Shown here piece after piece: positions 1 to 64,000 of a stretch of 64,000 nt of DNA. The stretch covers positions 41,456-105,455 of the IMG/VR virus record IMGVR_UViG_3300035180_001847. One strand, given 5' to 3'. Positions within the stretch are counted from its first letter, which is position 1, and each line of letters starts with the position of its first letter. The notes below the pieces were generated by a model. That model was given only the letters and a program-made list of their open reading frames with translations, was not told the origin of the DNA and ran no database searches. The stretch is from a virus. The position numbers were made by a program, and so were the translations under genes.

Positions 1-1
1 A

Positions 2-268
2 CGAACGGAAATCGAAGAGTCTTTGAAAATGGCGGGAATTAACGCTGTTTGGGACACTATTGAACCAGATAAAGATAATAAAAATGCGCTTTTGCGAGAC
101 CTTGATCTTTTGGTCAAACGACGAAATCAAATTTCTCATGAAGGAGATAGAGTAACTTCTCGTAGAAGTGGAAAAACATTGCGCCCAATCACTAGACTAG
201 AAGTAGAGAATTGGATAAAGTTTGTTGAATACATCGTTCTTAAAGTTGAAAATGCATTTCCTGGCTAG
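2..268 (+). CDS. HEPN-domain protein, C-terminal part (frame open to window edge); probable gene-cassette cargo
   Basis: R-x4-H HEPN motif RRNQISH; frame stays open upstream of position 23; followed by an attC-like site. Confidence 0.7.
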   Translation, partial: RTEIEESLKMAGINAVWDTIEPDKDNKNALLRDLDLLVKRRNQISHEGDRVTSRRSGKTLRPITRLEVENWIKFVEYIVLKVENAFPG

Positions 269-282
269 ATTATGAAAAAATC

Positions 283-415
283 ACCCAATAACGTATGCTC
301 CCGACTAGCGGGAGTCTGGTTGCCATAAATAGGTTTTATCTATTCTTTGAGTTTAATTTCCTTTCGGGCATTTTCTCAGCCCCGTTCCACAAGCGGCTGA
401 CGCAAACCGCTAAGT
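283..415 (+). mobile_element. Degenerate attC-like recombination site
   Basis: ACCCAAT (R''-like) ... CGGCTGACGCAAACC-GCTAAGT (R'-like); lies right after a stop codon and before an RBS+ATG; 3' end shared with the sites at 966-1051 and 46385-46509. Confidence 0.65.
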
Positions 416-435
416 GGCTAGGGTAAAGGAGTCTA

Positions 436-987
436 ATGGCAAGGAAAGAGTTTGTCGCTGGCAAAGCGGCTGGTAGGCAGGAAGGTTATACTTCAACACA
501 CTTCACGCCCGAAACGGCTGTAATTGATTTACTTCAATTCATCCCGTTTGAAAGTGGAGATATTGCACTTGATCCTTCTGCTGGCGTAAATAAAGTTTGG
601 TTCAATAATTTTCCATGCAATAAAGATTACTGTGAAATTGATGAAGGTTTAGATTTCTTTGAGTATCCAAAACAAGTTGATTGGATCATAGGCAATCCGC
701 CTTTCACTGATTTTATAAAGTTTCTTATGCACAGCCCCAGCATTGCAAGAAAAGGGTTTGCTTATCTTATCGGGCATAGTCGTCTCAATCAGGTTACACC
801 GAAGCGATTGAGTATCTTGGAAGAAAAAGGTTTCTATTTATCAGGCATCCAAATCTGTACATTCAAAGCATGGTTTGGCAGGTATTACTTCCTGATTTTC
901 ACTCGCTCCAAGAATGAAGGTATCGGCTATTCACGAAAGAATTATAGCCATGAAGTCTCTACGCCGCAGAACAATGTGTGCTGTTAA
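436..987 (+). CDS. DNA N6-adenine (amino) methyltransferase, cassette-like
   Basis: HFTP, LDPSAG (motif I) and IIGNPPF (motif IV); AAGGAG RBS; flanked by attC-like sites. Confidence 0.8.
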   Translation: MARKEFVAGKAAGRQEGYTSTHFTPETAVIDLLQFIPFESGDIALDPSAGVNKVWFNNFPCNKDYCEIDEGLDFFEYPKQVDWIIGNPPFTDFIKFLMHSPSIARKGFAYLIGHSRLNQVTPKRLSILEEKGFYLSGIQICTFKAWFGRYYFLIFTRSKNEGIGYSRKNYSHEVSTPQNNVCC

Positions 988-1051
988 AATTTGAATAATT
1001 TTACGGTTTTATCTCGTCCCGCTCATATGCAGATAGCGCAAACCGTTGGCC
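966..1051 (+). mobile_element. Degenerate attC-like site
   Basis: GCAGAAC-AATGTGTGC ... GCAGATAGCGCAAACC-GTTGGCC; overlaps the 3' end of the methyltransferase ORF. Confidence 0.55.
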
Positions 1052-1250
1052 ATTTTCTAGCACAATAAGGTAAAAAATTATCTCGCCCGTGATGGGATTC
1101 ACATTGTTTAAAAAATAGAGAATAAAATAACTTATTATAAACTTTCCACCCCTGTATGAAACAATTATGATTGCATTTGATATCAATGATTATATTTAAT
1201 ATCAATGCAGATAAATTTAAAGAGTAAAAAGGATTTTATAAAGTGAGATA

Positions 1251-1607
1251 ATGTTGGATTTTTTGAAACAACAAATTGGTTTTTGGCAATGTGTTTTATT
1301 TATAGTTGGAATTATTTGTGTTTATGGCTGGTGGTTGTGGAGAATATATAAACCATATAAATATAAAGAACCAAAACAAAATCAACACTCCAAAGATTTG
1401 GAAAGATTGGGACAGATTAATGATGAAATTTATAATTTAACGTGTGATAGGGATTGGGAAAAAATTCAAGAACTTCGCAGGGAGCGCATAAAAATATTAA
1501 GCAAGCCTGAAAATTATAATCACTATGCCATTCAACGGGATTTGATTTGGCTTAGTATTCAAAAAATTGGTGGTAAATACTTCTATAATTCAGATGCCAA
1601 TTTGTAA
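1251..1607 (+). CDS. Hypothetical membrane-anchored protein
   Basis: N-terminal hydrophobic segment followed by a charged domain. Confidence 0.6.
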   Translation: MLDFLKQQIGFWQCVLFIVGIICVYGWWLWRIYKPYKYKEPKQNQHSKDLERLGQINDEIYNLTCDRDWEKIQELRRERIKILSKPENYNHYAIQRDLIWLSIQKIGGKYFYNSDANL

Positions 1608-1835
1608 TTTGACGGGTGAGAATTAATGTTTTTGTTAAATTATAAATATGGAATATTTATTAATATGTAATATGTATTAAGAAGAGCAATAGCGGAGATA
1701 AAAGATAAAAAAATTTTTTATTAATGGTGGTTGAAGAAAAAAAGAGAGAGAAAGAAAGAAAAAAATAATCAACTGGAAGTATGAATGAGTTGATATAATT
1801 TATGTAGATAAGGATACTAACAACATAGAAAATAT

Positions 1836-2105
1836 ATGAATATTCGCAATTTTTATTTATTTGTAACAAGTCATAAAAATATTTCTTTGGATTGTGTAAA
1901 CCCAACTAATCAGCCTGATTTAGATATAATGGATTTAGATGATAATTTGAGTTTGGAGGAATTGAATAATATGGATATGGATGATGTTGAAGATGAAGAT
2001 AAATATTTGGATTGGGAAAGTTTTTTTGAAGTAAATAAACACGGCGAGGGGAGATGGTCAGAAATGTCTTATAATAGATATTGTCAAGGAATTTTGGATC
2101 AATAA
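1836..2105 (+). CDS. Hypothetical acidic protein
   Basis: ORF directly upstream of the RNAP gene; Asp/Glu rich. Confidence 0.5.
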   Translation: MNIRNFYLFVTSHKNISLDCVNPTNQPDLDIMDLDDNLSLEELNNMDMDDVEDEDKYLDWESFFEVNKHGEGRWSEMSYNRYCQGILDQ

Positions 2106-2171
2106 AAAAGGTGTTTATATTGAAAACTTTTTTTAGATAAAATAATTTTTTGTGAAAGGAAATATTGAGCC

Positions 2172-4904
2172 TTGTCCCGAAAAATACAATCCTTTTATGT
2201 ATTAAAATTAGAAAGCGAAAAACTAAAAAAACACGGATATAAAATTAAAATAGATTTGAACGAGGCAAGAAAAAACAATGAAGTGGTATCATTGGCAAAT
2301 AGTCAAATGATACGGACGATACAAGAAGTTATAAAATCAAGTTATTCTCAGAAAAAATTAGATAGATTAGTAAAAAGAAAAAAAGCATTAGGAAATCAAA
2401 AAAATAAATCGATTTATCGAAAAGAATTGAGCGATATTCAAAATGAAATAGATAAGTTATTGTTTATTCCTGAATTGATAGTAATTCATTTTAATCATAC
2501 ATCACATTATAAAACAATTATTAAAAAGGGTCTTTTTATAAATGACAAAGAATATGTTAGATTAATGACGGGAGCGGGTCACGCTCGTCGTAATTCCAGT
2601 ATCTTCATTGAAAAAAATATTTGGATGAATGTCAATGAAATATTTGAAAATGGAAGAAACAAAAACGTTCCTCTAGTGTATAGCAAGTATAATGCCTATT
2701 ATGGACTTTATGCTTCGGCAACTCAACCCGTCTCATTTCCTCGTATAGCAGTTGTGCCAGACCTTGAATTGGAATTTATAAGAACATTTGATTTTGTTGA
2801 AGAAGTCGAACAGGAAGATGATTTGGTTTATGAAAAAATAATGCCCGTCAAGCAAAATATTTTTGATGGTATGGGATTGATAAGCATTGAATTTGCGAAA
2901 CAATGGCAGTCAGACCTTGAACTTGATTATCTTCCATCTGGATTTATATTTAGAGGGGGATTTTTCAAAGGAATGCTTGCAACATTTGATATAAAAATGT
3001 TTGCCAAAGAAAATAATTCTTTTGAAATAAAAGATGTTTGGGGAAATATTCATAATGTAAAAGATATTGATATTATTGCAACCCAATCACAATTCAAATT
3101 ATGGATGTGCTATAATTCAATTGATGACTACCGTGAAAACTGTGTAAAAAACAATATTGGATTTGGGGTAAGCAGAGTTTCTCCAAAAAAACAAAAAGAT
3201 TTTTTTTATTCATCATATCAATATTTACAGGTATTGAATGAAGATAAAGTCAATATTGAAAAATTATGTGAACCAACCTTAAATTATTTCAAAGATGTTT
3301 CTTCTGATGATGCTAATAAGGCAATTTTATATTTATTGGGCGATAAGGATTATCAAGATTTAGAAAAATTATTCGAGCAAATTGATAATAACGTGTTGAA
3401 AGCGCTCATGATAAATAAAAATGTCATAAAAGATAATCATATAAAAAACCATATTTTCAAGACTATTAATAAAAAGATACGAAATTCCTTCATGGGGAAT
3501 CTTATTCTTGATGGATGTTATCAAATGAATATTGCTGATCCTGTGGCTTTCATGCAACACGCTCTGGGTCTTTTGGTAACGGGATTGCTAAAAGATAAAG
3601 AATATTATTCTAAATACTGGTCATCAAGAAAAATAAATAAAATCGCAACGGGTAGAAGTCCTTTAACTTGGAGAAGTGAATTAAATGTCTTAAATCTTAT
3701 TGACAATAATGATACTGAGAAATGGTACAAATATTTGAGTGACGGGATTATAACCAATATTTATGGTGATGACAACTATCGTTGGGCGGATTCCGATATG
3801 GATGGTGATTTGATTTTTTCTACATCTAATGAATACTTGATAAATGGGGCATTTGGCGGAAATCCAATCACATATAATCGTGACTCTGGAAATAAGGATA
3901 TTATAAATACCGATGAATTATATAAAAGCGATATTGATAGTTATGGTTCGCGCATTGGTGTTTTAACCAATTATTCAACAACATCGTATTCAATGCTTTC
4001 CATGTTTGGTAACAAGGACAGTGAAGAATATAAAACCATTATAAATAGATTGAAAATAACAAGAAAAAATCAGGGTCAGGAAATTGATAAGGCGAAATTG
4101 GGCGGATTTATAAAACCAATTCCTGAATGGGCTAAGTATAGGCACATAAAAAATTCCATGACCGAAGAAGAAAAAAATAAAATTAGGCTTCACAATAGAC
4201 TTCTTCTTGATCGTCGTCCTTTGTGGATGATTTATCTTTATCCTCACAAAATGAATGAATTTCGTCGTTTCAATAAGATATATGAAAACTATGTTCAAAG
4301 TAAAATGGGATTTTCTCTGGAAACATTGTTGAATAAAAAAGATAGAAACAAGAAGGAAAACGACATTTATAATAGTTATGTAAGATATTCTCCATTTATT
4401 GTTGAAGATAAGTCTATTATGATGAAGATTTATCAATATATGATTCAATCTGTTCGTGAACATAAACTTAAGATGAAAAACGATTCATTGACATTTGATT
4501 ATACCATATATCTAAATAAATCCATCCCTAAAAACTCATATAAACTGCAACAGATGGAAAATTTACTAAAAGAATATAAGTCCGCTAAAAAGAATTTATC
4601 TGTTACCAATAATTTTGAAAACAAAGAACAAGTCTTTTCTATTTTGAGAAATAAGGCTGAATTTAATATAAGTAATAATATATCAGAATTAACAAATTTG
4701 GCTGTTGAGGTTTGTTATGAAAAAGGAACTGTAAATTCAAGGCAATTTGTTTTTGATCTGTTTGGCGATGGTATTATTCAGAATCTCTTGACAAATAATG
4801 GAAATAAGATTATGATACCAGTTCTTACTGAACCATCTGGAGATTTGGAATTTCTTGGAAAACACTATTCATTGAAAGAGGTTAAAATAAATAATGTCGT
4901 ATAA
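2172..4904 (+). CDS. yonO: YonO-like single-subunit DNA-dependent RNA polymerase (cellular RdRP-like double-psi barrel family)
   Basis: 910 aa; catalytic DxDGD (DSDMDGD), FDGMG, KGML and GRSP motifs; position before HU, phosphoesterase and terminase matches SPbeta yonO-yonN-yonJ-yonF. Confidence 0.88.
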   Translation: MSRKIQSFYVLKLESEKLKKHGYKIKIDLNEARKNNEVVSLANSQMIRTIQEVIKSSYSQKKLDRLVKRKKALGNQKNKSIYRKELSDIQNEIDKLLFIPELIVIHFNHTSHYKTIIKKGLFINDKEYVRLMTGAGHARRNSSIFIEKNIWMNVNEIFENGRNKNVPLVYSKYNAYYGLYASATQPVSFPRIAVVPDLELEFIRTFDFVEEVEQEDDLVYEKIMPVKQNIFDGMGLISIEFAKQWQSDLELDYLPSGFIFRGGFFKGMLATFDIKMFAKENNSFEIKDVWGNIHNVKDIDIIATQSQFKLWMCYNSIDDYRENCVKNNIGFGVSRVSPKKQKDFFYSSYQYLQVLNEDKVNIEKLCEPTLNYFKDVSSDDANKAILYLLGDKDYQDLEKLFEQIDNNVLKALMINKNVIKDNHIKNHIFKTINKKIRNSFMGNLILDGCYQMNIADPVAFMQHALGLLVTGLLKDKEYYSKYWSSRKINKIATGRSPLTWRSELNVLNLIDNNDTEKWYKYLSDGIITNIYGDDNYRWADSDMDGDLIFSTSNEYLINGAFGGNPITYNRDSGNKDIINTDELYKSDIDSYGSRIGVLTNYSTTSYSMLSMFGNKDSEEYKTIINRLKITRKNQGQEIDKAKLGGFIKPIPEWAKYRHIKNSMTEEEKNKIRLHNRLLLDRRPLWMIYLYPHKMNEFRRFNKIYENYVQSKMGFSLETLLNKKDRNKKENDIYNSYVRYSPFIVEDKSIMMKIYQYMIQSVREHKLKMKNDSLTFDYTIYLNKSIPKNSYKLQQMENLLKEYKSAKKNLSVTNNFENKEQVFSILRNKAEFNISNNISELTNLAVEVCYEKGTVNSRQFVFDLFGDGIIQNLLTNNGNKIMIPVLTEPSGDLEFLGKHYSLKEVKINNVV

Positions 4905-5171
4905 AATTTTGAATATTGATAATATGCAATATCAGACAGAAGAACAAGCGGATTTAATATTTTGCGATTTTGTGTATGAGGATTTAAATTTTCAATGGGT
5001 GGACAAATATTGGAGATTTTTAAAAGAGGGGGGAGTATGGGGAAGTAGAATGTGCGGGAGGCAATCTTGAATAATGTAAATTATGTTGGAATTGAATATG
5101 ATAAAGAACCGTTTGAATTAGCGCAAAAACGATTAAAAGAAGTTTATGAGAAGAAAAATACTAATTCTTAA
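4894..5171 (+). pseudogene. Internally deleted, frameshifted DNA methyltransferase remnant
   Basis: ATG at 4894 gives ...DLIFCDFVY...LKEGG; a second frame gives EAILNNVNYVGIEYDKEPFELAQKRL, a typical N4/N6 MTase C-terminus; the central region is missing. Confidence 0.6.
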
Positions 5172-5922
5172 TGAAATTACTCAAGCAGAAAAAATATTGA
5201 AGAATGGTTTCACCAATGGCATAATGTTTGGAGAATTAATGTTGTTGGCAAAATATTTTAAAGCATTGGGACTTAGACCAAAAAAAATTAAGGAAAAAAT
5301 TGTCGAGTTTTGTACAAAAGAAGATAAATTTTTTAATGTTGATGTTTATGATAAAATGATAGCGACAGCTATAAATAAGTCCAAAAATTATAAGATCAAA
5401 TCTGTTGAAGGCATAAATATCCCCATCTTTGAAGAAGAAATAGATGTCATAAAATTTTTACCTCACCGTTTATATAAAATATTGTTTGTAATGCTTGCTC
5501 TTTCCAAGTATCAGAAATTTTTTCATTCCAGGATAAAAAATAAGAAAAGAAAAAGAATGTCTTATTTTTTGAATTTTGTGGATTTTGAAGATATATGTAG
5601 AATGGCTGGATTAGGAAGCAAAAATATAACCAAAAAATTAATTTATAAAATTCGTTATGAATTGGATGGGAAGGGCGGATTTATATCGTCCAGCAAATTC
5701 TCAGAATCCAGTTATCAAATAATGTTTGCTAGGGATGAAGGTAAAATAATTTCTTTGGTGAGGGATTTAGAAAATATAATAGATTTTATTCCTTATTTTT
5801 GCGTGGATTGTAAAAAACAATTTGATAAAAAGGGTAAACGTGATAGATGTGATGACTGCTATTTAGAATATAGAAGGAAAATCAATAGAGAAAATATGAA
5901 ACGTTCCAGAAAAGAAGCATGA
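5146..5922 (+). CDS. Hypothetical phage protein with C-terminal CxxC...CxxC zinc site
   Basis: CVDC...RCDDC at the C-terminus; basic; adjacent to the RNAP gene. Confidence 0.7.
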   Translation: MRRKILILNEITQAEKILKNGFTNGIMFGELMLLAKYFKALGLRPKKIKEKIVEFCTKEDKFFNVDVYDKMIATAINKSKNYKIKSVEGINIPIFEEEIDVIKFLPHRLYKILFVMLALSKYQKFFHSRIKNKKRKRMSYFLNFVDFEDICRMAGLGSKNITKKLIYKIRYELDGKGGFISSSKFSESSYQIMFARDEGKIISLVRDLENIIDFIPYFCVDCKKQFDKKGKRDRCDDCYLEYRRKINRENMKRSRKEA

Positions 5923-5981
5923 AAATTTGTGTACAGATGTAATACTTATCTAATTAATGAAAGAGGATAAAATAAACAAAA

Positions 5982-6398
5982 ATGACCGGAAAACGAAGTA
6001 AACCAAAAAACGAAAATTTTCTTGATACTGACCAATTTGCACGAGAGCTTGCTCAAAGAGCAAAGTTCTCTTTAAGTGATACCAAAATATTCATGAAGGA
6101 ATATCAAGGTATATTCGAGGATTGTATTGAACAAAACATAGATATTGATTTAAGGGGTTTTGTACATTTATATATACAGACAATTCCGGCGCACGAGGGA
6201 AACAATGCAAGAGAATCGAGGCTTAGAGGCGGTGAGCCAGTTAAACAATGGTTTCCCGAATCAAAAAGAATTACAATTAAGGTTGCAAAAAACTTGACGG
6301 ATATTCTTCGGAGTCCTGAAAAGAAAAAAATTCAAAATTCCAAATCTACAAAAGATGCCTTACGTCAAATGACCTTGGATGAAAATATGGGTGGATAA
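5982..6398 (+). CDS. HU/IHF-like DNA-binding protein (YonN-like)
   Basis: FARELAQRA...IDLRGFV...PAHEGNN...PESKRITIKVAKNL follows the HU fold pattern; synteny with SPbeta. Confidence 0.75.
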   Translation: MTGKRSKPKNENFLDTDQFARELAQRAKFSLSDTKIFMKEYQGIFEDCIEQNIDIDLRGFVHLYIQTIPAHEGNNARESRLRGGEPVKQWFPESKRITIKVAKNLTDILRSPEKKKIQNSKSTKDALRQMTLDENMGG

Positions 6399-6410
6399 AG
6401 AGGTTGTTTT

Positions 6411-6851
6411 ATGAACTCATTAGCTGTCAAACCCGTTACAAATGAGATCGTTCAGGTGAAAACTCAAATAAGAAGATTTTGTTCTTGTTGCGGTGCATTT
6501 GTCAGAGGTGAAGATTATCATTGTACCATGCGACCTATTGAACTTAGATACATCATTGGCGCATCTATTTATGTGGAATGGCCTTATATTTGGAAAACAA
6601 ATGAATATGGTTCGGGGAATAGGTATAAATATTTTTTAAAGCCAATTAGAGTTATTTTGAAAAATGGTCAATTCTTTAGTTCCAGAGAAATTGTTGGTGA
6701 GAATGGTGGCAGCATATATATTGGAGCATTTCAGACTTTTGATGCCATTGAATTACATGAAAAAAATAAGGAATTATGGCCTACGGTTGAACAAGCCGAA
6801 AGAGCCGTTCATCATCCAGATGAAATTTTATATTCCAATTTTATGGGATGA
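6411..6851 (+). CDS. Hypothetical protein
   Basis: GAGG RBS; in-operon ORF. Confidence 0.6.
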   Translation: MNSLAVKPVTNEIVQVKTQIRRFCSCCGAFVRGEDYHCTMRPIELRYIIGASIYVEWPYIWKTNEYGSGNRYKYFLKPIRVILKNGQFFSSREIVGENGGSIYIGAFQTFDAIELHEKNKELWPTVEQAERAVHHPDEILYSNFMG

Positions 6852-6964
6852 ATTTTTATAAACAACTAAATAAATAGGCTTTTTTAAGTGCTTGATTATT
6901 TAATTTTTATAAAAATGCTTTTTTGAAGATATATTTTATTTCTACGAGAGAGGAAAAAATAAAG

Positions 6965-7192
6965 ATGAATTTAAATGATAGAACCGTGAAATATTTCAAT
7001 ACGGACAATCGATGGGTCGGTATTGATCCAGAAAACATTAAAGAGGGTATGACTTTTCAAGTTTTTGAATTGAATGGTTCTCCGGTTATTCAAGATCGCG
7101 CGGCAATTTTTACCGCCGCGTCCGATTCCAAAAATATTGGAGGAATCATAACTGTACAAGTTATCATAGACCCCGCATTCCAAGTTTTTTAG
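6965..7192 (+). CDS. Hypothetical protein
   Basis: ATG at 6965 downstream of GAGAGG. Confidence 0.55.
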   Translation: MNLNDRTVKYFNTDNRWVGIDPENIKEGMTFQVFELNGSPVIQDRAAIFTAASDSKNIGGIITVQVIIDPAFQVF

Positions 7193-7264
7193 AAATCAAG
7201 ATAGAAAAAAGTGAAATCTTTGAAAAATAAATGTGATAAATAAATTGATAGATGAGAATTTATA

Positions 7265-7456
7265 ATGAAACATTCAGCAAGAAAAATTAGTAAAAAATAT
7301 CTGCCCAAAGGCTTGATTCGTAAATTGGATAAAAGTGATGGAAAGAGAAAATGGTTTTTAGGAAAAGATAAAAAATGGGATACGCTTCATCAAGTTGTGC
7401 TTGATTTAGGATACACGCCGGAAAAGAAATCATTGGATTCCCGCAAAGACATCTAA
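7265..7456 (+). CDS. Hypothetical basic protein
   Basis: ORF only. Confidence 0.5.
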   Translation: MKHSARKISKKYLPKGLIRKLDKSDGKRKWFLGKDKKWDTLHQVVLDLGYTPEKKSLDSRKDI

Positions 7457-7508
7457 CAAGCCATTTAAAGTAATGAAAGAGTAATTTTATGAACGGAGGA
7501 GGCGAAAT

Positions 7509-7901
7509 ATGAGCGATTATGTTTTAACGGGTTTCACCACCAATGTTCTTACAATTCCAAATATAACAACGGCGGATGATTTATTTTTTACGGTAAAAGC
7601 CGATTTATCTCTTGATGATACTCATAGTATTTTAAAAATATCTCAAACAGCAGGATTGTTGATTTTATATGGACAAACTATTCCAATAAACGGAACGAAT
7701 ATTATAACATCCAACGATGGTTCAATTGCCATATCTGGATTGAATCTTATTGTGACATTAAGTGCGTTAGCTTCAAGCGCTCTGCCCAATGCCGTTGGAT
7801 TATTTGGAGATATTCGATCTAAAACAATAATTGGGAATATTATATCTGTTCAAAAAAGTTTTACGTTGGATATAAATTATCCAGTTGGTCATTCGATTTA
7901 A
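7509..7901 (+). CDS. Hypothetical beta-rich protein, possibly virion-associated
   Basis: Strong GGAGGAGG RBS; LFFTVK..D.DD pattern; beta-rich composition. Confidence 0.6.
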   Translation: MSDYVLTGFTTNVLTIPNITTADDLFFTVKADLSLDDTHSILKISQTAGLLILYGQTIPINGTNIITSNDGSIAISGLNLIVTLSALASSALPNAVGLFGDIRSKTIIGNIISVQKSFTLDINYPVGHSI

Positions 7902-7935
7902 TTATATGTAGATAAAAAGGAGAAAAAATAAAAAA

Positions 7936-8247
7936 ATGGAAAATACTTTGGCTTCAATTATTTTGGGAATTGCTGGCGTGATTCTTTCTTTGATTTTTAG
8001 TTATTTCCCTGTCGCGCAAAAATGGTACGATGCCCAGTCAAATAAAGGTCTGTTGATGCTTGCTTTCAATGTTATTGTTGCTGGAGCATACTTTGGTTTA
8101 TCTTGCACTCCATTTGCCGCTCAGTTTCATATTTCCGTAAGCTGCGATCAGAATGGGGTATTCAATATGCTTCAAGCATTGTTTGTAATGGCTTCTAGTA
8201 ATCAACTGACTCTTCTGTTTTCCAAATCAGGAACTCCAAAAAATTGA
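7936..8247 (+). CDS. Putative holin (2-3 TM membrane protein)
   Basis: 103 aa with hydrophobic helices; LSLIFSYFP..WY...K.LLML pattern recalled from Chloroflexota phage membrane proteins. Confidence 0.55.
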   Translation: MENTLASIILGIAGVILSLIFSYFPVAQKWYDAQSNKGLLMLAFNVIVAGAYFGLSCTPFAAQFHISVSCDQNGVFNMLQALFVMASSNQLTLLFSKSGTPKN

Positions 8248-8259
8248 ATTTTCCACCCC

Positions 8260-8289
8260 TTGACAAGATAAGGGGTATTGTGCTATAAT
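8260..8289 (+). promoter_or_regulatory. Sigma70-type promoter upstream of an ncRNA candidate and tRNA-Gly
   Basis: TTGACA-N18-TATAAT with extended -10 TG; overlaps hairpin ACCCCTT/AAGGGGT. Confidence 0.7.
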
Positions 8290-8295
8290 GCTTAG

Positions 8296-8449
8296 AATAT
8301 TGGTAGTGAGAGAAAGTTTCATCTTAGCTTACGAATAATTGCGCGTATAGCTGTATGATGGATGCCCACTTATCAGGGTATGACACCTCCTAACGCATGG
8401 GTTGAGGCCATATAGATGGTTCTTATAAAACAAGATAAGTACCAATGCT
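8296..8449 (+). ncRNA. Unassigned multibranch structured RNA candidate
   Basis: Closing helix ATTGGTA/TACCAAT; internal helices AGCT-TACG/CGTA-AGCT, ATGCCC/GGGTAT, CCTC/GAGG, TCTT/AAGA; GC-richer than flanks; own promoter. Confidence 0.45.
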
Positions 8450-8505
8450 TTGAAAACATAATCGTTTTTTAAAATGCCCTATAAAAATTAGGGAATAAAC
8501 CATAT

Positions 8506-8576
8506 GCGGATTTGGCAGAACGATCATGCACTTGCCTTCCAGGCAATGTAAGAGGGTTTGACTCCCTCAACCCGCT
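8506..8576 (+). tRNA. tRNA-Gly(TCC), somewhat degenerate
   Basis: Cloverleaf GCGGATT/AACCCGC; anticodon loop CT-TCC-AG; T arm GAGGG-TTTGACT-CCCTC; some mismatches; CTA instead of CCA. Confidence 0.75.
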
Positions 8577-8686
8577 CTAAATACAAAACATTTTTTAAAT
8601 AAAACCGATTTTTAATGACGGAAATCATTTCATTCAAACGATTTGTCCATAAATAAAAAATTGAAAAATGAATAAGGAAAATATAG

Positions 8687-9037
8687 ATGAATAGTTCTAT
8701 CATAGGCGTTGGTAAAGTTGTGGTTGAGTTTGCTGCTGTAATGGATAAACCAAATATCAATGCTAACATTGTTGGTATAGTTGGAAAAAATTATTCTTTT
8801 AAGGTAATTTTTCAATCTTGTCCAATGTCATTATCTAAAAACAATTCTATAAATGATTTGTGGTTTCAGACGAGTGACCACAGATGGATTCCAATGAAAA
8901 TTGGAAATAAGCAATATTGTTCTTTTATTCCTTATAAAACAATTTTTATAAAAGATATTGGCGAAGAGCCAATTTCCATAATGGATGAAAACAACAATCA
9001 TTATATTTTATATCCAAATGATTTGGTAAAGGAATAA
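8687..9037 (+). CDS. Hypothetical protein, possible SH3b-like domain
   Basis: V.DKPN.NANIVG...W......WI pattern resembles SH3b. Confidence 0.5.
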   Translation: MNSSIIGVGKVVVEFAAVMDKPNINANIVGIVGKNYSFKVIFQSCPMSLSKNNSINDLWFQTSDHRWIPMKIGNKQYCSFIPYKTIFIKDIGEEPISIMDENNNHYILYPNDLVKE

Positions 9038-9040
9038 TAA

Positions 9041-10339
9041 ATGGATCAAAGTTTATACAATATATGTAAAAGAAAAAGTAACGGCGAAGATTCTAGAACT
9101 TGGGAAGAGATTGCAAAAGAAAATGGTATTTCTTCGGGAAAAGTTTTAAAGGATCGCTGGTCTCGCATTAAAAAATCTGGAAATAAAAATTTCATGGGCA
9201 ATAAAGAATCAAATGTGGAAAAAGAAAGCACCACATTTACGGAAACAGATGATGCAATTCATGTTGTTTGTGATTCAAAAAGAATTAAAACAAAAGAAGA
9301 TGTAATCAATTTTTTTAATATTGATACTAATATTTGGAAAATAAAAGAATTCACCGTAAGAACAAGTGAAGGTTATCGTAAAGATCGCAAGGTTGATTGG
9401 AATGTATCCGATGGAGTTGTTGTAAATGGGGATGTAAAAGATAGTGGAAAAATTCTAATCGTTCCAATGATGCATACTGAGACAAAACTTGTTAGACGTG
9501 AAATGAATGATATTTCTTTCAAAGAAATAGACGAGTTTTTTAAAGAATACAAGCCAGTGAATTATGCGAACAACCCCAAAACCAAGCAATATAAAAATAA
9601 TGGTTTGGTTCTTGAAATTGATTTAGCCGATTTGCATGTTGGAAACGAGTCTTTGACATTTGAACAAGTAAGAGAAAGAATTGCCTATTTGATTCAAGAT
9701 ATAAAAGAGAGAACGTCCAATCTCTTGCTTGAAAAAATAATACTTGTTCAATTGGGTGACATTATGCATTTTGACGGAGTTAACAGGACTACAACTGGTG
9801 GAACTCTTGTGACCTACGGCGACAATTTCAAAGATGCTTGGGATAATGCGGTATCTCTACTTATTTGGGTAATTGAACAATTGTCTCAGATAACTAAGGT
9901 AGAAGTAATAAATATTTATGGTAATCATGATAAATCTAGCTCATATACAATTGCCAAAGCCGTTGAAATTGCTTTTAGTAAAAATAAAAATGTTGTAATT
10001 GATGCGAATCATAATATTAGAAAATATAGAGTTATTGGCAAATCTCTTGTTGCATTTATTCATGGTGATATGCCACCCAAAAATATAAAATCCATTATTC
10101 AGCGTGAGGCGCGAAAAGAATTTGGAAATACAGAATACGCGGAAATACATTTGGGGCATTTGCATCATGAACATAGCGTTGAGGCTGATGGGGTCATAAT
10201 GAGGTATTTACCAAGCATTACTGTTCCCGATGATTGGCATGAGGCTAACGGTTTCACTGGTGCAAAACAGGGAACAATGTCATTTTTATGGCATCCTGAA
10301 AAGGGATTAATTGAAACTTGGTTTACGGGGGTTCAATAA
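9041..10339 (+). CDS. Calcineurin-like metallophosphoesterase (YonJ-like)
   Basis: DLHVG, GDIMH, GNHD, HGD and GHLHH motifs; N-terminal HTH-like segment. Confidence 0.85.
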   Translation: MDQSLYNICKRKSNGEDSRTWEEIAKENGISSGKVLKDRWSRIKKSGNKNFMGNKESNVEKESTTFTETDDAIHVVCDSKRIKTKEDVINFFNIDTNIWKIKEFTVRTSEGYRKDRKVDWNVSDGVVVNGDVKDSGKILIVPMMHTETKLVRREMNDISFKEIDEFFKEYKPVNYANNPKTKQYKNNGLVLEIDLADLHVGNESLTFEQVRERIAYLIQDIKERTSNLLLEKIILVQLGDIMHFDGVNRTTTGGTLVTYGDNFKDAWDNAVSLLIWVIEQLSQITKVEVINIYGNHDKSSSYTIAKAVEIAFSKNKNVVIDANHNIRKYRVIGKSLVAFIHGDMPPKNIKSIIQREARKEFGNTEYAEIHLGHLHHEHSVEADGVIMRYLPSITVPDDWHEANGFTGAKQGTMSFLWHPEKGLIETWFTGVQ

Positions 10340-10352
10340 AATAAATTTTTTT

Positions 10353-10454
10353 AACTGACCTGAACATCTAATTATACAACTGGTGACGATGACTGCTATT
10401 CGGCTGTAACGGTATGTGGGCTTGAGTAACCCTAAGTTGTATATGTGGTCAGTT
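10353..10454 (+). ncRNA. Unassigned structured RNA candidate
   Basis: Nested helices AACTGACC/GGTCAGTT and TATACAACT/AGTTGTATA enclosing a GC-richer branched core; followed by a T-run. Strand uncertain. Confidence 0.45.
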
Positions 10455-10579
10455 TTTTATTTAAGGGGGAGGGGGAATTTATTATTATGCATACACCCTA
10501 TAAAAAATATTTTCAATAAATAATTGAAAGAGTATAATTTATATTATATTGAAAGTATGGGTATTTTAAATAAATAAAT

Positions 10580-10653
10580 GCTTTCATAGTTTAATTAGCA
10601 AAGCCATCCTTTGTAACGATGAGTTGGTGGTGCAATTCCACCTGAAAGCTCCA
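10580..10653 (+). tRNA. tRNA-Thr(TGT)
   Basis: GCTTTCA/TGAAAGC acceptor stem; anticodon loop TT-TGT-AA; encoded CCA; terminator follows. Confidence 0.8.
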
Positions 10654-10659
10654 TGATTC

Positions 10660-10686
10660 AAAGACACCTTGCAAGGTGTCTTTTTT
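10660..10686 (+). terminator. Intrinsic terminator
   Basis: AAAGACACCTT-GC-AAGGTGTCTTTTTT. Confidence 0.8.
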
Positions 10687-10828
10687 AATTTAAGGCTATG
10701 GAATATGAATAACAATAATAAAAAATTTTGTATTCATACTTGTTAAATAGCATGTTCCAATTCTATTGATGAACAGAAATAAACTTGTCTAATGGGGCAT
10801 ATATAACAATTGTAATTTAAGTAAAAAA

Positions 10829-10904
<76 letters not shown>

Positions 10905-10948
10905 AAATTAAGATGGTTACTCTTTTCGATAAAGAGGAGGAAAAGAAA

Positions 10949-11950
10949 ATGGGTAAAATAAGGTCTCGCAGATTGAATCAACAAGAACAAGACGAAATCA
11001 TATATTGTCGAAAATGTACTTTACAAAAACCGCCTTCTGAATTTTATGATAGTCCAGATAAATTACTGGATACGAATGGTAAATTGAGCGTGTGTAAATC
11101 TTGCGTTAATGATATTTTCAATGGATTTATGATTTCAACAAATTCTTCTCTATCCGAATCTATAAATAAAACATGCAAGATACTCAATATTTATTATTCT
11201 TCTAAATCTGTGGAATCATTGAAAGCCCACATTGAAACTTTGGGTGATAAAGCACTAGAAAAAAATTTATTTGGAATGTATAAAATTCATTTGGCAAGAT
11301 TTTTAAGTTTAAATCAAGGTATCAATGGAACGTATGAGTTTGATGGCTCTTATGTTCGGCCAAGTGATGAAGATGCGTTGGTAAATGAAAATTCCGAATA
11401 TAAAAAAGAGTTATATAATTTTTGGGGTACTGGTTTGGAATGGGAAGATTATCAATTTCTTGAAAATGAATTGGCACAATGGAAAACCACCCATAAGCAT
11501 GATACTCGTTCAGAATTAATTTTCTTGAGAGAAATAGCCTTTATTTTATTGGATATAAAAAAGGCAAGGGAAAGTGGTCAATCTACTTCGACATTGATGA
11601 AACAATTTCAAGAAACTGTGAAAACCGCTGGACTTGATCCTGCAAACGCATCCGCAATTACGGGGGCGCAAGAGACATTTGGTAATTGGATAAAAGAAAT
11701 TGAAACTAAAACTCCTGCTGAATGGTATGAGAATGATAAATTATTTAAAGATGTTGATAATTTATCTAAATATTGGGAAAATTATGTTACTCGTCCTTTA
11801 AAAAATTTTATTACGGGTTCAAGAGATTTCAATATTTCTGAGGCATCTGAAGAAGGCGAAGATTCTCCCGAATTAGATTTATCATCTGCATCATCAGATG
11901 GTGATTATGGAATAGATATTATCGGAGATTCAAATGACGGCGATAACTAA
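10949..11950 (+). CDS. YonG-like protein, putative terminase small subunit with N-terminal zinc finger
   Basis: CRKC...CKSC; immediately precedes and overlaps terL; start placed at ATG 10949 after GAGGAGG. Confidence 0.65.
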   Translation: MGKIRSRRLNQQEQDEIIYCRKCTLQKPPSEFYDSPDKLLDTNGKLSVCKSCVNDIFNGFMISTNSSLSESINKTCKILNIYYSSKSVESLKAHIETLGDKALEKNLFGMYKIHLARFLSLNQGINGTYEFDGSYVRPSDEDALVNENSEYKKELYNFWGTGLEWEDYQFLENELAQWKTTHKHDTRSELIFLREIAFILLDIKKARESGQSTSTLMKQFQETVKTAGLDPANASAITGAQETFGNWIKEIETKTPAEWYENDKLFKDVDNLSKYWENYVTRPLKNFITGSRDFNISEASEEGEDSPELDLSSASSDGDYGIDIIGDSNDGDN

Positions 11951-13192
11951 TTTCAGAAATAAGCGGGAAATAAATAAATCTAAATCAAGACAAAATAACT
12001 TGTTTTTAGCTCCAAAGAAAATGACGAGAGCAGAAGATATAATTGGTTCAAGAAGAGACAGATTAATTGATTGGATAACTTTTTACAGAAGAAATATGCA
12101 CAGATTCGTGCAACATTATTTAGGAATAAAACTGCATCCATATCAGATTATATGGATTTATATGATGTCCATTTCGGATTCTTTTGTGGCAATATGCAGT
12201 CGCGCAGCAGCTAAAACTTGGTTATTGGGGGTTTTTAGTGTTGCAAAAGCCATATTGTATCCAGGTTCTGAAATTGTGGTTGTAGCTTTAACAAAAGAAC
12301 AGGCTGGGAAGATTATTACCGAAAAAATAAAACCGCTTGCGAATCGCTATCCTATGGTTGCAAGAGAAATATCTGAAATTAGAACGAGTTTAAATTTATA
12401 TGAATGTCAATTTCATAATGGGAGTGTGATTAGAGTTGTTCCAAGCAGAGATTCGGCTCGTGGTGGAAGGGCATCCATGCTTATCATGGAAGAGTTTAGA
12501 TTGATTTCAAAAGATATTTTGGATTCCGTTATTCGACCTTATTTAGTTGTTAGGCAAGCACCCTATTTAAAAATAGATAAATATAGTCATTTAATTGAAG
12601 AACCAAGAGAAGTATTTATTTCTTCTGCTTATCATAAATCAGAATGGTGGTACAAAGAAAGTTTATCAACGATAAAAGCGATGTTGAAAGGCGATAACGC
12701 TAATTTTTTTGCAACCGATTTAATGGTGGCCATTAAGCATGGTATAAAAACCGTGAAGCAAATTAAACGTGAAAAAACCAAAATGGATGAAGTTACCTAT
12801 CAAGAAGAATATTTGAATATTCCATTTGGTGAAAGCGGAGATTCGTATTATAAATTAGGTATGTTTACGAAACTTAGGGATTTAAAAAAGGGTTTTTATC
12901 CGCAAAAGGCTGATACATATAACGCTAAAAAAAATCCTTATGCTATTTTAAAAATTGATGATGAAATTAGATTAGTGTCGGTGGATGTTGCAACTCGCGC
13001 CGGAAAAACAAATGACTTAACGATTATAAGTTGCATTAGACTTTTACCAACATCTCATGGTTATCATAGAGAAGTTTGTTATATTGAAAGTTTTTCTGGA
13101 AAAAATACAATTGAGCAAGGTTTACGAATCAAACAAATTTTCTATGATTTTGAAGGGGATAATATCGTACTCGATATTCAAAATGCAGGGAT
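11934..13192 (+). CDS. terL: Terminase large subunit, exon 1 (ATPase domain and start of nuclease domain)
   Basis: LHPYQ, Walker A-like SRAAAKT, ARGGR, Walker B LIMEE, nuclease VSVDVA. Confidence 0.9.
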
Positions 13193-13531
13193 GAAAATAG
13201 TTGTCCTCCCCATTAGTGATTTTGGGGTAATTAATTTGCGGAATTAAGCGGGAAGCCTGAAATGGTAATCCGAACCGAAGATTGAATTTAAAATTTCAAT
13301 CAGGGGCAGAGCATAGTCTTGAAACTATCATTATATTGAAAATATTATTACGATAGATATATAATAGACCAAGAGGCCGCAATATCTTTTTGAGAAAATG
13401 GTATTTGTGGTGAAAAATGATGATTCCAATTAATCATTAAAATTTCTTAAAAAGATAAAAAGATATGCCGAACTAATAGGAAACGAACTATTAGAACATG
13501 CTGATAAAAAACAGTGTGGATAACAAATTTG
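13193..13531 (+). ncRNA. Group I intron without internal ORF (339 nt) in terL
   Basis: P1 GGGAU/GUCCU with U-G at the 5' splice site; core-like segments AAGCGGGAAGCC...AATCCGAACCGAAG, GGGCAGAGCATAG, AAGATATGCCGAAC; terminal G at 13531; P10 AAAATAG/CTATTTT; splicing restores the frame (NAGI-SILDQLG). Confidence 0.88.
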
Positions 13532-14087
13532 TTCTATTTTAGACCAGTTGGGCGTTGTCACAAAAGACGATGAGCGCGGAATTGAATATCCTGCTATGAC
13601 GGTTATGCAACATGAATCGATTGAAGAAAAAGTTTATCTTGAATTAGTGGCAAGAACGCTTGGCGCAAATGCCCTTCCAATTATTTATCCTATATCCGCC
13701 ACTGGAAATCTTAATAGCAATATTGCTGTTGATTTTAGAGATAAATTGAAGAAAAAAATGTTTTCTTTTCTTTTGGATGAGACTGCTGCTGAAGATTTTT
13801 TGTTGAAACATAATAAAGAAGTCATGGTTGCAAATGATGAACTTGCTTTAAAGGCTTTTTTTATGAATCCTTATATTCAAACAACATTGCTCATCAATGA
13901 ATGTATAAATTTATCGATGAGTATTATTTCAGGTAATATCAAATTAAAAGAACGATCTGGTGGTCGTAAAGATAGATATACATCCGTGAGTTATGCAAAT
14001 TATTTTGCTAGTTTTTTGGATAAGGATATAATGAGAGAAGAAGGCAATCATGATGATGATTTATTGAATAGCGTCGTGGTTTTATAG
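13532..14087 (+). CDS. terL: Terminase large subunit, exon 2 (spliced product 604 aa)
   Basis: In frame after intron removal; RKDRYTS nuclease C-terminal motif. Confidence 0.88.
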
Positions 14088-14141
14088 TGAATATGATAAT
14101 AAATATAATAAAATTTAGTTGAAGGAGGTAAAATACTAAAT

Positions 14142-15746
14142 ATGGCTAGAACAAAAAAGGCTTCATCTCCTTCTAAGAAAGATGAAAAAAATGATGATGG
14201 GTTAATTTCGGCTGAAGATGTGTGGGATGTTTTGAAATTTGCGTCGAATTTATATGGTGGTGTGATTCCTCAATATGGAATTTCCGGTGTTTATAATCCA
14301 ATGTTGACGAATGACATTATGAAAAATATGACGCTTCATCCACAGGCTGTAACATCCGATCAGGTTGACAAGGCTTTAGCAGACCCGAAGAACAATGAGC
14401 AAAATTTAATTGGATACAGCGAATTCTTCGAGTTGTCAAATATGCTTTATAAGCGGATTTTATATTATTTATCTGGCATGTTATCATTTGATTTGACATA
14501 TGTTTGTATAAATGCAGAACCAGATGATTATAAGACAACAAGATATAAAGGTGATTTACAAATAGTTCAAGATTTTCTTGATAAATTTGATGTAAAAAAA
14601 GAATTTAAAACCATTCTTCGTCAAATGCTCAGACAAGAGGCCTATTTTGGAATTCTGCGTGATGATGGAGAAAAATACGTCATGCAAGAAATTGATGAGA
14701 GCTACTGTTTAATTACGGGAAGATTTGATTACGGGCTTTTGTTTGATTATAATGCCATTCAAATGCTCAATCCTGGTTTTGACATCGATTTTTATCCAGA
14801 AATTTTCAAGACATTTTATGATAAAATTTTTAGAGATGGAAATAGCGCAAATTTATATAATCCCGCTGCATCTGTTATGAATAGAGATAAAAATTGGGTG
14901 TACTGGATACAGACGAGTCCCGAACAAGGGTTTGCTTGTTTTAAATTCAATGAAGAAATTGGTACTAGAGTTCCTTTCTTTGCGCCTCTGTTTCCAGATG
15001 TGGTCAATGGAAATCTTATCCGCAAACTTCAAACAAATTCTTATATAAGTGAAGCAAGTAAAATACTTGTTGGAAAGATTCCAATGATAAATAATCCTAA
15101 GGGTGCTGGTGTACGCGATAGTTTGGCTATCTCTCCAGAACTACTTGGCAAGTTCTTGGCATTATTGAAAGCGGGATTGGCAGAAACAGTTCGCGTCGCT
15201 GGAAGTCCGCTGGAGAATATGCAAGGAGTAGAATTTACAAGCAGGGATTATTACCAGCAATATTTAAAAACAACTGGTTCTGCATCTGGAATAGATTCGA
15301 GATTGATTTTTACCATAGATAAGCCTACTCAAATGGAATCGCAGCTTAGTACAAATGTTGATGAGTATTTAATTGGACACGTTTATAATTATTTCAATGA
15401 CTTTCTTAATTATCATATAAATAAAAGAACTAAAAAATATAAATTTAGATTCTTTTTTGAAGGTACGAATTTATTTACAAATCGGGCGGAAAGATTGGAT
15501 ACTCAATTGAAATTGATGCCCTTTGGAATAGTTAATTATCAAAAAATAGCTTCTGCCATTGGTCAATTACCCCATCATTTCCTGAAGCAGTTGCAGGAAA
15601 CAAGGGCGATTGGATTTGTGGATATGTTGACACCAATTCAAACTTCTGCCACATTGAGCAGTAATTATGGCGGTGCGCCTAAAAAATCGGCTGGTGATTT
15701 ATCGGATTCTGGGGCGCAAGCAAGAGATGATTCTGGGAATTATTAA
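14142..15746 (+). CDS. Portal protein (YonE-like)
   Basis: 534 aa directly after terL; C-terminal GGAPKK...D motif typical of portals. Confidence 0.8.
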   Translation: MARTKKASSPSKKDEKNDDGLISAEDVWDVLKFASNLYGGVIPQYGISGVYNPMLTNDIMKNMTLHPQAVTSDQVDKALADPKNNEQNLIGYSEFFELSNMLYKRILYYLSGMLSFDLTYVCINAEPDDYKTTRYKGDLQIVQDFLDKFDVKKEFKTILRQMLRQEAYFGILRDDGEKYVMQEIDESYCLITGRFDYGLLFDYNAIQMLNPGFDIDFYPEIFKTFYDKIFRDGNSANLYNPAASVMNRDKNWVYWIQTSPEQGFACFKFNEEIGTRVPFFAPLFPDVVNGNLIRKLQTNSYISEASKILVGKIPMINNPKGAGVRDSLAISPELLGKFLALLKAGLAETVRVAGSPLENMQGVEFTSRDYYQQYLKTTGSASGIDSRLIFTIDKPTQMESQLSTNVDEYLIGHVYNYFNDFLNYHINKRTKKYKFRFFFEGTNLFTNRAERLDTQLKLMPFGIVNYQKIASAIGQLPHHFLKQLQETRAIGFVDMLTPIQTSATLSSNYGGAPKKSAGDLSDSGAQARDDSGNY

Positions 15747-15941
15747 AACTTATTTTCAACAAAATAAAAGTTTTCTTGTGAGACTGTCTTGAATTGTTTC
15801 ATAAATTTTATAAAATAAATTTATCGGATAATATTTATGTTAGCCTCTTCATAAGGAAATTGTTTTTAGAATAAAAATAGTTCAAAAAATAGTGGTTCTT
15901 TTTTTGAAAATATTGAAATATTTAAGATAAGGAGGTGAATC

Positions 15942-16466
15942 ATGTCCTATAACGGTTCAAGACCCTTGATTTCAGATGATGTCAATAACAAGTTGAATTT
16001 GATAGTTCAAAAATTATTCATAGGCAATAGAATAATGGATAGGGGTATGAGTGTCATAGGTGTTAAATATCTGATGAATCATACTGTTGATATTATACAT
16101 CCTCTTATAGCTCATCGATACCCATTAATGGCAGATTTGATTTCTGGTTATCAAGAAGCAAGAAATTGTTTGACTGTTTATGGTGATGTACCAACGGATG
16201 ATACAGAATACAATTCTGTCCCAGAATTTTTTGACAGAATGGTTGAATATCAAATTGATTTGGAGAATTTGGTTTATCAGGTTTGTGAATTCGCTCAAGA
16301 AGAAAATGATTATATGACCAAAGTGTTTCTTGATAAATTTATGCTCGATTTAATTCCGTTGACTAAACAATTATTGTTGTTATCTGATAAGGCAAATATG
16401 TATTCTGATAAATGTGAAGATTTTGATGCAAGAATAGAACAATTTATAATATTGGAATCTTTATAA
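15942..16466 (+). CDS. Ferritin-like four-helix protein
   Basis: LISDDVNNKLN start and AQEENDYMTKVFL match ferritin helix A and C/D patterns; ferroxidase ExxH not seen. Confidence 0.6.
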   Translation: MSYNGSRPLISDDVNNKLNLIVQKLFIGNRIMDRGMSVIGVKYLMNHTVDIIHPLIAHRYPLMADLISGYQEARNCLTVYGDVPTDDTEYNSVPEFFDRMVEYQIDLENLVYQVCEFAQEENDYMTKVFLDKFMLDLIPLTKQLLLLSDKANMYSDKCEDFDARIEQFIILESL

Positions 16467-16630
16467 ATCTTGATTGAGTTCAAATGAGGGAATGCACCAG
16501 ATTAATTACTAGATTGATAAGACAATCAAAAATATTTTTCTATCTGTCTTGTTTATGTTTGGAGTGTTTTTTGATTTATTATTGTAAAGTTTGTTTTAAG
16601 TAAAGAGATAAAAACAAGGAGATAAACATT

Positions 16631-16852
16631 ATGTTGATAAAAAACGCAGATGAAATGGCGGAAACATTTTCTTGCGGTCAATTGCTGGGGAAGTGGCTTC
16701 ACCATGACATGAATATTCCAGTATTGTCAATAGAAGAACCAAGAGATTATGAAACGGAAACAAGATATATTTTTTCAAACACAGACCTTTTAAAAGAAGC
16801 TCTAAATAAAAAGCCTTTTTGGATAAAATTGGCAAATATTTTTGTAAACTAA
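16631..16852 (+). CDS. Hypothetical protein
   Basis: AAGGAG RBS; within the head operon. Confidence 0.6.
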   Translation: MLIKNADEMAETFSCGQLLGKWLHHDMNIPVLSIEEPRDYETETRYIFSNTDLLKEALNKKPFWIKLANIFVN

Positions 16853-16866
16853 GGAGGTGAATATAA

Positions 16867-18861
16867 TTGAATGATAAAATTACATTCGCCATAGATAAAT
16901 ACCAGCTTCTTAGCGATTCAGAAAATGAGCAACTTGCTAAACTTAAACTTTTTATCTGTCGTGAAGGAAATAACCTGCATAATTTACCTATATCATGGGA
17001 TACGATTATTGCAGCGAAAAATTCACTGGTGGGAAAACCGATTCTAACAAATTATATTCCATACAAAGATGACTTTGGAAGTCACGATCCTCAGGAAAGC
17101 CCAGTGGGATGTTTCATAAATGAAAATGATATTTCCGAAGAAAAAGATGAATATGGTAATAAGTGGTTGACAAGCATTGGTTATATATGGAAAGGATATT
17201 TTCCCCAAGTATATGATGTTCTAAGAAAAAGAGACAATAAAAAAGAAAATTCACCCGTTTCAATGGAAATAGTTGTGTTAGATGGCGATAAAAATGATGA
17301 TGGAATGTTTAACAGTGTTTCATTATTTAGTTTTATGGGCGTGACACTTCTGGGTTCTAAAGTTCAACCCGCCATTCCAAATGCCAGAGCAACATTGAAT
17401 TTTACGATGATGTTAGAACAAACCAAACAGCTTCTTCAATATTCATATAATCATATTGATTTTCAGATACCGTCCAATGTAAAATCTAATGCTCAAAAAG
17501 GTTTAGATTTATATTTTGAAAATAAAAGGGGCGGAAATTCATTTAATTTAAGCATGGCTCGTTATCTATCTAAAAATAAGATGATAGAACCAGATAAAGT
17601 TAAAAAGCTCCATCGGGCACTACTATCCAAATCCAAACAAGACCTTGCCAAAGATGGGAATAATTATATTTCATTTATGTTGCTTGGTGGGAAAGCTGGA
17701 TTGGATTGGTGCAATGGTTTAATAAATGATATGAGTAAGACTGATAATCAGAAATCGTCTTACTTTGCGGAGGATGAATATATGAGCACTAATGAATATG
17801 GAAAAGGCGAAGCTATTAAAGTTGATAAATCATTTAAGGCAATGGATATTAATTCATGGGGAAATGTGGATAAAACTTCTTTGAGAAACAAGGTTTTAAA
17901 TGCGAGTAATTATAAAACATTGGTAAATGATGTTTATGCTTTAGTGGAATCTGGATGGGAAGATGCTCCCAGTGAACATCTCAAATATCCAATCATGGTT
18001 ATTAAAAACGGTGTTGCTGTTTATAATAGATATGGTCTTTCTGCGGCATTGCAACGCGCAGAGGGTCAAAATGAAAGTGATGTTGTTTCAAAAATTAATG
18101 GTATTTATAAGTCATTAGGATTGGACAACGAAAATAAAAGCAAGGAGGAAAAAAGTTCAATGGCAAAAAAAATGAAAGAAGGTTCTTCCGAAGAAGAAAA
18201 ACAAGAATCGCCTGAGGAAGAAAAGAAAGAGGATATGGCGACTGAAGGTTCTAAGGCAGAAGAAGAACAAGAAACCGCATCCGAAGAAAAAGGGGAGCAA
18301 GAACAAGGTAGGGGTGATAAGTCTGATTCCGAAAAGAAAATGGCTAAGTCTAAGAAATCTGCTGAAGGTTCTCCTGAAGAAGAAAAACAAGAATTTCAAT
18401 TGGAAGATGACAAAGAAGATGCAAAAATGTCTCTCGATGACTATGCCGATGTTGGAGCAATGATGGCTATGCTTGGTATGGAGACTGAACAGAATCGTTC
18501 TCTTGCAAAAGAATTGGTTTCTCCTGAAATGGGAAATTTGTTTGCCGAGGTTTTTGCTAAGGTAAAAGAATTAGCTGAATTCAAAGCGGATATTGAAAAA
18601 GAGAAAATGGCTTATGAAGTTGAAAAAACCATGAGTGAAGTTGAATTGCCTGCAACCAAGAAAGAAGAACTTAAGACTGAAGCATCAAAATTTTCTTTGG
18701 GGAATATTGATATTTGGAAAAACAAGGTCAAAGCCGAGGCCTATGAATTTTCAAAAATCAATAAAATGGAAAAGGTAAAAGACAATATCAAAAGATATGC
18801 CCTTCCTTTTAACGTGAAAGCCGAAAAGAAAAATGATTCTTTATGGCAAGGCAATGGTTAA
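16867..18861 (+). CDS. Prohead protease/scaffold fusion (YonD-like) with inserted domains
   Basis: N-terminal NLHN...KPIL...H...PVG...G.IWK...SMEI...GVTLLG...PA protease-like pattern; acidic repeats and coiled-coil scaffold at the C-terminus. Confidence 0.75.
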   Translation: MNDKITFAIDKYQLLSDSENEQLAKLKLFICREGNNLHNLPISWDTIIAAKNSLVGKPILTNYIPYKDDFGSHDPQESPVGCFINENDISEEKDEYGNKWLTSIGYIWKGYFPQVYDVLRKRDNKKENSPVSMEIVVLDGDKNDDGMFNSVSLFSFMGVTLLGSKVQPAIPNARATLNFTMMLEQTKQLLQYSYNHIDFQIPSNVKSNAQKGLDLYFENKRGGNSFNLSMARYLSKNKMIEPDKVKKLHRALLSKSKQDLAKDGNNYISFMLLGGKAGLDWCNGLINDMSKTDNQKSSYFAEDEYMSTNEYGKGEAIKVDKSFKAMDINSWGNVDKTSLRNKVLNASNYKTLVNDVYALVESGWEDAPSEHLKYPIMVIKNGVAVYNRYGLSAALQRAEGQNESDVVSKINGIYKSLGLDNENKSKEEKSSMAKKMKEGSSEEEKQESPEEEKKEDMATEGSKAEEEQETASEEKGEQEQGRGDKSDSEKKMAKSKKSAEGSPEEEKQEFQLEDDKEDAKMSLDDYADVGAMMAMLGMETEQNRSLAKELVSPEMGNLFAEVFAKVKELAEFKADIEKEKMAYEVEKTMSEVELPATKKEELKTEASKFSLGNIDIWKNKVKAEAYEFSKINKMEKVKDNIKRYALPFNVKAEKKNDSLWQGNG

Positions 18862-18941
18862 TAATTAAATAAAACTATTGTGATTTTACCATCACAATTT
18901 ATTTTTAAATATATAGAAAAGATAATGGAGGATTTTTAAAC

Positions 18942-19487
18942 ATGAGTCATGGAATTTTAGTACAAGATGCTGTGCAAGCAATGAATATCGATGCGCTTAA
19001 TCGTAGTGCTGTAGCGGCTGTTGATTTAGATAGGGGCAATGTGTTTGCGCTTGATGCACAATCTGCGGTTGCCGGACAAACTGAAGCATGGACAGTCGTG
19101 CAACCTGCTACTGGAGCGCACTTAACTCATCTTTGGATGTGTTCACAACCAGAAGATGTTGTAGTATATAGTGGTTCAAATGCTTATAAGGGACTTAATC
19201 CAGACCCTCGCAACTTTTATGTTAAGAGTGGTTTAGTGTTTACGGCTTTCCAACCTCAAATTGGAGATGTGATTGAATTGAGTGCCGATGCACTTGGAAC
19301 TGGTTCAGGAGTTGCATCTGCTTACGCCGTTGCCGTTAATGGTAGTTATCAATTGACTTGGGCTACCGCCCCAATTTCTGGTTTGACACTTACCTATTTG
19401 TCAACATCTTACGTTTCTATTGCTGATGGTTCTATTGGCACTCAGCGTGTTACAATGTACAAATTTGCTGTTGCGGCTTTAGCATAA
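18942..19487 (+). CDS. Head decoration/capsid-associated protein (YonC-like)
   Basis: Position between scaffold and capsid genes; beta-rich. Confidence 0.6.
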   Translation: MSHGILVQDAVQAMNIDALNRSAVAAVDLDRGNVFALDAQSAVAGQTEAWTVVQPATGAHLTHLWMCSQPEDVVVYSGSNAYKGLNPDPRNFYVKSGLVFTAFQPQIGDVIELSADALGTGSGVASAYAVAVNGSYQLTWATAPISGLTLTYLSTSYVSIADGSIGTQRVTMYKFAVAALA

Positions 19488-19537
19488 TAATCCTTTGGGG
19501 TTATAAAATAAAATAGAATATTGGAGGATTAAATTAA

Positions 19538-20683
19538 ATGAAAATCTCGAATAAAATTTTAACTTTTGCGGGTGGGGAAGATAAACTTGCTCCTTATTTG
19601 ATGTTTGCTGATTACTGGAATCATTATCGTGCAGAACATAAAAAGGGCGATGATGCCAAAAACATTGATTACCAAAAATTTGATAAGAATGGTAATGTAA
19701 TTAGCTTCTCCCAAAAAGAAGATGAAATGAACAGGGTGCTTCGTGATGAAATTATCAGACAAGCATTCAATGGAATCAATCCAACTGAGAATAGTGTTCT
19801 TCCTTTGGAGGCATGGGCGACCCATCCTACTTTAAGTTGGGCGACATTCTCGGTTGTTTCTGCAATGATCGATATGGTGTTGCCGGATACAATAATTGAG
19901 TCGATTGGTTCTTACACTGATGTTAAAAGTGGAGATTGGGGAGATTCTTTCTCTTTTGATATTACTCCCCGTGATTTGTTTGTTGTGTCAAAGCAGGGGC
20001 GCGATCGCAGAACAACGGAACTTCGCAAACAATATAAAGGTCAGGTAACTGTTGTTCCTGAACCTCGTCAATTGTCTGTAAGTGTTTCATTGTATAGAGT
20101 TTTGGCTGGCAAAGAATCTTTGGCGGAATTTGTTGCAAAAGTTGTTCGTTCACTTGAGTCCCAAATGACGGTGGATGTATACAACACATTTGCTACTGCT
20201 ATGGCCGCTCTCCCAACTTCGCCTGCCAATACGGCCTTGCAGGTTACCGGCTATTCTCAGCAATCTCTGGTTGCTTTGGCTGAACGTGTTGGCGCTTGGA
20301 ATGGCGGAAATCAACCAATTGTGATGGGAACGCGCCTGGCTCTTGCCAAAATTGTTCCTGATAATGCTGGCTGGCGCTATGATACTGAAAGTGATTATGT
20401 CAAGATTGGTTATATTCGCACAATCAGTGGATATGACATCATGATGTTGCCACAAGTTGCGGCATGGAACACTCCTTTTGCAACTGTTATTGACGATTCT
20501 AAATTGTGGATTGTGTCACCTTCTGCTTCAAAACTCGTGAAATTGTGTTTGGAAGGTTCAACTTTGAGTAATGTTAGTACAACTTTCCAAAATGCCAATT
20601 TAACTCAAAGTGCTTCAATCACTAAATCTTATGGAACTGCTATTGCAACTTCCGCAATTGCTGGTGTTGTTGCTTTGCAATAA
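19538..20683 (+). CDS. Major capsid protein
   Basis: 381 aa at the canonical position; strong RBS; terminator follows. Confidence 0.8.
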   Translation: MKISNKILTFAGGEDKLAPYLMFADYWNHYRAEHKKGDDAKNIDYQKFDKNGNVISFSQKEDEMNRVLRDEIIRQAFNGINPTENSVLPLEAWATHPTLSWATFSVVSAMIDMVLPDTIIESIGSYTDVKSGDWGDSFSFDITPRDLFVVSKQGRDRRTTELRKQYKGQVTVVPEPRQLSVSVSLYRVLAGKESLAEFVAKVVRSLESQMTVDVYNTFATAMAALPTSPANTALQVTGYSQQSLVALAERVGAWNGGNQPIVMGTRLALAKIVPDNAGWRYDTESDYVKIGYIRTISGYDIMMLPQVAAWNTPFATVIDDSKLWIVSPSASKLVKLCLEGSTLSNVSTTFQNANLTQSASITKSYGTAIATSAIAGVVALQ

Positions 20684-20691
20684 AAATTAAA

Positions 20692-20723
20692 CATGGGATG
20701 GAAAATAAAATTTCCATCCCATG
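20692..20723 (+). terminator. Hairpin/terminator after the capsid gene
   Basis: CATGGGATGGAAA/TTTCCATCCCATG. Confidence 0.65.
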
Positions 20724-20752
20724 AACATAAAAAATGAAAGAGGAAAAATAAA

Positions 20753-21418
20753 ATGAGTGAGGAAAAAACAACTAAATTAAAATCAGGAAGATTGAATTCC
20801 AAAAAATCTCAAAGAGAAATTGATTTAGAAAAAAAAATTCTTAAAATGCAGGAGCAACTGGAAGCAATAAAAGAGCCTCAAACTGAAGGCTCATCTATTT
20901 CAGAAGAAGAAAGAATTGACCCAACTGAATATATAAAGGTTATGTCATTGACTAATCATCTTTTAAATCTTACAACCCAGCCGAGAGGCGGGGGTAAAAT
21001 ATATTCATTTTCAAAGGGATTTGGTGAAGTAAAAAGAATTCCATATTCTCATCTTGCTGATATTATTGAAAATCATCAATCTTTTGTTGAAGCTGGGAAT
21101 TTTTATATTATGGATAAACGTGTTATATCTCAGCATGGTTTGGATGATGCTTATGAAAAAATTCTTGATAAAGATAAGATTGAACAGATATTCAATGGAA
21201 ATAAGAATGATGCTTTAAATCTTTTTAAAATGGCTAATCCTAAACAGCAAGGAATGATAATTAATATGCTTATTGAAAAATTACGGGATGATCCAGAGTT
21301 TGATTTAAATGTTATTGAAATTATTTCAAAATATTCCAAAGTCAATCTTCAAGAAAAAGCAATTTTCGCAAGAGAATTTATGGAAGATGAAGAGAAAGAT
21401 GAACAAGAAGAAAAATAA
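20753..21418 (+). CDS. Hypothetical head-module protein (YonA-like position)
   Basis: Gene order. Confidence 0.6.
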   Translation: MSEEKTTKLKSGRLNSKKSQREIDLEKKILKMQEQLEAIKEPQTEGSSISEEERIDPTEYIKVMSLTNHLLNLTTQPRGGGKIYSFSKGFGEVKRIPYSHLADIIENHQSFVEAGNFYIMDKRVISQHGLDDAYEKILDKDKIEQIFNGNKNDALNLFKMANPKQQGMIINMLIEKLRDDPEFDLNVIEIISKYSKVNLQEKAIFAREFMEDEEKDEQEEK

Positions 21419-21487
21419 TACGATTCAATTTTTCAAAATTTAGTTGAAGATAGAAATTAGATAATAAAAAATGATGGAGGTTAAAAA

Positions 21488-21955
21488 ATGGGTACTACTT
21501 ATCAGGAAATCAATGACCTCTTCATGCTACAAATTCAGGATTATAGATTAATGGATTTGTATAATACATCCATATTGAATACCACTACGGATTTTGATGT
21601 ATATTTAATGGGTTTTATGCTTTTGGCAATACCCGACTTTATATATTGTACTCAAGACCTTTCAAATAGAGATGATGCAGCCAGAACATTTAATATAGTT
21701 TTGACAGATGAAACAAAAAAGATTTTATCTAAATTTATGGTTTTGGAGTGGTTGGGCAAAGAAGTAAAAGATGTTTTGCAAATGCGTTTGCATGTTCAAG
21801 ATGCAGATTTCAAAACTTTTGCAGAGGCAAATAATCTCAATGCTAAACAAGCATCCTATAATATGTTAAGAGAGGAATGCTCTCAATTATTGACAGACAT
21901 CGCCTATAAAAATAATAATTGGAATAATTGGATTTCTGGGGTTTTTTATCCATAG
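21488..21955 (+). CDS. Putative head-tail adaptor
   Basis: MGTTYQEI..F start, size and position. Confidence 0.6.
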   Translation: MGTTYQEINDLFMLQIQDYRLMDLYNTSILNTTTDFDVYLMGFMLLAIPDFIYCTQDLSNRDDAARTFNIVLTDETKKILSKFMVLEWLGKEVKDVLQMRLHVQDADFKTFAEANNLNAKQASYNMLREECSQLLTDIAYKNNNWNNWISGVFYP

Positions 21956-21964
21956 GTGGGAAAC

Positions 21965-23251
21965 ATGACATATAAATTTATAAATGCATCTAAACCCATG
22001 CAAAAAACTCCAAAGGAAATATTAACTAATGATTTTCAAGAGAATCTAACAGACCAATTTAAGCAATCTACTGATTGGTACACCATCAAAGAAGAATTTC
22101 CATTCGCATCTGGAATTTATAATGATATAGATGTAAGAATAACTCATGCAATCGATAGTGTAACAGGAAAGAATTTGGGCGATGATTTTAAAAACATTTT
22201 ATTTCCAGATTTAAACCATCAATTTCAAATTGGTTCAATGTATTTTTTTGATAAAAATTATTGGATAGTCATAAATAGCGAAATAAAAAGAAATCTTGCG
22301 GCATCTGTTACCATAAAAAGATGTAATGAAGAATTGAGATGGAAAGATAAAATAACGGGAAAGTTTTATTCAGTTCCATGTAGTATTGGTTACGATGTTC
22401 GTATGCCAAGAAATTATTCTACGGCTGGTTCTGCATTGGTTTTGCCTTCAGGATTCGCTGAAGTTATGACTCAGTTTAATGCTGCGACAAATACGATTTA
22501 TCCTAATCAAAGATTTTTATTTGGAAATACGAATAATTGGATTGCGTATGTGATTGAAGGTGGAGGTTTAAATAATTTTCAAAGATTACAAACCACAGAT
22601 GGAATGAGTGCCGGAATACTAAGATTGACTATGAGGACAAATCAAGTCAATGTTGGACAAGATGATTTAATAAATGGGATTGCGGATGCTTTTGAAAATA
22701 TTTACACACTGTCATTAAATACAAATTCCGTGTCCATAACAAAAGACAATAGTTTACAATTGATTGCCAATGTGAAATTGAATGGAGCAAATGTTGATAG
22801 ACCGCTAACTTGGTCAACCAGCGATTCTTTGGTCGCAACAGTGGATTCAAATGGTGTGGTTACAGCAATTGGAGTTGGAAGTTGTATGATAAGTTGCAAT
22901 ATAAGGGACAACGTTGTTGTCAGTGATTCTTGTGCCGTTACTGTAACATTATCTTCTGTGGATAATTATTCTATTATAATGACACCAATTTCAAACTCAA
23001 TTCTTGAAGGACAAACGGTTACATTTACCACAACGTTGATATTTAATGGAAACTCTTTGGCAGATGCATTTACATATTCGATTGATGCTTCAAACACCGT
23101 GCCTCAATCAAATTTTGTATTTACCATTGTGGATGGTCACAGTTTTTCAATTAAAAATAATTCAAAATATCTAATTGCTCCATTGAAAATTATGGCTGTA
23201 TCTGGAACGTATTCTCGAACTTTCGACATTCTTTTGAAGGGAGCGTGGTAA
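21965..23251 (+). CDS. Putative head-closure protein with Ig-like (Big_2) domain
   Basis: LTWSTSDSLVATVDSNGVVTAIGVG Big_2 motif; position. Confidence 0.65.
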   Translation: MTYKFINASKPMQKTPKEILTNDFQENLTDQFKQSTDWYTIKEEFPFASGIYNDIDVRITHAIDSVTGKNLGDDFKNILFPDLNHQFQIGSMYFFDKNYWIVINSEIKRNLAASVTIKRCNEELRWKDKITGKFYSVPCSIGYDVRMPRNYSTAGSALVLPSGFAEVMTQFNAATNTIYPNQRFLFGNTNNWIAYVIEGGGLNNFQRLQTTDGMSAGILRLTMRTNQVNVGQDDLINGIADAFENIYTLSLNTNSVSITKDNSLQLIANVKLNGANVDRPLTWSTSDSLVATVDSNGVVTAIGVGSCMISCNIRDNVVVSDSCAVTVTLSSVDNYSIIMTPISNSILEGQTVTFTTTLIFNGNSLADAFTYSIDASNTVPQSNFVFTIVDGHSFSIKNNSKYLIAPLKIMAVSGTYSRTFDILLKGAW

Positions 23252-23252
23252 T

Positions 23253-23819
23253 ATGAATACGGCAGGAATGATTTCAGATCAAAGTGCATATAACCCATAT
23301 TCCGATCTTCCCAATTTTAGTTACAACATCATTTCTCATCTTATGGGGGCAAATGAGGATTTTTGGCGTTTGATTTACTATAATGACCCCGATGCATGGA
23401 ATGTAAATGTTGATGCAAACCTAACTGCTTCACAAAAGGCATCCCTTATTTTCAATGGAACTGATGACGAAACAAAATTTAGAATTTTTCTGGATGAAGG
23501 ACAAGTAAGTGCATGGCTGGTTGAGGCAACAATTGTCAGAATATTTCCTTATTCTATTTTTTCTGAAAATAGAACGGTTGGTACTTTGACAATGGCTTTT
23601 GATGTTTTCTCTCATTATCGCATAAATACACTTAGTAATTATACGACAAGAATAGATACTTTGTCCCAAATAATTCTTCAAACATTCAATGGGTTTTATA
23701 TAGGCGGGCTTGGAAAATTAACAGTTGATGTTTTAAGTAATAAGCAAGATAGGTTGTATCCATCGGGGCAAATACCATTTAAAGGTAAAAGAATAACAAT
23801 GTCAACGAAAATGGGGTAG
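23253..23819 (+). CDS. Putative tail terminator/neck protein
   Basis: Size and position. Confidence 0.5.
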   Translation: MNTAGMISDQSAYNPYSDLPNFSYNIISHLMGANEDFWRLIYYNDPDAWNVNVDANLTASQKASLIFNGTDDETKFRIFLDEGQVSAWLVEATIVRIFPYSIFSENRTVGTLTMAFDVFSHYRINTLSNYTTRIDTLSQIILQTFNGFYIGGLGKLTVDVLSNKQDRLYPSGQIPFKGKRITMSTKMG

Positions 23820-23823
23820 AAAT

Positions 23824-24603
23824 ATGAATAATTATAGAGACATATATTACATTTATGATAAACCCGTTCCCTATAAAGGTTTAAATATTTATCCAATTAC
23901 AATGGATAAATATTTAGAATTTACATATTTTTCCCAATGCCTATTATTTGAAAAAAATGATTTTGATGCATCTTTATCACTAGAAGAAAAAATGAAAATA
24001 ATATCCATGACGGATTTGGAATACATATATTTAAAAGGTGATAAAAGTAAAATTCCATTGATAACTATGTTAATGAATCTTTTATCTTTGTGTTTTAAGT
24101 TAAAAGATGAGGATAAATTAAAACTAGATTTCGATGATAATGTAAAACCAATAATAATAATAAATGACATTGTTTTAAATTCAAGTGATTTTGATGAAAT
24201 AAAAACAATAATATGTGAGCAAAATCTTGTTGATCTTCCAGATATAAATGTCCAAAAAGAAGTCAGAGATGCAATGAAGCAAGCAAAGGATTATGAACAA
24301 TCTTTATCGGGGAATAAAATGGCCTCGCTCGAAGATTTATTTATTTGCATAATTACATCCACAGCATTAAATTTAGAACAAATTTACGGATTGACAATTA
24401 GAAAATTTATAAAGGTTCTTCAAAGGGCTGATATAAAATTGCATTATCAAATTTATAAAACAGCATCGTTATCTGGAATGGTTACTTTCAAGGAAAATTC
24501 AATAAAACATTGGATGTCAGAAATAAAACCCAATAAAAATGACGGTTTACTTGATAAGGAAGTCGTAGAAAACAAGATAAATAAAATTCAAGGAGGAAGT
24601 TAA
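23824..24603 (+). CDS. Hypothetical tail-module protein
   Basis: Gene order; IKHW C-terminal motif. Confidence 0.55.
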   Translation: MNNYRDIYYIYDKPVPYKGLNIYPITMDKYLEFTYFSQCLLFEKNDFDASLSLEEKMKIISMTDLEYIYLKGDKSKIPLITMLMNLLSLCFKLKDEDKLKLDFDDNVKPIIIINDIVLNSSDFDEIKTIICEQNLVDLPDINVQKEVRDAMKQAKDYEQSLSGNKMASLEDLFICIITSTALNLEQIYGLTIRKFIKVLQRADIKLHYQIYKTASLSGMVTFKENSIKHWMSEIKPNKNDGLLDKEVVENKINKIQGGS

Positions 24604-24606
24604 TAA

Positions 24607-25641
24607 ATGAAAAAATTTATGGTAAGCGTTGCTGATGTTAGAATGTACGACACCAGCAATGGAAATTTACTTGCTATCGGTAAAACATTGTTGGATAGCA
24701 ATGTGACTATGAAGGTGGCAAATACCGATATTCGTGGTGGACGCGGGGCGCAACTTCAAACAATTTATTTCCACTCACCGGATTTGAACTTTGTTGTAAC
24801 TGATACACAATGGAATTTGGATTTCTTATCGGCGACATTGGGAAGCGATATTGTTACTGGCTCTAATGTTTTCACAGAAGAAACAGTGACGTTGGGTGCC
24901 GCTGGGGTTGGAACGGTTTCGGGAACTCCTTTAGCAGTTGATAGTACAACTATTTATGGTTGGGTGACATTGCCAAATGGTGTGGTTGAAAAAGTTGTGT
25001 TTACTGGAAGTGACTTCACATCATCTTTGGGAACTGTTGGGGATGTTGTATGTATTCGTTATTATCATTTGAACAGTTCCGCTCGTTCAGTTACCATTAA
25101 TGCAGATGTTCTTCCAAAGAATGTTCGTTTGGAACTTGAAACGTTATTGGTTTCATCTGCTGCAACAACAAATAGAATTGGTGTTGTTCAGATTTCAGTG
25201 CCAAAGGCTCAATTAACTGGTAATTTTACTTTGACAATGAAATCAGATGGTGTTTCCACTACGCCTTTGGATTTGCGCGCTACTGCTGCCGATGATGCCC
25301 TAAGTGCTGCTTGTAACAATGTTCCTACTTATGCCAAATTGATAGAAATTCTTGATTCCGCGAATTGGTATGATAATTTGCTTGGTTTAAGTATTGAAGG
25401 TGGGGATTTTACTTTAGTTAATCCCGCCACAAAACAACTTTATGTTTACGCCATTCCTCAAAATGGTGCGCCATTCCTAGCACCCACAACGGATTTGACA
25501 TTCACATCTGGAACTGTGGGGACTGCAACAATTAGTTCAACGGGATTGGTTACCACCGTTGCGGCTGGAACTTCCTTGCTGCATGTCACCATAACTGCTG
25601 CACCTCAATATGATGCTTCTGTAACAGTAACTGTTTCGTAA
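24607..25641 (+). CDS. Major tail (tube) protein with C-terminal Ig-like domain
   Basis: DIRGGRG motif; Ig-like ATISSTGLVTTVAAGTS; hairpin downstream. Confidence 0.75.
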   Translation: MKKFMVSVADVRMYDTSNGNLLAIGKTLLDSNVTMKVANTDIRGGRGAQLQTIYFHSPDLNFVVTDTQWNLDFLSATLGSDIVTGSNVFTEETVTLGAAGVGTVSGTPLAVDSTTIYGWVTLPNGVVEKVVFTGSDFTSSLGTVGDVVCIRYYHLNSSARSVTINADVLPKNVRLELETLLVSSAATTNRIGVVQISVPKAQLTGNFTLTMKSDGVSTTPLDLRATAADDALSAACNNVPTYAKLIEILDSANWYDNLLGLSIEGGDFTLVNPATKQLYVYAIPQNGAPFLAPTTDLTFTSGTVGTATISSTGLVTTVAAGTSLLHVTITAAPQYDASVTVTVS

Positions 25642-25652
25642 TAAAATCTTAT

Positions 25653-25686
25653 ATTTATATCCCCATATTATTATGGGGATATAAAT
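25653..25686 (+). terminator. Hairpin/terminator after the tail tube gene
   Basis: ATTTATATCCCCATA/TATGGGGATATAAAT. Confidence 0.65.
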
Positions 25687-25698
25687 TGAACATTTTTT

Positions 25699-26208
25699 AT
25701 GGAAGAAAAATTTTTAGGAGAGGAACGAAGAAAAAATATCAATATGACAGATTATGTTGGTGATGAAAAAAGAATTACAGATTTGTCAGAACGGATGAGA
25801 AAGTTGGAAGACAGGTATATTGAAATGAATACAACTGTGACCAAATCAAATACAGTGATGGATAGGTTTGAATCCACGATGAGCAGGATTCAATCTACAT
25901 TAGATAAATTTGGAGATACAATTGCATCCTTAGATAAAACTTTATCGTCGGTTCAAGTAGAACTACAGCATAATGCAAATGAAATATCTGAGATGAAACT
26001 GGGGTTGAAAAATATAGAAACTAAAGTTGAAGTAATTGATAATAAGAGCAAGGTGGATACTATAAAAATTATTTCTAATAATTGGTGGGGAATCGTGACT
26101 GCCACATCCGTACTCATTATATTGATTTCGTTCGGAAGACAGGTGTGGGAATATTATCTTTCCAAGATGATAACGACAATTCCAATTATCACACCTCTTG
26201 TAAAATAA
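25699..26208 (+). CDS. Coiled-coil protein with C-terminal TM helix (XhlA/holin-like)
   Basis: Heptad-rich body plus WWGIVTATSVLIILISF helix. Confidence 0.55.
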   Translation: MEEKFLGEERRKNINMTDYVGDEKRITDLSERMRKLEDRYIEMNTTVTKSNTVMDRFESTMSRIQSTLDKFGDTIASLDKTLSSVQVELQHNANEISEMKLGLKNIETKVEVIDNKSKVDTIKIISNNWWGIVTATSVLIILISFGRQVWEYYLSKMITTIPIITPLVK

Positions 26209-26216
26209 GAATAAGT

Positions 26217-26242
26217 GTTGATAAAAGAAGTATTTTATCAAC
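26217..26242. repeat. Representative copy of the dispersed palindrome (TTG)ATAAAA-N6-TTTTAT(CAA)
   Basis: GTTG-ATAAAA-GAAGTA-TTTTAT-CAAC; other copies at 7473, 33876, 44545, 45898, 63382 and 63875. Confidence 0.6.
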
Positions 26243-26335
26243 TTCAACACTTATTTTTTTAATTTTTAAGACTATTGTGTGTAGTCTTAATTATACAGAA
26301 TGAAAATAAACGTATGAAGAAAGAGGAGAAAAGAC

Positions 26336-26953
26336 ATGCAAAAGATAAAATTGAATGAAAAACCCTTAAAAACAGTCGAAATTGAGTTTAATGGACAAAA
26401 TATTGAGGTCAAGCCGTATTTTGATTTCAATGAACAATTCGTATTGATTTCCACATTTTTAGATAATTATTTCAAAGAAAGCAAGTTTGGCTCATCTACT
26501 GATTTGCTATCCGCTACTTATACTAATATGTTGGCTGTTTTAGATTTTATGACCAACATAGATGTTGAGCAAATAAAAATCGATAATGTTGTTGGTTCTG
26601 GTCTTTGGGATAAGATTAAAGAATCAATTAAAAATTATTCTGATTTTGAAAGTAATCTAAATGATGCCATTGAATCAAAAAAACAAAAATCGAATGATGT
26701 CATGGGCGCAATTCAATCGGCTATTGAAAAATTTACTGCAATGGATATATCTGATGAGAAACTTTCTGAGACAAAAGAACTTGTAAAAAATTTATCTAAT
26801 CAATTGAATAACACCCCCGTTGGGAAATTAATTTCCACTGGTGTTGTGCCAACTGAAACTAGGGATGAGAACACAAAAGGAAAAAAGAATGTTGCTACCT
26901 CAGCAAAATCAGCAGAAACAACAAAAACTTGGAAAACTAAAAAGAACACTTAG
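26336..26953 (+). CDS. Putative tail assembly chaperone
   Basis: IEVKPY pattern; position after the tail tube gene. Confidence 0.55.
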   Translation: MQKIKLNEKPLKTVEIEFNGQNIEVKPYFDFNEQFVLISTFLDNYFKESKFGSSTDLLSATYTNMLAVLDFMTNIDVEQIKIDNVVGSGLWDKIKESIKNYSDFESNLNDAIESKKQKSNDVMGAIQSAIEKFTAMDISDEKLSETKELVKNLSNQLNNTPVGKLISTGVVPTETRDENTKGKKNVATSAKSAETTKTWKTKKNT

Positions 26954-27140
26954 GGAACTTTGCCCAGATTGTGAAGAAATTAATTTGCAATTGAGGAGTG
27001 ATGAAATAAATATTTTAGTTAAGGGGGAAGAAAGATTTGAAAATAAAGATTATAAATATTGTCCAAAGTGCGGATATAAAGATTATAATATTAAAGGCAG
27101 GAAAAAGAATCACAGGATTGTTTTGGAAGATGATGAATAG
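26889..27140 (+). CDS. Small zinc-ribbon protein (start uncertain)
   Basis: CPDC...CPKC; AAGGA upstream of ATG 26889. Confidence 0.5.
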   Translation: MLLPQQNQQKQQKLGKLKRTLRELCPDCEEINLQLRSDEINILVKGEERFENKDYKYCPKCGYKDYNIKGRKKNHRIVLEDDE

Positions 27141-27164
27141 TTGGACATTCGGGAGATGATTTGA

Positions 27165-27740
27165 TTGGCAGATATAAATAATGATGATGCTTTACGAGCA
27201 GTAATGGAAGACATTGTTGCCCAAGTGATAAAAATAGTTTCAGATAGATTGGTCACCATGCTTCGAGAAGACATAAATATTTTTACATATACCATTGGAA
27301 GTTCAACGTTTCCCAATTTAGTGTATAGAACAGTTGGAAATAAATTAAGAGAAAAATATCCCACTCTTTCAAAATATATTTTGGGTTCAGATGAAGTGGC
27401 TAATGCTGGATACAGAAGAGAAGCCAATGGAATAAGAGATAAATATCCATCATTTGAATTTAGAGATGCCTTTCATTTTTCAGATATTACCATAAACATG
27501 CAGGAAGTGTCTAGTGAACTTGATTATCATTGGAATGAGATGACGGTTGATAAATCTACTGGACAGCATTGGGATGGAGAAGATAGCAGAGAAAGACTTG
27601 CGGACATTTTAAATGTTTCTGGATTTGAATCGGGAAAAATTCGTGCGCCGTTCTGGGATATTTTTATAAGTCAAGTAGATACAAACATAGATGAATATTT
27701 TCAAGAAGCATTTCAATCATTAGGGATTCAAATAGCATAA
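27165..27740 (+). CDS. Hypothetical tail-completion-like protein
   Basis: RAPFW near the C-terminus, as in HK97 gp10-like proteins; position. Confidence 0.5.
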   Translation: MADINNDDALRAVMEDIVAQVIKIVSDRLVTMLREDINIFTYTIGSSTFPNLVYRTVGNKLREKYPTLSKYILGSDEVANAGYRREANGIRDKYPSFEFRDAFHFSDITINMQEVSSELDYHWNEMTVDKSTGQHWDGEDSRERLADILNVSGFESGKIRAPFWDIFISQVDTNIDEYFQEAFQSLGIQIA

Positions 27741-27797
27741 TTTTTTATTTATGAATTATGCTATTTGAATAAAATCAAATTTCATTAGGAGAAAAAG

Positions 27798-28259
27798 ATG
27801 GAGTATATTTTAGCATTAGATTTGTCGTTGAGTTGCATTGGTTGCGCCCTATTTAGTCAAGATGGAATTTTACAGAAATTAATTTCCATAGAAACCGATC
27901 CCAAATCGGAAACAAAAATTAGACTAAAAAAGATTGCAGATGAATTTATAAAAATTAAAAAAGAGTATAAGCCCAAAATAGTTTTAATAGAGCAGGGATT
28001 TTATCGTTTTAATATAAGTACCGAACAAATTTTCAGGGTTCATGGTATTGCAAATTATATTTTTTACAACGCAGAACAAGTTTATTATCATTCAACAACA
28101 ATTAGAAAAATTGTTGCTGGCAAGGGTAATATTAAGAAAGATGAATTAAGAAATTTTATAATAAATAAATACGGCAATATTGATTTTAAAAATTTTGATG
28201 AAAGCGATGCGGTAGGAGTTGGATTATGCTTTTTTATCAAAGAAGGAATTTTGAAATGA
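27798..28259 (+). CDS. ruvC: RuvC-like Holliday junction resolvase
   Basis: ILALDLSL..IG, VLIEQ, GKGN..K, DESDA acidic tetrad. Confidence 0.85.
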   Translation: MEYILALDLSLSCIGCALFSQDGILQKLISIETDPKSETKIRLKKIADEFIKIKKEYKPKIVLIEQGFYRFNISTEQIFRVHGIANYIFYNAEQVYYHSTTIRKIVAGKGNIKKDELRNFIINKYGNIDFKNFDESDAVGVGLCFFIKEGILK

Positions 28260-28420
28260 ATGTAACGGCGATGAAAATTTGTTGTATTAAAAAATAAAAT
28301 GAATGATAAAAAATGGATTATGCGTTCCCCAAATATGTATTATAAATAGCTGATTTATTTCATTGAATCCGCTTTATTTTCTAAAATATCACTTGGAAAG
28401 AGGAGAGAACAAATAAAAAA

Positions 28421-29425
28421 ATGGCGAAAATTAAATCGATTGAAATAACAAATGAACAATGGCAATCCGTTAATCCACGCAACCGAAAAATAACGGATGA
28501 ATTTCTTCGAGAAAGTATGCAACTTTCAGACCAAACCTTGAAGCAATATTCTTCCGCTCTTCAAATTTATTTTTATTGGGTGAAAACGGAATGTGAAGAT
28601 AAGGATTTCGATAAACTTAAAAGTAAAGATTTTTTGATGTTTCAAAATTATCTAATAAGAAGGGGGCTGTCATCTTCTGCTATTAGACTTAAACGAGCGG
28701 CTGTTTCATCTTTGAATCAATATGTTGAGACATATTTTGAAGATTTGAATTTTAAAAATTATATAACTAAAAAAATTCCTGCGCCAGCAATGGTGTTTGT
28801 AAATGAAAAGAAGCCCCCCACTCTTGAAGAATATGAAATGATTTGTGCCAAGCTGGAAGAAATGCAGGAATGGCAAAAATTGGCTTATCTACGCTTTACA
28901 TTTACAACTGGATGCCGAAGGAGCGAATCGGTTCAGTTATTAAAAAGTATTGTTGATTCTGAAAAGAAAATTGTTGAAGTAAAAACAAAAGATGAGAACG
29001 GTAATCCCATAATTAAACAAGCGTCTTTTTATGTTACCAATCCCATACGATGTAAGGGCAGGGGAAAAGCTGGAAAGATTCGCACATTTCAGATGGATGA
29101 GGCGGCCATGCTTGCAATTAAAAAATGGTTGTCTGTTCGCGGAAATGATGATTGTGAATATGTTTTTGTTTCTAATATAAAAGGAAAAATAAAACAATTA
29201 AATCCAGCGACTTTAAATAAATGGTCGAAAGGATTGTTTACAGAGATTTTAGGAAGAAGATTTCACCCCCACATTTTAAGAGAAGCAAGGGCAACAAGTC
29301 TTGTCGTTGAAGGTGGGAAAGATATAAAAGTTGTTCAAAAATTATTAGGCCACAATAGTCCTCAAACTTCCGAAATTTATGTAATTAGAAATGATGAAGA
29401 TATGAGCGATGAGGCATTTACATAA
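28421..29425 (+). CDS. Tyrosine recombinase (YomM/XerD-like)
   Basis: N-terminal SAM-like domain; TGCRRSE, KG, HILR, LGH and Y catalytic set. Confidence 0.9.
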   Translation: MAKIKSIEITNEQWQSVNPRNRKITDEFLRESMQLSDQTLKQYSSALQIYFYWVKTECEDKDFDKLKSKDFLMFQNYLIRRGLSSSAIRLKRAAVSSLNQYVETYFEDLNFKNYITKKIPAPAMVFVNEKKPPTLEEYEMICAKLEEMQEWQKLAYLRFTFTTGCRRSESVQLLKSIVDSEKKIVEVKTKDENGNPIIKQASFYVTNPIRCKGRGKAGKIRTFQMDEAAMLAIKKWLSVRGNDDCEYVFVSNIKGKIKQLNPATLNKWSKGLFTEILGRRFHPHILREARATSLVVEGGKDIKVVQKLLGHNSPQTSEIYVIRNDEDMSDEAFT

Positions 29426-29483
29426 AAACAAATAATAAAAATTTATTCGTCTTTTCACAGGCGATTCGCAAGGAGGTCATTTA

Positions 29484-32400
29484 ATGGCGGCTAAAGATTA
29501 TACATTATTATTGAAAGCATCCATCGATTCAACTACACTGCAATCTCAAATAGATGCCTTGTCTGAGAAATATTCAATTAACTTAAAGATAAATGCAGAT
29601 GATACGGCAATAGCCAATTTACAGACTAAAGTGCAACAGGTACAATCTCAATTAGCACAAACTCCAAATACCGATTGGATAAATGCTATGAGTACCGAAG
29701 AAGCATTAGATATAATTAAACAAAAAATTGAAGATATACAAGCATCTGGAAAAGGCATGAACGTTGGATATACAATATCCAGTGTTCCCGCGCAGGATGA
29801 AAATGGCGATTCTTTTGATGCGGTTACTAAAGCCACAATGAGTTATACTGATGCTCTTGGAAATTTACAAACAGCGACATTGAAATATGATGAATCTTCC
29901 AATATGCTTGTTGAATCCAACAACAAACTTTCTGAGAGCATGGCTCAAATTCAATCTCAAGCAATAAAAGAAAATGCTATTTTTGACGCGCAACAAAAAA
30001 CAATAGAGAGATTACAAACCTCTGCCAGTGAATTTTTGGCTAAATCAAAATTATTAGATCAAGGTAATCCAAATGTCCAAAGTGCGGTTGCAATTGCCAA
30101 ACAAATGACTGATGGCGCGGATAGGTCATCCGAAGAAATGATTAAACTTGGGGAAGCTCTAAAAATTGCTAAAGCGGGAATTGATGGCACTAAAGTATCC
30201 GCTTTATCCTTTGCTGAAGGCATGAGAAATGCAATTGTTAGAACCACTGAGTATGCTTTATCAGTGGGTTTATTGTATGGAGCTTTAAATCAATTGAAAC
30301 AAGGTATTCAATATATCATTGATTTGAATGCTGAAATGACAAAAATTCAAGTATTACAGGTTGAAGGTGCAAAAACAACGGAGCAAATAAATTCTTTGGC
30401 TGGGAGTTTCAACAATTTAGCTAAAGAATTGGGGACAACGACCATAGAAGTTGCAAAAGGCAGTGTGGAATGGTTGCGGCAGGGTAAGACAATTGCTGAA
30501 ACACAAGAACTGATTAAATCAACAATGATGTTGAGCAAGTTGGGTGCATTGGATTCCGCTTCTGCAACTGAGGATTTGACGGCTGTTTTGAATGGATTTC
30601 AAATGCAGGCTAGTGATGCGAGTAGGGTTGTAGATAAGTTGGTTGCAATAGATAACATAGCGGCAACCTCGGCGGGAGAATTATCTTCAGCATTACAATA
30701 TTCTTCTGCCGTTGCAAATGAAACGGGTGTTTCATTTGATAACCTGACGGCATATATTGCAACAGCATCTTCACGAACAAGATTGAGCGCAGAGATGATT
30801 GGACAAGCATTCCGAACAATGTTTACAAGAATGCAATCAGTGAAATCTGGTGCAATAGATGAAACTGGAATGAATTTGAATGCTGTTGAAAAATCCCTTC
30901 ATGGAGTTGGAATAGCTTTAAGAGATTCAACAGATTCGTTTAGGCCTTTGGAAGATGTAATTGCTGATGTTGCTGGAAAATGGAAAACATTAGATGAAGT
31001 TCAACGCGCTCAAATTGCAACGGCAATTGCTGGTCAACGTCAATCACAAATATTTCAAGTATTGATGCAAAATTGGGGAGATGTAGCCAAATATGTTTCC
31101 GCTGAAACAGATTCGGTTGGATTGGCTACACAACGTTACGACATATATTTGAAATCTGTTGCCGCATCTCAAGCTAAGTTTGCAGATTCCCTACAGGCAT
31201 TATGGCAATCAACCATTTCATCTGGAATGATAACGTGGTGGATAGATTTGGGAACGGCTTTGCTGAATGTTTTTTCAAATGCGGGTGGATTAAATTCGGT
31301 TATTTTAATTTTGACGGAAAGTTTTTTGATTTGGAAAAGTGCCGCCATTGGTGGTGCAATAGCATCTTTGTTTGATTTTGTGTCAACTGTCAAATCGGCG
31401 AATGCCGCTTTATTGGTAATGGATGCTGAAATTGACGCGAATCCTCTTGGATTATTTGCTGCTGCTTTGGCCGCTGTAACTATTGGAGTAATGGCTTGGA
31501 AAAATTCAATTCAAACCACTGATGATAAAATAAAATCATTAAACAAAGATATAGATGATTTAAATTCAAAATTAAATAAGGATAAAAGTGGTGCTGACAA
31601 CCTGAGAAGTTTAACATCCGAGTTGGAAAATTTAAGGTCAAAAACAAGTTTGACAATAGATGAACAACAAAGGATGTTTGATATCCAACAGCAGATACGA
31701 GATATTTTACCGAGCGTGGCGGGACATTATGATGACGAAGGGCATTTCATATTAGATGATAGCGTATCTTTATCAAAATTAGTTGATTTAAAAAATCAAG
31801 AATTGGAATTGGATAGAAAAAAGCTGGAAGAAAAAACCATCGATAGAATAAAGACAGAGACGCAAGCATATAAAGAGCAAATTGCCGTCCTTGATAGAAT
31901 GGTTCATCCAGTCACAGAAAGACAGTATGTTCCTGGAAAAGGCATGACGTTTATATCACCAGAAGATATTGCCAATCAAAAACAAGCCATTGCTGATTTG
32001 ATTGATAGCATAAAAAGCGATTTTTCTGGATTAACTCTTACAGAACAAAGAAATCAAATAAAAATGATTTCGGATGCGCTTCAAGGAATGGGAACTACGG
32101 GAAAAGTTGCCGCTCAAGAATTAGCAACATCATTAACGAATGCGCTAGAAGCGGTTTCTCATGATGCAAGAGATAATAAGACTGCCATTCAATCAATAAA
32201 TGAAACATATCAAGATTTTCAATCTACAATAAAAACTCTCACGGACACTAATAAAATCCTTGATGATTTGATGGCTAAATCTGAAACGGGAAAATTTACA
32301 TATTCAGATATTGAAGCATTGGCAAAAGCATATCCTGATTACTTAAATGTTCTTAGAGATGAAAATGGTCAATTAACCATAAACACCGATGCAATTAGAC

Positions 32401-33743
32401 AATATCAAGTTGCACAGGCTAAGGCCGCGCTTGCTTCGGCGCAAAGTTCACATGCAACAGCAGAAGTAATAAAAATCCTGCAAGATTATGTGAATCAAAT
32501 GCAGGGGGCAACGACTGTTACTTGGAATGGAGCGCAAGTATCCAAGCAAGCATTCGACCAAATGCTATGGGCTGTTGCCAATAATGCCGCTGAATCTGGA
32601 AATAAGTTTAGGGATATGACGGGCGATGCCTTAAATAGCGCACAAGCCATTTATGATTATATGTCTGCCAGCAACGCTAATTTCAATGATTTTATTAGAC
32701 AAGCGGCAGATATAACTGGTCACAGCGTTGAGGATATAACAAATCAAATAAATGGAATGTTAAATGCGACTGCGGTAAACGTAGACAATCTTATTGCATT
32801 ATTAGGACGTTCAGCGGGAGCTTATGCCGCAAGATTACAGGGATTGGCTAATCTATATGGAATGCAACAACCAGTGTCCACCATATTCAATCCAGCCCCT
32901 GTTGGCTATCAATATGTTGGTGGATTATCTGATTTACAAAAAGGATTAGATTCCGCTTCATCTGCGGCCGACAAATTAAAGACCGCATTGAATGATGCGG
33001 CAACAGCAGCGGAAAATTCTTTGAATAAACAATTAGATGGTTATAAAAATTTAATTGACGCAAGAAAAAAACTTTTAGATTCATTGCAAGCGGAAAAAAA
33101 TTATAATCAAGAAATTGGCGATAAGAACAAAGCGATTCTTGATATTCAGAATAAATTGGCCGCTTTACAGTTTGATACGAGCGAAGAAGCTAATGCTGAA
33201 AGATTGAAACTTCAGGATGAGTTGGCCAAAGCACAAAGAGATTTGCAAAATACAGAGGATCAACATTCAACAGACCAACAAAAAGACGCGCTTGATGCTG
33301 AGTATGCCGCATTTGAAAAGCGAATTAATAGTGCTATTGAGGCCATTAAAGATATTAATGCTAATTCATTGAGTGATTTCGCAACACAACTGGCTGCAAT
33401 ATTGGCTAAATTTAATTTGCCAAGTCATCATTCAGGAGTTGAAGCGGGAATTATTGGCGGTCAGGGATTGAGTTCAAGCGAACAATTTATTAAAGTTATG
33501 AAGGGTGAAGTGGTAGTTAATGAACATCAAATGGCTGGTTTCATAAATAAAACTTTGCCATCAATAACAAACAATGCAATTGGTGGAAATATAACTGTTA
33601 CCATGCCCTTGCAGGTACAAGGAAACTTGGATGCAAGTGTGCTTCCAGCAATAGATGCAATTGTGAATAAAGCGATAAAGAAATTAAATGACAATCTTCA
33701 AAGCAGGGGATTTAATAGAAGAAGCGATATTTTTGCAATATAA
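29484..33743 (+). CDS. Tail tape measure protein (TP901-like core)
   Basis: 1419 aa, helical and Ala-rich; VVDKLVAIDN..ATS..EL..AL and IGQAFRTMF.R core motifs. Confidence 0.92.
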   Translation: MAAKDYTLLLKASIDSTTLQSQIDALSEKYSINLKINADDTAIANLQTKVQQVQSQLAQTPNTDWINAMSTEEALDIIKQKIEDIQASGKGMNVGYTISSVPAQDENGDSFDAVTKATMSYTDALGNLQTATLKYDESSNMLVESNNKLSESMAQIQSQAIKENAIFDAQQKTIERLQTSASEFLAKSKLLDQGNPNVQSAVAIAKQMTDGADRSSEEMIKLGEALKIAKAGIDGTKVSALSFAEGMRNAIVRTTEYALSVGLLYGALNQLKQGIQYIIDLNAEMTKIQVLQVEGAKTTEQINSLAGSFNNLAKELGTTTIEVAKGSVEWLRQGKTIAETQELIKSTMMLSKLGALDSASATEDLTAVLNGFQMQASDASRVVDKLVAIDNIAATSAGELSSALQYSSAVANETGVSFDNLTAYIATASSRTRLSAEMIGQAFRTMFTRMQSVKSGAIDETGMNLNAVEKSLHGVGIALRDSTDSFRPLEDVIADVAGKWKTLDEVQRAQIATAIAGQRQSQIFQVLMQNWGDVAKYVSAETDSVGLATQRYDIYLKSVAASQAKFADSLQALWQSTISSGMITWWIDLGTALLNVFSNAGGLNSVILILTESFLIWKSAAIGGAIASLFDFVSTVKSANAALLVMDAEIDANPLGLFAAALAAVTIGVMAWKNSIQTTDDKIKSLNKDIDDLNSKLNKDKSGADNLRSLTSELENLRSKTSLTIDEQQRMFDIQQQIRDILPSVAGHYDDEGHFILDDSVSLSKLVDLKNQELELDRKKLEEKTIDRIKTETQAYKEQIAVLDRMVHPVTERQYVPGKGMTFISPEDIANQKQAIADLIDSIKSDFSGLTLTEQRNQIKMISDALQGMGTTGKVAAQELATSLTNALEAVSHDARDNKTAIQSINETYQDFQSTIKTLTDTNKILDDLMAKSETGKFTYSDIEALAKAYPDYLNVLRDENGQLTINTDAIRQYQVAQAKAALASAQSSHATAEVIKILQDYVNQMQGATTVTWNGAQVSKQAFDQMLWAVANNAAESGNKFRDMTGDALNSAQAIYDYMSASNANFNDFIRQAADITGHSVEDITNQINGMLNATAVNVDNLIALLGRSAGAYAARLQGLANLYGMQQPVSTIFNPAPVGYQYVGGLSDLQKGLDSASSAADKLKTALNDAATAAENSLNKQLDGYKNLIDARKKLLDSLQAEKNYNQEIGDKNKAILDIQNKLAALQFDTSEEANAERLKLQDELAKAQRDLQNTEDQHSTDQQKDALDAEYAAFEKRINSAIEAIKDINANSLSDFATQLAAILAKFNLPSHHSGVEAGIIGGQGLSSSEQFIKVMKGEVVVNEHQMAGFINKTLPSITNNAIGGNITVTMPLQVQGNLDASVLPAIDAIVNKAIKKLNDNLQSRGFNRRSDIFAI

Positions 33744-33784
33744 GAGTTTCAACAATAATAGTGTATTGCAGTAAAATAATAATT

Positions 33785-33838
33785 TGGGGATAGATTGAAA
33801 TTTATAGACCAATCGATAAGTGACTCGCCACTTCCCCA
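33785..33838 (+). promoter_or_regulatory. Three-way-junction hairpin element between tape measure and Dit genes
   Basis: TGGGGA/TCCCCA closing GATTG/CAATC and AGTG/CACT stems. Confidence 0.45.
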
Positions 33839-33944
33839 TCATAAATTTTCAGACACATATTTAAGAATCTGGTTGATAAAAACATTCTTTTATCAATAGT
33901 AGGAATGTTTTTATTTTAATCCATGAATAATGAAAGGAGGAAAA

Positions 33945-34748
33945 ATGGGATTTTATGGTTCGTCTTTTATTTATGCTGGAATTCCTTCGGAACTATATGA
34001 TATAAGAATTGCTGAATTGAACTCAAATTCATCGGAACAAAAATCAATGGGTTCATCCGACATGGAAATAATAAATAAAAAAATAGCGAGAAGACCCATT
34101 CCATTTTTTTATGCGGCAACACCTTCTCCAGTGTTATCTTTTTCAGTGAGTGCCTATACCAATTCCACCGAAATAGATGCAGAATTTTTTGCATTATTGC
34201 AATCTAAATTTTTTTCAAATAGAAGATATGATGTTTTTCAGGTTATTCAACCAGATATGCAATCTTCATATTGGAATGCAATTCTTAAAAATCCTCAAAT
34301 AACAAGAGTTGGCAATCTTCTTCGAGGAATAACCTTCGATGTAACCTGTGATGCTCCGTATGGATTTGAATTTCCCAAAACAATTACCTATAATTATAAT
34401 GCGGAAACAGTTGATGACCATAAAATATTTAATAATACGAGCCATGATACATGGGATTATGTTTATCCAAATCTTGTTATAACAATCAATAATATTGGCG
34501 GGGATTTAACAATAACAAATTCGGATGATAATAATAGGGTATTTCAATTCACAGGTCTTTTTCCTAATGAGGTTATAACGATGAATTGCGGATTACAAAC
34601 TATTTCGTCCTCTACTGGTTTATTGAGACTTGGGAATTTTAATAAAAATTTTCTTCGTTTTGTGCCAAAATTAAATCATCTTCATATACAGGGTTCTGTT
34701 GCAAGTATTTCTATGACAACACAGTTTATAGCCAAGAAAATAGGATAG
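33945..34748 (+). CDS. Distal tail protein (Dit, YomH-like)
   Basis: Follows the tape measure; CDAPYG and FLRFVP..N.L motifs; start at ATG after AGGAGG. Confidence 0.8.
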   Translation: MGFYGSSFIYAGIPSELYDIRIAELNSNSSEQKSMGSSDMEIINKKIARRPIPFFYAATPSPVLSFSVSAYTNSTEIDAEFFALLQSKFFSNRRYDVFQVIQPDMQSSYWNAILKNPQITRVGNLLRGITFDVTCDAPYGFEFPKTITYNYNAETVDDHKIFNNTSHDTWDYVYPNLVITINNIGGDLTITNSDDNNRVFQFTGLFPNEVITMNCGLQTISSSTGLLRLGNFNKNFLRFVPKLNHLHIQGSVASISMTTQFIAKKIG

Positions 34749-34757
34749 GAGGCGCAA

Positions 34758-37427
34758 ATGCAAGTTAATTTTGATTATTTTAATCAACCAGAACTTCCCA
34801 TTATGATTTTATGCAATCCTGATAAAACAGAGTTGTATTCTTTGGCCGTATATTATGATGCAACATTTACCCCTCGTTTTAATGCTTTGAGTGAATTGAA
34901 ATTTACTTTTCCGCAAAGTATTGATGGGGGAAAAACAATATTGGATGCGTATTCCTATATAAAAAATAAAAGATTGATAAAACTGGATAATTTAGGATAT
35001 TTTCAAATTATTGATGCCGAAGAAGATATGGATGGTACAGTTCCAATAAAAATAGTCGCATGTCAATCTCTTGAAGCAGAACTAATAAATAAAAGAGTTG
35101 TGGCATTCACTGGAACATATAAAATGTGGGACGATATTAACCCAGAAGAAACGCTTCTTCAACAAATGATAAATCTTGCTCCAAGTTGGTCGGTGGCAAG
35201 TGTTGATGCGGAGTTGCAAGTTATGTTCCGCACGTTCTCCATTTCCGATTCAAATATCTATAATTTTTTAATGAATGATGTTGAAACGGCTTTTCAATGC
35301 GTCTTCTTTTTTGATACTATAAATAAAACAATAACCGCAAAAACCCTAGCCAATGCAACAACTAATACAGATATATTTTTAAGTTTTGATAATGTAATAG
35401 ATAAAGCAACTCTAACGGAAAAATCAGACGAAATGTGTACCTGTTTGGCTGTTTCAGGCGGTGGAGGTTTAAGCATAAATTTAGTGAATCCTCTTGGAAC
35501 AAATAAGATATATAATTTTTCATATTATGCAAACACCGATTGGATGAAACAAGATTTAGTGGATGCAATAAACGCTTGGGTTGCTCTTGTTAATTTGAAA
35601 CAGTCAGATTATTCATCAAATTTATTATTGCTTGAAACTTATCAAGGCGACTTGTTGGCATTGCAATCCGATATGGCTCAATATCACTCTGATTTATTGA
35701 GCATTCAGGATTTAATAAAGGTTAGAATACAACAAAATTTACCATATTCAGATTTAAATACTAAACTTGCAAATAAGCAAGCTCAAATAGCATCTCAACA
35801 AACACTGATAGATAATAAAAATTTACAAATAACAACCATCAAGGATAATTTGACGGCAATTAATACCGCTGTCAGTTTTGAAAATAACTTCACGCCATCT
35901 CAGTTATTGGAACTGAATGAATTTATTTATGAAAACACATATCAAAACACAAACATAATTCAAACAGATACAATGACTTTGGTTGAAATTCAACAGCAAT
36001 CACAATCATTATATAATCAGGCGGTTGATGTTTTATCAAGGATTTCTCAGACCAGGTATGAAATTGTCATAGATTCTGTAAATTATCCTGCCCTAAAAGA
36101 ATTTCAAGTTTTTACGCAACAAACAGAGGTTGGATGCTTGGTCACGGCAGAATTATCGAATGGTTCATTTATATCAACTGTATTATTGGAAATGCAAATA
36201 AATTTAAATGATCCAAGCAAATTTACCATGACGTTTAGCAATAGATTGAGAATGGATGGAGCAAATTTTATTTATTCTGATCTAATGGGTTCTGTTCAAA
36301 AAACTGGTTCAACTGTTTCATTTAACAGTAGTCAATGGAGTAATTGGGAACAGCAATATAAAAATGATGTTACAACATTTATTTCTTCTGCTTTAAATAC
36401 TGCTAACAATAATTTGATAAGTAATTCAAATCAAGAAATAACCATTAATCAAAATGGATTAATTGGTCGTTCTTTTGACCCATCAACAGGGTCGTTTAAA
36501 GACAATCAGGTTTGGTTAACCAATAATATGCTTGCATTTAGCGATGATAAGTTTCAAACATCTAAATTAGCTTTAGGACAAATCACGTCCCCCACTGGAA
36601 GTCAGGTGTACGGAGTAGTGGGAAATTATATCGTTGGACATATTTTGGCGGGAAATCAACTTACTATATCTAATGATAAAAATAATTTTATTTTAGATTC
36701 TACTGGAGCATATTTAAACAATGCCAAATTGACACTGCAAACATTAAATACTAAAATAATCATAGACCCAACATCCACCAATTCATTCTCTATTCAAAAA
36801 AATGAAGGTGGAACATTTAAGAATAAATTCTGGGTTGATAATACTGGAAACGTGAATTTTTCGGGAGTGTTGACTGGTAATTCTGGTTCAATTGGCGGGT
36901 GGAATATTACTTCAACTGGAATATCCAATGGCACAAATTATATTAATAGCGATGGAACAATGAAGATTGGTGTATTGACCGTCACTCCAACAGGCGGAAT
37001 TTTTAATGGAAGTGTTAGTGCATCAAGTATAACTGGTTTGATTCAGGCCAATCAAATTGTTGGATTGCCAGGTTCTCAAATTACAAGTGGTACTATAACT
37101 GTTCCAAGTGAATTATCAACCACTGGAACAATTACATGGCCTGGAGTCACAATGGGAACAACATCAACCGGATATTCATATATATTAGCCGATTATAACA
37201 TAACAATAGGAATTGAAAACAATAATGACTTAGCCATTTTTAAGGATCAAGTAGTTCTCAGAAATGAATCGGGTTCGGGTGTTGACGTGCATGGTGGTTC
37301 TTTTAGAGTGATTGGCTCTTTTTCTATTAATGGATATACGGGGGTTTCAATTGGATACGCGGTAACAACACCTTATGGAACAAAATATTTATATTTTGCC
37401 AATGGAATTTTATATAACTTTACATAG
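34758..37427 (+). CDS. Tail tip/baseplate hub protein (Tal, YomG-like)
   Basis: Follows Dit; VNPLG...IYNFSYY; coiled coil; beta-rich C-terminus with GSIGGW. Confidence 0.8.
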   Translation: MQVNFDYFNQPELPIMILCNPDKTELYSLAVYYDATFTPRFNALSELKFTFPQSIDGGKTILDAYSYIKNKRLIKLDNLGYFQIIDAEEDMDGTVPIKIVACQSLEAELINKRVVAFTGTYKMWDDINPEETLLQQMINLAPSWSVASVDAELQVMFRTFSISDSNIYNFLMNDVETAFQCVFFFDTINKTITAKTLANATTNTDIFLSFDNVIDKATLTEKSDEMCTCLAVSGGGGLSINLVNPLGTNKIYNFSYYANTDWMKQDLVDAINAWVALVNLKQSDYSSNLLLLETYQGDLLALQSDMAQYHSDLLSIQDLIKVRIQQNLPYSDLNTKLANKQAQIASQQTLIDNKNLQITTIKDNLTAINTAVSFENNFTPSQLLELNEFIYENTYQNTNIIQTDTMTLVEIQQQSQSLYNQAVDVLSRISQTRYEIVIDSVNYPALKEFQVFTQQTEVGCLVTAELSNGSFISTVLLEMQINLNDPSKFTMTFSNRLRMDGANFIYSDLMGSVQKTGSTVSFNSSQWSNWEQQYKNDVTTFISSALNTANNNLISNSNQEITINQNGLIGRSFDPSTGSFKDNQVWLTNNMLAFSDDKFQTSKLALGQITSPTGSQVYGVVGNYIVGHILAGNQLTISNDKNNFILDSTGAYLNNAKLTLQTLNTKIIIDPTSTNSFSIQKNEGGTFKNKFWVDNTGNVNFSGVLTGNSGSIGGWNITSTGISNGTNYINSDGTMKIGVLTVTPTGGIFNGSVSASSITGLIQANQIVGLPGSQITSGTITVPSELSTTGTITWPGVTMGTTSTGYSYILADYNITIGIENNNDLAIFKDQVVLRNESGSGVDVHGGSFRVIGSFSINGYTGVSIGYAVTTPYGTKYLYFANGILYNFT

Positions 37428-37442
37428 AAAGGAGGATAAAAA

Positions 37443-37634
37443 ATGGACTATATTATTACACAGGAAAATTTGAATCAATTGATGCAAATAGATGCACGTT
37501 TGGCTGTTATAGAAGTGAGGGGGGATTCCGTAGAGCATTTACTTACATGCCGTTTATCTTTAAAAAGAATAGTTGAATCCCTAAAACAAGTTGATGAAAG
37601 CAAAAATATTGAGAAAGAAATAAAGGAGGAGTAA
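37443..37634 (+). CDS. Small hypothetical protein
   Basis: AGGAGG RBS. Confidence 0.6.
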   Translation: MDYIITQENLNQLMQIDARLAVIEVRGDSVEHLLTCRLSLKRIVESLKQVDESKNIEKEIKEE

Positions 37635-37640
37635 TCAACA

Positions 37641-38000
37641 ATGTCTTCTTTTCAAAATTTTTCAATCATAAATTCATTGCCAGATTTTAGCATGATTGCT
37701 GGGAATGAATATACTTTGATATATAATGTCTATGAACAAGATGAAATAACTCCTCTCGATCTTGGAGGAGCGACATGCTATGTTGTTTTAAGTCCTTATG
37801 GTCAAACAGATTATAATATCCTTCAAAAAACGGCAACCATTACATCAACAAATACTTTTCAGGTTGTTTTTTCAGGAACAGACACGGCAGCATTAAGTGG
37901 ATGGTATATTCAACAACCTGTCGTATATAGTTTTACTGGAAACGAATATCGCCCATCACAAGGAAGAATTTTTATAAGTCCGCAAATTCCTGTTGTTTAA
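37641..38000 (+). CDS. BppU-like baseplate protein
   Basis: PLDL.GAT...DT..L.G.Y..Q pattern. Confidence 0.55.
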   Translation: MSSFQNFSIINSLPDFSMIAGNEYTLIYNVYEQDEITPLDLGGATCYVVLSPYGQTDYNILQKTATITSTNTFQVVFSGTDTAALSGWYIQQPVVYSFTGNEYRPSQGRIFISPQIPVV

Positions 38001-38085
38001 AGATGCGCATTGGGGATATTGGGGGATATTTAACAATATTCAAAATATCAATAAATATTATCAATAAAAAGGAGAAAGAATAAGC

Positions 38086-38490
38086 ATGATTACATACACA
38101 TCGTCCAATAAGACCATTGACTATTTGTTTGGTGGTTCTTCATTTGTAGTTCCATCAACTCTATATTTTGGACTATCAACTACACCCATAAATATAGATG
38201 GAACTGGTGCGACAGAACCATCTGGTGCTGGATATGCAAGAGTTCCTCTTGTAAATAATAAAATAAATTGGAGTAGTGCATCAAATGGTATTATAACAAA
38301 TTCCGCTCCCGTAACATTTCCAACATCAACTGCTTCGTGGGGAACAATAACCACTGTGTTTATTGCTGATGCATTAACATCTGGGAATATTTGGTTTTAT
38401 GATACCCTCACCCCTTCTCGTTCAGTTGCATCTTCAACAACGGTTTTGTTTGCAATTGGAGCGATAACAATTCAAATGAATAATACTTAA
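38086..38490 (+). CDS. Tail fibre-associated structural protein
   Basis: LY.GLST...TEPSG.GYARV...FPTSTASWGTIT...DA.T.GN pattern. Confidence 0.7.
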   Translation: MITYTSSNKTIDYLFGGSSFVVPSTLYFGLSTTPINIDGTGATEPSGAGYARVPLVNNKINWSSASNGIITNSAPVTFPTSTASWGTITTVFIADALTSGNIWFYDTLTPSRSVASSTTVLFAIGAITIQMNNT

Positions 38491-38508
38491 TTTTTAGGAT
38501 TTATTATA

Positions 38509-38985
38509 ATGCAAATAAATAAAAAGACGTTTACATTAATAAACCGAATAAGTCAATCCTTTGATATTGCCATAAATAATTTTGCATTTGCTGTAACATT
38601 TTTATTTAGAATAAAACCAAAAATAATAATTGATTATATTGCATCTTTTATATCTTATGCCACAGTTGTTTTATATATAAAATCAATCAAAAGTTCATAT
38701 ATTGCTTCTTACATATATAATCAGGTACAAATCATAAATAATAAAACAATAAAAGCTGTTTATGCAATATCAGAAATAATGAATGCTGCTTCAACCATAA
38801 ATATAAAAAACACCATTGTTTTTATTTCTAATGCTATACAATATGCAACAACAATAATTGACAATAAAAAAATATCAATTATAGCGAATCCAACGATTGC
38901 CGTATTTTTTACTTTAGGCGATCACGATTCCAGTGCGTTATCAGTATTAGACCCTAAAACATTGGGTGCGTTGGATTACAGTTAA
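38509..38985 (+). CDS. Hypothetical virion protein
   Basis: In-operon ORF. Confidence 0.5.
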   Translation: MQINKKTFTLINRISQSFDIAINNFAFAVTFLFRIKPKIIIDYIASFISYATVVLYIKSIKSSYIASYIYNQVQIINNKTIKAVYAISEIMNAASTINIKNTIVFISNAIQYATTIIDNKKISIIANPTIAVFFTLGDHDSSALSVLDPKTLGALDYS

Positions 38986-39010
38986 TTATAAAATAGAAGG
39001 AGGAAAATAA

Positions 39011-40606
39011 ATGACAACTACTACTCCAAATTTGGGGTTGACGTTATATGATTCTTCAACTGATACATCTGTGCTATTTTCAACCTTTCGGGCTGTTTGG
39101 GGCGGGACAGCACCGACATCAAATTTCTATAAAATAGATACCGCTTATGGGGTTCAAGCCTCTCAGATTGCAAATTTAATGAATACGCGAGGTGCAATTC
39201 CAGTTTCAGCATTATTTAGTTCTGCAAATTATTATGTTGCAAATGGGGTTTCAGACATTACAGCATACACGGCAGGAATGACAATTATCTTGAATGTTGA
39301 TACGACAAGTAACGGAACTGTAACACTGAACATAAATTCGCTTGGAATTATTTCTGTTATGAAGGTTGATTCAACTGGAACTCCAATAAATTTGACGGGT
39401 TCAGATTTAGTCAAAGGCAGACAATACTTAATGGTTTACGATGGAGCGAGATGGCTTTGGGTTTCCGCTAATTCTGCTGACCAAATTCAAATTGTTGGAA
39501 CATCTGGAAATGTTGTAACCGTTGGAGCTACTAATAATTTGGATGGTTCTTTAACACAATCATCACTTATATCCAATACATTACATGCCGCAATAGTTAA
39601 AACAACTTTGAATGATAATGATGAATTTGGTATATCAGATAGTGCCGCATCCAATATTCTTAAAAAAGCAACGTGGGCAAATATTAGGGCAACGCTCAAA
39701 ACATATTTAGACACCCTATATATGTCTTTGGTTGCCCCTGGTGCATCCGGCAACGTAATGACATCAAATGGCTCGGCGTGGGTATCATCTGTACCAAGTA
39801 AATTGCCATTCAATGGCACATACGGAGATGGCTCAGATGGTGACGCAACCATTTCCAGTACCGTTACGCTCACACGCGACATGTTTTATAACAATCTAAC
39901 TATTACTGGCTCTGGCGTGTTAATTCCCGCCGGATATATTATCTATGTGAGCGGCAACCTTACCATTCAGTCAGGTGGCATCATTGCCGCGAATGGCTCA
40001 AATGGCGCGATTGGTTCAGGTGGCAACGGTGGTGCAGGCGGTGCTGGGGCGGTTGGAACAACATTGCATTATCCAATAGCAACCAGTGGTAGCGCAGGTG
40101 GTAACAGCGGCGGCGTTGGAACGGTAAACGGCACAAGCGGCACATCTGGGGTATCACAAAACACTTCGACCCTTGCGCCCATATCGATGAGAGCGGGTGG
40201 TGGTGGCGGTGGTGGTGGCGGACATGGTTCATCTCCCACCAATGGCAGTAATTCAGCAGGCTCCTTATTCGGTGCAAGAGGTGGAAACGGCGGAGCTACA
40301 ACCAGCACAACAAACATTTCCTCTGCTGGTGGTGGTGGCGGCGGCGGTGGCGGAGTTATTGATGTGCGCGCATACATTATCGGTAACGCTGGTTCAATTC
40401 AGGCACTTGGCGGTAACGGTGGAGACGCGCAAGGCGGAGCCAACGGTGGTGGTGGCGGTGGTGGCGGTGGTGGTTGTATTTCTGTCATCTATCACTCAAC
40501 CACTGGAAACGGAATTGGAACTCTCAACGTCAACGGCGGCGCGGCTGGTGCTAGTGGTTCAGCTTCGGTGGGTGCTAATGGATATACAATGACAACGCAA
40601 ATTTAA
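39011..40606 (+). CDS. Tail fibre/receptor-binding protein with glycine-rich C-terminal domain
   Basis: TTPNLGL start; TLNINSLG; KKATWANIRATLKTYLDTLY linker; poly-Gly tracts. Confidence 0.8.
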   Translation: MTTTTPNLGLTLYDSSTDTSVLFSTFRAVWGGTAPTSNFYKIDTAYGVQASQIANLMNTRGAIPVSALFSSANYYVANGVSDITAYTAGMTIILNVDTTSNGTVTLNINSLGIISVMKVDSTGTPINLTGSDLVKGRQYLMVYDGARWLWVSANSADQIQIVGTSGNVVTVGATNNLDGSLTQSSLISNTLHAAIVKTTLNDNDEFGISDSAASNILKKATWANIRATLKTYLDTLYMSLVAPGASGNVMTSNGSAWVSSVPSKLPFNGTYGDGSDGDATISSTVTLTRDMFYNNLTITGSGVLIPAGYIIYVSGNLTIQSGGIIAANGSNGAIGSGGNGGAGGAGAVGTTLHYPIATSGSAGGNSGGVGTVNGTSGTSGVSQNTSTLAPISMRAGGGGGGGGGHGSSPTNGSNSAGSLFGARGGNGGATTSTTNISSAGGGGGGGGGVIDVRAYIIGNAGSIQALGGNGGDAQGGANGGGGGGGGGGCISVIYHSTTGNGIGTLNVNGGAAGASGSASVGANGYTMTTQI

Positions 40607-40637
40607 TCAAAGGAAAAATTAAGGACGGTCAAAAAAC

Positions 40638-40667
40638 AAAAGCCAGTCAATTTTTGACTGGCTTTTT
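40638..40667. terminator. Bidirectional terminator between the convergent arms
   Basis: AAAAGCCAGTCAA-TTT-TTGACTGGCTTTTT. Confidence 0.85.
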
Positions 40668-40720
40668 GATTATTTCAACACGATGGAAACTATTGATATT
40701 TATTTTTTATGAAACGTGCT

Positions 40721-41254
40721 TCATATATTTTTATTTCCATCTAAAAATGAATAGATTTTATATTCAAGTTTATCTAGTCCTGTTGGGCAGGAAAGAACGG
40801 CATCGAATGAGAAATCAAGTAAAGAAGTTTCAGATGGATGGTTTTTTTGTTCCTGTGTCAGTCCATTATCAAAATCAGGTCGAAAAATCCAAATTGAAAA
40901 TACTTTGTATCCAGATTGTTTTAATAAACTTATTTCGTTTTCAAATCTACAATCCGCAATTACTATGTAATCAAAATCTTGTCCAAATGTTTTTATAAAT
41001 TCTAACGCAATATTAACCCATATATTAGGATTTCTTTCGCGCCCAATATCCGTTCCGATTTTTTGTAGAATAGACCTTCCCTTATCATCTTTTGCTCCAT
41101 CCCATCCAAAATATTCTTTTGCAAAAAATTTCAGGGTATCTGCATAATTAAAGATGAGAACGGATTTTCCCTTTGATTCCATATATTTTTTAATATATTT
41201 TGCCACAGAAGTTTTTCCATGTTGAGCTTGTCCTGAAATGGTTATTATTTTCAT
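40721..41254 (-). CDS. Deoxynucleoside monophosphate kinase
   Basis: P-loop GQAQHGKT; R.ILQ.IGTD.GR; IADCRF.NE; H.SE. Confidence 0.85.
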   Translation of the reverse strand: MKIITISGQAQHGKTSVAKYIKKYMESKGKSVLIFNYADTLKFFAKEYFGWDGAKDDKGRSILQKIGTDIGRERNPNIWVNIALEFIKTFGQDFDYIVIADCRFENEISLLKQSGYKVFSIWIFRPDFDNGLTQEQKNHPSETSLLDFSFDAVLSCPTGLDKLEYKIYSFLDGNKNI

Positions 41255-41788
41255 TTATAAATTTTCTTCTTTCCTGATATATTCAACAACCTCTTTCCAA
41301 TTATTGCATCGTGGATTGTAGTCATATTTAGAATTCCATGCTTTATTGTAAAGAACTCCTTTTCCATAAGCGTTCTTGCAATTTTCATATTTGTCATCAA
41401 TCAAGTAATGACATAAAATCAAGCTTTTATCGAGACATTCTATATAATCCTCCTTTTTCTCAATAAAACCATATTTCTTCAACCACATAAATTTGATTCC
41501 AGCATGTCCTAGTGTGCTTGATGTTACAAAAACAACCCTTCCAATTTTCTTTAATTCTCCTACTCCCCATTGAGAAAATGATATGGGTTCAATCTCATCA
41601 TAAATTTTTGGGTCTTCTATATATTGATAAATGTTTTTTCCGCAAATTGGTTTTACATACTGTGTCATATCCCAAGAAAGAATTTTGTTTTCGCTAAGGT
41701 CATCGGAATAATCTCTGTTATATCTTTTCAACCATTCGCTCATCAAATCTGCACATGTGTCATCAACATCTACTGATATTGTAATCAT
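41255..41788 (-). CDS. 5'(3')-deoxyribonucleotidase (HAD/NT5C)
   Basis: DVDDTCAD; K..WL; LIDD. Confidence 0.85.
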   Translation of the reverse strand: MITISVDVDDTCADLMSEWLKRYNRDYSDDLSENKILSWDMTQYVKPICGKNIYQYIEDPKIYDEIEPISFSQWGVGELKKIGRVVFVTSSTLGHAGIKFMWLKKYGFIEKKEDYIECLDKSLILCHYLIDDKYENCKNAYGKGVLYNKAWNSKYDYNPRCNNWKEVVEYIRKEENL

Positions 41789-41988
41789 TTATCTTCCTCT
41801 TTTTTATTGTCTGTTGAATAAAATCCGCTTCCCGAAAATAGAATTGGGAAAGCCGATTTTATTATTTTTTTTACTATTTTGCTTTTACATTTTGGACATT
41901 CAACATTATTCTTTATTTTATCATATTCTATAAATAATTCAAATTCTTTCCCACAAACATCACATCTAAAATCATATAACGCTTTCAT
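41785..41988 (-). CDS. FmdB-family zinc-ribbon protein
   Basis: YDFRCDVCG...CPKC...F.GSGFYSTD. Confidence 0.85.
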   Translation of the reverse strand: MKALYDFRCDVCGKEFELFIEYDKIKNNVECPKCKSKIVKKIIKSAFPILFSGSGFYSTDNKKEEDK

Positions 41989-41992
41989 ATCA

Positions 41993-42241
41993 TTATCCTT
42001 GTACCTTTTTCAGATCATCCTGACGTAATTTTCTGCGAACTAATGCGTCAGCCATGTGAATACAATATTCTTCAAAATCATATTTTCCATCTCTATGAAA
42101 TCTATGTGATAATTCTTCCCAATAAATTTCATCATTAGATTTTATTGCATTCATAATCATTTCGGCTATAATATGGTCGTCTGTACCCTCCACCACCCCA
42201 TTTGGAAAAAATTTTAAAAGCACACCATATTTTTCTGTCAT
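41993..42241 (-). CDS. Hypothetical protein
   Basis: Coupled ORF in the operon. Confidence 0.55.
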   Translation of the reverse strand: MTEKYGVLLKFFPNGVVEGTDDHIIAEMIMNAIKSNDEIYWEELSHRFHRDGKYDFEEYCIHMADALVRRKLRQDDLKKVQG

Positions 42242-42990
42242 AATATATTTCTCTTATCATCTGGGGACAAAGGAACAAAAGTAAATTGATTCTTAAGATT
42301 AAATTTACTCACAATCCAGAACGAATGAAAATCGGATGATGAATATTTTTTTAGCAATTCATAAGGAATGTCGTCATCCAAGTCTTTGAAGTTTCTTTTA
42401 TTATCTTCGTAACATTTTAGAATATTGGCATCATTGCACATTTCAATATCATTAAGATTTTTATATTTTGTTCTGAATTTTTTGTTTACTGCGAATAATC
42501 CTTCGCCTATGTTTATTCTCTCCACGATGTTCGGAGTAAGATAATCAATTCTTCGTTCTGGAACAATAGCTTGAAGACCCTGACTGAATTTTTTATGTAG
42601 AAATCCGCACATATCAAATGGTATTAAAAATGCGAAAGGAATATCATATTCCAATGCTTTTGTAATAAAATCAAATTTCAGACTAAAAGGGGGGTTTGTT
42701 ATAATACAATCAATATTCCCAATTGGTTTTTCTAAAGATTGAGACTCTAAAAAATCTTCATTATAACAATCTTTTCTCAAAGGATATTTATCACTCGAAT
42801 AAACCTTGTATCCAGAATCAAAAAGTTTATCACTTAACCTCATCTGCCCTGCCGCGCACTCCCAGATTTTCTTTACATTCATTGGGATATAAGGAAGCAA
42901 TAAATTTAAGGCATAAATGGGTGTTTGAAAATTATTTCTATTAGATTTGTCATTTTTAGGCTGTGGAATTTTTGTCTTAGTTGTTTTCAT
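42238..42990 (-). CDS. DNA N6-adenine methyltransferase
   Basis: FQTP, IWECAAG, IITNPPFS. Confidence 0.8.
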   Translation of the reverse strand: MKTTKTKIPQPKNDKSNRNNFQTPIYALNLLLPYIPMNVKKIWECAAGQMRLSDKLFDSGYKVYSSDKYPLRKDCYNEDFLESQSLEKPIGNIDCIITNPPFSLKFDFITKALEYDIPFAFLIPFDMCGFLHKKFSQGLQAIVPERRIDYLTPNIVERINIGEGLFAVNKKFRTKYKNLNDIEMCNDANILKCYEDNKRNFKDLDDDIPYELLKKYSSSDFHSFWIVSKFNLKNQFTFVPLSPDDKRNIL

Positions 42991-43345
42991 GTTTATCCAG
43001 AGGAAGCGTAATAGAGGAATTGATGTATAAGATTTTACGAAATTTGAATACTCTTGGAGAAAGTATTTTTTCAGAATTTATTTTTTTAAGAATAAGATGT
43101 TTCTTCAATCTTCCATATTTATTAAAATCAATGGCATAATTCATATTATCTACAAGAGTATAATCCGTAAATTTTTCTTTTTTATTTTGCACAATTGCAG
43201 AAACATATTCGCCCGTTTCTTCACAAAATAAGACTTCTAAACACGGTTGAGGGAAAATATTATCCTTAATCCAATTTGAAATCTTGCTATTATAAATATT
43301 GCTGACAAACCTGTTCCACTTATTTATTCTAGTAAAATCTTTCAT
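42977..43345 (-). CDS. Hypothetical protein
   Basis: GGAG RBS; overlaps the next gene. Confidence 0.5.
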   Translation of the reverse strand: MKDFTRINKWNRFVSNIYNSKISNWIKDNIFPQPCLEVLFCEETGEYVSAIVQNKKEKFTDYTLVDNMNYAIDFNKYGRLKKHLILKKINSEKILSPRVFKFRKILYINSSITLPLDKHENN

Positions 43346-43366
43346 TGTAAAATATATCTCCTGAAA

Positions 43367-43600
43367 TTAAAATTGATAAAAATATTTTGGATGACAACTT
43401 TCAATATGAGCCACGCCGTCAGTTACTACAACCCTTACTTTCATTGCCTCATCTTCATTTTCAGCCAGGCATCCTCTTTTCACTGGAATTTTATAATCAA
43501 CATCAACCAACGGAATGATTACTTCCCGCCTCATCCATAGTCCAATATAAGTTTCGTTTCGTAAATCAACTTGAAAATCTTCTTGTGACTGTGTAAGCAT
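43367..43600 (-). CDS. Hypothetical protein
   Basis: AGGAG RBS. Confidence 0.55.
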   Translation of the reverse strand: MLTQSQEDFQVDLRNETYIGLWMRREVIIPLVDVDYKIPVKRGCLAENEDEAMKVRVVVTDGVAHIESCHPKYFYQF

Positions 43601-43632
43601 GTTGTGTCTCTCCTATTTTTTATAATTTTTGT

Positions 43633-43830
43633 TTATAAAACTTGAAATTTATCAACAATTTTTATTGCTATGTCATAGTATTTATTTTCTTTTTCAATAC
43701 CTATTCCTATGCGATTTGTATTTTTACAGGCAATCATTGTTGATCCGATGCCCATTGTGTTATCAAGTACAAGTCCACCATTATTGGAATATGTTTTTAT
43801 CAACCATTCCATGTGTATTTCAGACTCCAC
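43633..43830 (-). pseudogene. C-terminal fragment of an N4/N6 DNA methyltransferase
   Basis: EWLIKTYSN.G.LVLDNTMGIGST..AC..TNR..IGIE; catalytic DPPY half absent. Confidence 0.7.
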
Positions 43831-43908
43831 AACAAAAAATCTCCTAAAATAAGTCTTATGTATTTTGAATTGCCCTCCAGTATGAATAAAATATTATTTT
43901 TTTATTCA

Positions 43909-44280
43909 TTAAATAACTTCTACTTCACAAGTGGTTTCTAAGGAGGGGTTTAACAGGCTTCTAACGGTGAAAAACGTTTTTCCCATGTTTTTCCCTTGAA
44001 CAATACAGGTACTTGAATACAAAATATTTCTATCATTAACCACTATTTCAAAATCGTCCCATGCATAAGGAAAAGGATCGCATAAATTACTAATAGCCCA
44101 TACGGTTATTTTTTTACCCTCGCCCAAAGGCAATTTGAAATTGCCTCCGTCAACCGCCAATGCAACAACGGATTTTTTGTACAAAATCCTGTTCCAAACC
44201 GTTTTTAATAAAAAATAGCTGTTATATCCCAGAAAAGAACTTGGCATATTGTTTTTCATTCTCACAATGGATTTAAGCAT
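43909..44280 (-). CDS. Hypothetical protein, possible Ig-like C-terminus
   Basis: IVQGKNMGKT.FTV.S......TCEVEV resembles the end of Big_2. Confidence 0.5.
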   Translation of the reverse strand: MLKSIVRMKNNMPSSFLGYNSYFLLKTVWNRILYKKSVVALAVDGGNFKLPLGEGKKITVWAISNLCDPFPYAWDDFEIVVNDRNILYSSTCIVQGKNMGKTFFTVRSLLNPSLETTCEVEVI

Positions 44281-44345
44281 TTATTTTTCCCTATCATTTA
44301 ATATGAACATATTATATTCTTTATAAATATTTCTTGAACTCATCA

Positions 44346-44528
44346 TTAATACGCCCCATTCTTTTCCGATCCATTATCGCTCCTATTGCAAGAATCACAT
44401 ATAGGTGCTTCAACAACCATTCCAAATTCATTTTCAATTAAAGTAAAAAAGTGACCCGAATGATTATGTTCATCGATATCTTCCCCGCATTCAGCACATT
44501 TTATTGGTTCAATAATTGGAAAAGCCAT
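44346..44528 (-). CDS. Small Cys-motif protein
   Basis: CAEC...CDSC; GAGGAG RBS. Confidence 0.6.
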   Translation of the reverse strand: MAFPIIEPIKCAECGEDIDEHNHSGHFFTLIENEFGMVVEAPICDSCNRSDNGSEKNGAY

Positions 44529-44725
44529 TTTATTCTCCTCATTGATGAAATTATAGTTTTATTCTTTGTACCAAATTGTTCCAATTAACTTTTTTGACTT
44601 CCGTGTATTTCTTTCAAAGCCTTGAACGGTAATCGATTAGCATCCATATTTTCACAAACAATTTCCCGTTCTTTTTTAGATTTACGGTGTCTTGCCAGAG
44701 TATCAAGGTTTATATTTTCACTTTT

Positions 44726-44754
44726 ATTATACTATATTTATAATAAAAAGTCAA
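44726..44754 (-). promoter_or_regulatory. Sigma70-type promoter
   Basis: TTGACT-N17-TATAAT on the minus strand. Confidence 0.7.
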
Positions 44755-44760
44755 GAATTG

Positions 44761-44793
44761 AAAAAGTCACCTTATTAATAAAGGCGACTTTTT
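44761..44793 (-). terminator. Intrinsic terminator
   Basis: AAAAAGTCACCTT/AAGGCGACTTTTT hairpin. Confidence 0.65.
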
Positions 44794-44965
44794 ATTAATG
44801 TTATTCTTTTTTGTCTGTACGCTGCCTAGATGGAATAACTAGAACCGCGTTGCCACCCAAACATTCGAAAAAAATTCAAGCAACAAAAAAATCAAAATAC
44901 AATCAAATATTGACATTTTATTTTACTTCTATCGAACCAAAATTATCTCAACTTATAGTTTAATT

Positions 44966-45580
44966 TTACTTGAATGGCTCAAGGATTGTTTCACCTTGAG
45001 AAATAACATACGGAATTTCTCTTGCTCCCCACTTCAACACAATATATGAAATAAAATCTTGAATAGTGGGGAATAAATCGACACTAACTTTATATGCCGT
45101 AATTAATCTTGCCACAGTGTTCCCCCCAATTTTTTCAAAAAACGTGGTTATAATTGCATAAAATGATCCATCGTCATCTTTACAAAGCCATAAATTTGTA
45201 CTAACTGGAGTATCATCCGCATTCTTAAAACCATAAGTGCGATAAGATTTCCATGTTCCATGATTGTCCAAACATCGAAAGGCAGCATTGGCTTCCGTAG
45301 AATGTCTAAGCCAAGCATGTCCATTAACAACTTGAATAATGCGAAGTTCTTGTGATGTTAAATTTGATGCAGTTTCATCAAGAACTGGCGACAAAGTTAA
45401 AGTCCCGCCATATTGCAAAACAAATTTTCCCAAATCTTCTGATTGTTGAATAGGAGACAATACGGTAAAATTTACACCAGAAAAAAACAAAACAGAAATT
45501 ATAATTGAAAACAATAGAATGGCAATCATTGCAAATTTAATTACACCCATACCGCTTGTTGGAATATTCATTGTGGTCAT
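44966..45580 (-). CDS. Membrane-anchored hypothetical protein
   Basis: N-terminal TM helix; HAWLRH...LITAY in the soluble domain; GAGGAG RBS. Confidence 0.65.
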   Translation of the reverse strand: MTTMNIPTSGMGVIKFAMIAILLFSIIISVLFFSGVNFTVLSPIQQSEDLGKFVLQYGGTLTLSPVLDETASNLTSQELRIIQVVNGHAWLRHSTEANAAFRCLDNHGTWKSYRTYGFKNADDTPVSTNLWLCKDDDGSFYAIITTFFEKIGGNTVARLITAYKVSVDLFPTIQDFISYIVLKWGAREIPYVISQGETILEPFK

Positions 45581-45620
45581 AAAATATAATCTCCTCTTTA
45601 TTATAATTTTATTTTTTGTT

Positions 45621-45836
45621 TTATAGAGTTCTGAAAATCAATTGGCGAAGGTTTTCATTATTTGCATCGGGCGAGTTTATAATCATTTGAAATGATAGCT
45701 TTTCCCCAATTGTGCAATCAAAATCTGGTTCGTGAATTCGCACATATTCCATAACATGAAGCGGAATGTTCAAGCGTAAAATCCAGCATCCAATCATAAT
45801 TGCATACATAAATTTGTTGAGTGTGAGTGATGACAT
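45621..45836 (-). CDS. Hypothetical protein
   Basis: AAGGAG RBS and own promoter. Confidence 0.6.
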   Translation of the reverse strand: MSSLTLNKFMYAIMIGCWILRLNIPLHVMEYVRIHEPDFDCTIGEKLSFQMIINSPDANNENLRQLIFRTL

Positions 45837-45865
45837 TTTATCTCCTTTTTTATTTGATGCTTATC

Positions 45866-45894
45866 ATTATACAGGATGATGATTGATTTGTCAA
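45866..45894 (-). promoter_or_regulatory. Sigma70-type promoter
   Basis: TTGACA-N17-TATAAT. Confidence 0.8.
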
Positions 45895-46129
45895 GATGTA
45901 AAATTACATTTTTATCAATAATTTTTACTATCATGTCACAATATTCGTCTTCTAATTGAGTGCATGACAAAACACATGACAAAAAATTAAAAAGACATGC
46001 ACACGTCAAATAATAACGTGCGCATGCACTCAAATAAGTAAGAAATGTCATCACAAGAACAATGAAATCGAGGATGATTAACCAGAACACAAAATACAAT
46101 CAACAACTACACCAACGTCGAAACCTAAA

Positions 46130-46171
46130 CTCGCCCAACCGATAGCCAGTTGGCCGCACGCTTTGTTAGTC
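46130..46171 (-). mobile_element. attC-like left arm (R'' GACTAAC), apparently truncated
   Basis: Minus strand GACTAAC-AAAGCGTGC contains the stop codon of ORF 46166-46360; complementary to GTTAGTC at the 5' end of the same cassette. Confidence 0.55.
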
Positions 46172-46360
46172 ACCGCTCATGCTGTCAAACACATTCAATA
46201 GTGTTTCATCAAACGTGCCAACACCTCTCATTTCTTCGAGGCGTACGGCGCATTGAAAGAAATCATTTTCTTTGAGACAATCTTTGGCAGATGTCAACAA
46301 TGTTTCGATAACCTTGATGCGTCGCTGCAACTCTTGTTTGCAAACATCTTCTGTTTTCAT
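46166..46360 (-). CDS. Hypothetical protein, gene-cassette-like
   Basis: AAGGAG RBS right after an R' box; stop codon inside R''. Confidence 0.65.
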   Translation of the reverse strand: MKTEDVCKQELQRRIKVIETLLTSAKDCLKENDFFQCAVRLEEMRGVGTFDETLLNVFDSMSGD

Positions 46361-46384
46361 AATTCTCCTTTTAGCAAGATGGGG

Positions 46385-46509
46385 GACTAACGGCTTGCGT
46401 CAGTTGCGGGGCGATTTGCAAAGCCCGCAAGTATCAAAATTTACACTGCAAAAGGAATTACATTTTTTGCAGCACCAGTAATCCCCATCAACTGCGCGCC
46501 TTGTTAAGT
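46385..46509 (-). mobile_element. attC site (best preserved, 125 bp)
   Basis: ACTTAAC-AAG-GCGC-G-CAGTTG-A-TGGGG...CCCCG-CAACTG-ACGC-AAGCC-GTTAGTC: R''/R' boxes, unpaired spacer, L-box stem with extrahelical bases. Confidence 0.75.
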
Positions 46510-46648
46510 GCGCCAAAGTTTCGCCAAGTTCCTTATAAAGCAACCCTGCTTCTTCTCGCGTAAGTATATAATCTTTCATACCCTCAAGGGGACGAAGGCA
46601 AACAAGATCGGAAACACCTTTATACGTTGAAATCATTTTGTTTTGCAT
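46400..46648 (-). CDS. Hypothetical protein whose C-terminal RanBP2-like zinc finger is encoded inside the attC
   Basis: AGGAG RBS; ...AHLTRRAVDGDYWCCKKCNSFCSVNFDTCGLCKSPRN. Confidence 0.6.
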   Translation of the reverse strand: MQNKMISTYKGVSDLVCLRPLEGMKDYILTREEAGLLYKELGETLAHLTRRAVDGDYWCCKKCNSFCSVNFDTCGLCKSPRN

Positions 46649-46719
46649 AGTAGCTCCTAACTATGTTTTGAGCGGTGAAATCACCGCCTAAATACCCAAA
46701 TTAATCTTAATTATCTTCA

Positions 46720-46932
46720 TTAGCCAATCGTATGAACGGCTTGCTCTGGATAGAACTTGACTTCACCACCCCAAGCATACCAAAGATCAGTTACGTGTTC
46801 AACGATTTCAGACGCTTTATTCTCAAGTTCATCAGGAATAACGAGAGTTGGATTATCGCCGTCCCACCTGATTATTGCGCCTTCATACTCTTTTGCAAGA
46901 GCCTTTTCAAGAAGTGCCTTCCAGTTTTTCAT
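46720..46932 (-). CDS. Hypothetical protein, gene-cassette-like
   Basis: AAGGAG RBS immediately after R' GTTGGGC. Confidence 0.65.
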   Translation of the reverse strand: MKNWKALLEKALAKEYEGAIIRWDGDNPTLVIPDELENKASEIVEHVTDLWYAWGGEVKFYPEQAVHTIG

Positions 46933-46952
46933 GAGTCTCCTTTTCCTAGATT

Positions 46953-47084
46953 GCCCAACAGACTTGCGTTAATGGTTTTGTCGCTCATAGTTCGCGCAAA
47001 TTAAATGAATGCATTGTTCGCAGGGTTCGCCATAGACATATTGTTTGGTATCGGTGGCGAAATCCCCTGCGTGCTTTGTTAAGT
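46953..47084 (-). mobile_element. attC-like site (132 bp, partly degenerate)
   Basis: ACTTAAC-AAAGCACGCAGG...CCATTAACGCAAGTCT-GTTGGGC followed by RBS+ATG. Confidence 0.65.
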
Positions 47085-47217
47085 GTACTTTATGTTGATT
47101 ATGAGCGTCTCTGACACCGAACGCCCAGCATCGAAAGCCACAAATTGAGCAGGTGTAATATTTTGTCTTTTTACCGCGATGGGTAATTTCAAATTTAGCA
47201 CGATGATGTTTTTTCAT
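46969..47217 (-). CDS. Hypothetical protein with C2H2-like zinc finger, reading through the attC
   Basis: C-x2-C-x12-H-x5-H (CSIC...HNQHKVH), then the attC-encoded LTKHAGDF...CEQC tail. Confidence 0.55.
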   Translation of the reverse strand: MKKHHRAKFEITHRGKKTKYYTCSICGFRCWAFGVRDAHNQHKVHLTKHAGDFATDTKQYVYGEPCEQCIHLICANYERQNH

Positions 47218-47340
47218 ATTTATTCACTTCTGTTCCTTTTGGTTTCAAACTAAATCACCCGCAATTTTCATTACACCCAATCTTATTTTTTGGCAAACGT
47301 TTTCTTTTTCAAGTGGCAAAAATTGAAATTGAAAGCGACA

Positions 47341-47541
47341 TCAAACATCTTTTTCCGGAACTGATTCTACATCGCCATACTTCTCTAGAAGTGGCTCAAC
47401 CTCATCATAAAGTGAATAACCCTTTTTGAGTAATTCAACAGCATTATGTAATTGGCCTTTTGCAATCATTGCTCCAAGTTCCCCATTGTGTTGAATATTG
47501 TAGTCTGCGTTTTCCAACGCTTCCAAAATTAATGCCGCCAT
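47341..47541 (-). CDS. Hypothetical protein
   Basis: AAGGAG RBS. Confidence 0.6.
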   Translation of the reverse strand: MAALILEALENADYNIQHNGELGAMIAKGQLHNAVELLKKGYSLYDEVEPLLEKYGDVESVPEKDV

Positions 47542-47607
47542 TATCTCTCCTTTATATATTAAAAATTATTGATATTGTTAATTTCACGAAACATTTACGT
47601 TCAACTA

Positions 47608-47745
47608 TCATGTAGTGCCCAATGCGATAGTGAAAAAAAATGCAGACAAAAATAACCATGCAGCAGATTCATATTCATCATAATACAACGCAATACCAGC
47701 CATTATTAATTGAATTACAACAAGAATCAAGAGGATAATCTTCAT
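47608..47745 (-). CDS. Small 2-TM membrane protein
   Basis: Likely start MKIILL after AAGGTG; hydrophobic. Confidence 0.5.
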   Translation of the reverse strand: MKIILLILVVIQLIMAGIALYYDEYESAAWLFLSAFFFTIALGTT

Positions 47746-47764
47746 TTTTTCACCTTTCTTTTTT

Positions 47765-47793
47765 ATTATATAGCAAACGATCCATTTTGTCAA
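47765..47793 (-). promoter_or_regulatory. Sigma70-type promoter upstream of the cassette-like cluster
   Basis: TTGACA-N17-TATAAT. Confidence 0.8.
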
Positions 47794-47971
47794 TAGGCAA
47801 TTTATGAAATTGAATTATTTGTTCTATTTTTCAAATCCTTTTAAGGTATCTTACAATATCTCACCATTTATTTATCATACTTGTTGTCATCACGTTATCC
47901 ATTCAAGTATTTCAAATAATTGTTTATAAGCATCTTCATTTATGTGTGCATAATAAACATGATTTTTAAAT

Positions 47972-50230
47972 TTAATTTTTGAAACCTTTCAACCATGTAT
48001 TTCTAATTGTGGCATCTTCCCTCAAACATTTATCAAATGCGTATGGTTCAGCCAGAATCAAACATCTTTGTTTAGAGCGAGTCATTGCCGTATAAATTAA
48101 CTGGGAATTCAATAACATAAAATGCGAGTTATCAAGAACGATAATCACATCTCTATATTCTGAACCTTGAGATTTGTGGACTGATATTGCATAGGCAAGT
48201 TGTATTTCATTAATGTTTTCATGGTTATATTCAATATATTTATCTGAAAGATTATAATAAACTTTTACTCCATTCCCATCAACAAAAGTAATCACTCCAG
48301 TTTCTCCATTGAACACGTTGAGGTCATAATCATTCTTGGTGTGAATAACTTTATCATTTAACCAAAATTCGTTTTTCCCATGAACAAATTTAACTGAACT
48401 ATTATGAAAATTTATTTCTTTTTGAATCGCTAAATTGAAATTTCTTGTTGAATTTAACGTATCACTTTTTCTTGGAACTAACAATACCACATTATCTAAA
48501 CCGAAATCAGACACGGATTTTAGATATGTCTTTATAGCAATATTGAATAAATCTTCTCTTTCATTTTTAAAAATATAATAAAGGTCTTTATTATTTCCAT
48601 GAACGATTTTTGGTTCTTTCTTTTCAATGGGGTTTATTCCATTTCTAATTTTATTGGAATCTAGAATGATGCCAGAATTTTTTGCTTGTCTTTGAATTTC
48701 AGTTAATTCAAATCTCGTAAATGGCATATCTATTTCATATAGATCGGAAAAAACATTTCCTTCACCAATGGGAGGAAGCTGACCCCTATCACCCATCAAG
48801 ATTACCTTTGTTTTAGTGGTATCAATTGCCTCAAATAATTTTTTAAATAAAAATGAATTTATCATTGATGACTCATCAACGAGAACTATGGAAAAATCAA
48901 GTTTATTTCTTTCTCCATATATAAATCCAGATTTTCCCTGCGCTCCAAGTAATCTATGAATTGTCATTGCATCAAATCCAGTTACGGATTGAATCCTCAT
49001 GGCCGCAACGGCGGATAAAGAACAAACACCAATTTTATATCCCATATTTCTATATATAGAAAGAACTCCTCTGGCAATGCTTGTTTTTCCAGTTCCACTT
49101 AATCCAGTAATACTGGAAAAATTATTCATGGTTATTTTCTCAATCACATTTTTTTGCTCATCGGTATACGAAAAACCAAGCTCCTTCTCCGCCATTTTAA
49201 TGCCCGTATTTATCGCATCATCACTTACTTCGAGGGGAATTGAATTATGAATAGATAAAATGGCGTCGTAAATATATTTTTCATAGTCATAAAATTTTTT
49301 AAGAGAAATTTTATCGTTTTCTATATGTAGAAATTTCGGATTATTTTTTTCTCCATCCATAAAATTTTCTAAAAGTTCATCTGTTTCAGGAATATTGTTA
49401 TTCACTTCTTTTTTTAAATCATAAATAGTAACCCAAGTATCACCATCTTGAGAACGTTGTTCCAAATAATACTTGATGAAAGAAACCAGTCTTGTTTCAG
49501 AATTTCTTAAATTGGGATTTAGTTGATTGGCAATCTTGTCCGCTGTTTTAAATGTTATTCCATCTGCTTCGGTAATAATATACGGATTTCTTAAAATCTT
49601 TTCTCGAAGAATTTTGGGATTAGTTTCATAGTCTAATAGTTTTTTGATTTTGGAAAAAGAAATTCCAAGAGGTGTAAGCAAAATTAATATATCAGATAAA
49701 GCAAAATTACTTACAATCTTTTCTTTAATTTTATCCCATGTAGTCTGTCCAACCCCCTTAATTAAATCTAAATCAACATTATCTTTACCAGAAATAATGT
49801 CATCGACAATATTTGGATAGTTTTCCAGAATGGATTGAGCCTGATTATTTGTGACTAAAGAACGCAAATATAATTCCTGTTCATCCCTTGTCTTTGGCTG
49901 AACCAATTCAACCGATTTAATTGTATATTGATAACCCCTTATTTTTTTTACATATTCAGGGATGCCAACAATATTATAAATATCTCCTATCGATGGTTCT
50001 GGCATCTTTCCGGCAATTGAAACGATATAAGATGATGACTCATTATTTGTTTCAATGTCGTAATCCAACTGCAATTTGGAATGCGGTATTTCATTTTTAG
50101 TTGAAACAACCAGAGCGCCCCAAGAACTATTTGGGTCATAATATCTAATGGACTTGATTATTGCAGTAAATGTCAATGGTTGTTTTTCTTTATTTGTATC
50201 GATGTTTTCCATTATTGGTTTCCTTTTCAT
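47972..50230 (-). CDS. recD2: RecD2-like SF1B helicase
   Basis: NPY, F.TADKIA, GLSGTGKT, TIHRLL, DESSM, GDRGQLPPIG, AYAISVHKSQGSE, YTAMTR. Confidence 0.92.
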   Translation of the reverse strand: MKRKPIMENIDTNKEKQPLTFTAIIKSIRYYDPNSSWGALVVSTKNEIPHSKLQLDYDIETNNESSSYIVSIAGKMPEPSIGDIYNIVGIPEYVKKIRGYQYTIKSVELVQPKTRDEQELYLRSLVTNNQAQSILENYPNIVDDIISGKDNVDLDLIKGVGQTTWDKIKEKIVSNFALSDILILLTPLGISFSKIKKLLDYETNPKILREKILRNPYIITEADGITFKTADKIANQLNPNLRNSETRLVSFIKYYLEQRSQDGDTWVTIYDLKKEVNNNIPETDELLENFMDGEKNNPKFLHIENDKISLKKFYDYEKYIYDAILSIHNSIPLEVSDDAINTGIKMAEKELGFSYTDEQKNVIEKITMNNFSSITGLSGTGKTSIARGVLSIYRNMGYKIGVCSLSAVAAMRIQSVTGFDAMTIHRLLGAQGKSGFIYGERNKLDFSIVLVDESSMINSFLFKKLFEAIDTTKTKVILMGDRGQLPPIGEGNVFSDLYEIDMPFTRFELTEIQRQAKNSGIILDSNKIRNGINPIEKKEPKIVHGNNKDLYYIFKNEREDLFNIAIKTYLKSVSDFGLDNVVLLVPRKSDTLNSTRNFNLAIQKEINFHNSSVKFVHGKNEFWLNDKVIHTKNDYDLNVFNGETGVITFVDGNGVKVYYNLSDKYIEYNHENINEIQLAYAISVHKSQGSEYRDVIIVLDNSHFMLLNSQLIYTAMTRSKQRCLILAEPYAFDKCLREDATIRNTWLKGFKN

Positions 50231-50238
50231 GTTGCATT

Positions 50239-53200
50239 TTATTCTAAAAATTTATCGTTTTGTTTCATTACATAATATGTTTCAAGCCATAAATCGAATT
50301 TATCTGGTACATCTTCCCATTTTCCGTTGATTGCTTTTCTTTTTATGTTTTTCTTTTTCAATGTTTTACATAATAGAACATCGCCAATTTTAAACGGATG
50401 TTCAGAAAAGGTTTTCTTATCTATTTTCAATGTTTTTCGCATACCATTTTTTAATGTGTGAACAAGAGCCTTCGGAGAATATTCTAAATTCAAATCCATG
50501 ATGAATGCATACATCTTATTGACATCAAATTTTGTAAAAATATCGCCAGTAATATTGAATTCAGATGTAATTTTTTCTAAAATTGAAAAATTTTCATTTT
50601 GCATCCATTGTTCAATTTCTCTTAATTCTTTCAATCTGCTTTCTTTGGTTTCATTCTTCAATGAACTAGAATATCTAAATTTTCCAGATTTAAATTCATC
50701 AAAAATTTTTAGCAATTTTTTTTCGCCACCAAAATCTTCAAAATATCCTATTTTAATAAGTTGTTCAAATTTAGATGATAAAAATTTATTTTCTTCGGCG
50801 CAAACCAATAAATCAACAAAGGTATTTCCTTTAAATATTTGATAAAGATTAAACATATCATCTGAAATTTTTGAACCGAAACCCTTTAAACTTTTAATAG
50901 ATTGTGTGATTTCATTCCTTTCAGTATTTCCAATAATCTTTCTGTTATCTTGTCCAAATTTCAGCTTTGGAAACTTTATATGAAAAAATGATTCAGCTTC
51001 TTTTTTTGCTAGATTTAGTCTGTCTTTATCGCCATCTTCTTCCATCATTTGAAGAAAAACTTCATAAAATTCAATGGGATAGTGTGATTTCAACCATGCA
51101 CCATACAGACTATCACCAGCAACGGAATAAGCATGACTGCTGTTGAATGAATAGCGGCTAGAATCTTCAATGATTTTCCAAGTCATATTTGCAATTTCAT
51201 TTGACTTATTTTCATCTAGTTTTTCTATTTCCATCAATCTTTTCATCATTCCGTTGATGAATTTTTCTTTTTTAGACAAAACCTTCTCGTATCTTTTTTT
51301 GGCAATATTTTTGATAATATCATAGGTTTCTTTGATTGGAATTCCCGCCCATGCCATAACATTCATTGCATTTTCTTGATAAAGCATATAGCTAAAAGGG
51401 AATTCATCTGTTTGAATCACTTTGTCTAATGATTTAACCCCATATTCAAATGGAAGTCTTGCTTCAAATTGAGAATAATTTGACTTGAATCCTGGTCTAA
51501 TTGCGGCTATAAAAGCCGATAAATCAGAAATATTACGAGGGGAATATTTAGCAACCCGCTCGATTGTTCCAGATTTTTCTACTTGGTTAATTCCAATTCC
51601 CAATCCATTTTTATATATATCCCAAGTTTTATCATCAGCTTTTCTTAGCAATTCAGACAATGAAAATGGCTCAATTCCAATTCTATCGAAAACACGATAA
51701 ATTAAATCCACGACACTTACTTTTAATAAATCATTTTTGAACATCTTGTATTTTTCTGCGAATTCCCCATCGCAATTCACACAAATATGTTCAGAATCTC
51801 CACTTTTGATTTTAATTAATCCAAATTCTTCTCTTATATCTCCCTGTCCATATAATAAATATGCACATGGATGAGGAGAAATGGTATTTACAATGTTCAA
51901 ATACTTTCGACTTTCATTATAAATCGGAAGATATTCTTCATCAATATAATCATCGATTTGAGGAGCATTGTCCAAATCAACATCATCTGGATTTTCCTCA
52001 ATGTAATGCCGCATATCCTTTTCAAAATTTTTTAAAATATCTGAAATAAAATTGGATGTATCAAAATCAATCCCGGCGGCTCTTGCATAAAGTTTCCATG
52101 CGCCAGAATTTTTTACTTTTCCAAATGCAATCATGGGATAAGAATGCTGTTCCCCGATTATTTCTTTTTGAGCCTTTGCAAATATTGATGGTGTTCCCAA
52201 ATTTAAATCAACATCTGGCAAAGAACCAGTTTCCAAAATTCTTTCCGCTGTAATAAATCTTTCTGGAAACAGTTTGACTGTTGCGGCAATTCTATCAATC
52301 GTTGTAATTCCAAGTAATTTTGTAATATAAAAACTTGGCGCAGAACCACGCCCCGTTAAAGTAATGGAGCCACCCAATTCTTTTCCTCTGGCAACTATTT
52401 TTTCATCAAGAAGAAAATAATCGGACATTTTCGATGTAATAACAACATCTATTTCTTTTTTTATTTCATTTTCATATAATGGCCATTTATCAAACGGCAC
52501 ATTGTTTTTTTCTTCATCCCATCTTTCCCAAACAAGTTTCTTGAAAATTGAATCCTTTTCATCTTGGGATTTATCGGGATAAAGTGTTGGCATTTTAATT
52601 AATTTGTCATTAAAAATAATTGAATCATAAACATCCACATTTTCAAAAATCATTGTGTTTTGGAGAGAAATTTCAATTTGTTCATCTGAAAGAATGTTTT
52701 GATCTTGAAATCTTTTAAAAGCCAAATCATAAGATGGAAAATCCATGAACCAACCATCTTCATCTGGATAAGAAATTCCACGAGAAATAAGAAAGTTGTC
52801 TCTCTCAATCTTTTGAGATTCATGAATCATGTGAGTATCCATACCAGCTATGATTTGAATACCATACCTTTCGGATAATCTCAAAACTTCCTTATTTATT
52901 TCTTTTTGTTTTTCAACATTATGATTTTGAACTTCAAGAAAAAAATTATTTTTAAAATTATTATGGAATTGCAAAATCAAATTTTCATAATCATCATATT
53001 TCCACACTCCGCCCAAACAAGCAGATGTAACCCAAACATCGTTGGAGGGGAGTGATAGAATCAATTCTAAATCTGTTCGAGCCTTATAATAAAATCCAGT
53101 TACATTTGCTTCGCTGAGAATTCTATTTATGGCTTTACGTCCATTTTCATTCTTGGCAAGAAGAACAAGATGCGCGTTTGTCGCATCTTTTTCAAAACGA

Positions 53201-53427
53201 TTTTTTACAAAATAGGTTTCAACTCCAAGCAACGGTTTCAAATTATTTTTTTTAGCAAGTTCAATGATTTCAATGAATCTTCCAGTCGTACCATGTTCAA
53301 CACCCGATAGGACTGGCATTCCTAATTCAATAGTCCTATTGGCTCTATCAGAATTGGAAATAACAACATCTGGGGTAACAATGTTACTGTAAAAGGAATG
53401 CGAATGATAATTTATATAATTGTTCAA
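50239..53427 (-). CDS. dnaE: DNA polymerase III alpha subunit (YorL-like)
   Basis: PHP domain (HSHS, EHG, HLVLLAKN, SACLGG); GRGSA; LPDVDL; HPCA; YQE; YSFNSSHAYS. Confidence 0.93.
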   Translation of the reverse strand: MNNYINYHSHSFYSNIVTPDVVISNSDRANRTIELGMPVLSGVEHGTTGRFIEIIELAKKNNLKPLLGVETYFVKNRFEKDATNAHLVLLAKNENGRKAINRILSEANVTGFYYKARTDLELILSLPSNDVWVTSACLGGVWKYDDYENLILQFHNNFKNNFFLEVQNHNVEKQKEINKEVLRLSERYGIQIIAGMDTHMIHESQKIERDNFLISRGISYPDEDGWFMDFPSYDLAFKRFQDQNILSDEQIEISLQNTMIFENVDVYDSIIFNDKLIKMPTLYPDKSQDEKDSIFKKLVWERWDEEKNNVPFDKWPLYENEIKKEIDVVITSKMSDYFLLDEKIVARGKELGGSITLTGRGSAPSFYITKLLGITTIDRIAATVKLFPERFITAERILETGSLPDVDLNLGTPSIFAKAQKEIIGEQHSYPMIAFGKVKNSGAWKLYARAAGIDFDTSNFISDILKNFEKDMRHYIEENPDDVDLDNAPQIDDYIDEEYLPIYNESRKYLNIVNTISPHPCAYLLYGQGDIREEFGLIKIKSGDSEHICVNCDGEFAEKYKMFKNDLLKVSVVDLIYRVFDRIGIEPFSLSELLRKADDKTWDIYKNGLGIGINQVEKSGTIERVAKYSPRNISDLSAFIAAIRPGFKSNYSQFEARLPFEYGVKSLDKVIQTDEFPFSYMLYQENAMNVMAWAGIPIKETYDIIKNIAKKRYEKVLSKKEKFINGMMKRLMEIEKLDENKSNEIANMTWKIIEDSSRYSFNSSHAYSVAGDSLYGAWLKSHYPIEFYEVFLQMMEEDGDKDRLNLAKKEAESFFHIKFPKLKFGQDNRKIIGNTERNEITQSIKSLKGFGSKISDDMFNLYQIFKGNTFVDLLVCAEENKFLSSKFEQLIKIGYFEDFGGEKKLLKIFDEFKSGKFRYSSSLKNETKESRLKELREIEQWMQNENFSILEKITSEFNITGDIFTKFDVNKMYAFIMDLNLEYSPKALVHTLKNGMRKTLKIDKKTFSEHPFKIGDVLLCKTLKKKNIKRKAINGKWEDVPDKFDLWLETYYVMKQNDKFLE

Positions 53428-53484
53428 AATAAAATCTCCTAATAATTAAATAATAAATACCCGCATATTTTCATGTGGGTATTT

Positions 53485-53513
53485 ATTATAATGTATTTTT
53501 ATTTATTTGTCAA
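53485..53513 (-). promoter_or_regulatory. Sigma70-type promoter for dnaE; abuts hairpin 53455-53484
   Basis: TTGACA-N17-TATAAT. Confidence 0.75.
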
Positions 53514-53522
53514 GCATCAATA

Positions 53523-55304
53523 TTATTCATTGATCCGATATTCTTCAATTATAAATGCCCACCGCCGTTCACCATTATATTCAGTTCTGGCAATCTTACA
53601 AATTACATCCATAAACAAATCATCTCCATCCCAATTGAATCCTTCATTATTGCCGCTTCCGTACTTCTTATAAATAACATCATTTTCATCCGCATGAAAA
53701 TTTAATATATCTACGCCATCTTTCAATTCAAATTTCCAATTGTTTTTTATTTCACTTTTTTCTCTTGCACCAAAGAAGGAAATATCGGAAGATTTTACCC
53801 CTATATTCTTTATAAGAATTTTAGCTTCCGGTATTCCCTGTCCCCAATATTTTTTAAAATTGTGGATGGGCAGTAGCATATTGTCTAAGATTAATATTTC
53901 TTCTTTTTTATTGAAGTCAAATTCATAATCAATATTATGAATTTTTTCAAAACTATAATCTTTTAATTTTTCATTTGACAATTCAATACTTTTTAATAGC
54001 TGTTTTTTAGAATATCCTACCCCACTTGCGTTCATATGCCCGCTTAAGAATGAAGCATATCCCAGACTCTCAAGAAAACCTTTTAAATTAGTCAATGGAC
54101 TATCCTGAAAGTTTCTTATGCTTCCTGAAAAATAATCGCCTTTTTCATTTTTACGCAAAAGAACAACTGGTTTATTGAACTTGGATGCTAGACGTTGAGC
54201 AATGAGACCTGTAAAAGCCCTATCCACCCTATCATCACAAAGAGCAAACAAAATCTTGTTATCGTTGCGCTTAAATTTTTCAATATCTTCTAGGATGATT
54301 TCCATGCCCTTGTCTATGGCTCTATCTTGACGACTCTTACTATTTGTGCAAAGTCTTAATGCACGAGCATAAACAGATTCTTGAACAATTGTTTTATCGC
54401 GCTTAACATACTCAAATGATTCATCCTTTTCACATAATGCCTGAAACATTATTTGTTTATCCAATTCTGAACCCGAACGTATAGTGCCATTTATAAGTGG
54501 AACAACAAAAAACGAGACATCAATTATTGTTGGAGGAGAGTTTTTGATTCTGTAATCATTATTAATCAATTCCAATAAAAATTTATTTTTAATGTTCTCT
54601 AATCCCAAAGTAATTAGATGGCGATTTTCAATATTCCTAATGTCCATACCATCTGAAATAATTGAAAATGCCACCAGATCAAGATAGTCGTCAGCATAGT
54701 TTGTCCATTCAAAATCATCAATAGCTTTTAGGAATTTCCATGTTATCAATGTTCCACTTGAATCTGGATTTGAATAATTCTCAATTAATTGAGGATTTAT
54801 AATTATCGAATGTTCATTTTTATTTTTTTCAACAATGTGGTGGTCAAATAAAATTGTTTTACAACCTAAGTCTGATAAAATCTTTGCTTCTTTATAGTCA
54901 TTAGTTGAGGAGTCTGGTATAAGCAATAAATCAAGATTTCCTGATTTTGCATCTTCTACAACCTTAGAAAATAACTCTTTATCACCGAGACCATGTTGCT
55001 TGGAATCGTGAGAATAATATTCTAAATCTAATCCAAAAGCCTTTTTGATATATGAATATAACATTGCAGAAGAAAACATTCCATCTGCGTCTGGATCACT
55101 GTAAATTTTTATTTTTTCCTTATTTTCGATAGATTGCTTAAGTGTTCGATATGCCTGATTAATGCTATCACCCAATAAAGAATATGATAAAATATCCTTG
55201 TCATTTGTATTTAAATAATGCTCAGGGTCTTCAACCCCCCTCCTGGACAGGATTTCATGTTTTATATCTGAACATCCTTTGTTTTCGCTGATTTTATATT
55301 TCAC
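53523..55304 (-). CDS. recJ: RecJ-like ssDNA exonuclease (YorK-like)
   Basis: D.DADG, HG, DHH, GSIR and GH.NA.G DHH/DHHA1 motifs. Confidence 0.9.
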   Translation of the reverse strand: MKYKISENKGCSDIKHEILSRRGVEDPEHYLNTNDKDILSYSLLGDSINQAYRTLKQSIENKEKIKIYSDPDADGMFSSAMLYSYIKKAFGLDLEYYSHDSKQHGLGDKELFSKVVEDAKSGNLDLLLIPDSSTNDYKEAKILSDLGCKTILFDHHIVEKNKNEHSIIINPQLIENYSNPDSSGTLITWKFLKAIDDFEWTNYADDYLDLVAFSIISDGMDIRNIENRHLITLGLENIKNKFLLELINNDYRIKNSPPTIIDVSFFVVPLINGTIRSGSELDKQIMFQALCEKDESFEYVKRDKTIVQESVYARALRLCTNSKSRQDRAIDKGMEIILEDIEKFKRNDNKILFALCDDRVDRAFTGLIAQRLASKFNKPVVLLRKNEKGDYFSGSIRNFQDSPLTNLKGFLESLGYASFLSGHMNASGVGYSKKQLLKSIELSNEKLKDYSFEKIHNIDYEFDFNKKEEILILDNMLLPIHNFKKYWGQGIPEAKILIKNIGVKSSDISFFGAREKSEIKNNWKFELKDGVDILNFHADENDVIYKKYGSGNNEGFNWDGDDLFMDVICKIARTEYNGERRWAFIIEEYRINE

Positions 55305-55325
55305 TATGCTTCACAATCTCCTGTC

Positions 55326-56387
55326 TTATTTCAATTTTATCTTGTTGTTTTTAATCATTATCTCAAAAATTTCTTTTTTGTCTGTGGGGCTATATTTATC
55401 TGGTAAAATGTTATTGTCATCAAATAAAGCATAAACATTTACACCATATCTAAATTTATCAGCAATATCTTGTAATTCATTAAATTTTACGTCTTTATCA
55501 AAAGCAAGACAAATATCTACACCCAATCTGCTCAATTTATCTATTTGTTCAATACTTATTTTCTTTCCCATTGTAGCCACTGAATTTTTGTAGGAATATG
55601 ACCAAGCCTGCAAAACACTTTTCTCCGCCTCAAAAACATATACTTCCTTTTTCTGTTTTATGTAATTTTGTGTCAAATTATATCCATATAGAATTTTGTG
55701 ACGGGGGCATTTTTCCAAGAAGATATATTTCGATTCATTTTCAGGAACATCTTTATAAAACCATCTTCCCTTCACCCCAACAAAATTATTCAATTCATCG
55801 AAAATTGGAATTACAATTCTATTGCTGGCTGGGTCATAAGCTATTTGAAATTCTGCCTGAGTTCCTATCGATATATTATCATCTTGAAAGATTTGATTTG
55901 CATAAGGATAATAATAATTTTTAAGGATATAAATATCTTTTGGGATTATGGGAGTGACATCTTCTTCATCATTATTCTCAACTTCATCAAGCATTTCCTT
56001 TATTTTTTTAATTATTTTTAATGACTGAGGAATATCGTCATCAAATTTATGATAATACGATATTCCAGAAAATTCAGAAATCCATTTTAAGTTTTCAAAA
56101 AAACTTTTATCATTACAATAAAAATTAACTAAATCGATAAAATCACACGTCTCTTTTGCTTTACATATGTTTCTGGTATAGTTTATTGTCAATAAAGATT
56201 CGGACAAATAAACCGTGCAGGCTCTGGGGTTATCTCCGTTGGGATTTCCAAAAGTAAAATATGAATCGGATGATGTCATTCCATCGTGCTTTGTAATATG
56301 ATGGCATCCAAGTTCTTCAAGAATCAATTTTATTTTATCTGGATTTTGAAGCAGAAAGTTTTTTAATTGTTTAATTTCCATCAACAA
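55326..56387 (-). CDS. DNA primase (TOPRIM, YorJ-like)
   Basis: RIVIPI...VGVKGR, KY, LYG, FEAEKSV, AFDKD. Confidence 0.85.
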   Translation of the reverse strand: MLMEIKQLKNFLLQNPDKIKLILEELGCHHITKHDGMTSSDSYFTFGNPNGDNPRACTVYLSESLLTINYTRNICKAKETCDFIDLVNFYCNDKSFFENLKWISEFSGISYYHKFDDDIPQSLKIIKKIKEMLDEVENNDEEDVTPIIPKDIYILKNYYYPYANQIFQDDNISIGTQAEFQIAYDPASNRIVIPIFDELNNFVGVKGRWFYKDVPENESKYIFLEKCPRHKILYGYNLTQNYIKQKKEVYVFEAEKSVLQAWSYSYKNSVATMGKKISIEQIDKLSRLGVDICLAFDKDVKFNELQDIADKFRYGVNVYALFDDNNILPDKYSPTDKKEIFEIMIKNNKIKLK

Positions 56388-56399
56388 TATTCCTTTCTA

Positions 56400-57938
56400 T
56401 CATGCCCTAATCAATATTCCCAATTCTCTCCAGATGTTTCTATTCAAATCAATTTGAACAAGAATTGGCATCTTACTCCCCTCTCTGTTCTTATCGGGAA
56501 TGTGACCCTGTAAAACATATCCTTCCACATCGGGCAATGGCAAAGGCATCTTGGATGTTTCACCCATACCAGTATTGGTTGGAATATACTTATATTTCTT
56601 ATATTTTTCTCGTTCAATTTGCTTCCCTAAAACGAGAGAATCTAAAACAGACTTCAATCCTTTGCTTGCCGCAATGTTATTGCTTTCCAAATCCATCACA
56701 TCATAATTGGCTGTATCATCGGTCAATTGAATAGACCCCCAGCAAAAAATCCCTTCTTCTTTTGCTGTTTCACTAAGAGTCGTTGTTGTTGCAATCAATG
56801 ACGCCCAATTTCCCAGATTATCTTTTAGATTTTTTAAGTTATCGTATGCGATAAAACCAAAACCTTTTCTCGCATTTTTTCTCATGTGATTAGCCAAAGA
56901 GCCATCAGAATAATCATGTTTAACATCTAAGACATTCAAATACTTTTTAAAACAATCTTCTTCAAGCCATTTAGCAATTTTTAAAATTTCTCTATATTCA
57001 GTAGATTTCTTTTCAATTCTTTTTTTGTATTCAGCTATTGTTTCTGTAAAATTTCCTTCACTATCCCTGCCACGCTGAATTATGATTCCGTCATCATCTC
57101 TGTATAAACCAAGTTTAATTTCTCTTTCAACTTTATCAACTTTGTATCCATGCAAAGAATAAAATTCTTCATTATTTATAACCGCTGTCAATACGGCTAT
57201 TTTTAATTGTTCATAAGACATCTCATTTAACATGAGAAGTGTTTTTTCTTTTTTAACTAAAGCATTATATGCCGCAATTTTTGATAAAAATCTTGTTTTT
57301 CCAAAATTACTCTGAAGTCCAAATGCAAGCATTGATGATTTTTGAAATCCAAGAAACAATTCATTATATGTTGGAAGAAACGTTGCAGTTCCCATAGCGG
57401 GTCTATCAATATATTCATCAATCATGGAGACAACATTATCGGAAATATCTAAAATTTCCGCATCTGATGCTATTTGAGTGTGAATTGTATCAACAGAATT
57501 TCTTATGCTTTTATAAATTTGGTCGGCATTGGATTTATCAAAATTTTTATGTTCCCTAATTCTCTTGGTATCAATGCCTTTTGCCTCGTATTCTCGTAAA
57601 AGAGCGAATTTTTGAAGAATTTGAAAATAGGATTTAAATTCAGTTATATCAGAAATCTCCATAAATCCCTCAATGGTTTTCCAACCCCCTATTTTACGAT
57701 AAAACAGGAGTCTTTCTTCATCTTGATTCACATATACGGCTAGATTTTTTTCATTGAACTTCTGCTCATTTGCATAAAGAGTTGAGAGCCAATCATAAAA
57801 TGTCCTGCACACTTCATCGCTAAAGTAGTATTTTGATTTTATGATTCTTTCATATTCCAAAAATAAATCATTTGCAATAAATAAAGAACCAATAAATCTT
57901 ATTTCATTTTCTACATTACTAATGATCGTTGATTCCAT
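56400..57938 (-). CDS. dnaB: Replicative helicase, DnaB-like (YorI-like)
   Basis: SNFGKTR Walker A; NEM; YD.LK; QL; DKNR.G. Confidence 0.85.
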   Translation of the reverse strand: MESTIISNVENEIRFIGSLFIANDLFLEYERIIKSKYYFSDEVCRTFYDWLSTLYANEQKFNEKNLAVYVNQDEERLLFYRKIGGWKTIEGFMEISDITEFKSYFQILQKFALLREYEAKGIDTKRIREHKNFDKSNADQIYKSIRNSVDTIHTQIASDAEILDISDNVVSMIDEYIDRPAMGTATFLPTYNELFLGFQKSSMLAFGLQSNFGKTRFLSKIAAYNALVKKEKTLLMLNEMSYEQLKIAVLTAVINNEEFYSLHGYKVDKVEREIKLGLYRDDDGIIIQRGRDSEGNFTETIAEYKKRIEKKSTEYREILKIAKWLEEDCFKKYLNVLDVKHDYSDGSLANHMRKNARKGFGFIAYDNLKNLKDNLGNWASLIATTTTLSETAKEEGIFCWGSIQLTDDTANYDVMDLESNNIAASKGLKSVLDSLVLGKQIEREKYKKYKYIPTNTGMGETSKMPLPLPDVEGYVLQGHIPDKNREGSKMPILVQIDLNRNIWRELGILIRA

Positions 57939-57941
57939 TAA

Positions 57942-58613
57942 TCAATCTCCCAATTCATCTTCATCAAATATATCTATTTCATTCTTCTTTATGTTGTTTG
58001 TAGCAACTACTTCAGTCAACCTCTCATTGACTATTAAACTATTCTGAGCCTGTTTATTTTCTATTTCTTTTTTACCCAACCAATCCAGATAACTTCGATA
58101 TTTTCCAATCAAAACAGCTAAATCATAATTAATTCTTCCAATTCCATCAATACCGTTCTTGTGATATATCTTATTTAACCAATCCTGCTTTCGTTGAAAC
58201 ATATCTAATAAATGTTCTGGGGGAATGGGACAAGACATATCCTTCCACGTTCCATCAAATATTCCCTCCATCTTTTGATAAATATAAGTAGGAAGCATTA
58301 CCACGTCATAGGCATCACATAAATATTTATAGAGATGGCTTTTTGCCATTGTTTTATAAATATACTCGTCGCTGGATAATCTTAATTCATTAATTTTTAT
58401 GTCAAGCGCTTCTTCACTTGGCCTACGAATTTTTTTATTTAACATTTTATTTTTAAAACAATTGATGTGGTGAAAAGCATTTGATACATAAATAGTGCTA
58501 TCCCATTCCGTTTCAAGGGTTATATACTCTTTGCATTCTTTGCATTTTCGCATTGTTTTATACTTATTTATGAGTATGGTTCTATCGAATGTTTTTGTTT
58601 TATCTTTTTCCAT
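57942..58613 (-). CDS. YorH-like replication protein with N-terminal zinc site
   Basis: CKEC...H..CF; position between the AAA ATPase and the helicase. Confidence 0.6.
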   Translation of the reverse strand: MEKDKTKTFDRTILINKYKTMRKCKECKEYITLETEWDSTIYVSNAFHHINCFKNKMLNKKIRRPSEEALDIKINELRLSSDEYIYKTMAKSHLYKYLCDAYDVVMLPTYIYQKMEGIFDGTWKDMSCPIPPEHLLDMFQRKQDWLNKIYHKNGIDGIGRINYDLAVLIGKYRSYLDWLGKKEIENKQAQNSLIVNERLTEVVATNNIKKNEIDIFDEDELGD

Positions 58614-58621
58614 ATTATTTT

Positions 58622-58650
58622 ATTTTATCACACTTTCTTACAACTGTCAA
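58622..58650 (-). promoter_or_regulatory. Sigma70-type promoter
   Basis: TTGACA-N17-TAAAAT. Confidence 0.65.
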
Positions 58651-58694
58651 ATTAAATTTATTATTTATGTTTTATAAACTAAAGATATTTTTAA

Positions 58695-58732
58695 AAATAA
58701 GGATGTGTCCCCTACCGACCACATCCTTATTT
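58695..58732 (-). terminator. Intrinsic terminator
   Basis: AAATAAGGATGTG/CACATCCTTATTT. Confidence 0.7.
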
Positions 58733-58762
58733 AGCTAATATATTTAATTATTCCACTATTAT

Positions 58763-59833
58763 TTAATCATCGGCCTTAAGAACACGATAAATTTTCTTCA
58801 ATGTTTCCATGTCATCAATTTGACTGAATTGTAATGGAAGTCCTTTTCTTTCAAGTTCTTGTTTCTTTAAAGATGATACTTCCTTAGACATTGACTTTGC
58901 ATAATTCAAAACTTCCGCTCTAAATTCTTCAACACCAACCAAAGAATCCACCGTGTTTTTATTTTTCTCTTTTTCAGAAAATGCAATTGCTCTTTCGGAA
59001 TATTCCTTTTCTTCTTTTTTGCGAAGAGCATCAATTTCTTTAGATGTTTTTCCAGTTGATTTTTCTAATGCCACAGTAATTGCATTGATGTATTCTTTGG
59101 CATCAAGGTTAATTTTCTCAGGTAAAAACTCGCCACTCAATCGTGAACCAGCATCAACAAAATCCGTTCCTCTAAAATAAATAACTCTCTTTGATGCGGT
59201 TTTTCTTTCGTCCTTGATTTCCACTTCTTCAATAAACATTGGCATAAAATCTGCTCTATCGGCAAAAATTGCATCATAAGCGAATTCCAAAGAGCCAGTA
59301 ATCATTTGATATGCTTCATCCGAGAGTTTTTCCTTCATGTCTTTGGTTTTGGTATGACCAATATAAACCATTCCATATCCAGCCAATTCCAATTTACCAA
59401 TTTGTTCCTCAATTAATTGACGTGCCTTCTTTTTACCTGCTCCATAACCACCTAAAGCCGCATTGATAGAACTGATCGCTTCACCTTTGGTGATACGATG
59501 AATTTCCATAACCTTGCGTTCAGCCATTTCAACTAATTCATCAACTGTGTCGAGAGCCAAAATTTTAAATGTGTTTTCATTCTTGTTTTCAACCAAATCC
59601 TCGACAACATCTACAAAATCACCCCATGTAGGACAAGATTGAGCATAAAGATTATCTAAGGTTTTATAGCCTTCTTCGTAACCCATAGAAATCAACATCC
59701 CGAACTCTGGTTTTCCATATGCTTCAATTACCAAATCACGAAAAGCCGTTGTTTTTCCCACCTTTGGCGTTCCACGCCAATAATGACGATAGTGGGCAAT
59801 ATCAAGTTTAATAGTATTGAGTGAATATTTCAT
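58763..59833 (-). CDS. AAA-family NTPase (YorG/Sak4-like recombination protein)
   Basis: GTPKVGKTT; LDTVD; GGYGAG; IGH; AGSR. Confidence 0.8.
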   Translation of the reverse strand: MKYSLNTIKLDIAHYRHYWRGTPKVGKTTAFRDLVIEAYGKPEFGMLISMGYEEGYKTLDNLYAQSCPTWGDFVDVVEDLVENKNENTFKILALDTVDELVEMAERKVMEIHRITKGEAISSINAALGGYGAGKKKARQLIEEQIGKLELAGYGMVYIGHTKTKDMKEKLSDEAYQMITGSLEFAYDAIFADRADFMPMFIEEVEIKDERKTASKRVIYFRGTDFVDAGSRLSGEFLPEKINLDAKEYINAITVALEKSTGKTSKEIDALRKKEEKEYSERAIAFSEKEKNKNTVDSLVGVEEFRAEVLNYAKSMSKEVSSLKKQELERKGLPLQFSQIDDMETLKKIYRVLKADD

Positions 59834-59878
59834 TTTATTATTTCCTCCGGTATTTACTTTTTTTATTTTTTTAGAAAA

Positions 59879-59913
59879 TTATGTTCACGATAAATAAATT
59901 ATCGTGAACATAA
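59879..59913 (-). terminator. Hairpin/terminator
   Basis: TTATGTTCACGATAA/TTATCGTGAACATAA. Confidence 0.65.
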
Positions 59914-59938
59914 ACAAATATTATTTATTTAAATAATA

Positions 59939-60946
59939 TTACCAACCACTCTCGACTTCACTATCAATTTTACTCTTTTCACCACCCTCTTGACTTTCAA
60001 AAGCAGATGCATTCTTTGACTTCTTTAACTCAGAACATTCATCCCTAAACGACTCAACAATCTTCTTTGTATATGATTCGGTGTCCAACGTTTCAGGACG
60101 CGCTCCAGTAACTTGCATGGTAACACGAGAAGGAGTTTTTGCCTTCCCCACTGAACTAGCTTCACCCCAAACCTCAGTAGTAACAGTCTCCACGACTTGA
60201 GTTGATTGAATCTTTCCCGTTAAAGTAATCCCATTGAAAGGTTTAACATGTTCTTTAATTTGCTTTGCCAACGATTCATTGGTTTCTAATGAAATATCCT
60301 CGACATTATTGTATCCAATGACAATACCATTTACAAAATACTTGAAACTTTTTTCAAATTCCACACGTTCTACTCCAGTGAAAACAATTGGCTGTGCAAA
60401 CTCCGCCTGCTTAACAAACTTATCGCTTGAGAAATCAATTTCATCTTTAGCGAGATAAAGAGCTTGTGGAATAAATTTGGTGGTTTTTCTCACTTCCTTG
60501 CTATCCTTATCTTCATAAGAAGAATGTTCGATAGAACCCTTCACGAAAACAGAAATCCCATCGTTTCCGTGAGTTTCAATATAGTCAATTGCATCAAATG
60601 GTGTAAGAGTTACTAATTCATTCTTTTTGGTTTCTTCATTTTTAGTCAAACCCAAACTTACTCCAATGAGTCTGAAACCATCCCTGCTCCATCGCATTCG
60701 TTTAACCCAATCAACCTTTTCGATTTCTGGTTTATTATTCTTAACAGGTTTACTAAAATAAACATATTCCTGTTCCATACCATTCATGTGCAAAAACATC
60801 ATTTCTGTATCACTGATTTTGAGGCGAAGATTCATCATTCGCATTTTCTTACCACTCTTAGTGGTAATTTCAGTAAAAGACTTTTCTTCTTTAAAGCCCA
60901 TGAGAATACCACGAGCTTCAAAAGTTCCCTTAGTTTGTTTTAACAT
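59939..60946 (-). CDS. Putative single-stranded DNA-binding protein (YorF-like)
   Basis: OB-like segments; acidic C-terminus ending in an aromatic residue; position. Confidence 0.65.
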   Translation of the reverse strand: MLKQTKGTFEARGILMGFKEEKSFTEITTKSGKKMRMMNLRLKISDTEMMFLHMNGMEQEYVYFSKPVKNNKPEIEKVDWVKRMRWSRDGFRLIGVSLGLTKNEETKKNELVTLTPFDAIDYIETHGNDGISVFVKGSIEHSSYEDKDSKEVRKTTKFIPQALYLAKDEIDFSSDKFVKQAEFAQPIVFTGVERVEFEKSFKYFVNGIVIGYNNVEDISLETNESLAKQIKEHVKPFNGITLTGKIQSTQVVETVTTEVWGEASSVGKAKTPSRVTMQVTGARPETLDTESYTKKIVESFRDECSELKKSKNASAFESQEGGEKSKIDSEVESGW

Positions 60947-61153
60947 ATTTTCTCCTATTTTTTTGTTTTGTAAATATTTTTATTTATTTAGTTTTGCTTT
61001 TATAATTATATATATCTTTCATGTGTTTGTTTTGAACTATGAGTATTTGTTTTTATTTTAAGAAAATATGCCGCCTGATTTTAACGAAGTATTTTAAAAG
61101 CGGAATAATAATCTTTCAGCCTCCTTGTTTATGGTCGTGAATAATCGCACTAG

Positions 61154-61224
61154 CAGGATATGAAAGTGTCGAACTTCCATCTTTAGGGTCAAAGCCTAAT
61201 GTAATACCGTTATACCAATATCCC
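61154..61224 (-). tRNA. tRNA-Gln(TTG)
   Basis: GGGATAT/ATATCCT acceptor; TTAGG-CT-TTG-AC-CCTAA; GGAAG-TTCGACA-CTTTC. Confidence 0.85.
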
Positions 61225-61339
61225 ATGAATAAACCATGATTGAATTGAATAATACTTTTATTGATTTTGAATCAACCACACTTCTAATAAAAAAATTGCT
61301 TATGTTGCAGTCTGGAAAAACAAGTGCAATAATCCTGAG

Positions 61340-61411
61340 CGTCCTTATCCAGAATCGAACTGGAATCGTGATGTTAGAAGCATCGTATGTTTTCCATTAC
61401 ACTATAAGGAC
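61340..61411 (-). tRNA. tRNA-Arg(TCT)
   Basis: GTCCTTA/TAAGGAC; loop CT-TCT-AA; TCCAG-TTCGATT-CTGGA. Confidence 0.88.
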
Positions 61412-61529
61412 GTGTTTATTTAATTATGACGCATAAGGAGAATAAAAAAATGAACCTTATTTATTGATTTATAATCAATCATTTTCAATCATTCATCCTG
61501 GTTCTCTATATGAAAATATTGTAAAACCT

Positions 61530-62615
61530 TCATTTCATCAACAGATAGCTGAAAATATGTTTTATAACATCCACTGTCCATCCATTTCCAAGCATTTTAT
61601 ATCTCTGAGAATTTGAAACAATGGATGTGTAATTATCTGGAACAGTTTGCAATCTTTCACACTCCAACGGGGTCAATTTTCTATAATAAATATCATTCAA
61701 TGCAATTTTAGGTTCTCTATGCCCACCCTGCATTGTTGTCAAGGATGGACTTTTTCCATTAATGGAATATACCCGTTTTACTATATCGTATCCATTTATG
61801 TTTTCAGCCATTCCAACTTGAATCAATCCATTTAATTTATGTGGATGATCTGAGGCGACAAAATTGTGTTCTCCGTCCTTTTCAATATTTAATTGAGATT
61901 CAATATTATCAGCAATAATTTGATTTTTAAGTGTCGCGCCACCACACCCAACAAGACACCCATGAGGAATTGTTTTTACATAAATATAGCCCCACTCATG
62001 TCTATCTTCGCGACCACTTCCCCTTCCCGAACTTCTTACCGTATTGGATTTCTCCTTAATTAATGAAGAATTTTGAATATCAAAATTTTCTAAAATATCT
62101 TTTAAAAATATTTTTTTATCTTCTGGCTGTTCAATTCCATGTATATTTGTCCAATATAATCTTTTTCTTGATTGTGCGGAGACCAAAGATGAATTAATTT
62201 CAATTGGCGTTATTTTCAAATACTCGGAAATTACATCTTGAAATTCTTGTTTCATTTTAACATTTTCAAGAAGAAATTTTATTTTTGGATTTTTCTTTTT
62301 CAAAAAATTCAATATTTCTACATATTCAAAAAATAATTTACTTCGAGGATCATTGAAATTCAATTGTTTTCCAGCAAAGGAAAATCCCTGACAGGGACTT
62401 CCTCCAATCAAAAGATCGATTTTTGGTAAATTCCAAGATTTCCAATTTTGAACATCCCCAAGTTGAATAGTTTGCGGATAATTTTTTTGGGTAACTTTGA
62501 TTGCGTATTTATCAATCTCGGACGCAAAATATTTATTTACCTTAATTCCAGCGCGCTCCAAAGCAATTTGACCGCAACTCATTCCATCAAACAATGAAAG
62601 AATATTTAATTTCAA
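61530..62615 (-). CDS. dcm: DNA cytosine-5 methyltransferase
   Basis: LSLFDG, GGSPCQGFS, ENV, Q.RKRLYW, RKLTPLECERLQ, GNGW. Confidence 0.92.
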   Translation of the reverse strand: MKLNILSLFDGMSCGQIALERAGIKVNKYFASEIDKYAIKVTQKNYPQTIQLGDVQNWKSWNLPKIDLLIGGSPCQGFSFAGKQLNFNDPRSKLFFEYVEILNFLKKKNPKIKFLLENVKMKQEFQDVISEYLKITPIEINSSLVSAQSRKRLYWTNIHGIEQPEDKKIFLKDILENFDIQNSSLIKEKSNTVRSSGRGSGREDRHEWGYIYVKTIPHGCLVGCGGATLKNQIIADNIESQLNIEKDGEHNFVASDHPHKLNGLIQVGMAENINGYDIVKRVYSINGKSPSLTTMQGGHREPKIALNDIYYRKLTPLECERLQTVPDNYTSIVSNSQRYKMLGNGWTVDVIKHIFSYLLMK

Positions 62616-62768
62616 ATTATACGCTCCTCGTTTTCATACAATAATTTTTTTTATCAATTATGAAAAAGTGAATGATTGAATGATGAACACATTCAATTAT
62701 TCATCGAAACTCTCAAATCCTGCCTTGAAACAAATCTTTCATTGCTAACCAAAGTCCCATGTTTTTTG

Positions 62769-62840
62769 TAGCGGGTATTGAAATCGAATCAATTTAATAT
62801 AGGTTATGAGCCTATTTAGACACCTTGCCTACCACCCGCT
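62769..62840 (-). tRNA. tRNA-Met/Ile2(CAT)
   Basis: AGCGGGT/ACCCGCT; ATAGG-CT-CAT-AA-CCTAT; lacks the initiator 3-GC stem; short D loop. Confidence 0.8.
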
Positions 62841-63216
62841 GTATAAATTTATTCTTATTTAAGAGAATCCGCTTCCTTTTAAACTAAGGAAGCGTATATT
62901 ATCAATTATGGTTCTACGCTTTCCTTCCCATCTGGACTACCAGATGTTGCATGTTGATTCTATGAGCCAAAAACAGTCAAATAAATATGAATAATTTGCA
63001 CACCTTTTCTTTATAAGCTCTCTCTCATAAATGGGATTTCCAACCAAAATTTAAAACTCATTCGGTTTCCATCATATCCCATCCACCCACCGAAAGTCTT
63101 TTGATTAGGGATAAAGATAACGCAAGTCAGAAATTTTAAGATTAAGTATAATAGCTTTCTAAAATTCCTTTTTGCCATAAAAACATTTGTCGGAATGTTT
63201 TACCGCTGACATTTTA

Positions 63217-63333
63217 GTTAAAATGGTCATTCAGTGACCATTTTCGTAACTGTGGCTGTTGCCTTTGTTAGCATGACAACGATTTTAATATTTGTTCCTA
63301 TCAGTGAACACACCACGTTATTTATTTCTTATA
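63217..63333 (-). ncRNA. Unassigned small RNA candidate (promoter, three-way junction, terminator)
   Basis: Minus strand AAC-GTGG/CCAC-A-GTT closing TGTTC/GAACA and GTTGTC/GGCAAC, then AAAATGGTCA/TGACCATTTT. Confidence 0.45.
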
Positions 63334-63339
63334 AAATTT

Positions 63340-63368
63340 ATTTTACATCCGTTTGTTTATTTTGTCAA
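63340..63368 (-). promoter_or_regulatory. Sigma70-type promoter
   Basis: TTGACA-N17-TAAAAT. Confidence 0.65.
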
Positions 63369-63706
63369 GAGGCAAGAGTTTATAAAAGAAACATTTTATG
63401 GCTACTTTTTCCTATGGCTTACTATTGTATCATCGCCACAGTTTCATTCCTGAAACACTCAATCGAATACAAATTTCACTATTTATCAATCAATTCATCT
63501 CTATTCATAGAGCCTTTTACCACCACAATACTTACATTAGTGACATACCATCATTTTTATAATGAGATTACTCGCCACCCCGAATGCCCTTCTCAAAAGC
63601 CCCAAATAGCATGTAATCTCATTATTTTTAGAAGCAATAAGATAAAAATCTTGATAATATGATAATATAAATAGAAGATATTTTTATCTATTTATTGCTT
63701 CTTAGG

Positions 63707-63794
63707 TTATCCGAGAAGGAGTCGAACATCCATAAACCTTGTGAGGGCATCCACGTTATAAGCATGGGGCTCTAACCAGTTGAGCTATCGGATA
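63707..63794 (-). tRNA. tRNA-Ile(TAT) with long variable arm (88 nt)
   Basis: TATCCGA/TCGGATA; GCTC/GAGC D stem; CCATG-CT-TAT-AA-CGTGG; 19-nt variable region containing CCT-CACA-AGG; TTCGA loop. Confidence 0.8.
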
Positions 63795-63832
63795 ATACTT
63801 TTTTCAGTAGGTAACATCCTCTTACGTTTTTT

Positions 63833-63861
63833 AGTATACAATATTTTTCTATTTTTGTCAA
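63833..63861 (-). promoter_or_regulatory. Sigma70-type promoter for tRNA-Ile(TAT)
   Basis: TTGACA-N17-TATACT. Confidence 0.7.
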
Positions 63862-64000
63862 GCCCAAAACGGCTATAAAAAGTTTGTTTTATTCCCAAAA
63901 ACATTGATGCGTGATCGCCTTCTTTTCTTCACTACTCTCGTTATTTTGTTTTATTGGTAGAGGGTAATTAGAAATAAAAAGTTCATTTCCCTTTTTCGCT

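Follow-up and report, generated by a model that had tools for sequence, protein, structure and literature searches.

The window, a stretch of 64,000 nucleotides, belongs to the 105-kb genome of a tailed phage that was assembled from metagenomes of sediments and microbial mats; direct terminal repeats are present in its record, and a lysogeny module is not obvious. On the minus strand at window positions 46133-47217 we observe an array of four small genes (C to F) and three attC sites, of which one is strong, another moderate and the third collapsed (Table 1). An AAGGAG-type ribosome-binding site precedes every one of the four ORFs, and the GC content over 46000-47200 is 0.40-0.447, compared with 0.27-0.33 in the phage DNA on both sides. 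The original prediction of four short, GC-richer minus-strand ORFs amid phage genes is thus borne out by both the ORF coordinates and the GC profile. The array appears to lie within an early transcription unit that would start at a sigma-70 promoter (47793), cover the two backbone ORFs A and B and the four cassettes, and end at a terminator-like hairpin at 46027. The promoter does have the predicted consensus sequence; however, its likening to the integron promoter Pc is only loosely apt. A second, identical consensus promoter is found at 45894-45866, and the upstream promoter stands ~500 nt from the array with two AT-rich non-cassette ORFs in between, which identifies it as an ordinary phage early promoter and not a dedicated Pc.

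Table 1. Features of the cassette array and related features elsewhere in the window (window positions).
Feature	Position	Strand	Remarks
attC, second window cluster	278..420	+	R2 36.9 bits, E 1.9e-8; co-oriented with genes
attC, second window cluster	961..1056	+	R2 31 bits, E 9e-7; after methyltransferase gene
Tyrosine recombinase, Xer/phage-integrase type	28421..29425	+	TIGR02249 36.6 bits
Terminator-like hairpin	45995..46027	-	14 pairs, then T run; closes transcription unit
attC site 3	46133..46171	-	collapsed to ~39 nt; R2 16 bits, E 0.015 at 46128-46176
Cassette gene F	46166..46360	-	64 aa, helical, function unknown; same cassette in complete integron L110
attC site 2	46385..46509	-	complete, 125 nt; R2 51.9 bits, E 1.1e-12; R1 75 bits
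Cassette gene E	46400..46648	-	~48 aa gene plus 34-aa Cys-rich tail encoded by attC site 2
Hairpin element	46659..46705	-	47 nt, AT-rich, ends GTT 46661-46659; cassette-content switch point between phage variants
Cassette gene D	46720..46932	-	70 aa; 15 metagenomic homologues, 51-100% identity; no Pfam family
attC site 1	46953..47084	-	R'' ACTTAAC ... R' GTTGGGC; R2 21.8 bits, E 3.6e-4 at 46948-47089
Cassette gene C	46969..47217	-	~45 aa C2H2-zinc-finger-like, then frame reads through own attC
ORF B, AT-rich backbone gene	47341..47541	-	66 aa; no adjoining attC; 95% identity in L011
ORF A, AT-rich backbone gene	47608..47745	-	45 aa, hydrophobic; no adjoining attC; 71% identity in L011
Sigma-70 promoter TTGACA-N17-TATAAT	47765..47793	-	12/12 consensus match; starts early unit with array

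The six small ORFs of the locus matched zero Pfam families, an Rfam search of the window yielded tRNAs only, and a near-identity DNA search of the INPHARED phage collection with 45000-49000 gave zero matches. Related loci were sought with ORFs E and F against viral contigs and with the phage helicase against metagenome contigs, and neither search gave a relative; tblastn of the six ORFs against the gathered array loci matched only the locus itself and a second phage contig, L011. We rejected an assembly chimera in view of the phage DNA flanking the clusters on both sides, the terminal repeats and the cluster junctions, which are reproduced in L011 and in contigs from four metagenome runs.

ORFs C, E and F each have an attC site after or overlapping them, and the only 3′ neighbour of ORF D is a 47-nt hairpin element. 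In genes C and E the reading frame continues into the site, stopping at a TAA in L' of site 1 and at a TGA in L' of site 2, respectively. Relatives of gene C have residues 1-52 in common and differ in their tails, other proteins match the tail alone, and the switch point, at HLT(K/R)RA, coincides with R''/L''. The alignment of gene E behaves similarly, with one protein (P0005) matching the N-terminal part alone and two (P0006 and P0007) the tail alone. The Cys-rich tails of C and E move with the attC site and not with the gene, and their Cys codons derive from TGC/GCA palindromes; we therefore regard a zinc-finger function of these tails as unproven. A caution for annotation is that gene callers translate attC sites as Cys-rich protein tails.

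Site 2 has the complete attC architecture. Its 5′ arm consists of R'' ACTTAAC, the spacer AAGGC and L'' GCGCAGTTG, and its 3′ arm of L' CAACTG(A)CGC, the spacer AAGCC and R' GTTAGTC; together the arms give an L helix of 9 bp, in which one A is bulged, and unpaired 5x5 spacers. When the plus (bottom) strand is folded, the R boxes pair with each other, as do the L boxes. The core motifs R'' RYYYAAC and R' GTTRRRY are found at all three sites (tentatively for R' of site 3); the palindrome, L boxes and spacers are present in full at site 2 and only partly at sites 1 and 3. The fold of site 1 has a perfect internal hairpin and ~60 nt of surplus 3′ sequence, and a 9-nt insertion at 47010 is seen within it in L011 and in metagenome runs X2 and X4; the site is either composite or partly decayed. 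Site 3 retains R'' GACTAAC (46171-46165), a spacer, the start of L'' and a possible R' GTTGGGC (46139-46133). The element after ORF D forms a 6-bp hairpin (z about -3), goes undetected by both covariance models described below and has a second copy at genome positions 18101-18149. It may be a collapsed attC. Because the bulged A of site 2 sits in the 3′ arm, we considered an inverted orientation in which the gene strand is the bottom strand; the end-complementarity rule cannot separate the two orientations, and breakpoints on the GTT side appear to favour the canonical one.

We built one covariance model from the phage sites (R1) and a second (R2) exclusively from 39 array sites whose genomes or contigs encode IntI (TIGR02249 411-470 bits). 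RNAalifold gave no consensus for 13 phage sites, so the structure was set by hand and checked by pair counts: paired cells make up 78% for the 13 phage sites and 84.5% for the integron sites, compared with 21-40% when the pairing is slid, and the distal L pairs covary in the family. The attC-like sites that had been predicted at sites 1 and 2, and the left arm predicted at 46171, are all present and all matched by R2, which across the phage genome finds these three and ~11 others, all co-oriented with genes. Since the training sites of R2 were first found with R1, this reverse test is not fully independent. Site 2 and ~10 other phage sites keep the full attC geometry, with R2 scores of 30-68 bits. 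In total, the 105-kb genome carries ~14 strong attC sites and several collapsed ones at about six loci on both strands. A genome-wide count of the 5′ half-motif gave 12 occurrences on the gene-sense (minus) strand and 1 on the opposite strand, compared with 2 per strand for the reversed control, so the gene-sense count is far above chance. A DNA methyltransferase gene (436-987, phrog_799) lies in the second cluster of the window, and the cargo of other phage clusters includes DNA methyltransferases and a HEPN gene.

The same family of sites is found beside integron integrases. The phage-site motif matched 37 genome loci, mostly in Chloroflexota MAGs, compared with ~4 expected by our estimate from information content, and in these loci R1 detects 109 sites that share a strand and are spaced in tandem. 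Four of the five genomes tested encode IntI above the TIGR02249 cut-off (430-470 bits); in one locus (L033) intI at 1229-2170 (minus) abuts an array at 2468-6833 (plus). Arrays of this family adjoin IntI in bacteria and archaea. Two phage cassettes are shared with a complete integron, L110, whose IntI (2691-3671) scores 411 bits and which has at least 10 attC sites. Cassette F matches L110 positions 6001-6189 with 92% protein and 89% DNA identity, and this homologue lies between two attC sites downstream of the IntI gene; it ends in a full 117-nt attC, compared with the collapsed site 3 in the phage. The second shared cassette, at genome 24019-23683, has its counterpart in the cassette that opens the L110 array after intI, the similarity beginning exactly at GTTAG.

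These arrays bear on whether the repeats could be structured intergenic RNA or DNA, for example terminators, processing sites or T4-type promoter-stem-loop shuffling elements, that merely resembles attC. The phage sites are transcribed, lie between early genes, contain hairpins and carry stops at conserved places (TAA in R'', TGA or TAA in L'), all of which would suit such a role. Yet they lack promoters, Rfam recognises none of them, and the arrays of the family both adjoin IntI and obey the end complementarity of cassettes; the IntI-linked arrays already refute a non-recombination origin, and we give this explanation almost no credence.

In the IntI-linked arrays, R' complements the next R'' exactly in 27 of 32 pairs, a level reached in 0 of 5000 shuffles. 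In the phage, the two ends of cassette F, GTTAGTC (46391-46385) and GACTAAC (46171-46165), are exact reverse complements of each other, just as had been noted from the sequence. The ends of the cassette read G|TTAGTC and GACTAAC in the phage and G|CTAGAC and GTCTAAC in L110, where GCTAGAC and GTCTAAC are complementary at 6 of 7 positions, so that a compensating change is seen at both ends. The earlier observation that the other window cassettes lack this match was also correct: complementarity is 5/7 for E and 4/7 for D, exact in one of three testable neighbour pairs, and genome-wide the phage has exact complementarity in ~4 of 8.

Cassette content differs between closely related phages. L011 is 95% identical to the present genome up to the GTT at 46661-46659, beyond which it carries other attC-bearing cassettes, one of which sits at the 18-kb locus of the present genome. 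Contigs from three other metagenomes (runs X2-X4) provide at least five more continuations at 46656-46659, although these loose contig ends may partly stem from other loci or organisms sharing the repeat; where runs X3 and X4 have no contigs over the stretch, they were left out of the evidence. Depth at the hairpin element is 2-8 times higher. In run X3, cassette E appears in an 18-kb-type context. The expectation that relatives would differ by cassette-precise changes at the GTT boundary therefore holds in part, with breaks directly after GTT in L011 and in at least five variants; however, some rearrangements are clearly off GTT. At 18 kb a deletion joins codon 10 of cassette E to the leader of the next cassette, and genes have been swapped at R'' with the attC kept in place.

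These irregular events raise the question of whether the array is a fossil, that is, integron or CALIN DNA of a host captured by illegitimate or homologous recombination and then reshuffled solely by general phage recombination acting between conserved attC ends, with attC sites that integrases no longer use. The many half, collapsed or composite sites would fit such a history, as would a 90-nt repeat spanning a junction, the deletion and gene swaps off GTT, end complementarity below that of real integrons and the absence of IntI in cis. However, the breaks directly after GTT recur in L011, the metagenome variants and the comparison with L110, single cassettes or short arrays occupy six separate loci, and site 2 and its ~10 well-scoring counterparts have kept their full geometry. 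We consider a fossil origin unlikely on balance.

The original prediction that the window lacks an integron integrase extends to the whole 105-kb genome: TIGR02249 has a cut-off of 265 bits, and the two best scores reached are 36.6 and 41.6. These scores belong to two Xer/phage-integrase-like tyrosine recombinases, and the one at 28421-29425 was rejected as an IntI since only its C-terminal catalytic motif aligns with the L110 IntI. The phage could in principle use such an enzyme on folded sites independently of a host IntI: it has two of them, a genome with terminal repeats and no obvious lysogeny module, and the folded single-stranded DNA of CTX phage can be a substrate of XerCD. Against this, both have only generic motifs in common with IntI, neither gene adjoins an attC cluster, and three of the five largest IMG/VR contigs bearing the attC motif encode no tyrosine recombinase at all, making the phage's own recombinase a very improbable source of the activity. 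The replication module is nearest, at ~37% identity, to those of large Bacillota phages; complete integrons have not been found in Bacillota (PMC4889954), a point against the reading that follows.

With three attC sites within 1 kb, a genome without IntI, and none of the intI, attI and Pc that make up a complete integron, we conclude that the region at 46133-47217 is very probably a CALIN of four promoterless integron cassettes set in a phage early unit and presumably recombined in trans by an integron integrase. The reading of the locus as a cassette array without IntI is supported by the shared attC family, the L110 cassette and the change of content after GTT. Each cassette would consist of a small gene that has a ribosome-binding site of its own and an attC after it, two of the genes running into their attC, and would be read within the phage early mRNA. 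The cassettes probably originate from an environmental pool in which this attC family occurs mainly beside IntI in Chloroflexota (Anaerolineae-type) and in some other genomes. When the phage replicates in an IntI-expressing cell, folded single-stranded attC sites would be recombined in trans, and circular cassettes could enter either at a secondary GWT site or at the G|TT of an attC already present, and could later be excised. Insertion and excision in trans would cause close relatives to carry differing cassettes at the same docking points. The data show what the sites are, that cassettes are shared and that content turns over at GTT; we infer IntI as the catalyst, the organism that serves as host, and a benefit of the cargo to the phage, which would probably lie in host take-over or counter-defence.

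Phage attC clusters are indeed rarely described, as originally stated: Qi, Rajabal, Ghaly, Tetu and Gillings (2023, PMC9892861) found 17 CALINs among 10,705 phage genomes, with examples in the virulent phages TJE1 (Tetrasphaera), PH101 (Pseudoalteromonas) and P12002L (Polaribacter). The phage CALIN is therefore a kind already published in 2023, and the present case is a large new example. Like the published ones (PMC9892861), it has attC clusters, small co-oriented genes, no IntI in the genome and DNA methyltransferase cargo. A bacterial IntI in trans was proposed there too, with recombination of the phage attC sites by IntI1 shown, while here the proposal is sequence-based. In the published CALINs a single locus holds 2-4 predicted attC sites, compared with ~14 strong sites at about six loci here; unlike them, the present phage has a Chloroflexota-type attC family, two cassettes in common with a complete integron, and cassette replacement visible between near-identical phages.

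Bacterial CALINs and sedentary chromosomal integron arrays (Cury et al. 2016, PMC4889954) likewise have tandem, co-oriented attC sites of one family, small promoterless genes without known function, and complementarity of R'(n-1) with R''(n). In contrast to those arrays, intI, attI and Pc are all missing from the phage, and its arrays are short, dispersed, partly decayed and embedded in early operons, where phage promoters drive them. Genomic GWT sites can also receive cassettes through IntI (Loot et al. preprint, 10.1101/2022.09.11.507474), and the resulting attG insertions or SALINs resemble our case in having cassettes outside integrons at GWT that are expressed from neighbouring promoters; that work concerns bacterial chromosomes, whereas the target here is a phage genome. 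Insertion of the attG type is a possible route for the first entry of a cassette into phage DNA.

A comparable modularity is said to exist in T4-type phages, where Arbiol and co-workers in 2010 reportedly described PeSL cassettes, with structured repeats flanking small early genes, modular shuffling and hyperplastic regions. PeSLs reportedly combine an early promoter with a stem-loop and move by homologous recombination; the present sites are promoterless attC. Integrons are usually regarded as belonging to bacteria, and the phage CALINs reported so far are small and few in number. The shared cassettes tie a virulent-type 105-kb phage to integrase-linked arrays, and a concrete attC family is now defined for Chloroflexota-type integrons. 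More tentatively, and with considerable doubt, tailed phages of sediments and mats might form a regular, overlooked part of the cassette pool, the present lineage maintaining several docking points ready for expression in its early operons and exchanging cassettes with Chloroflexota-type integrons and among its own loci, through a host IntI in trans or an IntI-free route; such an integrase-less integron could serve as a library of genes for counter-defence and host take-over. Hints in this direction come from 49 IMG/VR contigs that match the attC motif; among the five largest tested, four are rated complete, one encodes IntI and three lack any tyrosine recombinase. Gene traffic between phages and integrons has now become testable with respect to the acting integrase, anti-defence cargo and the number of viral contigs with arrays.

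The window covers bases 41456-105455 of a 105,455-bp IMG/VR virus record that has direct terminal repeats of 127 bp. The record is a tailed phage, with genes for a large terminase, a portal, minor tail proteins and a tape measure of 1419 aa, together with a replication block (DnaE-type polymerase, RecD2, RecJ, primase, DnaB, dNMP kinase) closest to large phages of Bacillota at 30-38% identity. Sediment and microbial mats are the sources of the public metagenome runs in which the stretch occurs. Backbone GC is ~31% and climbs to 0.40-0.447 across window 46000-47200, where four cassette ORFs share a transcription unit with ORFs A and B. The promoter that the original prediction saw reading into this array is a perfect sigma-70 match, with A and B between it and the cassettes, and the three attC-like sites are all present where they had been placed. 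When the bottom strand of site 2 is folded, both boxes are paired. The proposed end match of cassette F was verified, with GTTAGTC at its start exactly complementary to GACTAAC at its end. An integron integrase, said to be missing from the window, is absent from the whole genome, and both tyrosine recombinases reach only 37-42 bits on the IntI model. The locus is a CALIN, an attC cluster lacking an integron integrase, in a phage early operon, and is one of several cassette docks scattered over the genome.

Features of the array and of the phage genome (window positions unless marked genome, which counts along the whole record)
Feature	Position	Strand	Description
Sigma-70 promoter	47793-47765	-	perfect; head of the array's transcription unit
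ORFs A and B	downstream of 47793-47765, upstream of C	-	AT-rich
ORF C	46969-47217	-	GC-richer, strong ribosome-binding site
ORF D	46720-46932	-	GC-richer, strong ribosome-binding site
ORF E	46400-46648	-	GC-richer, strong ribosome-binding site
ORF F	46166-46360	-	GC-richer, strong ribosome-binding site
attC site 1	46953-47084	-	ends as in site 2, plus internal hairpin and additional 3′ sequence
attC site 2	46385-46509	-	textbook form: ACTTAAC, 5-nt spacer, GCGCAGTTG, 80-nt centre, CAACTG(A)CGC, 5-nt spacer, GTTAGTC
attC site 3		-	shrunk to ~39 nt
Terminator-like hairpin	46027-45995	-	end of unit
Next consensus promoter	45894-45866	-	beyond hairpin
Tyrosine recombinase 1	28421-29425		Xer/phage-integrase-like
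Tyrosine recombinase 2	genome 7474-8310 (L002:1462-2298)	-	Xer/phage-integrase-like
tRNA genes	8506-8576, 10580-10653, 61153-61224, 61339-61411, 63705-63794		

On the gene-sense strand the 5′ half-motif of these sites has 12 occurrences and on the opposite strand one, against 2 per strand for a control pattern. Besides those at the array, looser patterns reveal complete, half and collapsed sites at genome ~1.2-2.2, 16-18, 21-25.6, 29.4-30.2 and 41.7-42.5 kb. The phage's attC sites are always co-oriented with their genes, including two plus-strand sites at window 278-420 and 961-1056. An alignment of 13 sites (A1) supports an R helix of 5 bp and an L helix of 9 bp in which a single A is bulged; 78% of cells are paired versus 21-40% after sliding, and the L helix has compensatory changes. 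One small-membrane-protein cassette is duplicated (genome 22105-22451 and 23114-23460; L013), with ORFs ~97% identical and different neighbours. Upstream of it lies an attC from a subfamily with three copies, the third at genome 25014-25101.

Both the sites and the cassettes of the phage originate from integrons. When one genome of each prokaryote species was scanned with a strict two-part motif derived from the phage consensus, 37 loci were found where ~4 were expected by our own estimate from motif information content. These loci are mostly in Chloroflexota MAGs (Anaerolineales, Chloroflexia), with a few from other phyla and two archaeal MAGs. On 216 kb of them, a covariance model trained on phage sites (R1) detected 109 sites in same-strand tandem arrays spaced 0.3-1.2 kb apart. 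An integron integrase was present in 4 of 5 genomes tested (TIGR02249, 430-470 bits against a cut-off of 265) and in 0 of 14 control genomes; in one contig (L033), intI (1229-2170, minus strand) directly adjoins the array (2468-6833, plus strand). A second model, R2, was trained on 39 sites, gathered with R1 and drawn solely from arrays of IntI-encoding genomes or contigs (structure 84.5% paired). Run on the whole contig, R2 matches all three array sites that had been called attC-like (sites 2, 1 and 3 at 51.9, 21.8 and 16 bits) and the plus-strand sites at 278-420 and 961-1056 (36.9 and 31 bits), and recovers ~9 further sites within the first 31 kb of the genome. In arrays linked to IntI, R′ exactly complements the next site's R″ in 27/32 cases, a level reached in 0 of 5000 shuffles, while the same test within one site gives 4/39; such complementarity is what cassettes that were once circular classically leave behind.

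The phage also holds cassettes in common with a complete integron. ORF F has just 3 homologues among 5.8 billion proteins, the closest (92% identical) on metagenome contigs of 50-53% GC (L109-L111). In L110, an IntI gene (411 bits) precedes a series of at least 10 attC sites, two of which flank the F homologue as a cassette, the kind of recurrence in integron arrays for which a search had been suggested. Its ends read G|CTAGAC / GTCTAAC in L110 and G|TTAGTC / GACTAAC in the phage; the variable position is altered at both ends, so complementarity is preserved. Another phage cassette, at genome 24019-23683, shares 90% identity with L110's first cassette after intI, with the likeness starting exactly at GTTAG and the upstream sequences unrelated. 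That first cassette has its own TTGACA-N17-TATAAT promoter, retained in the phage copy. In this complete integron, intI is on the cassettes' strand (L110:2691-4298).

Natural variants exchange cassettes at GTT, although the contigs that show this are not always assignable to the locus. L011, a phage contig belonging to a different IMG/VR record, matches the window at 95% identity between 52000 and 46659, and identity stops immediately after the GTT at 46661-46659, the cassette-precise boundary expected between related phages. Beyond it the window has cassettes E and F, and L011 at least 3 other small cassettes with attC sites that follow the end-complementarity rule (GTTGGTT/AACTAAC and GTTAGCC/GGCTAAC). 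One of these is found at the 18-kb locus of this genome, which retains the 47-nt AT-rich hairpin element and the first ten codons of cassette E. When Logan contigs of four runs were placed on the stretch, loose ends clustered at 46656-46659 with at least 5 different continuations in runs X2-X4 (locus assignment not always being certain), one of L011 type on a contig also spanning ORF D. A second cluster lies at 46696-46705, at the opposite end of the 47-nt element, whose bin is 2-8 times as deep as the adjacent bins in every run. In X3 an intact cassette E is fused to upstream sequence of the 18-kb type, and in X4 attC 2 is preceded by another gene. X2 and X4 contigs also link 46403 to 46492, the attC 2 centre being gone or substituted with both arms retained. 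Collapsed sites, a non-GTT deletion and swaps at R″ show that decay is also present and general recombination at work.

As IntI1 recombines phage attC sites (PMC9892861) and IntI places cassettes at GWT sites outside integrons (10.1101/2022.09.11.507474), the most economical catalyst of cassette exchange would be an IntI of the host, working in trans on phage DNA as it replicates. Alignment of both phage recombinases with the L110 IntI is limited to generic motifs. The original reading of the array is supported apart from this catalyst, which we infer. One of the two tyrosine recombinase genes lies immediately ahead of the tape-measure gene; the phage that encodes them has direct terminal repeats, and a lysogeny module is not obvious in it.

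ORFs C and E run past R″, with TTAACAARGCG read as LTK/RRA and the stop a TAA/TGA in L′. Some relatives match them over the first 45-50 residues and have another tail, others over the tail alone and have another gene, and thus the Cys-rich tails belong to the attC and not to the gene. Gene callers render attC sites as such C-terminal tails, the CxxC pairs coming from TGC/GCA palindromes (46400-46648, 46969-47217). Database "proteins" P0005-P0007, P0027 and P0033 are gene/attC chimeras, P0005 being the same gene as at attC 2 with a different tail.

That CALINs are seldom described in phages agrees with the 17, of 2-4 attC sites each, found in 10,705 phage genomes by Qi et al. 2023 (PMC9892861), who also report 16 attC sites in one Vibrio prophage bearing a piece of chromosomal integron (PMC9892861). 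The present array is of the same kind as those CALINs; however, this phage is much richer in sites and has direct links to integrase-bearing arrays. Integrons are known in Chloroflexi and complete integrons were not found in Firmicutes (PMC4889954), making the identity of the phage host of interest. We also observed 49 IMG/VR "viral" contigs (L052-L100; 40-56% GC) that match the same attC motif, with 182 model matches in arrays. Of five large records tested (G006-G010), four have a completeness rating of 100%, one (67.7 kb) has a true IntI, and three lack a tyrosine recombinase of any kind. Either the 49 contigs add many CALIN-bearing viruses, or they are integron arrays wrongly classed as viral.

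The tRNA genes of the phage number four (Thr, Gln, Arg-UCU, Ile-UAU), or five with one that Rfam alone calls. A 531-aa ORF (window 39011-40606), with no match in Pfam or PHROG, leaps to 56-57% GC at its 3′ end (40000-40600) versus 31% for the genome; given its place downstream of the tail genes, it may be a receptor-binding or fibre domain of acquired origin.

Follow-up and report, generated by a model that had tools for sequence, protein, structure and literature searches.

A cassette cluster in a tailed-phage genome

The 64-kb window that we analyzed (64,000 nucleotides) is part of a virus record of 105,455 bp with direct terminal repeats. The record is that of a tailed phage, and its genes include those for a tape measure protein, a portal, a minor tail protein, a DNA polymerase and a RecD-like helicase. 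Within the window, a cluster of four small cassettes on the minus strand (46133–47217) has a GC content of 42.7%, compared with ∼31% in the flanks. Candidate attC sites were scored with two covariance models: R1, built from an alignment (A3) of ten phage elements taken from the genome of the window and from a second IMG/VR record (G001; 48.9 kb, ∼50% GC), and R2, built only from the 68 best sites of bacterial cassette arrays (alignment A4). The features of the cluster, together with the related features found elsewhere in the phage genome, are as follows.

46133–47217, minus strand: four-cassette cluster, a CALIN; no integron integrase
46953–47084, minus strand: neighbouring attC (R1 31.8 bits, E 2.6e-6; R2 15.4 bits)
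46654–46658, minus strand: ribosome-binding site AGGAG, 5 nt before the ATG of the next entry, overlapping the R′-like core (46655–46661) of an eroded upstream site
46400–46648, minus strand: cassette ORF of 82 aa, comprising variable residues 1–47, an arm-encoded linker and a C-terminal, predicted RanBP2-like C4 finger
46385–46509, minus strand: complete attC of 125 nt (top strand is the minus strand; R2 56.1 bits; R1 111.6 bits; bottom-strand fold)
46133–46171, minus strand: truncated attC of 39 nt, with arms only and no centre, after ORF 46166–46360 (R2 18.1 bits, E 1e-4 locally)
283–415 and 966–1051, plus strand: further attC-like sites (R1/R2)
G000:C1:1697–1824, 17150–17853, 21377–25103 and 29614–30220, outside the window: further attC-like sites (R1/R2)
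28421–29425, plus strand, and G000:C1:7474–8310, minus strand: Xer-like tyrosine recombinases

The sites at 46953–47084, 46385–46509 and 46133–46171 are minus-strand sites that each follow a small ORF, and so form a co-oriented array. Elsewhere in the phage genome we found ∼15 more attC-like sites, which fall in several clusters and share the strand of the small ORFs around them (R1 or R2 scores of 15–57 bits). The number of integron-type cassettes in this one phage represents an unusually heavy load.

The two tyrosine recombinases of the phage scored 37–42 bits against TIGR02249, for which the cut-off is 265, and were thus classified as Xer-like and ruled out as integron integrases. With both of them scored, no integron integrase (IntI) was found in the phage genome, and the cluster is therefore locally a CALIN. 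One of the two Xer-like genes sits immediately ahead of the tape measure gene.

Identity of the element at 46385–46509 and its bacterial relatives

In the 5′ to 3′ direction of the minus strand, the 125-nt element consists of R″, a 5-nt spacer, L″, a 4-bp stem, a 71-nt centre, a 4-bp stem, L′, a 7-nt spacer and R′, with the following coordinates.

46503–46509, minus strand: R″ core, in agreement with RYYYAAC at all 7 positions; residues 48–55 are encoded by this core together with the spacer and L″
46487–46497, minus strand: L″ box with bulged (extrahelical) bases, placed by structure and covariation (A3, A4) and by model alignment
46483–46486, minus strand: 4-bp stem after L″
46412–46482, minus strand: variable terminal structure of 71 nt, encoding the predicted finger core (W58, C60, C63, C74 and C77)
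46399–46411, minus strand: 3′ stem and L′ box (L′ at 46399–46407), encoding P80, R81, N82 and the stop codon at 46400–46402
46385–46391, minus strand: R′ core, the expected crossover point, 3′ of the ORF; agrees with GTTRRRY (6 of 7) except for a T at the sixth base

The centre contains an internal 8-bp hairpin, the AAC triplet of R″ and the GTT triplet of R′ are both intact, and model alignment places a bulged A in L″. The R″-to-R′ span, which we derived independently, equals the one given in the initial annotation.

That annotation had named the element an attC, and each of the model-based tests agreed. The bacterial-only model R2 scored 46386–46509 at 56.1 bits (E 6e-13 over 159 kb), the phage-trained R1 scored 46385–46509 at 111.6 bits, and HMMs made only from the arms of bacterial sites matched the two arms in the correct order on one strand. 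The ten phage sites align well at both ends and share a structure of 19 pairs in which 78.9% of the cells are paired; for the 68 bacterial sites the figure is 89.2%, versus 25–43% after the pairing partners were slid. Nine of the pairs change on both sides among the ten phage sites, and the covariation score was 0.30 for these ten and 0.46 for the 68 bacterial sites versus 0.13 in shuffles. In addition, the minimum free energy fold of the bottom strand of the window site has the same architecture as the members of the bacterial family.

One could instead suppose that the ORF is a small zinc-ribbon gene of the ordinary kind, without integron ancestry, and that the likeness of its 3′ end to an attC is fortuitous. 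Taken alone, the inverted repeat (11 nt, 82% complementary) gives a weak signal, the window site did not stand out from background in a naive arm-pairing score, and the folding energy of the site is not significant (z = −1.41). However, true bacterial sites of the family range from +0.29 to −4.25 in the same measure, so that the folding z-score or the inverted repeat alone would wrongly suggest chance. Against such an origin stand the match to a model that was built from bacterial sites only, the matches to both arm HMMs, and the presence of similar sites beside it, all of them placed at the 3′ ends of small ORFs to form an array, with ∼15 more in the genome. We consider this explanation extremely improbable.

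The bacterial loci were collected from a species-genome collection with a short arm pattern and were then searched with R1. The search yielded 136 sites, arranged in dense co-oriented arrays at intervals of 300–1000 bp and located mostly in metagenome-assembled genomes (MAGs) of Anaerolineales and other Chloroflexota. The attC family is abundant in these Anaerolineales-like Chloroflexota cassette arrays, and three of the five bacterial genomes that carry arrays of the family also encode an IntI above the TIGR02249 cut-off (336–481 bits). At one bacterial locus (L139) the arrangement is that of a classical integron, with a site 720 bp upstream of an intI in divergent orientation. From the covariance models, the covariation, the co-oriented array and the link of the family to IntI, we conclude that 46385–46509 is an integron-type attC.

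The site departs from several positions that are near-invariant in its family, and the T at the sixth base of R′ occurs in none of the 68 bacterial sites; these departures suggest that the site may be decaying. It might thus be a fossil, an integron-derived cassette whose attC no longer recombines in an AT-rich phage and in which only the protein-coding role is maintained, the dual use being historical. The lack of an integron integrase in the phage, a pairing of R″ with R′ that is weaker than in the G001 copy, the eroded or truncated state of the neighbouring sites and the modest folding z-score (−1.41) would all fit such a history. On the other hand, the G/TT crossover triplet, the AAC of R″, the stem of the L boxes and the bulges are intact, and R2 still gives the site 56 bits. 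Moreover, CALIN sites of virulent phages that have no integrase of their own were shown to recombine with IntI1 (PMC9892861), and a host integrase could act in trans. Judging from these sequence features, we regard a fossil site as unlikely, and 46385–46509 as a candidate for a site that can recombine today.

The tail encoded by the site and its homologues

The initial annotation described ORF 46400–46648 as having no stop before the attC and as translating through it, which is what we found: the frame covers ∼86% of the 125-nt element and ends at a TGA (46400–46402) that lies inside L′, within the 3′ arm. Residues 48–55 are derived from the 5′ arm, residues 56–79 from the 71-nt centre, and residues 80–82 and the stop from the 3′ arm. 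The description of the translation was also exact, in that the left arm gives LTRRAVDG and residues 56–79 show the pattern W-x-C-x2-C-x3-C-x6-C-x2-C. RanBP2-type fingers follow the pattern W-x-C-x(2,4)-C-x3-N-x6-C-x2-C. The ORF upstream in the array, 46969–47217, also translates through its attC (46953–47084), with the same frame through R″, and its site-encoded tail contains a CxxC motif. A second CxxC, in the cassette-encoded part of the same protein, would be a possible partner for it.

An AlphaFold (AF2) prediction made with the alignment of the homologous tails described below gave a pLDDT of 91–93 for residues 61–80. When the model was compared with the PDB by Foldseek, nearly all of the top ∼40 matches were RanBP2/NZF fingers, among them those of ZRANB2, HOIP, TRABID, NUP358, NUP153, MDM2, RYBP, TAB2 and Npl4 (TM 0.8–0.9 on the target, rmsd 0.4–0.6 Å), with E-values of at least 0.37 that are weak because the domain is so short. 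In the HMM comparison with zf-RanBP, the window protein matched no Pfam family even at E ≤ 10, and so reached neither the gathering cut-off of PF00641 (27 bits) nor that of DUF7577 (28 bits). The protein had no match in PHROGs, and searches of 50,697 phage records with the region (BLASTN) and with the 82-aa protein (TBLASTN) returned none. We predict that the tail of the 82-aa protein is made and that it binds zinc.

A scan of 1.84 billion representative proteins identified eight further small proteins (72–80 aa) that match only the last ∼35 residues of the window protein, giving nine proteins with this module in all. A protein search can detect in-frame fusions only, and the collection is therefore subject to ascertainment bias. 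Nine residues are invariant in all nine proteins (D54, W58, C60, C63, C74, G75, C77, P80 and R81), and 16 other module positions vary. The variable positions include both extra cysteines, C59 and C67. The latter occupies the position of the RanBP2 Asn, which is Cys in the window copy, Val in P0007–P0009 and Asn in P0010. P0010, which is 54% identical in the module, keeps all of the putative ligands and shows the exact RanBP2 pattern with Asn; it scored 21.1 bits against PF00641 (E 1.9e-4), below the cut-off of 27. The resemblance to a RanBP2 finger with Asn replaced by Cys, as first proposed, is consequently borne out by the spacing of the ligands, the AF2 model, the Foldseek matches and P0010, but the substituting Cys itself is not conserved.

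Most copies of the module are 80–100% identical; the most divergent are 43–66% identical and still retain all of the zinc ligands, the Trp, the Gly and the Pro-Arg. Two more distant matches, P0011 and P0012, are membrane proteins with DUF7577 repeats, and score 42.8 and 34.1 bits against that family. As a protein, the module had no bacterial copy in the scan of the genome collection. The sole match in a metagenome scan, L007, was rejected as a false positive because it is an FtsX/MacB-type permease.

Selection on the loop as a protein, which the initial annotation had postulated, is supported at the protein level only, by the invariance of the Trp, the four Cys, the Gly, the Pro and the Arg in the nine homologues. 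The DNA comparison was confined to two near-identical copies, those of the window and of G001, whose loops differ by two nonsynonymous changes at non-ligand positions and by no synonymous change. Every homologue reads on into the attC, with the frame and the Cys codons conserved.

The module sits on eight unrelated N-termini: compared within a ten-sequence database, the N-terminal parts matched one another at E ≥ 0.11 versus E ≤ 6e-10 for the modules. P0007 and P0008, for example, have identical modules and unrelated N-termini. Conversely, P0001 and P0002 share an N-terminus that is 96% identical, and in P0002 the arm-encoded linker leads to another, different Cys-rich tail. Immediately ahead of the finger, each module protein shows the R″-spacer-L″ consensus translated in one of two frames, and each ends one residue after Pro-Arg, with the stop supplied by the conserved L′ box.

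At the DNA level, a search of IMG/VR found just one other copy of the module, the near-identical site in G001. That record holds several more elements that share these arms and have centres of their own, each located where a small co-oriented ORF has its 3′ end. Near identity between the window and G001 extends across the site from a few bases before R″, and the 5′ part of the ORF differs. The similarity continues ∼25 nt past R′ into the leader of the next gene, which simple cassette exchange does not predict. The ∼25 nt from the R′ core to the next ATG are alike in three otherwise different junctions (window 46360–46391; L008:655–690; L009 ∼8660–8700), and this common leader, which includes a ribosome-binding site, reaches beyond the expected crossover point.

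A further explanation for the open frame is read-through that has no function as protein. Gene callers would then have extended ORFs through stop-poor hairpins, and the conservation of the tails would reflect the homogeneity of the DNA in a young attC subfamily. The bacterial sites are indeed poor in stop codons. Of the 68 bacterial sites, 48 (71%) are open over at least 80% of their length in the frame used in the window and 37 (54%) in a second frame, compared with 34% after the centres were shuffled, so that open frames through these sites are the rule. Where the frame does end, the stop is most often found in L′, at a distance of 18 nt from the site's 3′ end. Most of the bacterial tails look like plain translations of a hairpin, many of them low in complexity, and the prevalence of module copies that are 80–100% identical could likewise be read as homogeneity of the DNA.

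Some of the sites, however, encode other classic zinc motifs. A site in the second phage (L008:1942–2070) specifies a CPxCG...CxH tail, and one in a bacterial MAG with an IntI (L095:938–1071) specifies two DnaJ-type CxxCxGxG motifs; further Cys-rich tails are found at L095:2816–2941, in P0002 and at window 46953–47084 (CxxC). Several other observations also speak against read-through devoid of function. At 43–66% identity the module keeps every zinc ligand, the Trp, the Gly and the Pro-Arg, and both of the non-ligand Cys change; the peptide is predicted with high confidence to take a known zinc-finger fold; and the ORF has a good ribosome-binding site. We consider it quite improbable that these tails have no role as protein.

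A proposed dual-use model and its relation to known systems

Together, these results argue for a model in which the attC is carried on a small phage cassette and its centre is read as a finger, one stretch of DNA serving both as the folded hairpin and as a metal-binding tail. We regard this model as probable. The variable centre is the part of an attC with the least sequence constraint. In the model, the conserved 5′ arm (R″, spacer and L″) would be read as an eight-residue linker, the 71-nt centre would encode a RanBP2/NZF-like C4 zinc ribbon of ∼25 residues, and the conserved 3′ arm would give Pro-Arg-x and the stop codon. Because the ORF reads through both the arms and the centre, the same DNA would be shaped by two demands, that of a single-strand hairpin and that of a folded tail. 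The finger may provide these tiny cassette proteins with a stable folded or interaction domain, and the cassettes would probably have come into the phage from integron-bearing hosts.

How the module came to lie on different ORFs is a further matter. The initial annotation had proposed that the site could fuse its finger onto upstream ORFs, and the eight unrelated N-termini, together with the one N-terminus that is found with two tails, agree with such fusions. The canonical route does not, in that the IntI crossover at R′ falls downstream of the module and moves an ORF along with its own site; it therefore cannot place one module on different ORFs. Either the formation of cassettes with this attC subtype or recombination inside the conserved arms may instead have brought it there.

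A broader and more tentative proposal is that the attC family acts as a general in-frame tagging junction. The arms would serve as a fixed linker and stop, the centres would repeatedly have evolved into miniature zinc-binding domains (RanBP2-like, CPxCG-type and DnaJ-like CxxCxGxG), any ORF that gained such a site would receive a folded tail, and recombination in the arms would shuffle the tails. We consider this possible but rather less likely than not to hold for the family as a whole. If it were true, attC sites would be units of protein-domain exchange besides gene exchange.

attC sites and CALINs are well known (Cury et al. 2016, PMC4889954) and are present in phage genomes (Qi et al. 2023, PMC9892861). 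The window cluster resembles them in its R″ and R′ cores, its L boxes with bulged bases, its variable centre, its promoterless small ORFs in a co-oriented array, and its location in a phage that has no integrase. It differs from known attC in that an ORF runs through most of the site and that the centre is predicted to encode a folded domain. attC sites are generally treated as non-coding DNA in which only structure matters, and cassette annotation tools permit almost no overlap with an ORF. The ACID database, for instance, tolerates an overlap of at most 15 bp between ORF and attC (PMC2674596). Short ORFs in a recombination site are known from attI1 of class 1 integrons (ORF-11, ORF-17 and ORF-18), where the core site can supply a stop (PMC8876359). 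Those ORFs are leader peptides involved in translational coupling at attI, whereas the putative finger of the window would be a domain appended to a cassette protein at attC. Cassette insertion driven by the integrase outside att sites is also reported (bioRxiv 10.1101/2022.09.11.507474), and could explain the entry of cassettes into the phage.

Compared with the RanBP2/NZF fingers (PF00641; ZRANB2, NUP153, NUP358, TAB2 and Npl4), the window tail has the same W-x-C-x2-C-x10-C-x2-C framework followed by x2-P-basic, and its predicted fold superposes on solved fingers at 0.4 Å. It differs from them in its phage and bacterial setting, in scoring below the Pfam threshold, and in having Cys (Val or Asn in homologues) in place of Asn. 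A second likeness is to DUF7577 (PF24463), a family of repeated small zinc ribbons in bacterial membrane proteins; P0011 and P0012 contain two to three repeats of the form aromatic-W-x-C-x2-C ... C-x2-C. The window protein, however, gives no match to this family, and P0011 and P0012 are proteins of 226–246 aa.

In a full-text literature search we found no description of an attC centre that encodes a folded domain or a finger. Thus, attC sites, CALINs and phage CALINs were already known, and the attC-encoded finger is, as far as that search showed, the new part. Its interest lies in a site that would be constrained in two ways, by its use in recombination as a folded single strand and by its encoding of a finger that is found on many unrelated small proteins. 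If the model is correct, a function can reside in the variable part of an attC, and cassette proteins in this large environmental attC family would be systematically mis-annotated at their C-termini. The in-frame junctions at R″ would offer a readable marker for the way in which ORFs come to be joined to attC sites, an unsolved question, and the phage itself would be an example of a virulent-type tailed phage that is well populated with integron cassettes.

Two minor observations concern other copies of cassette sequence in the phage genome. The segment 46619–46708 of the window is duplicated at G000:C1:18061–18149 (90 nt, 93% identity). It comprises an R′-like core, a ribosome-binding site, codons 1–9 of the ORF and, from an eroded attC, the 3′ half together with a small hairpin. 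The second copy has a frame that stops after 21 codons, overlapping the start of another gene. In addition, the tail of ORF G000:C1:29874–30113 (L131:1375–1614), which is encoded by the attC at C1:29859–29977, is loosely like the finger module, of which the second CxxC is missing. Decay of a module copy may account for it, a reading that comes from resemblance alone and that we did not count as evidence.
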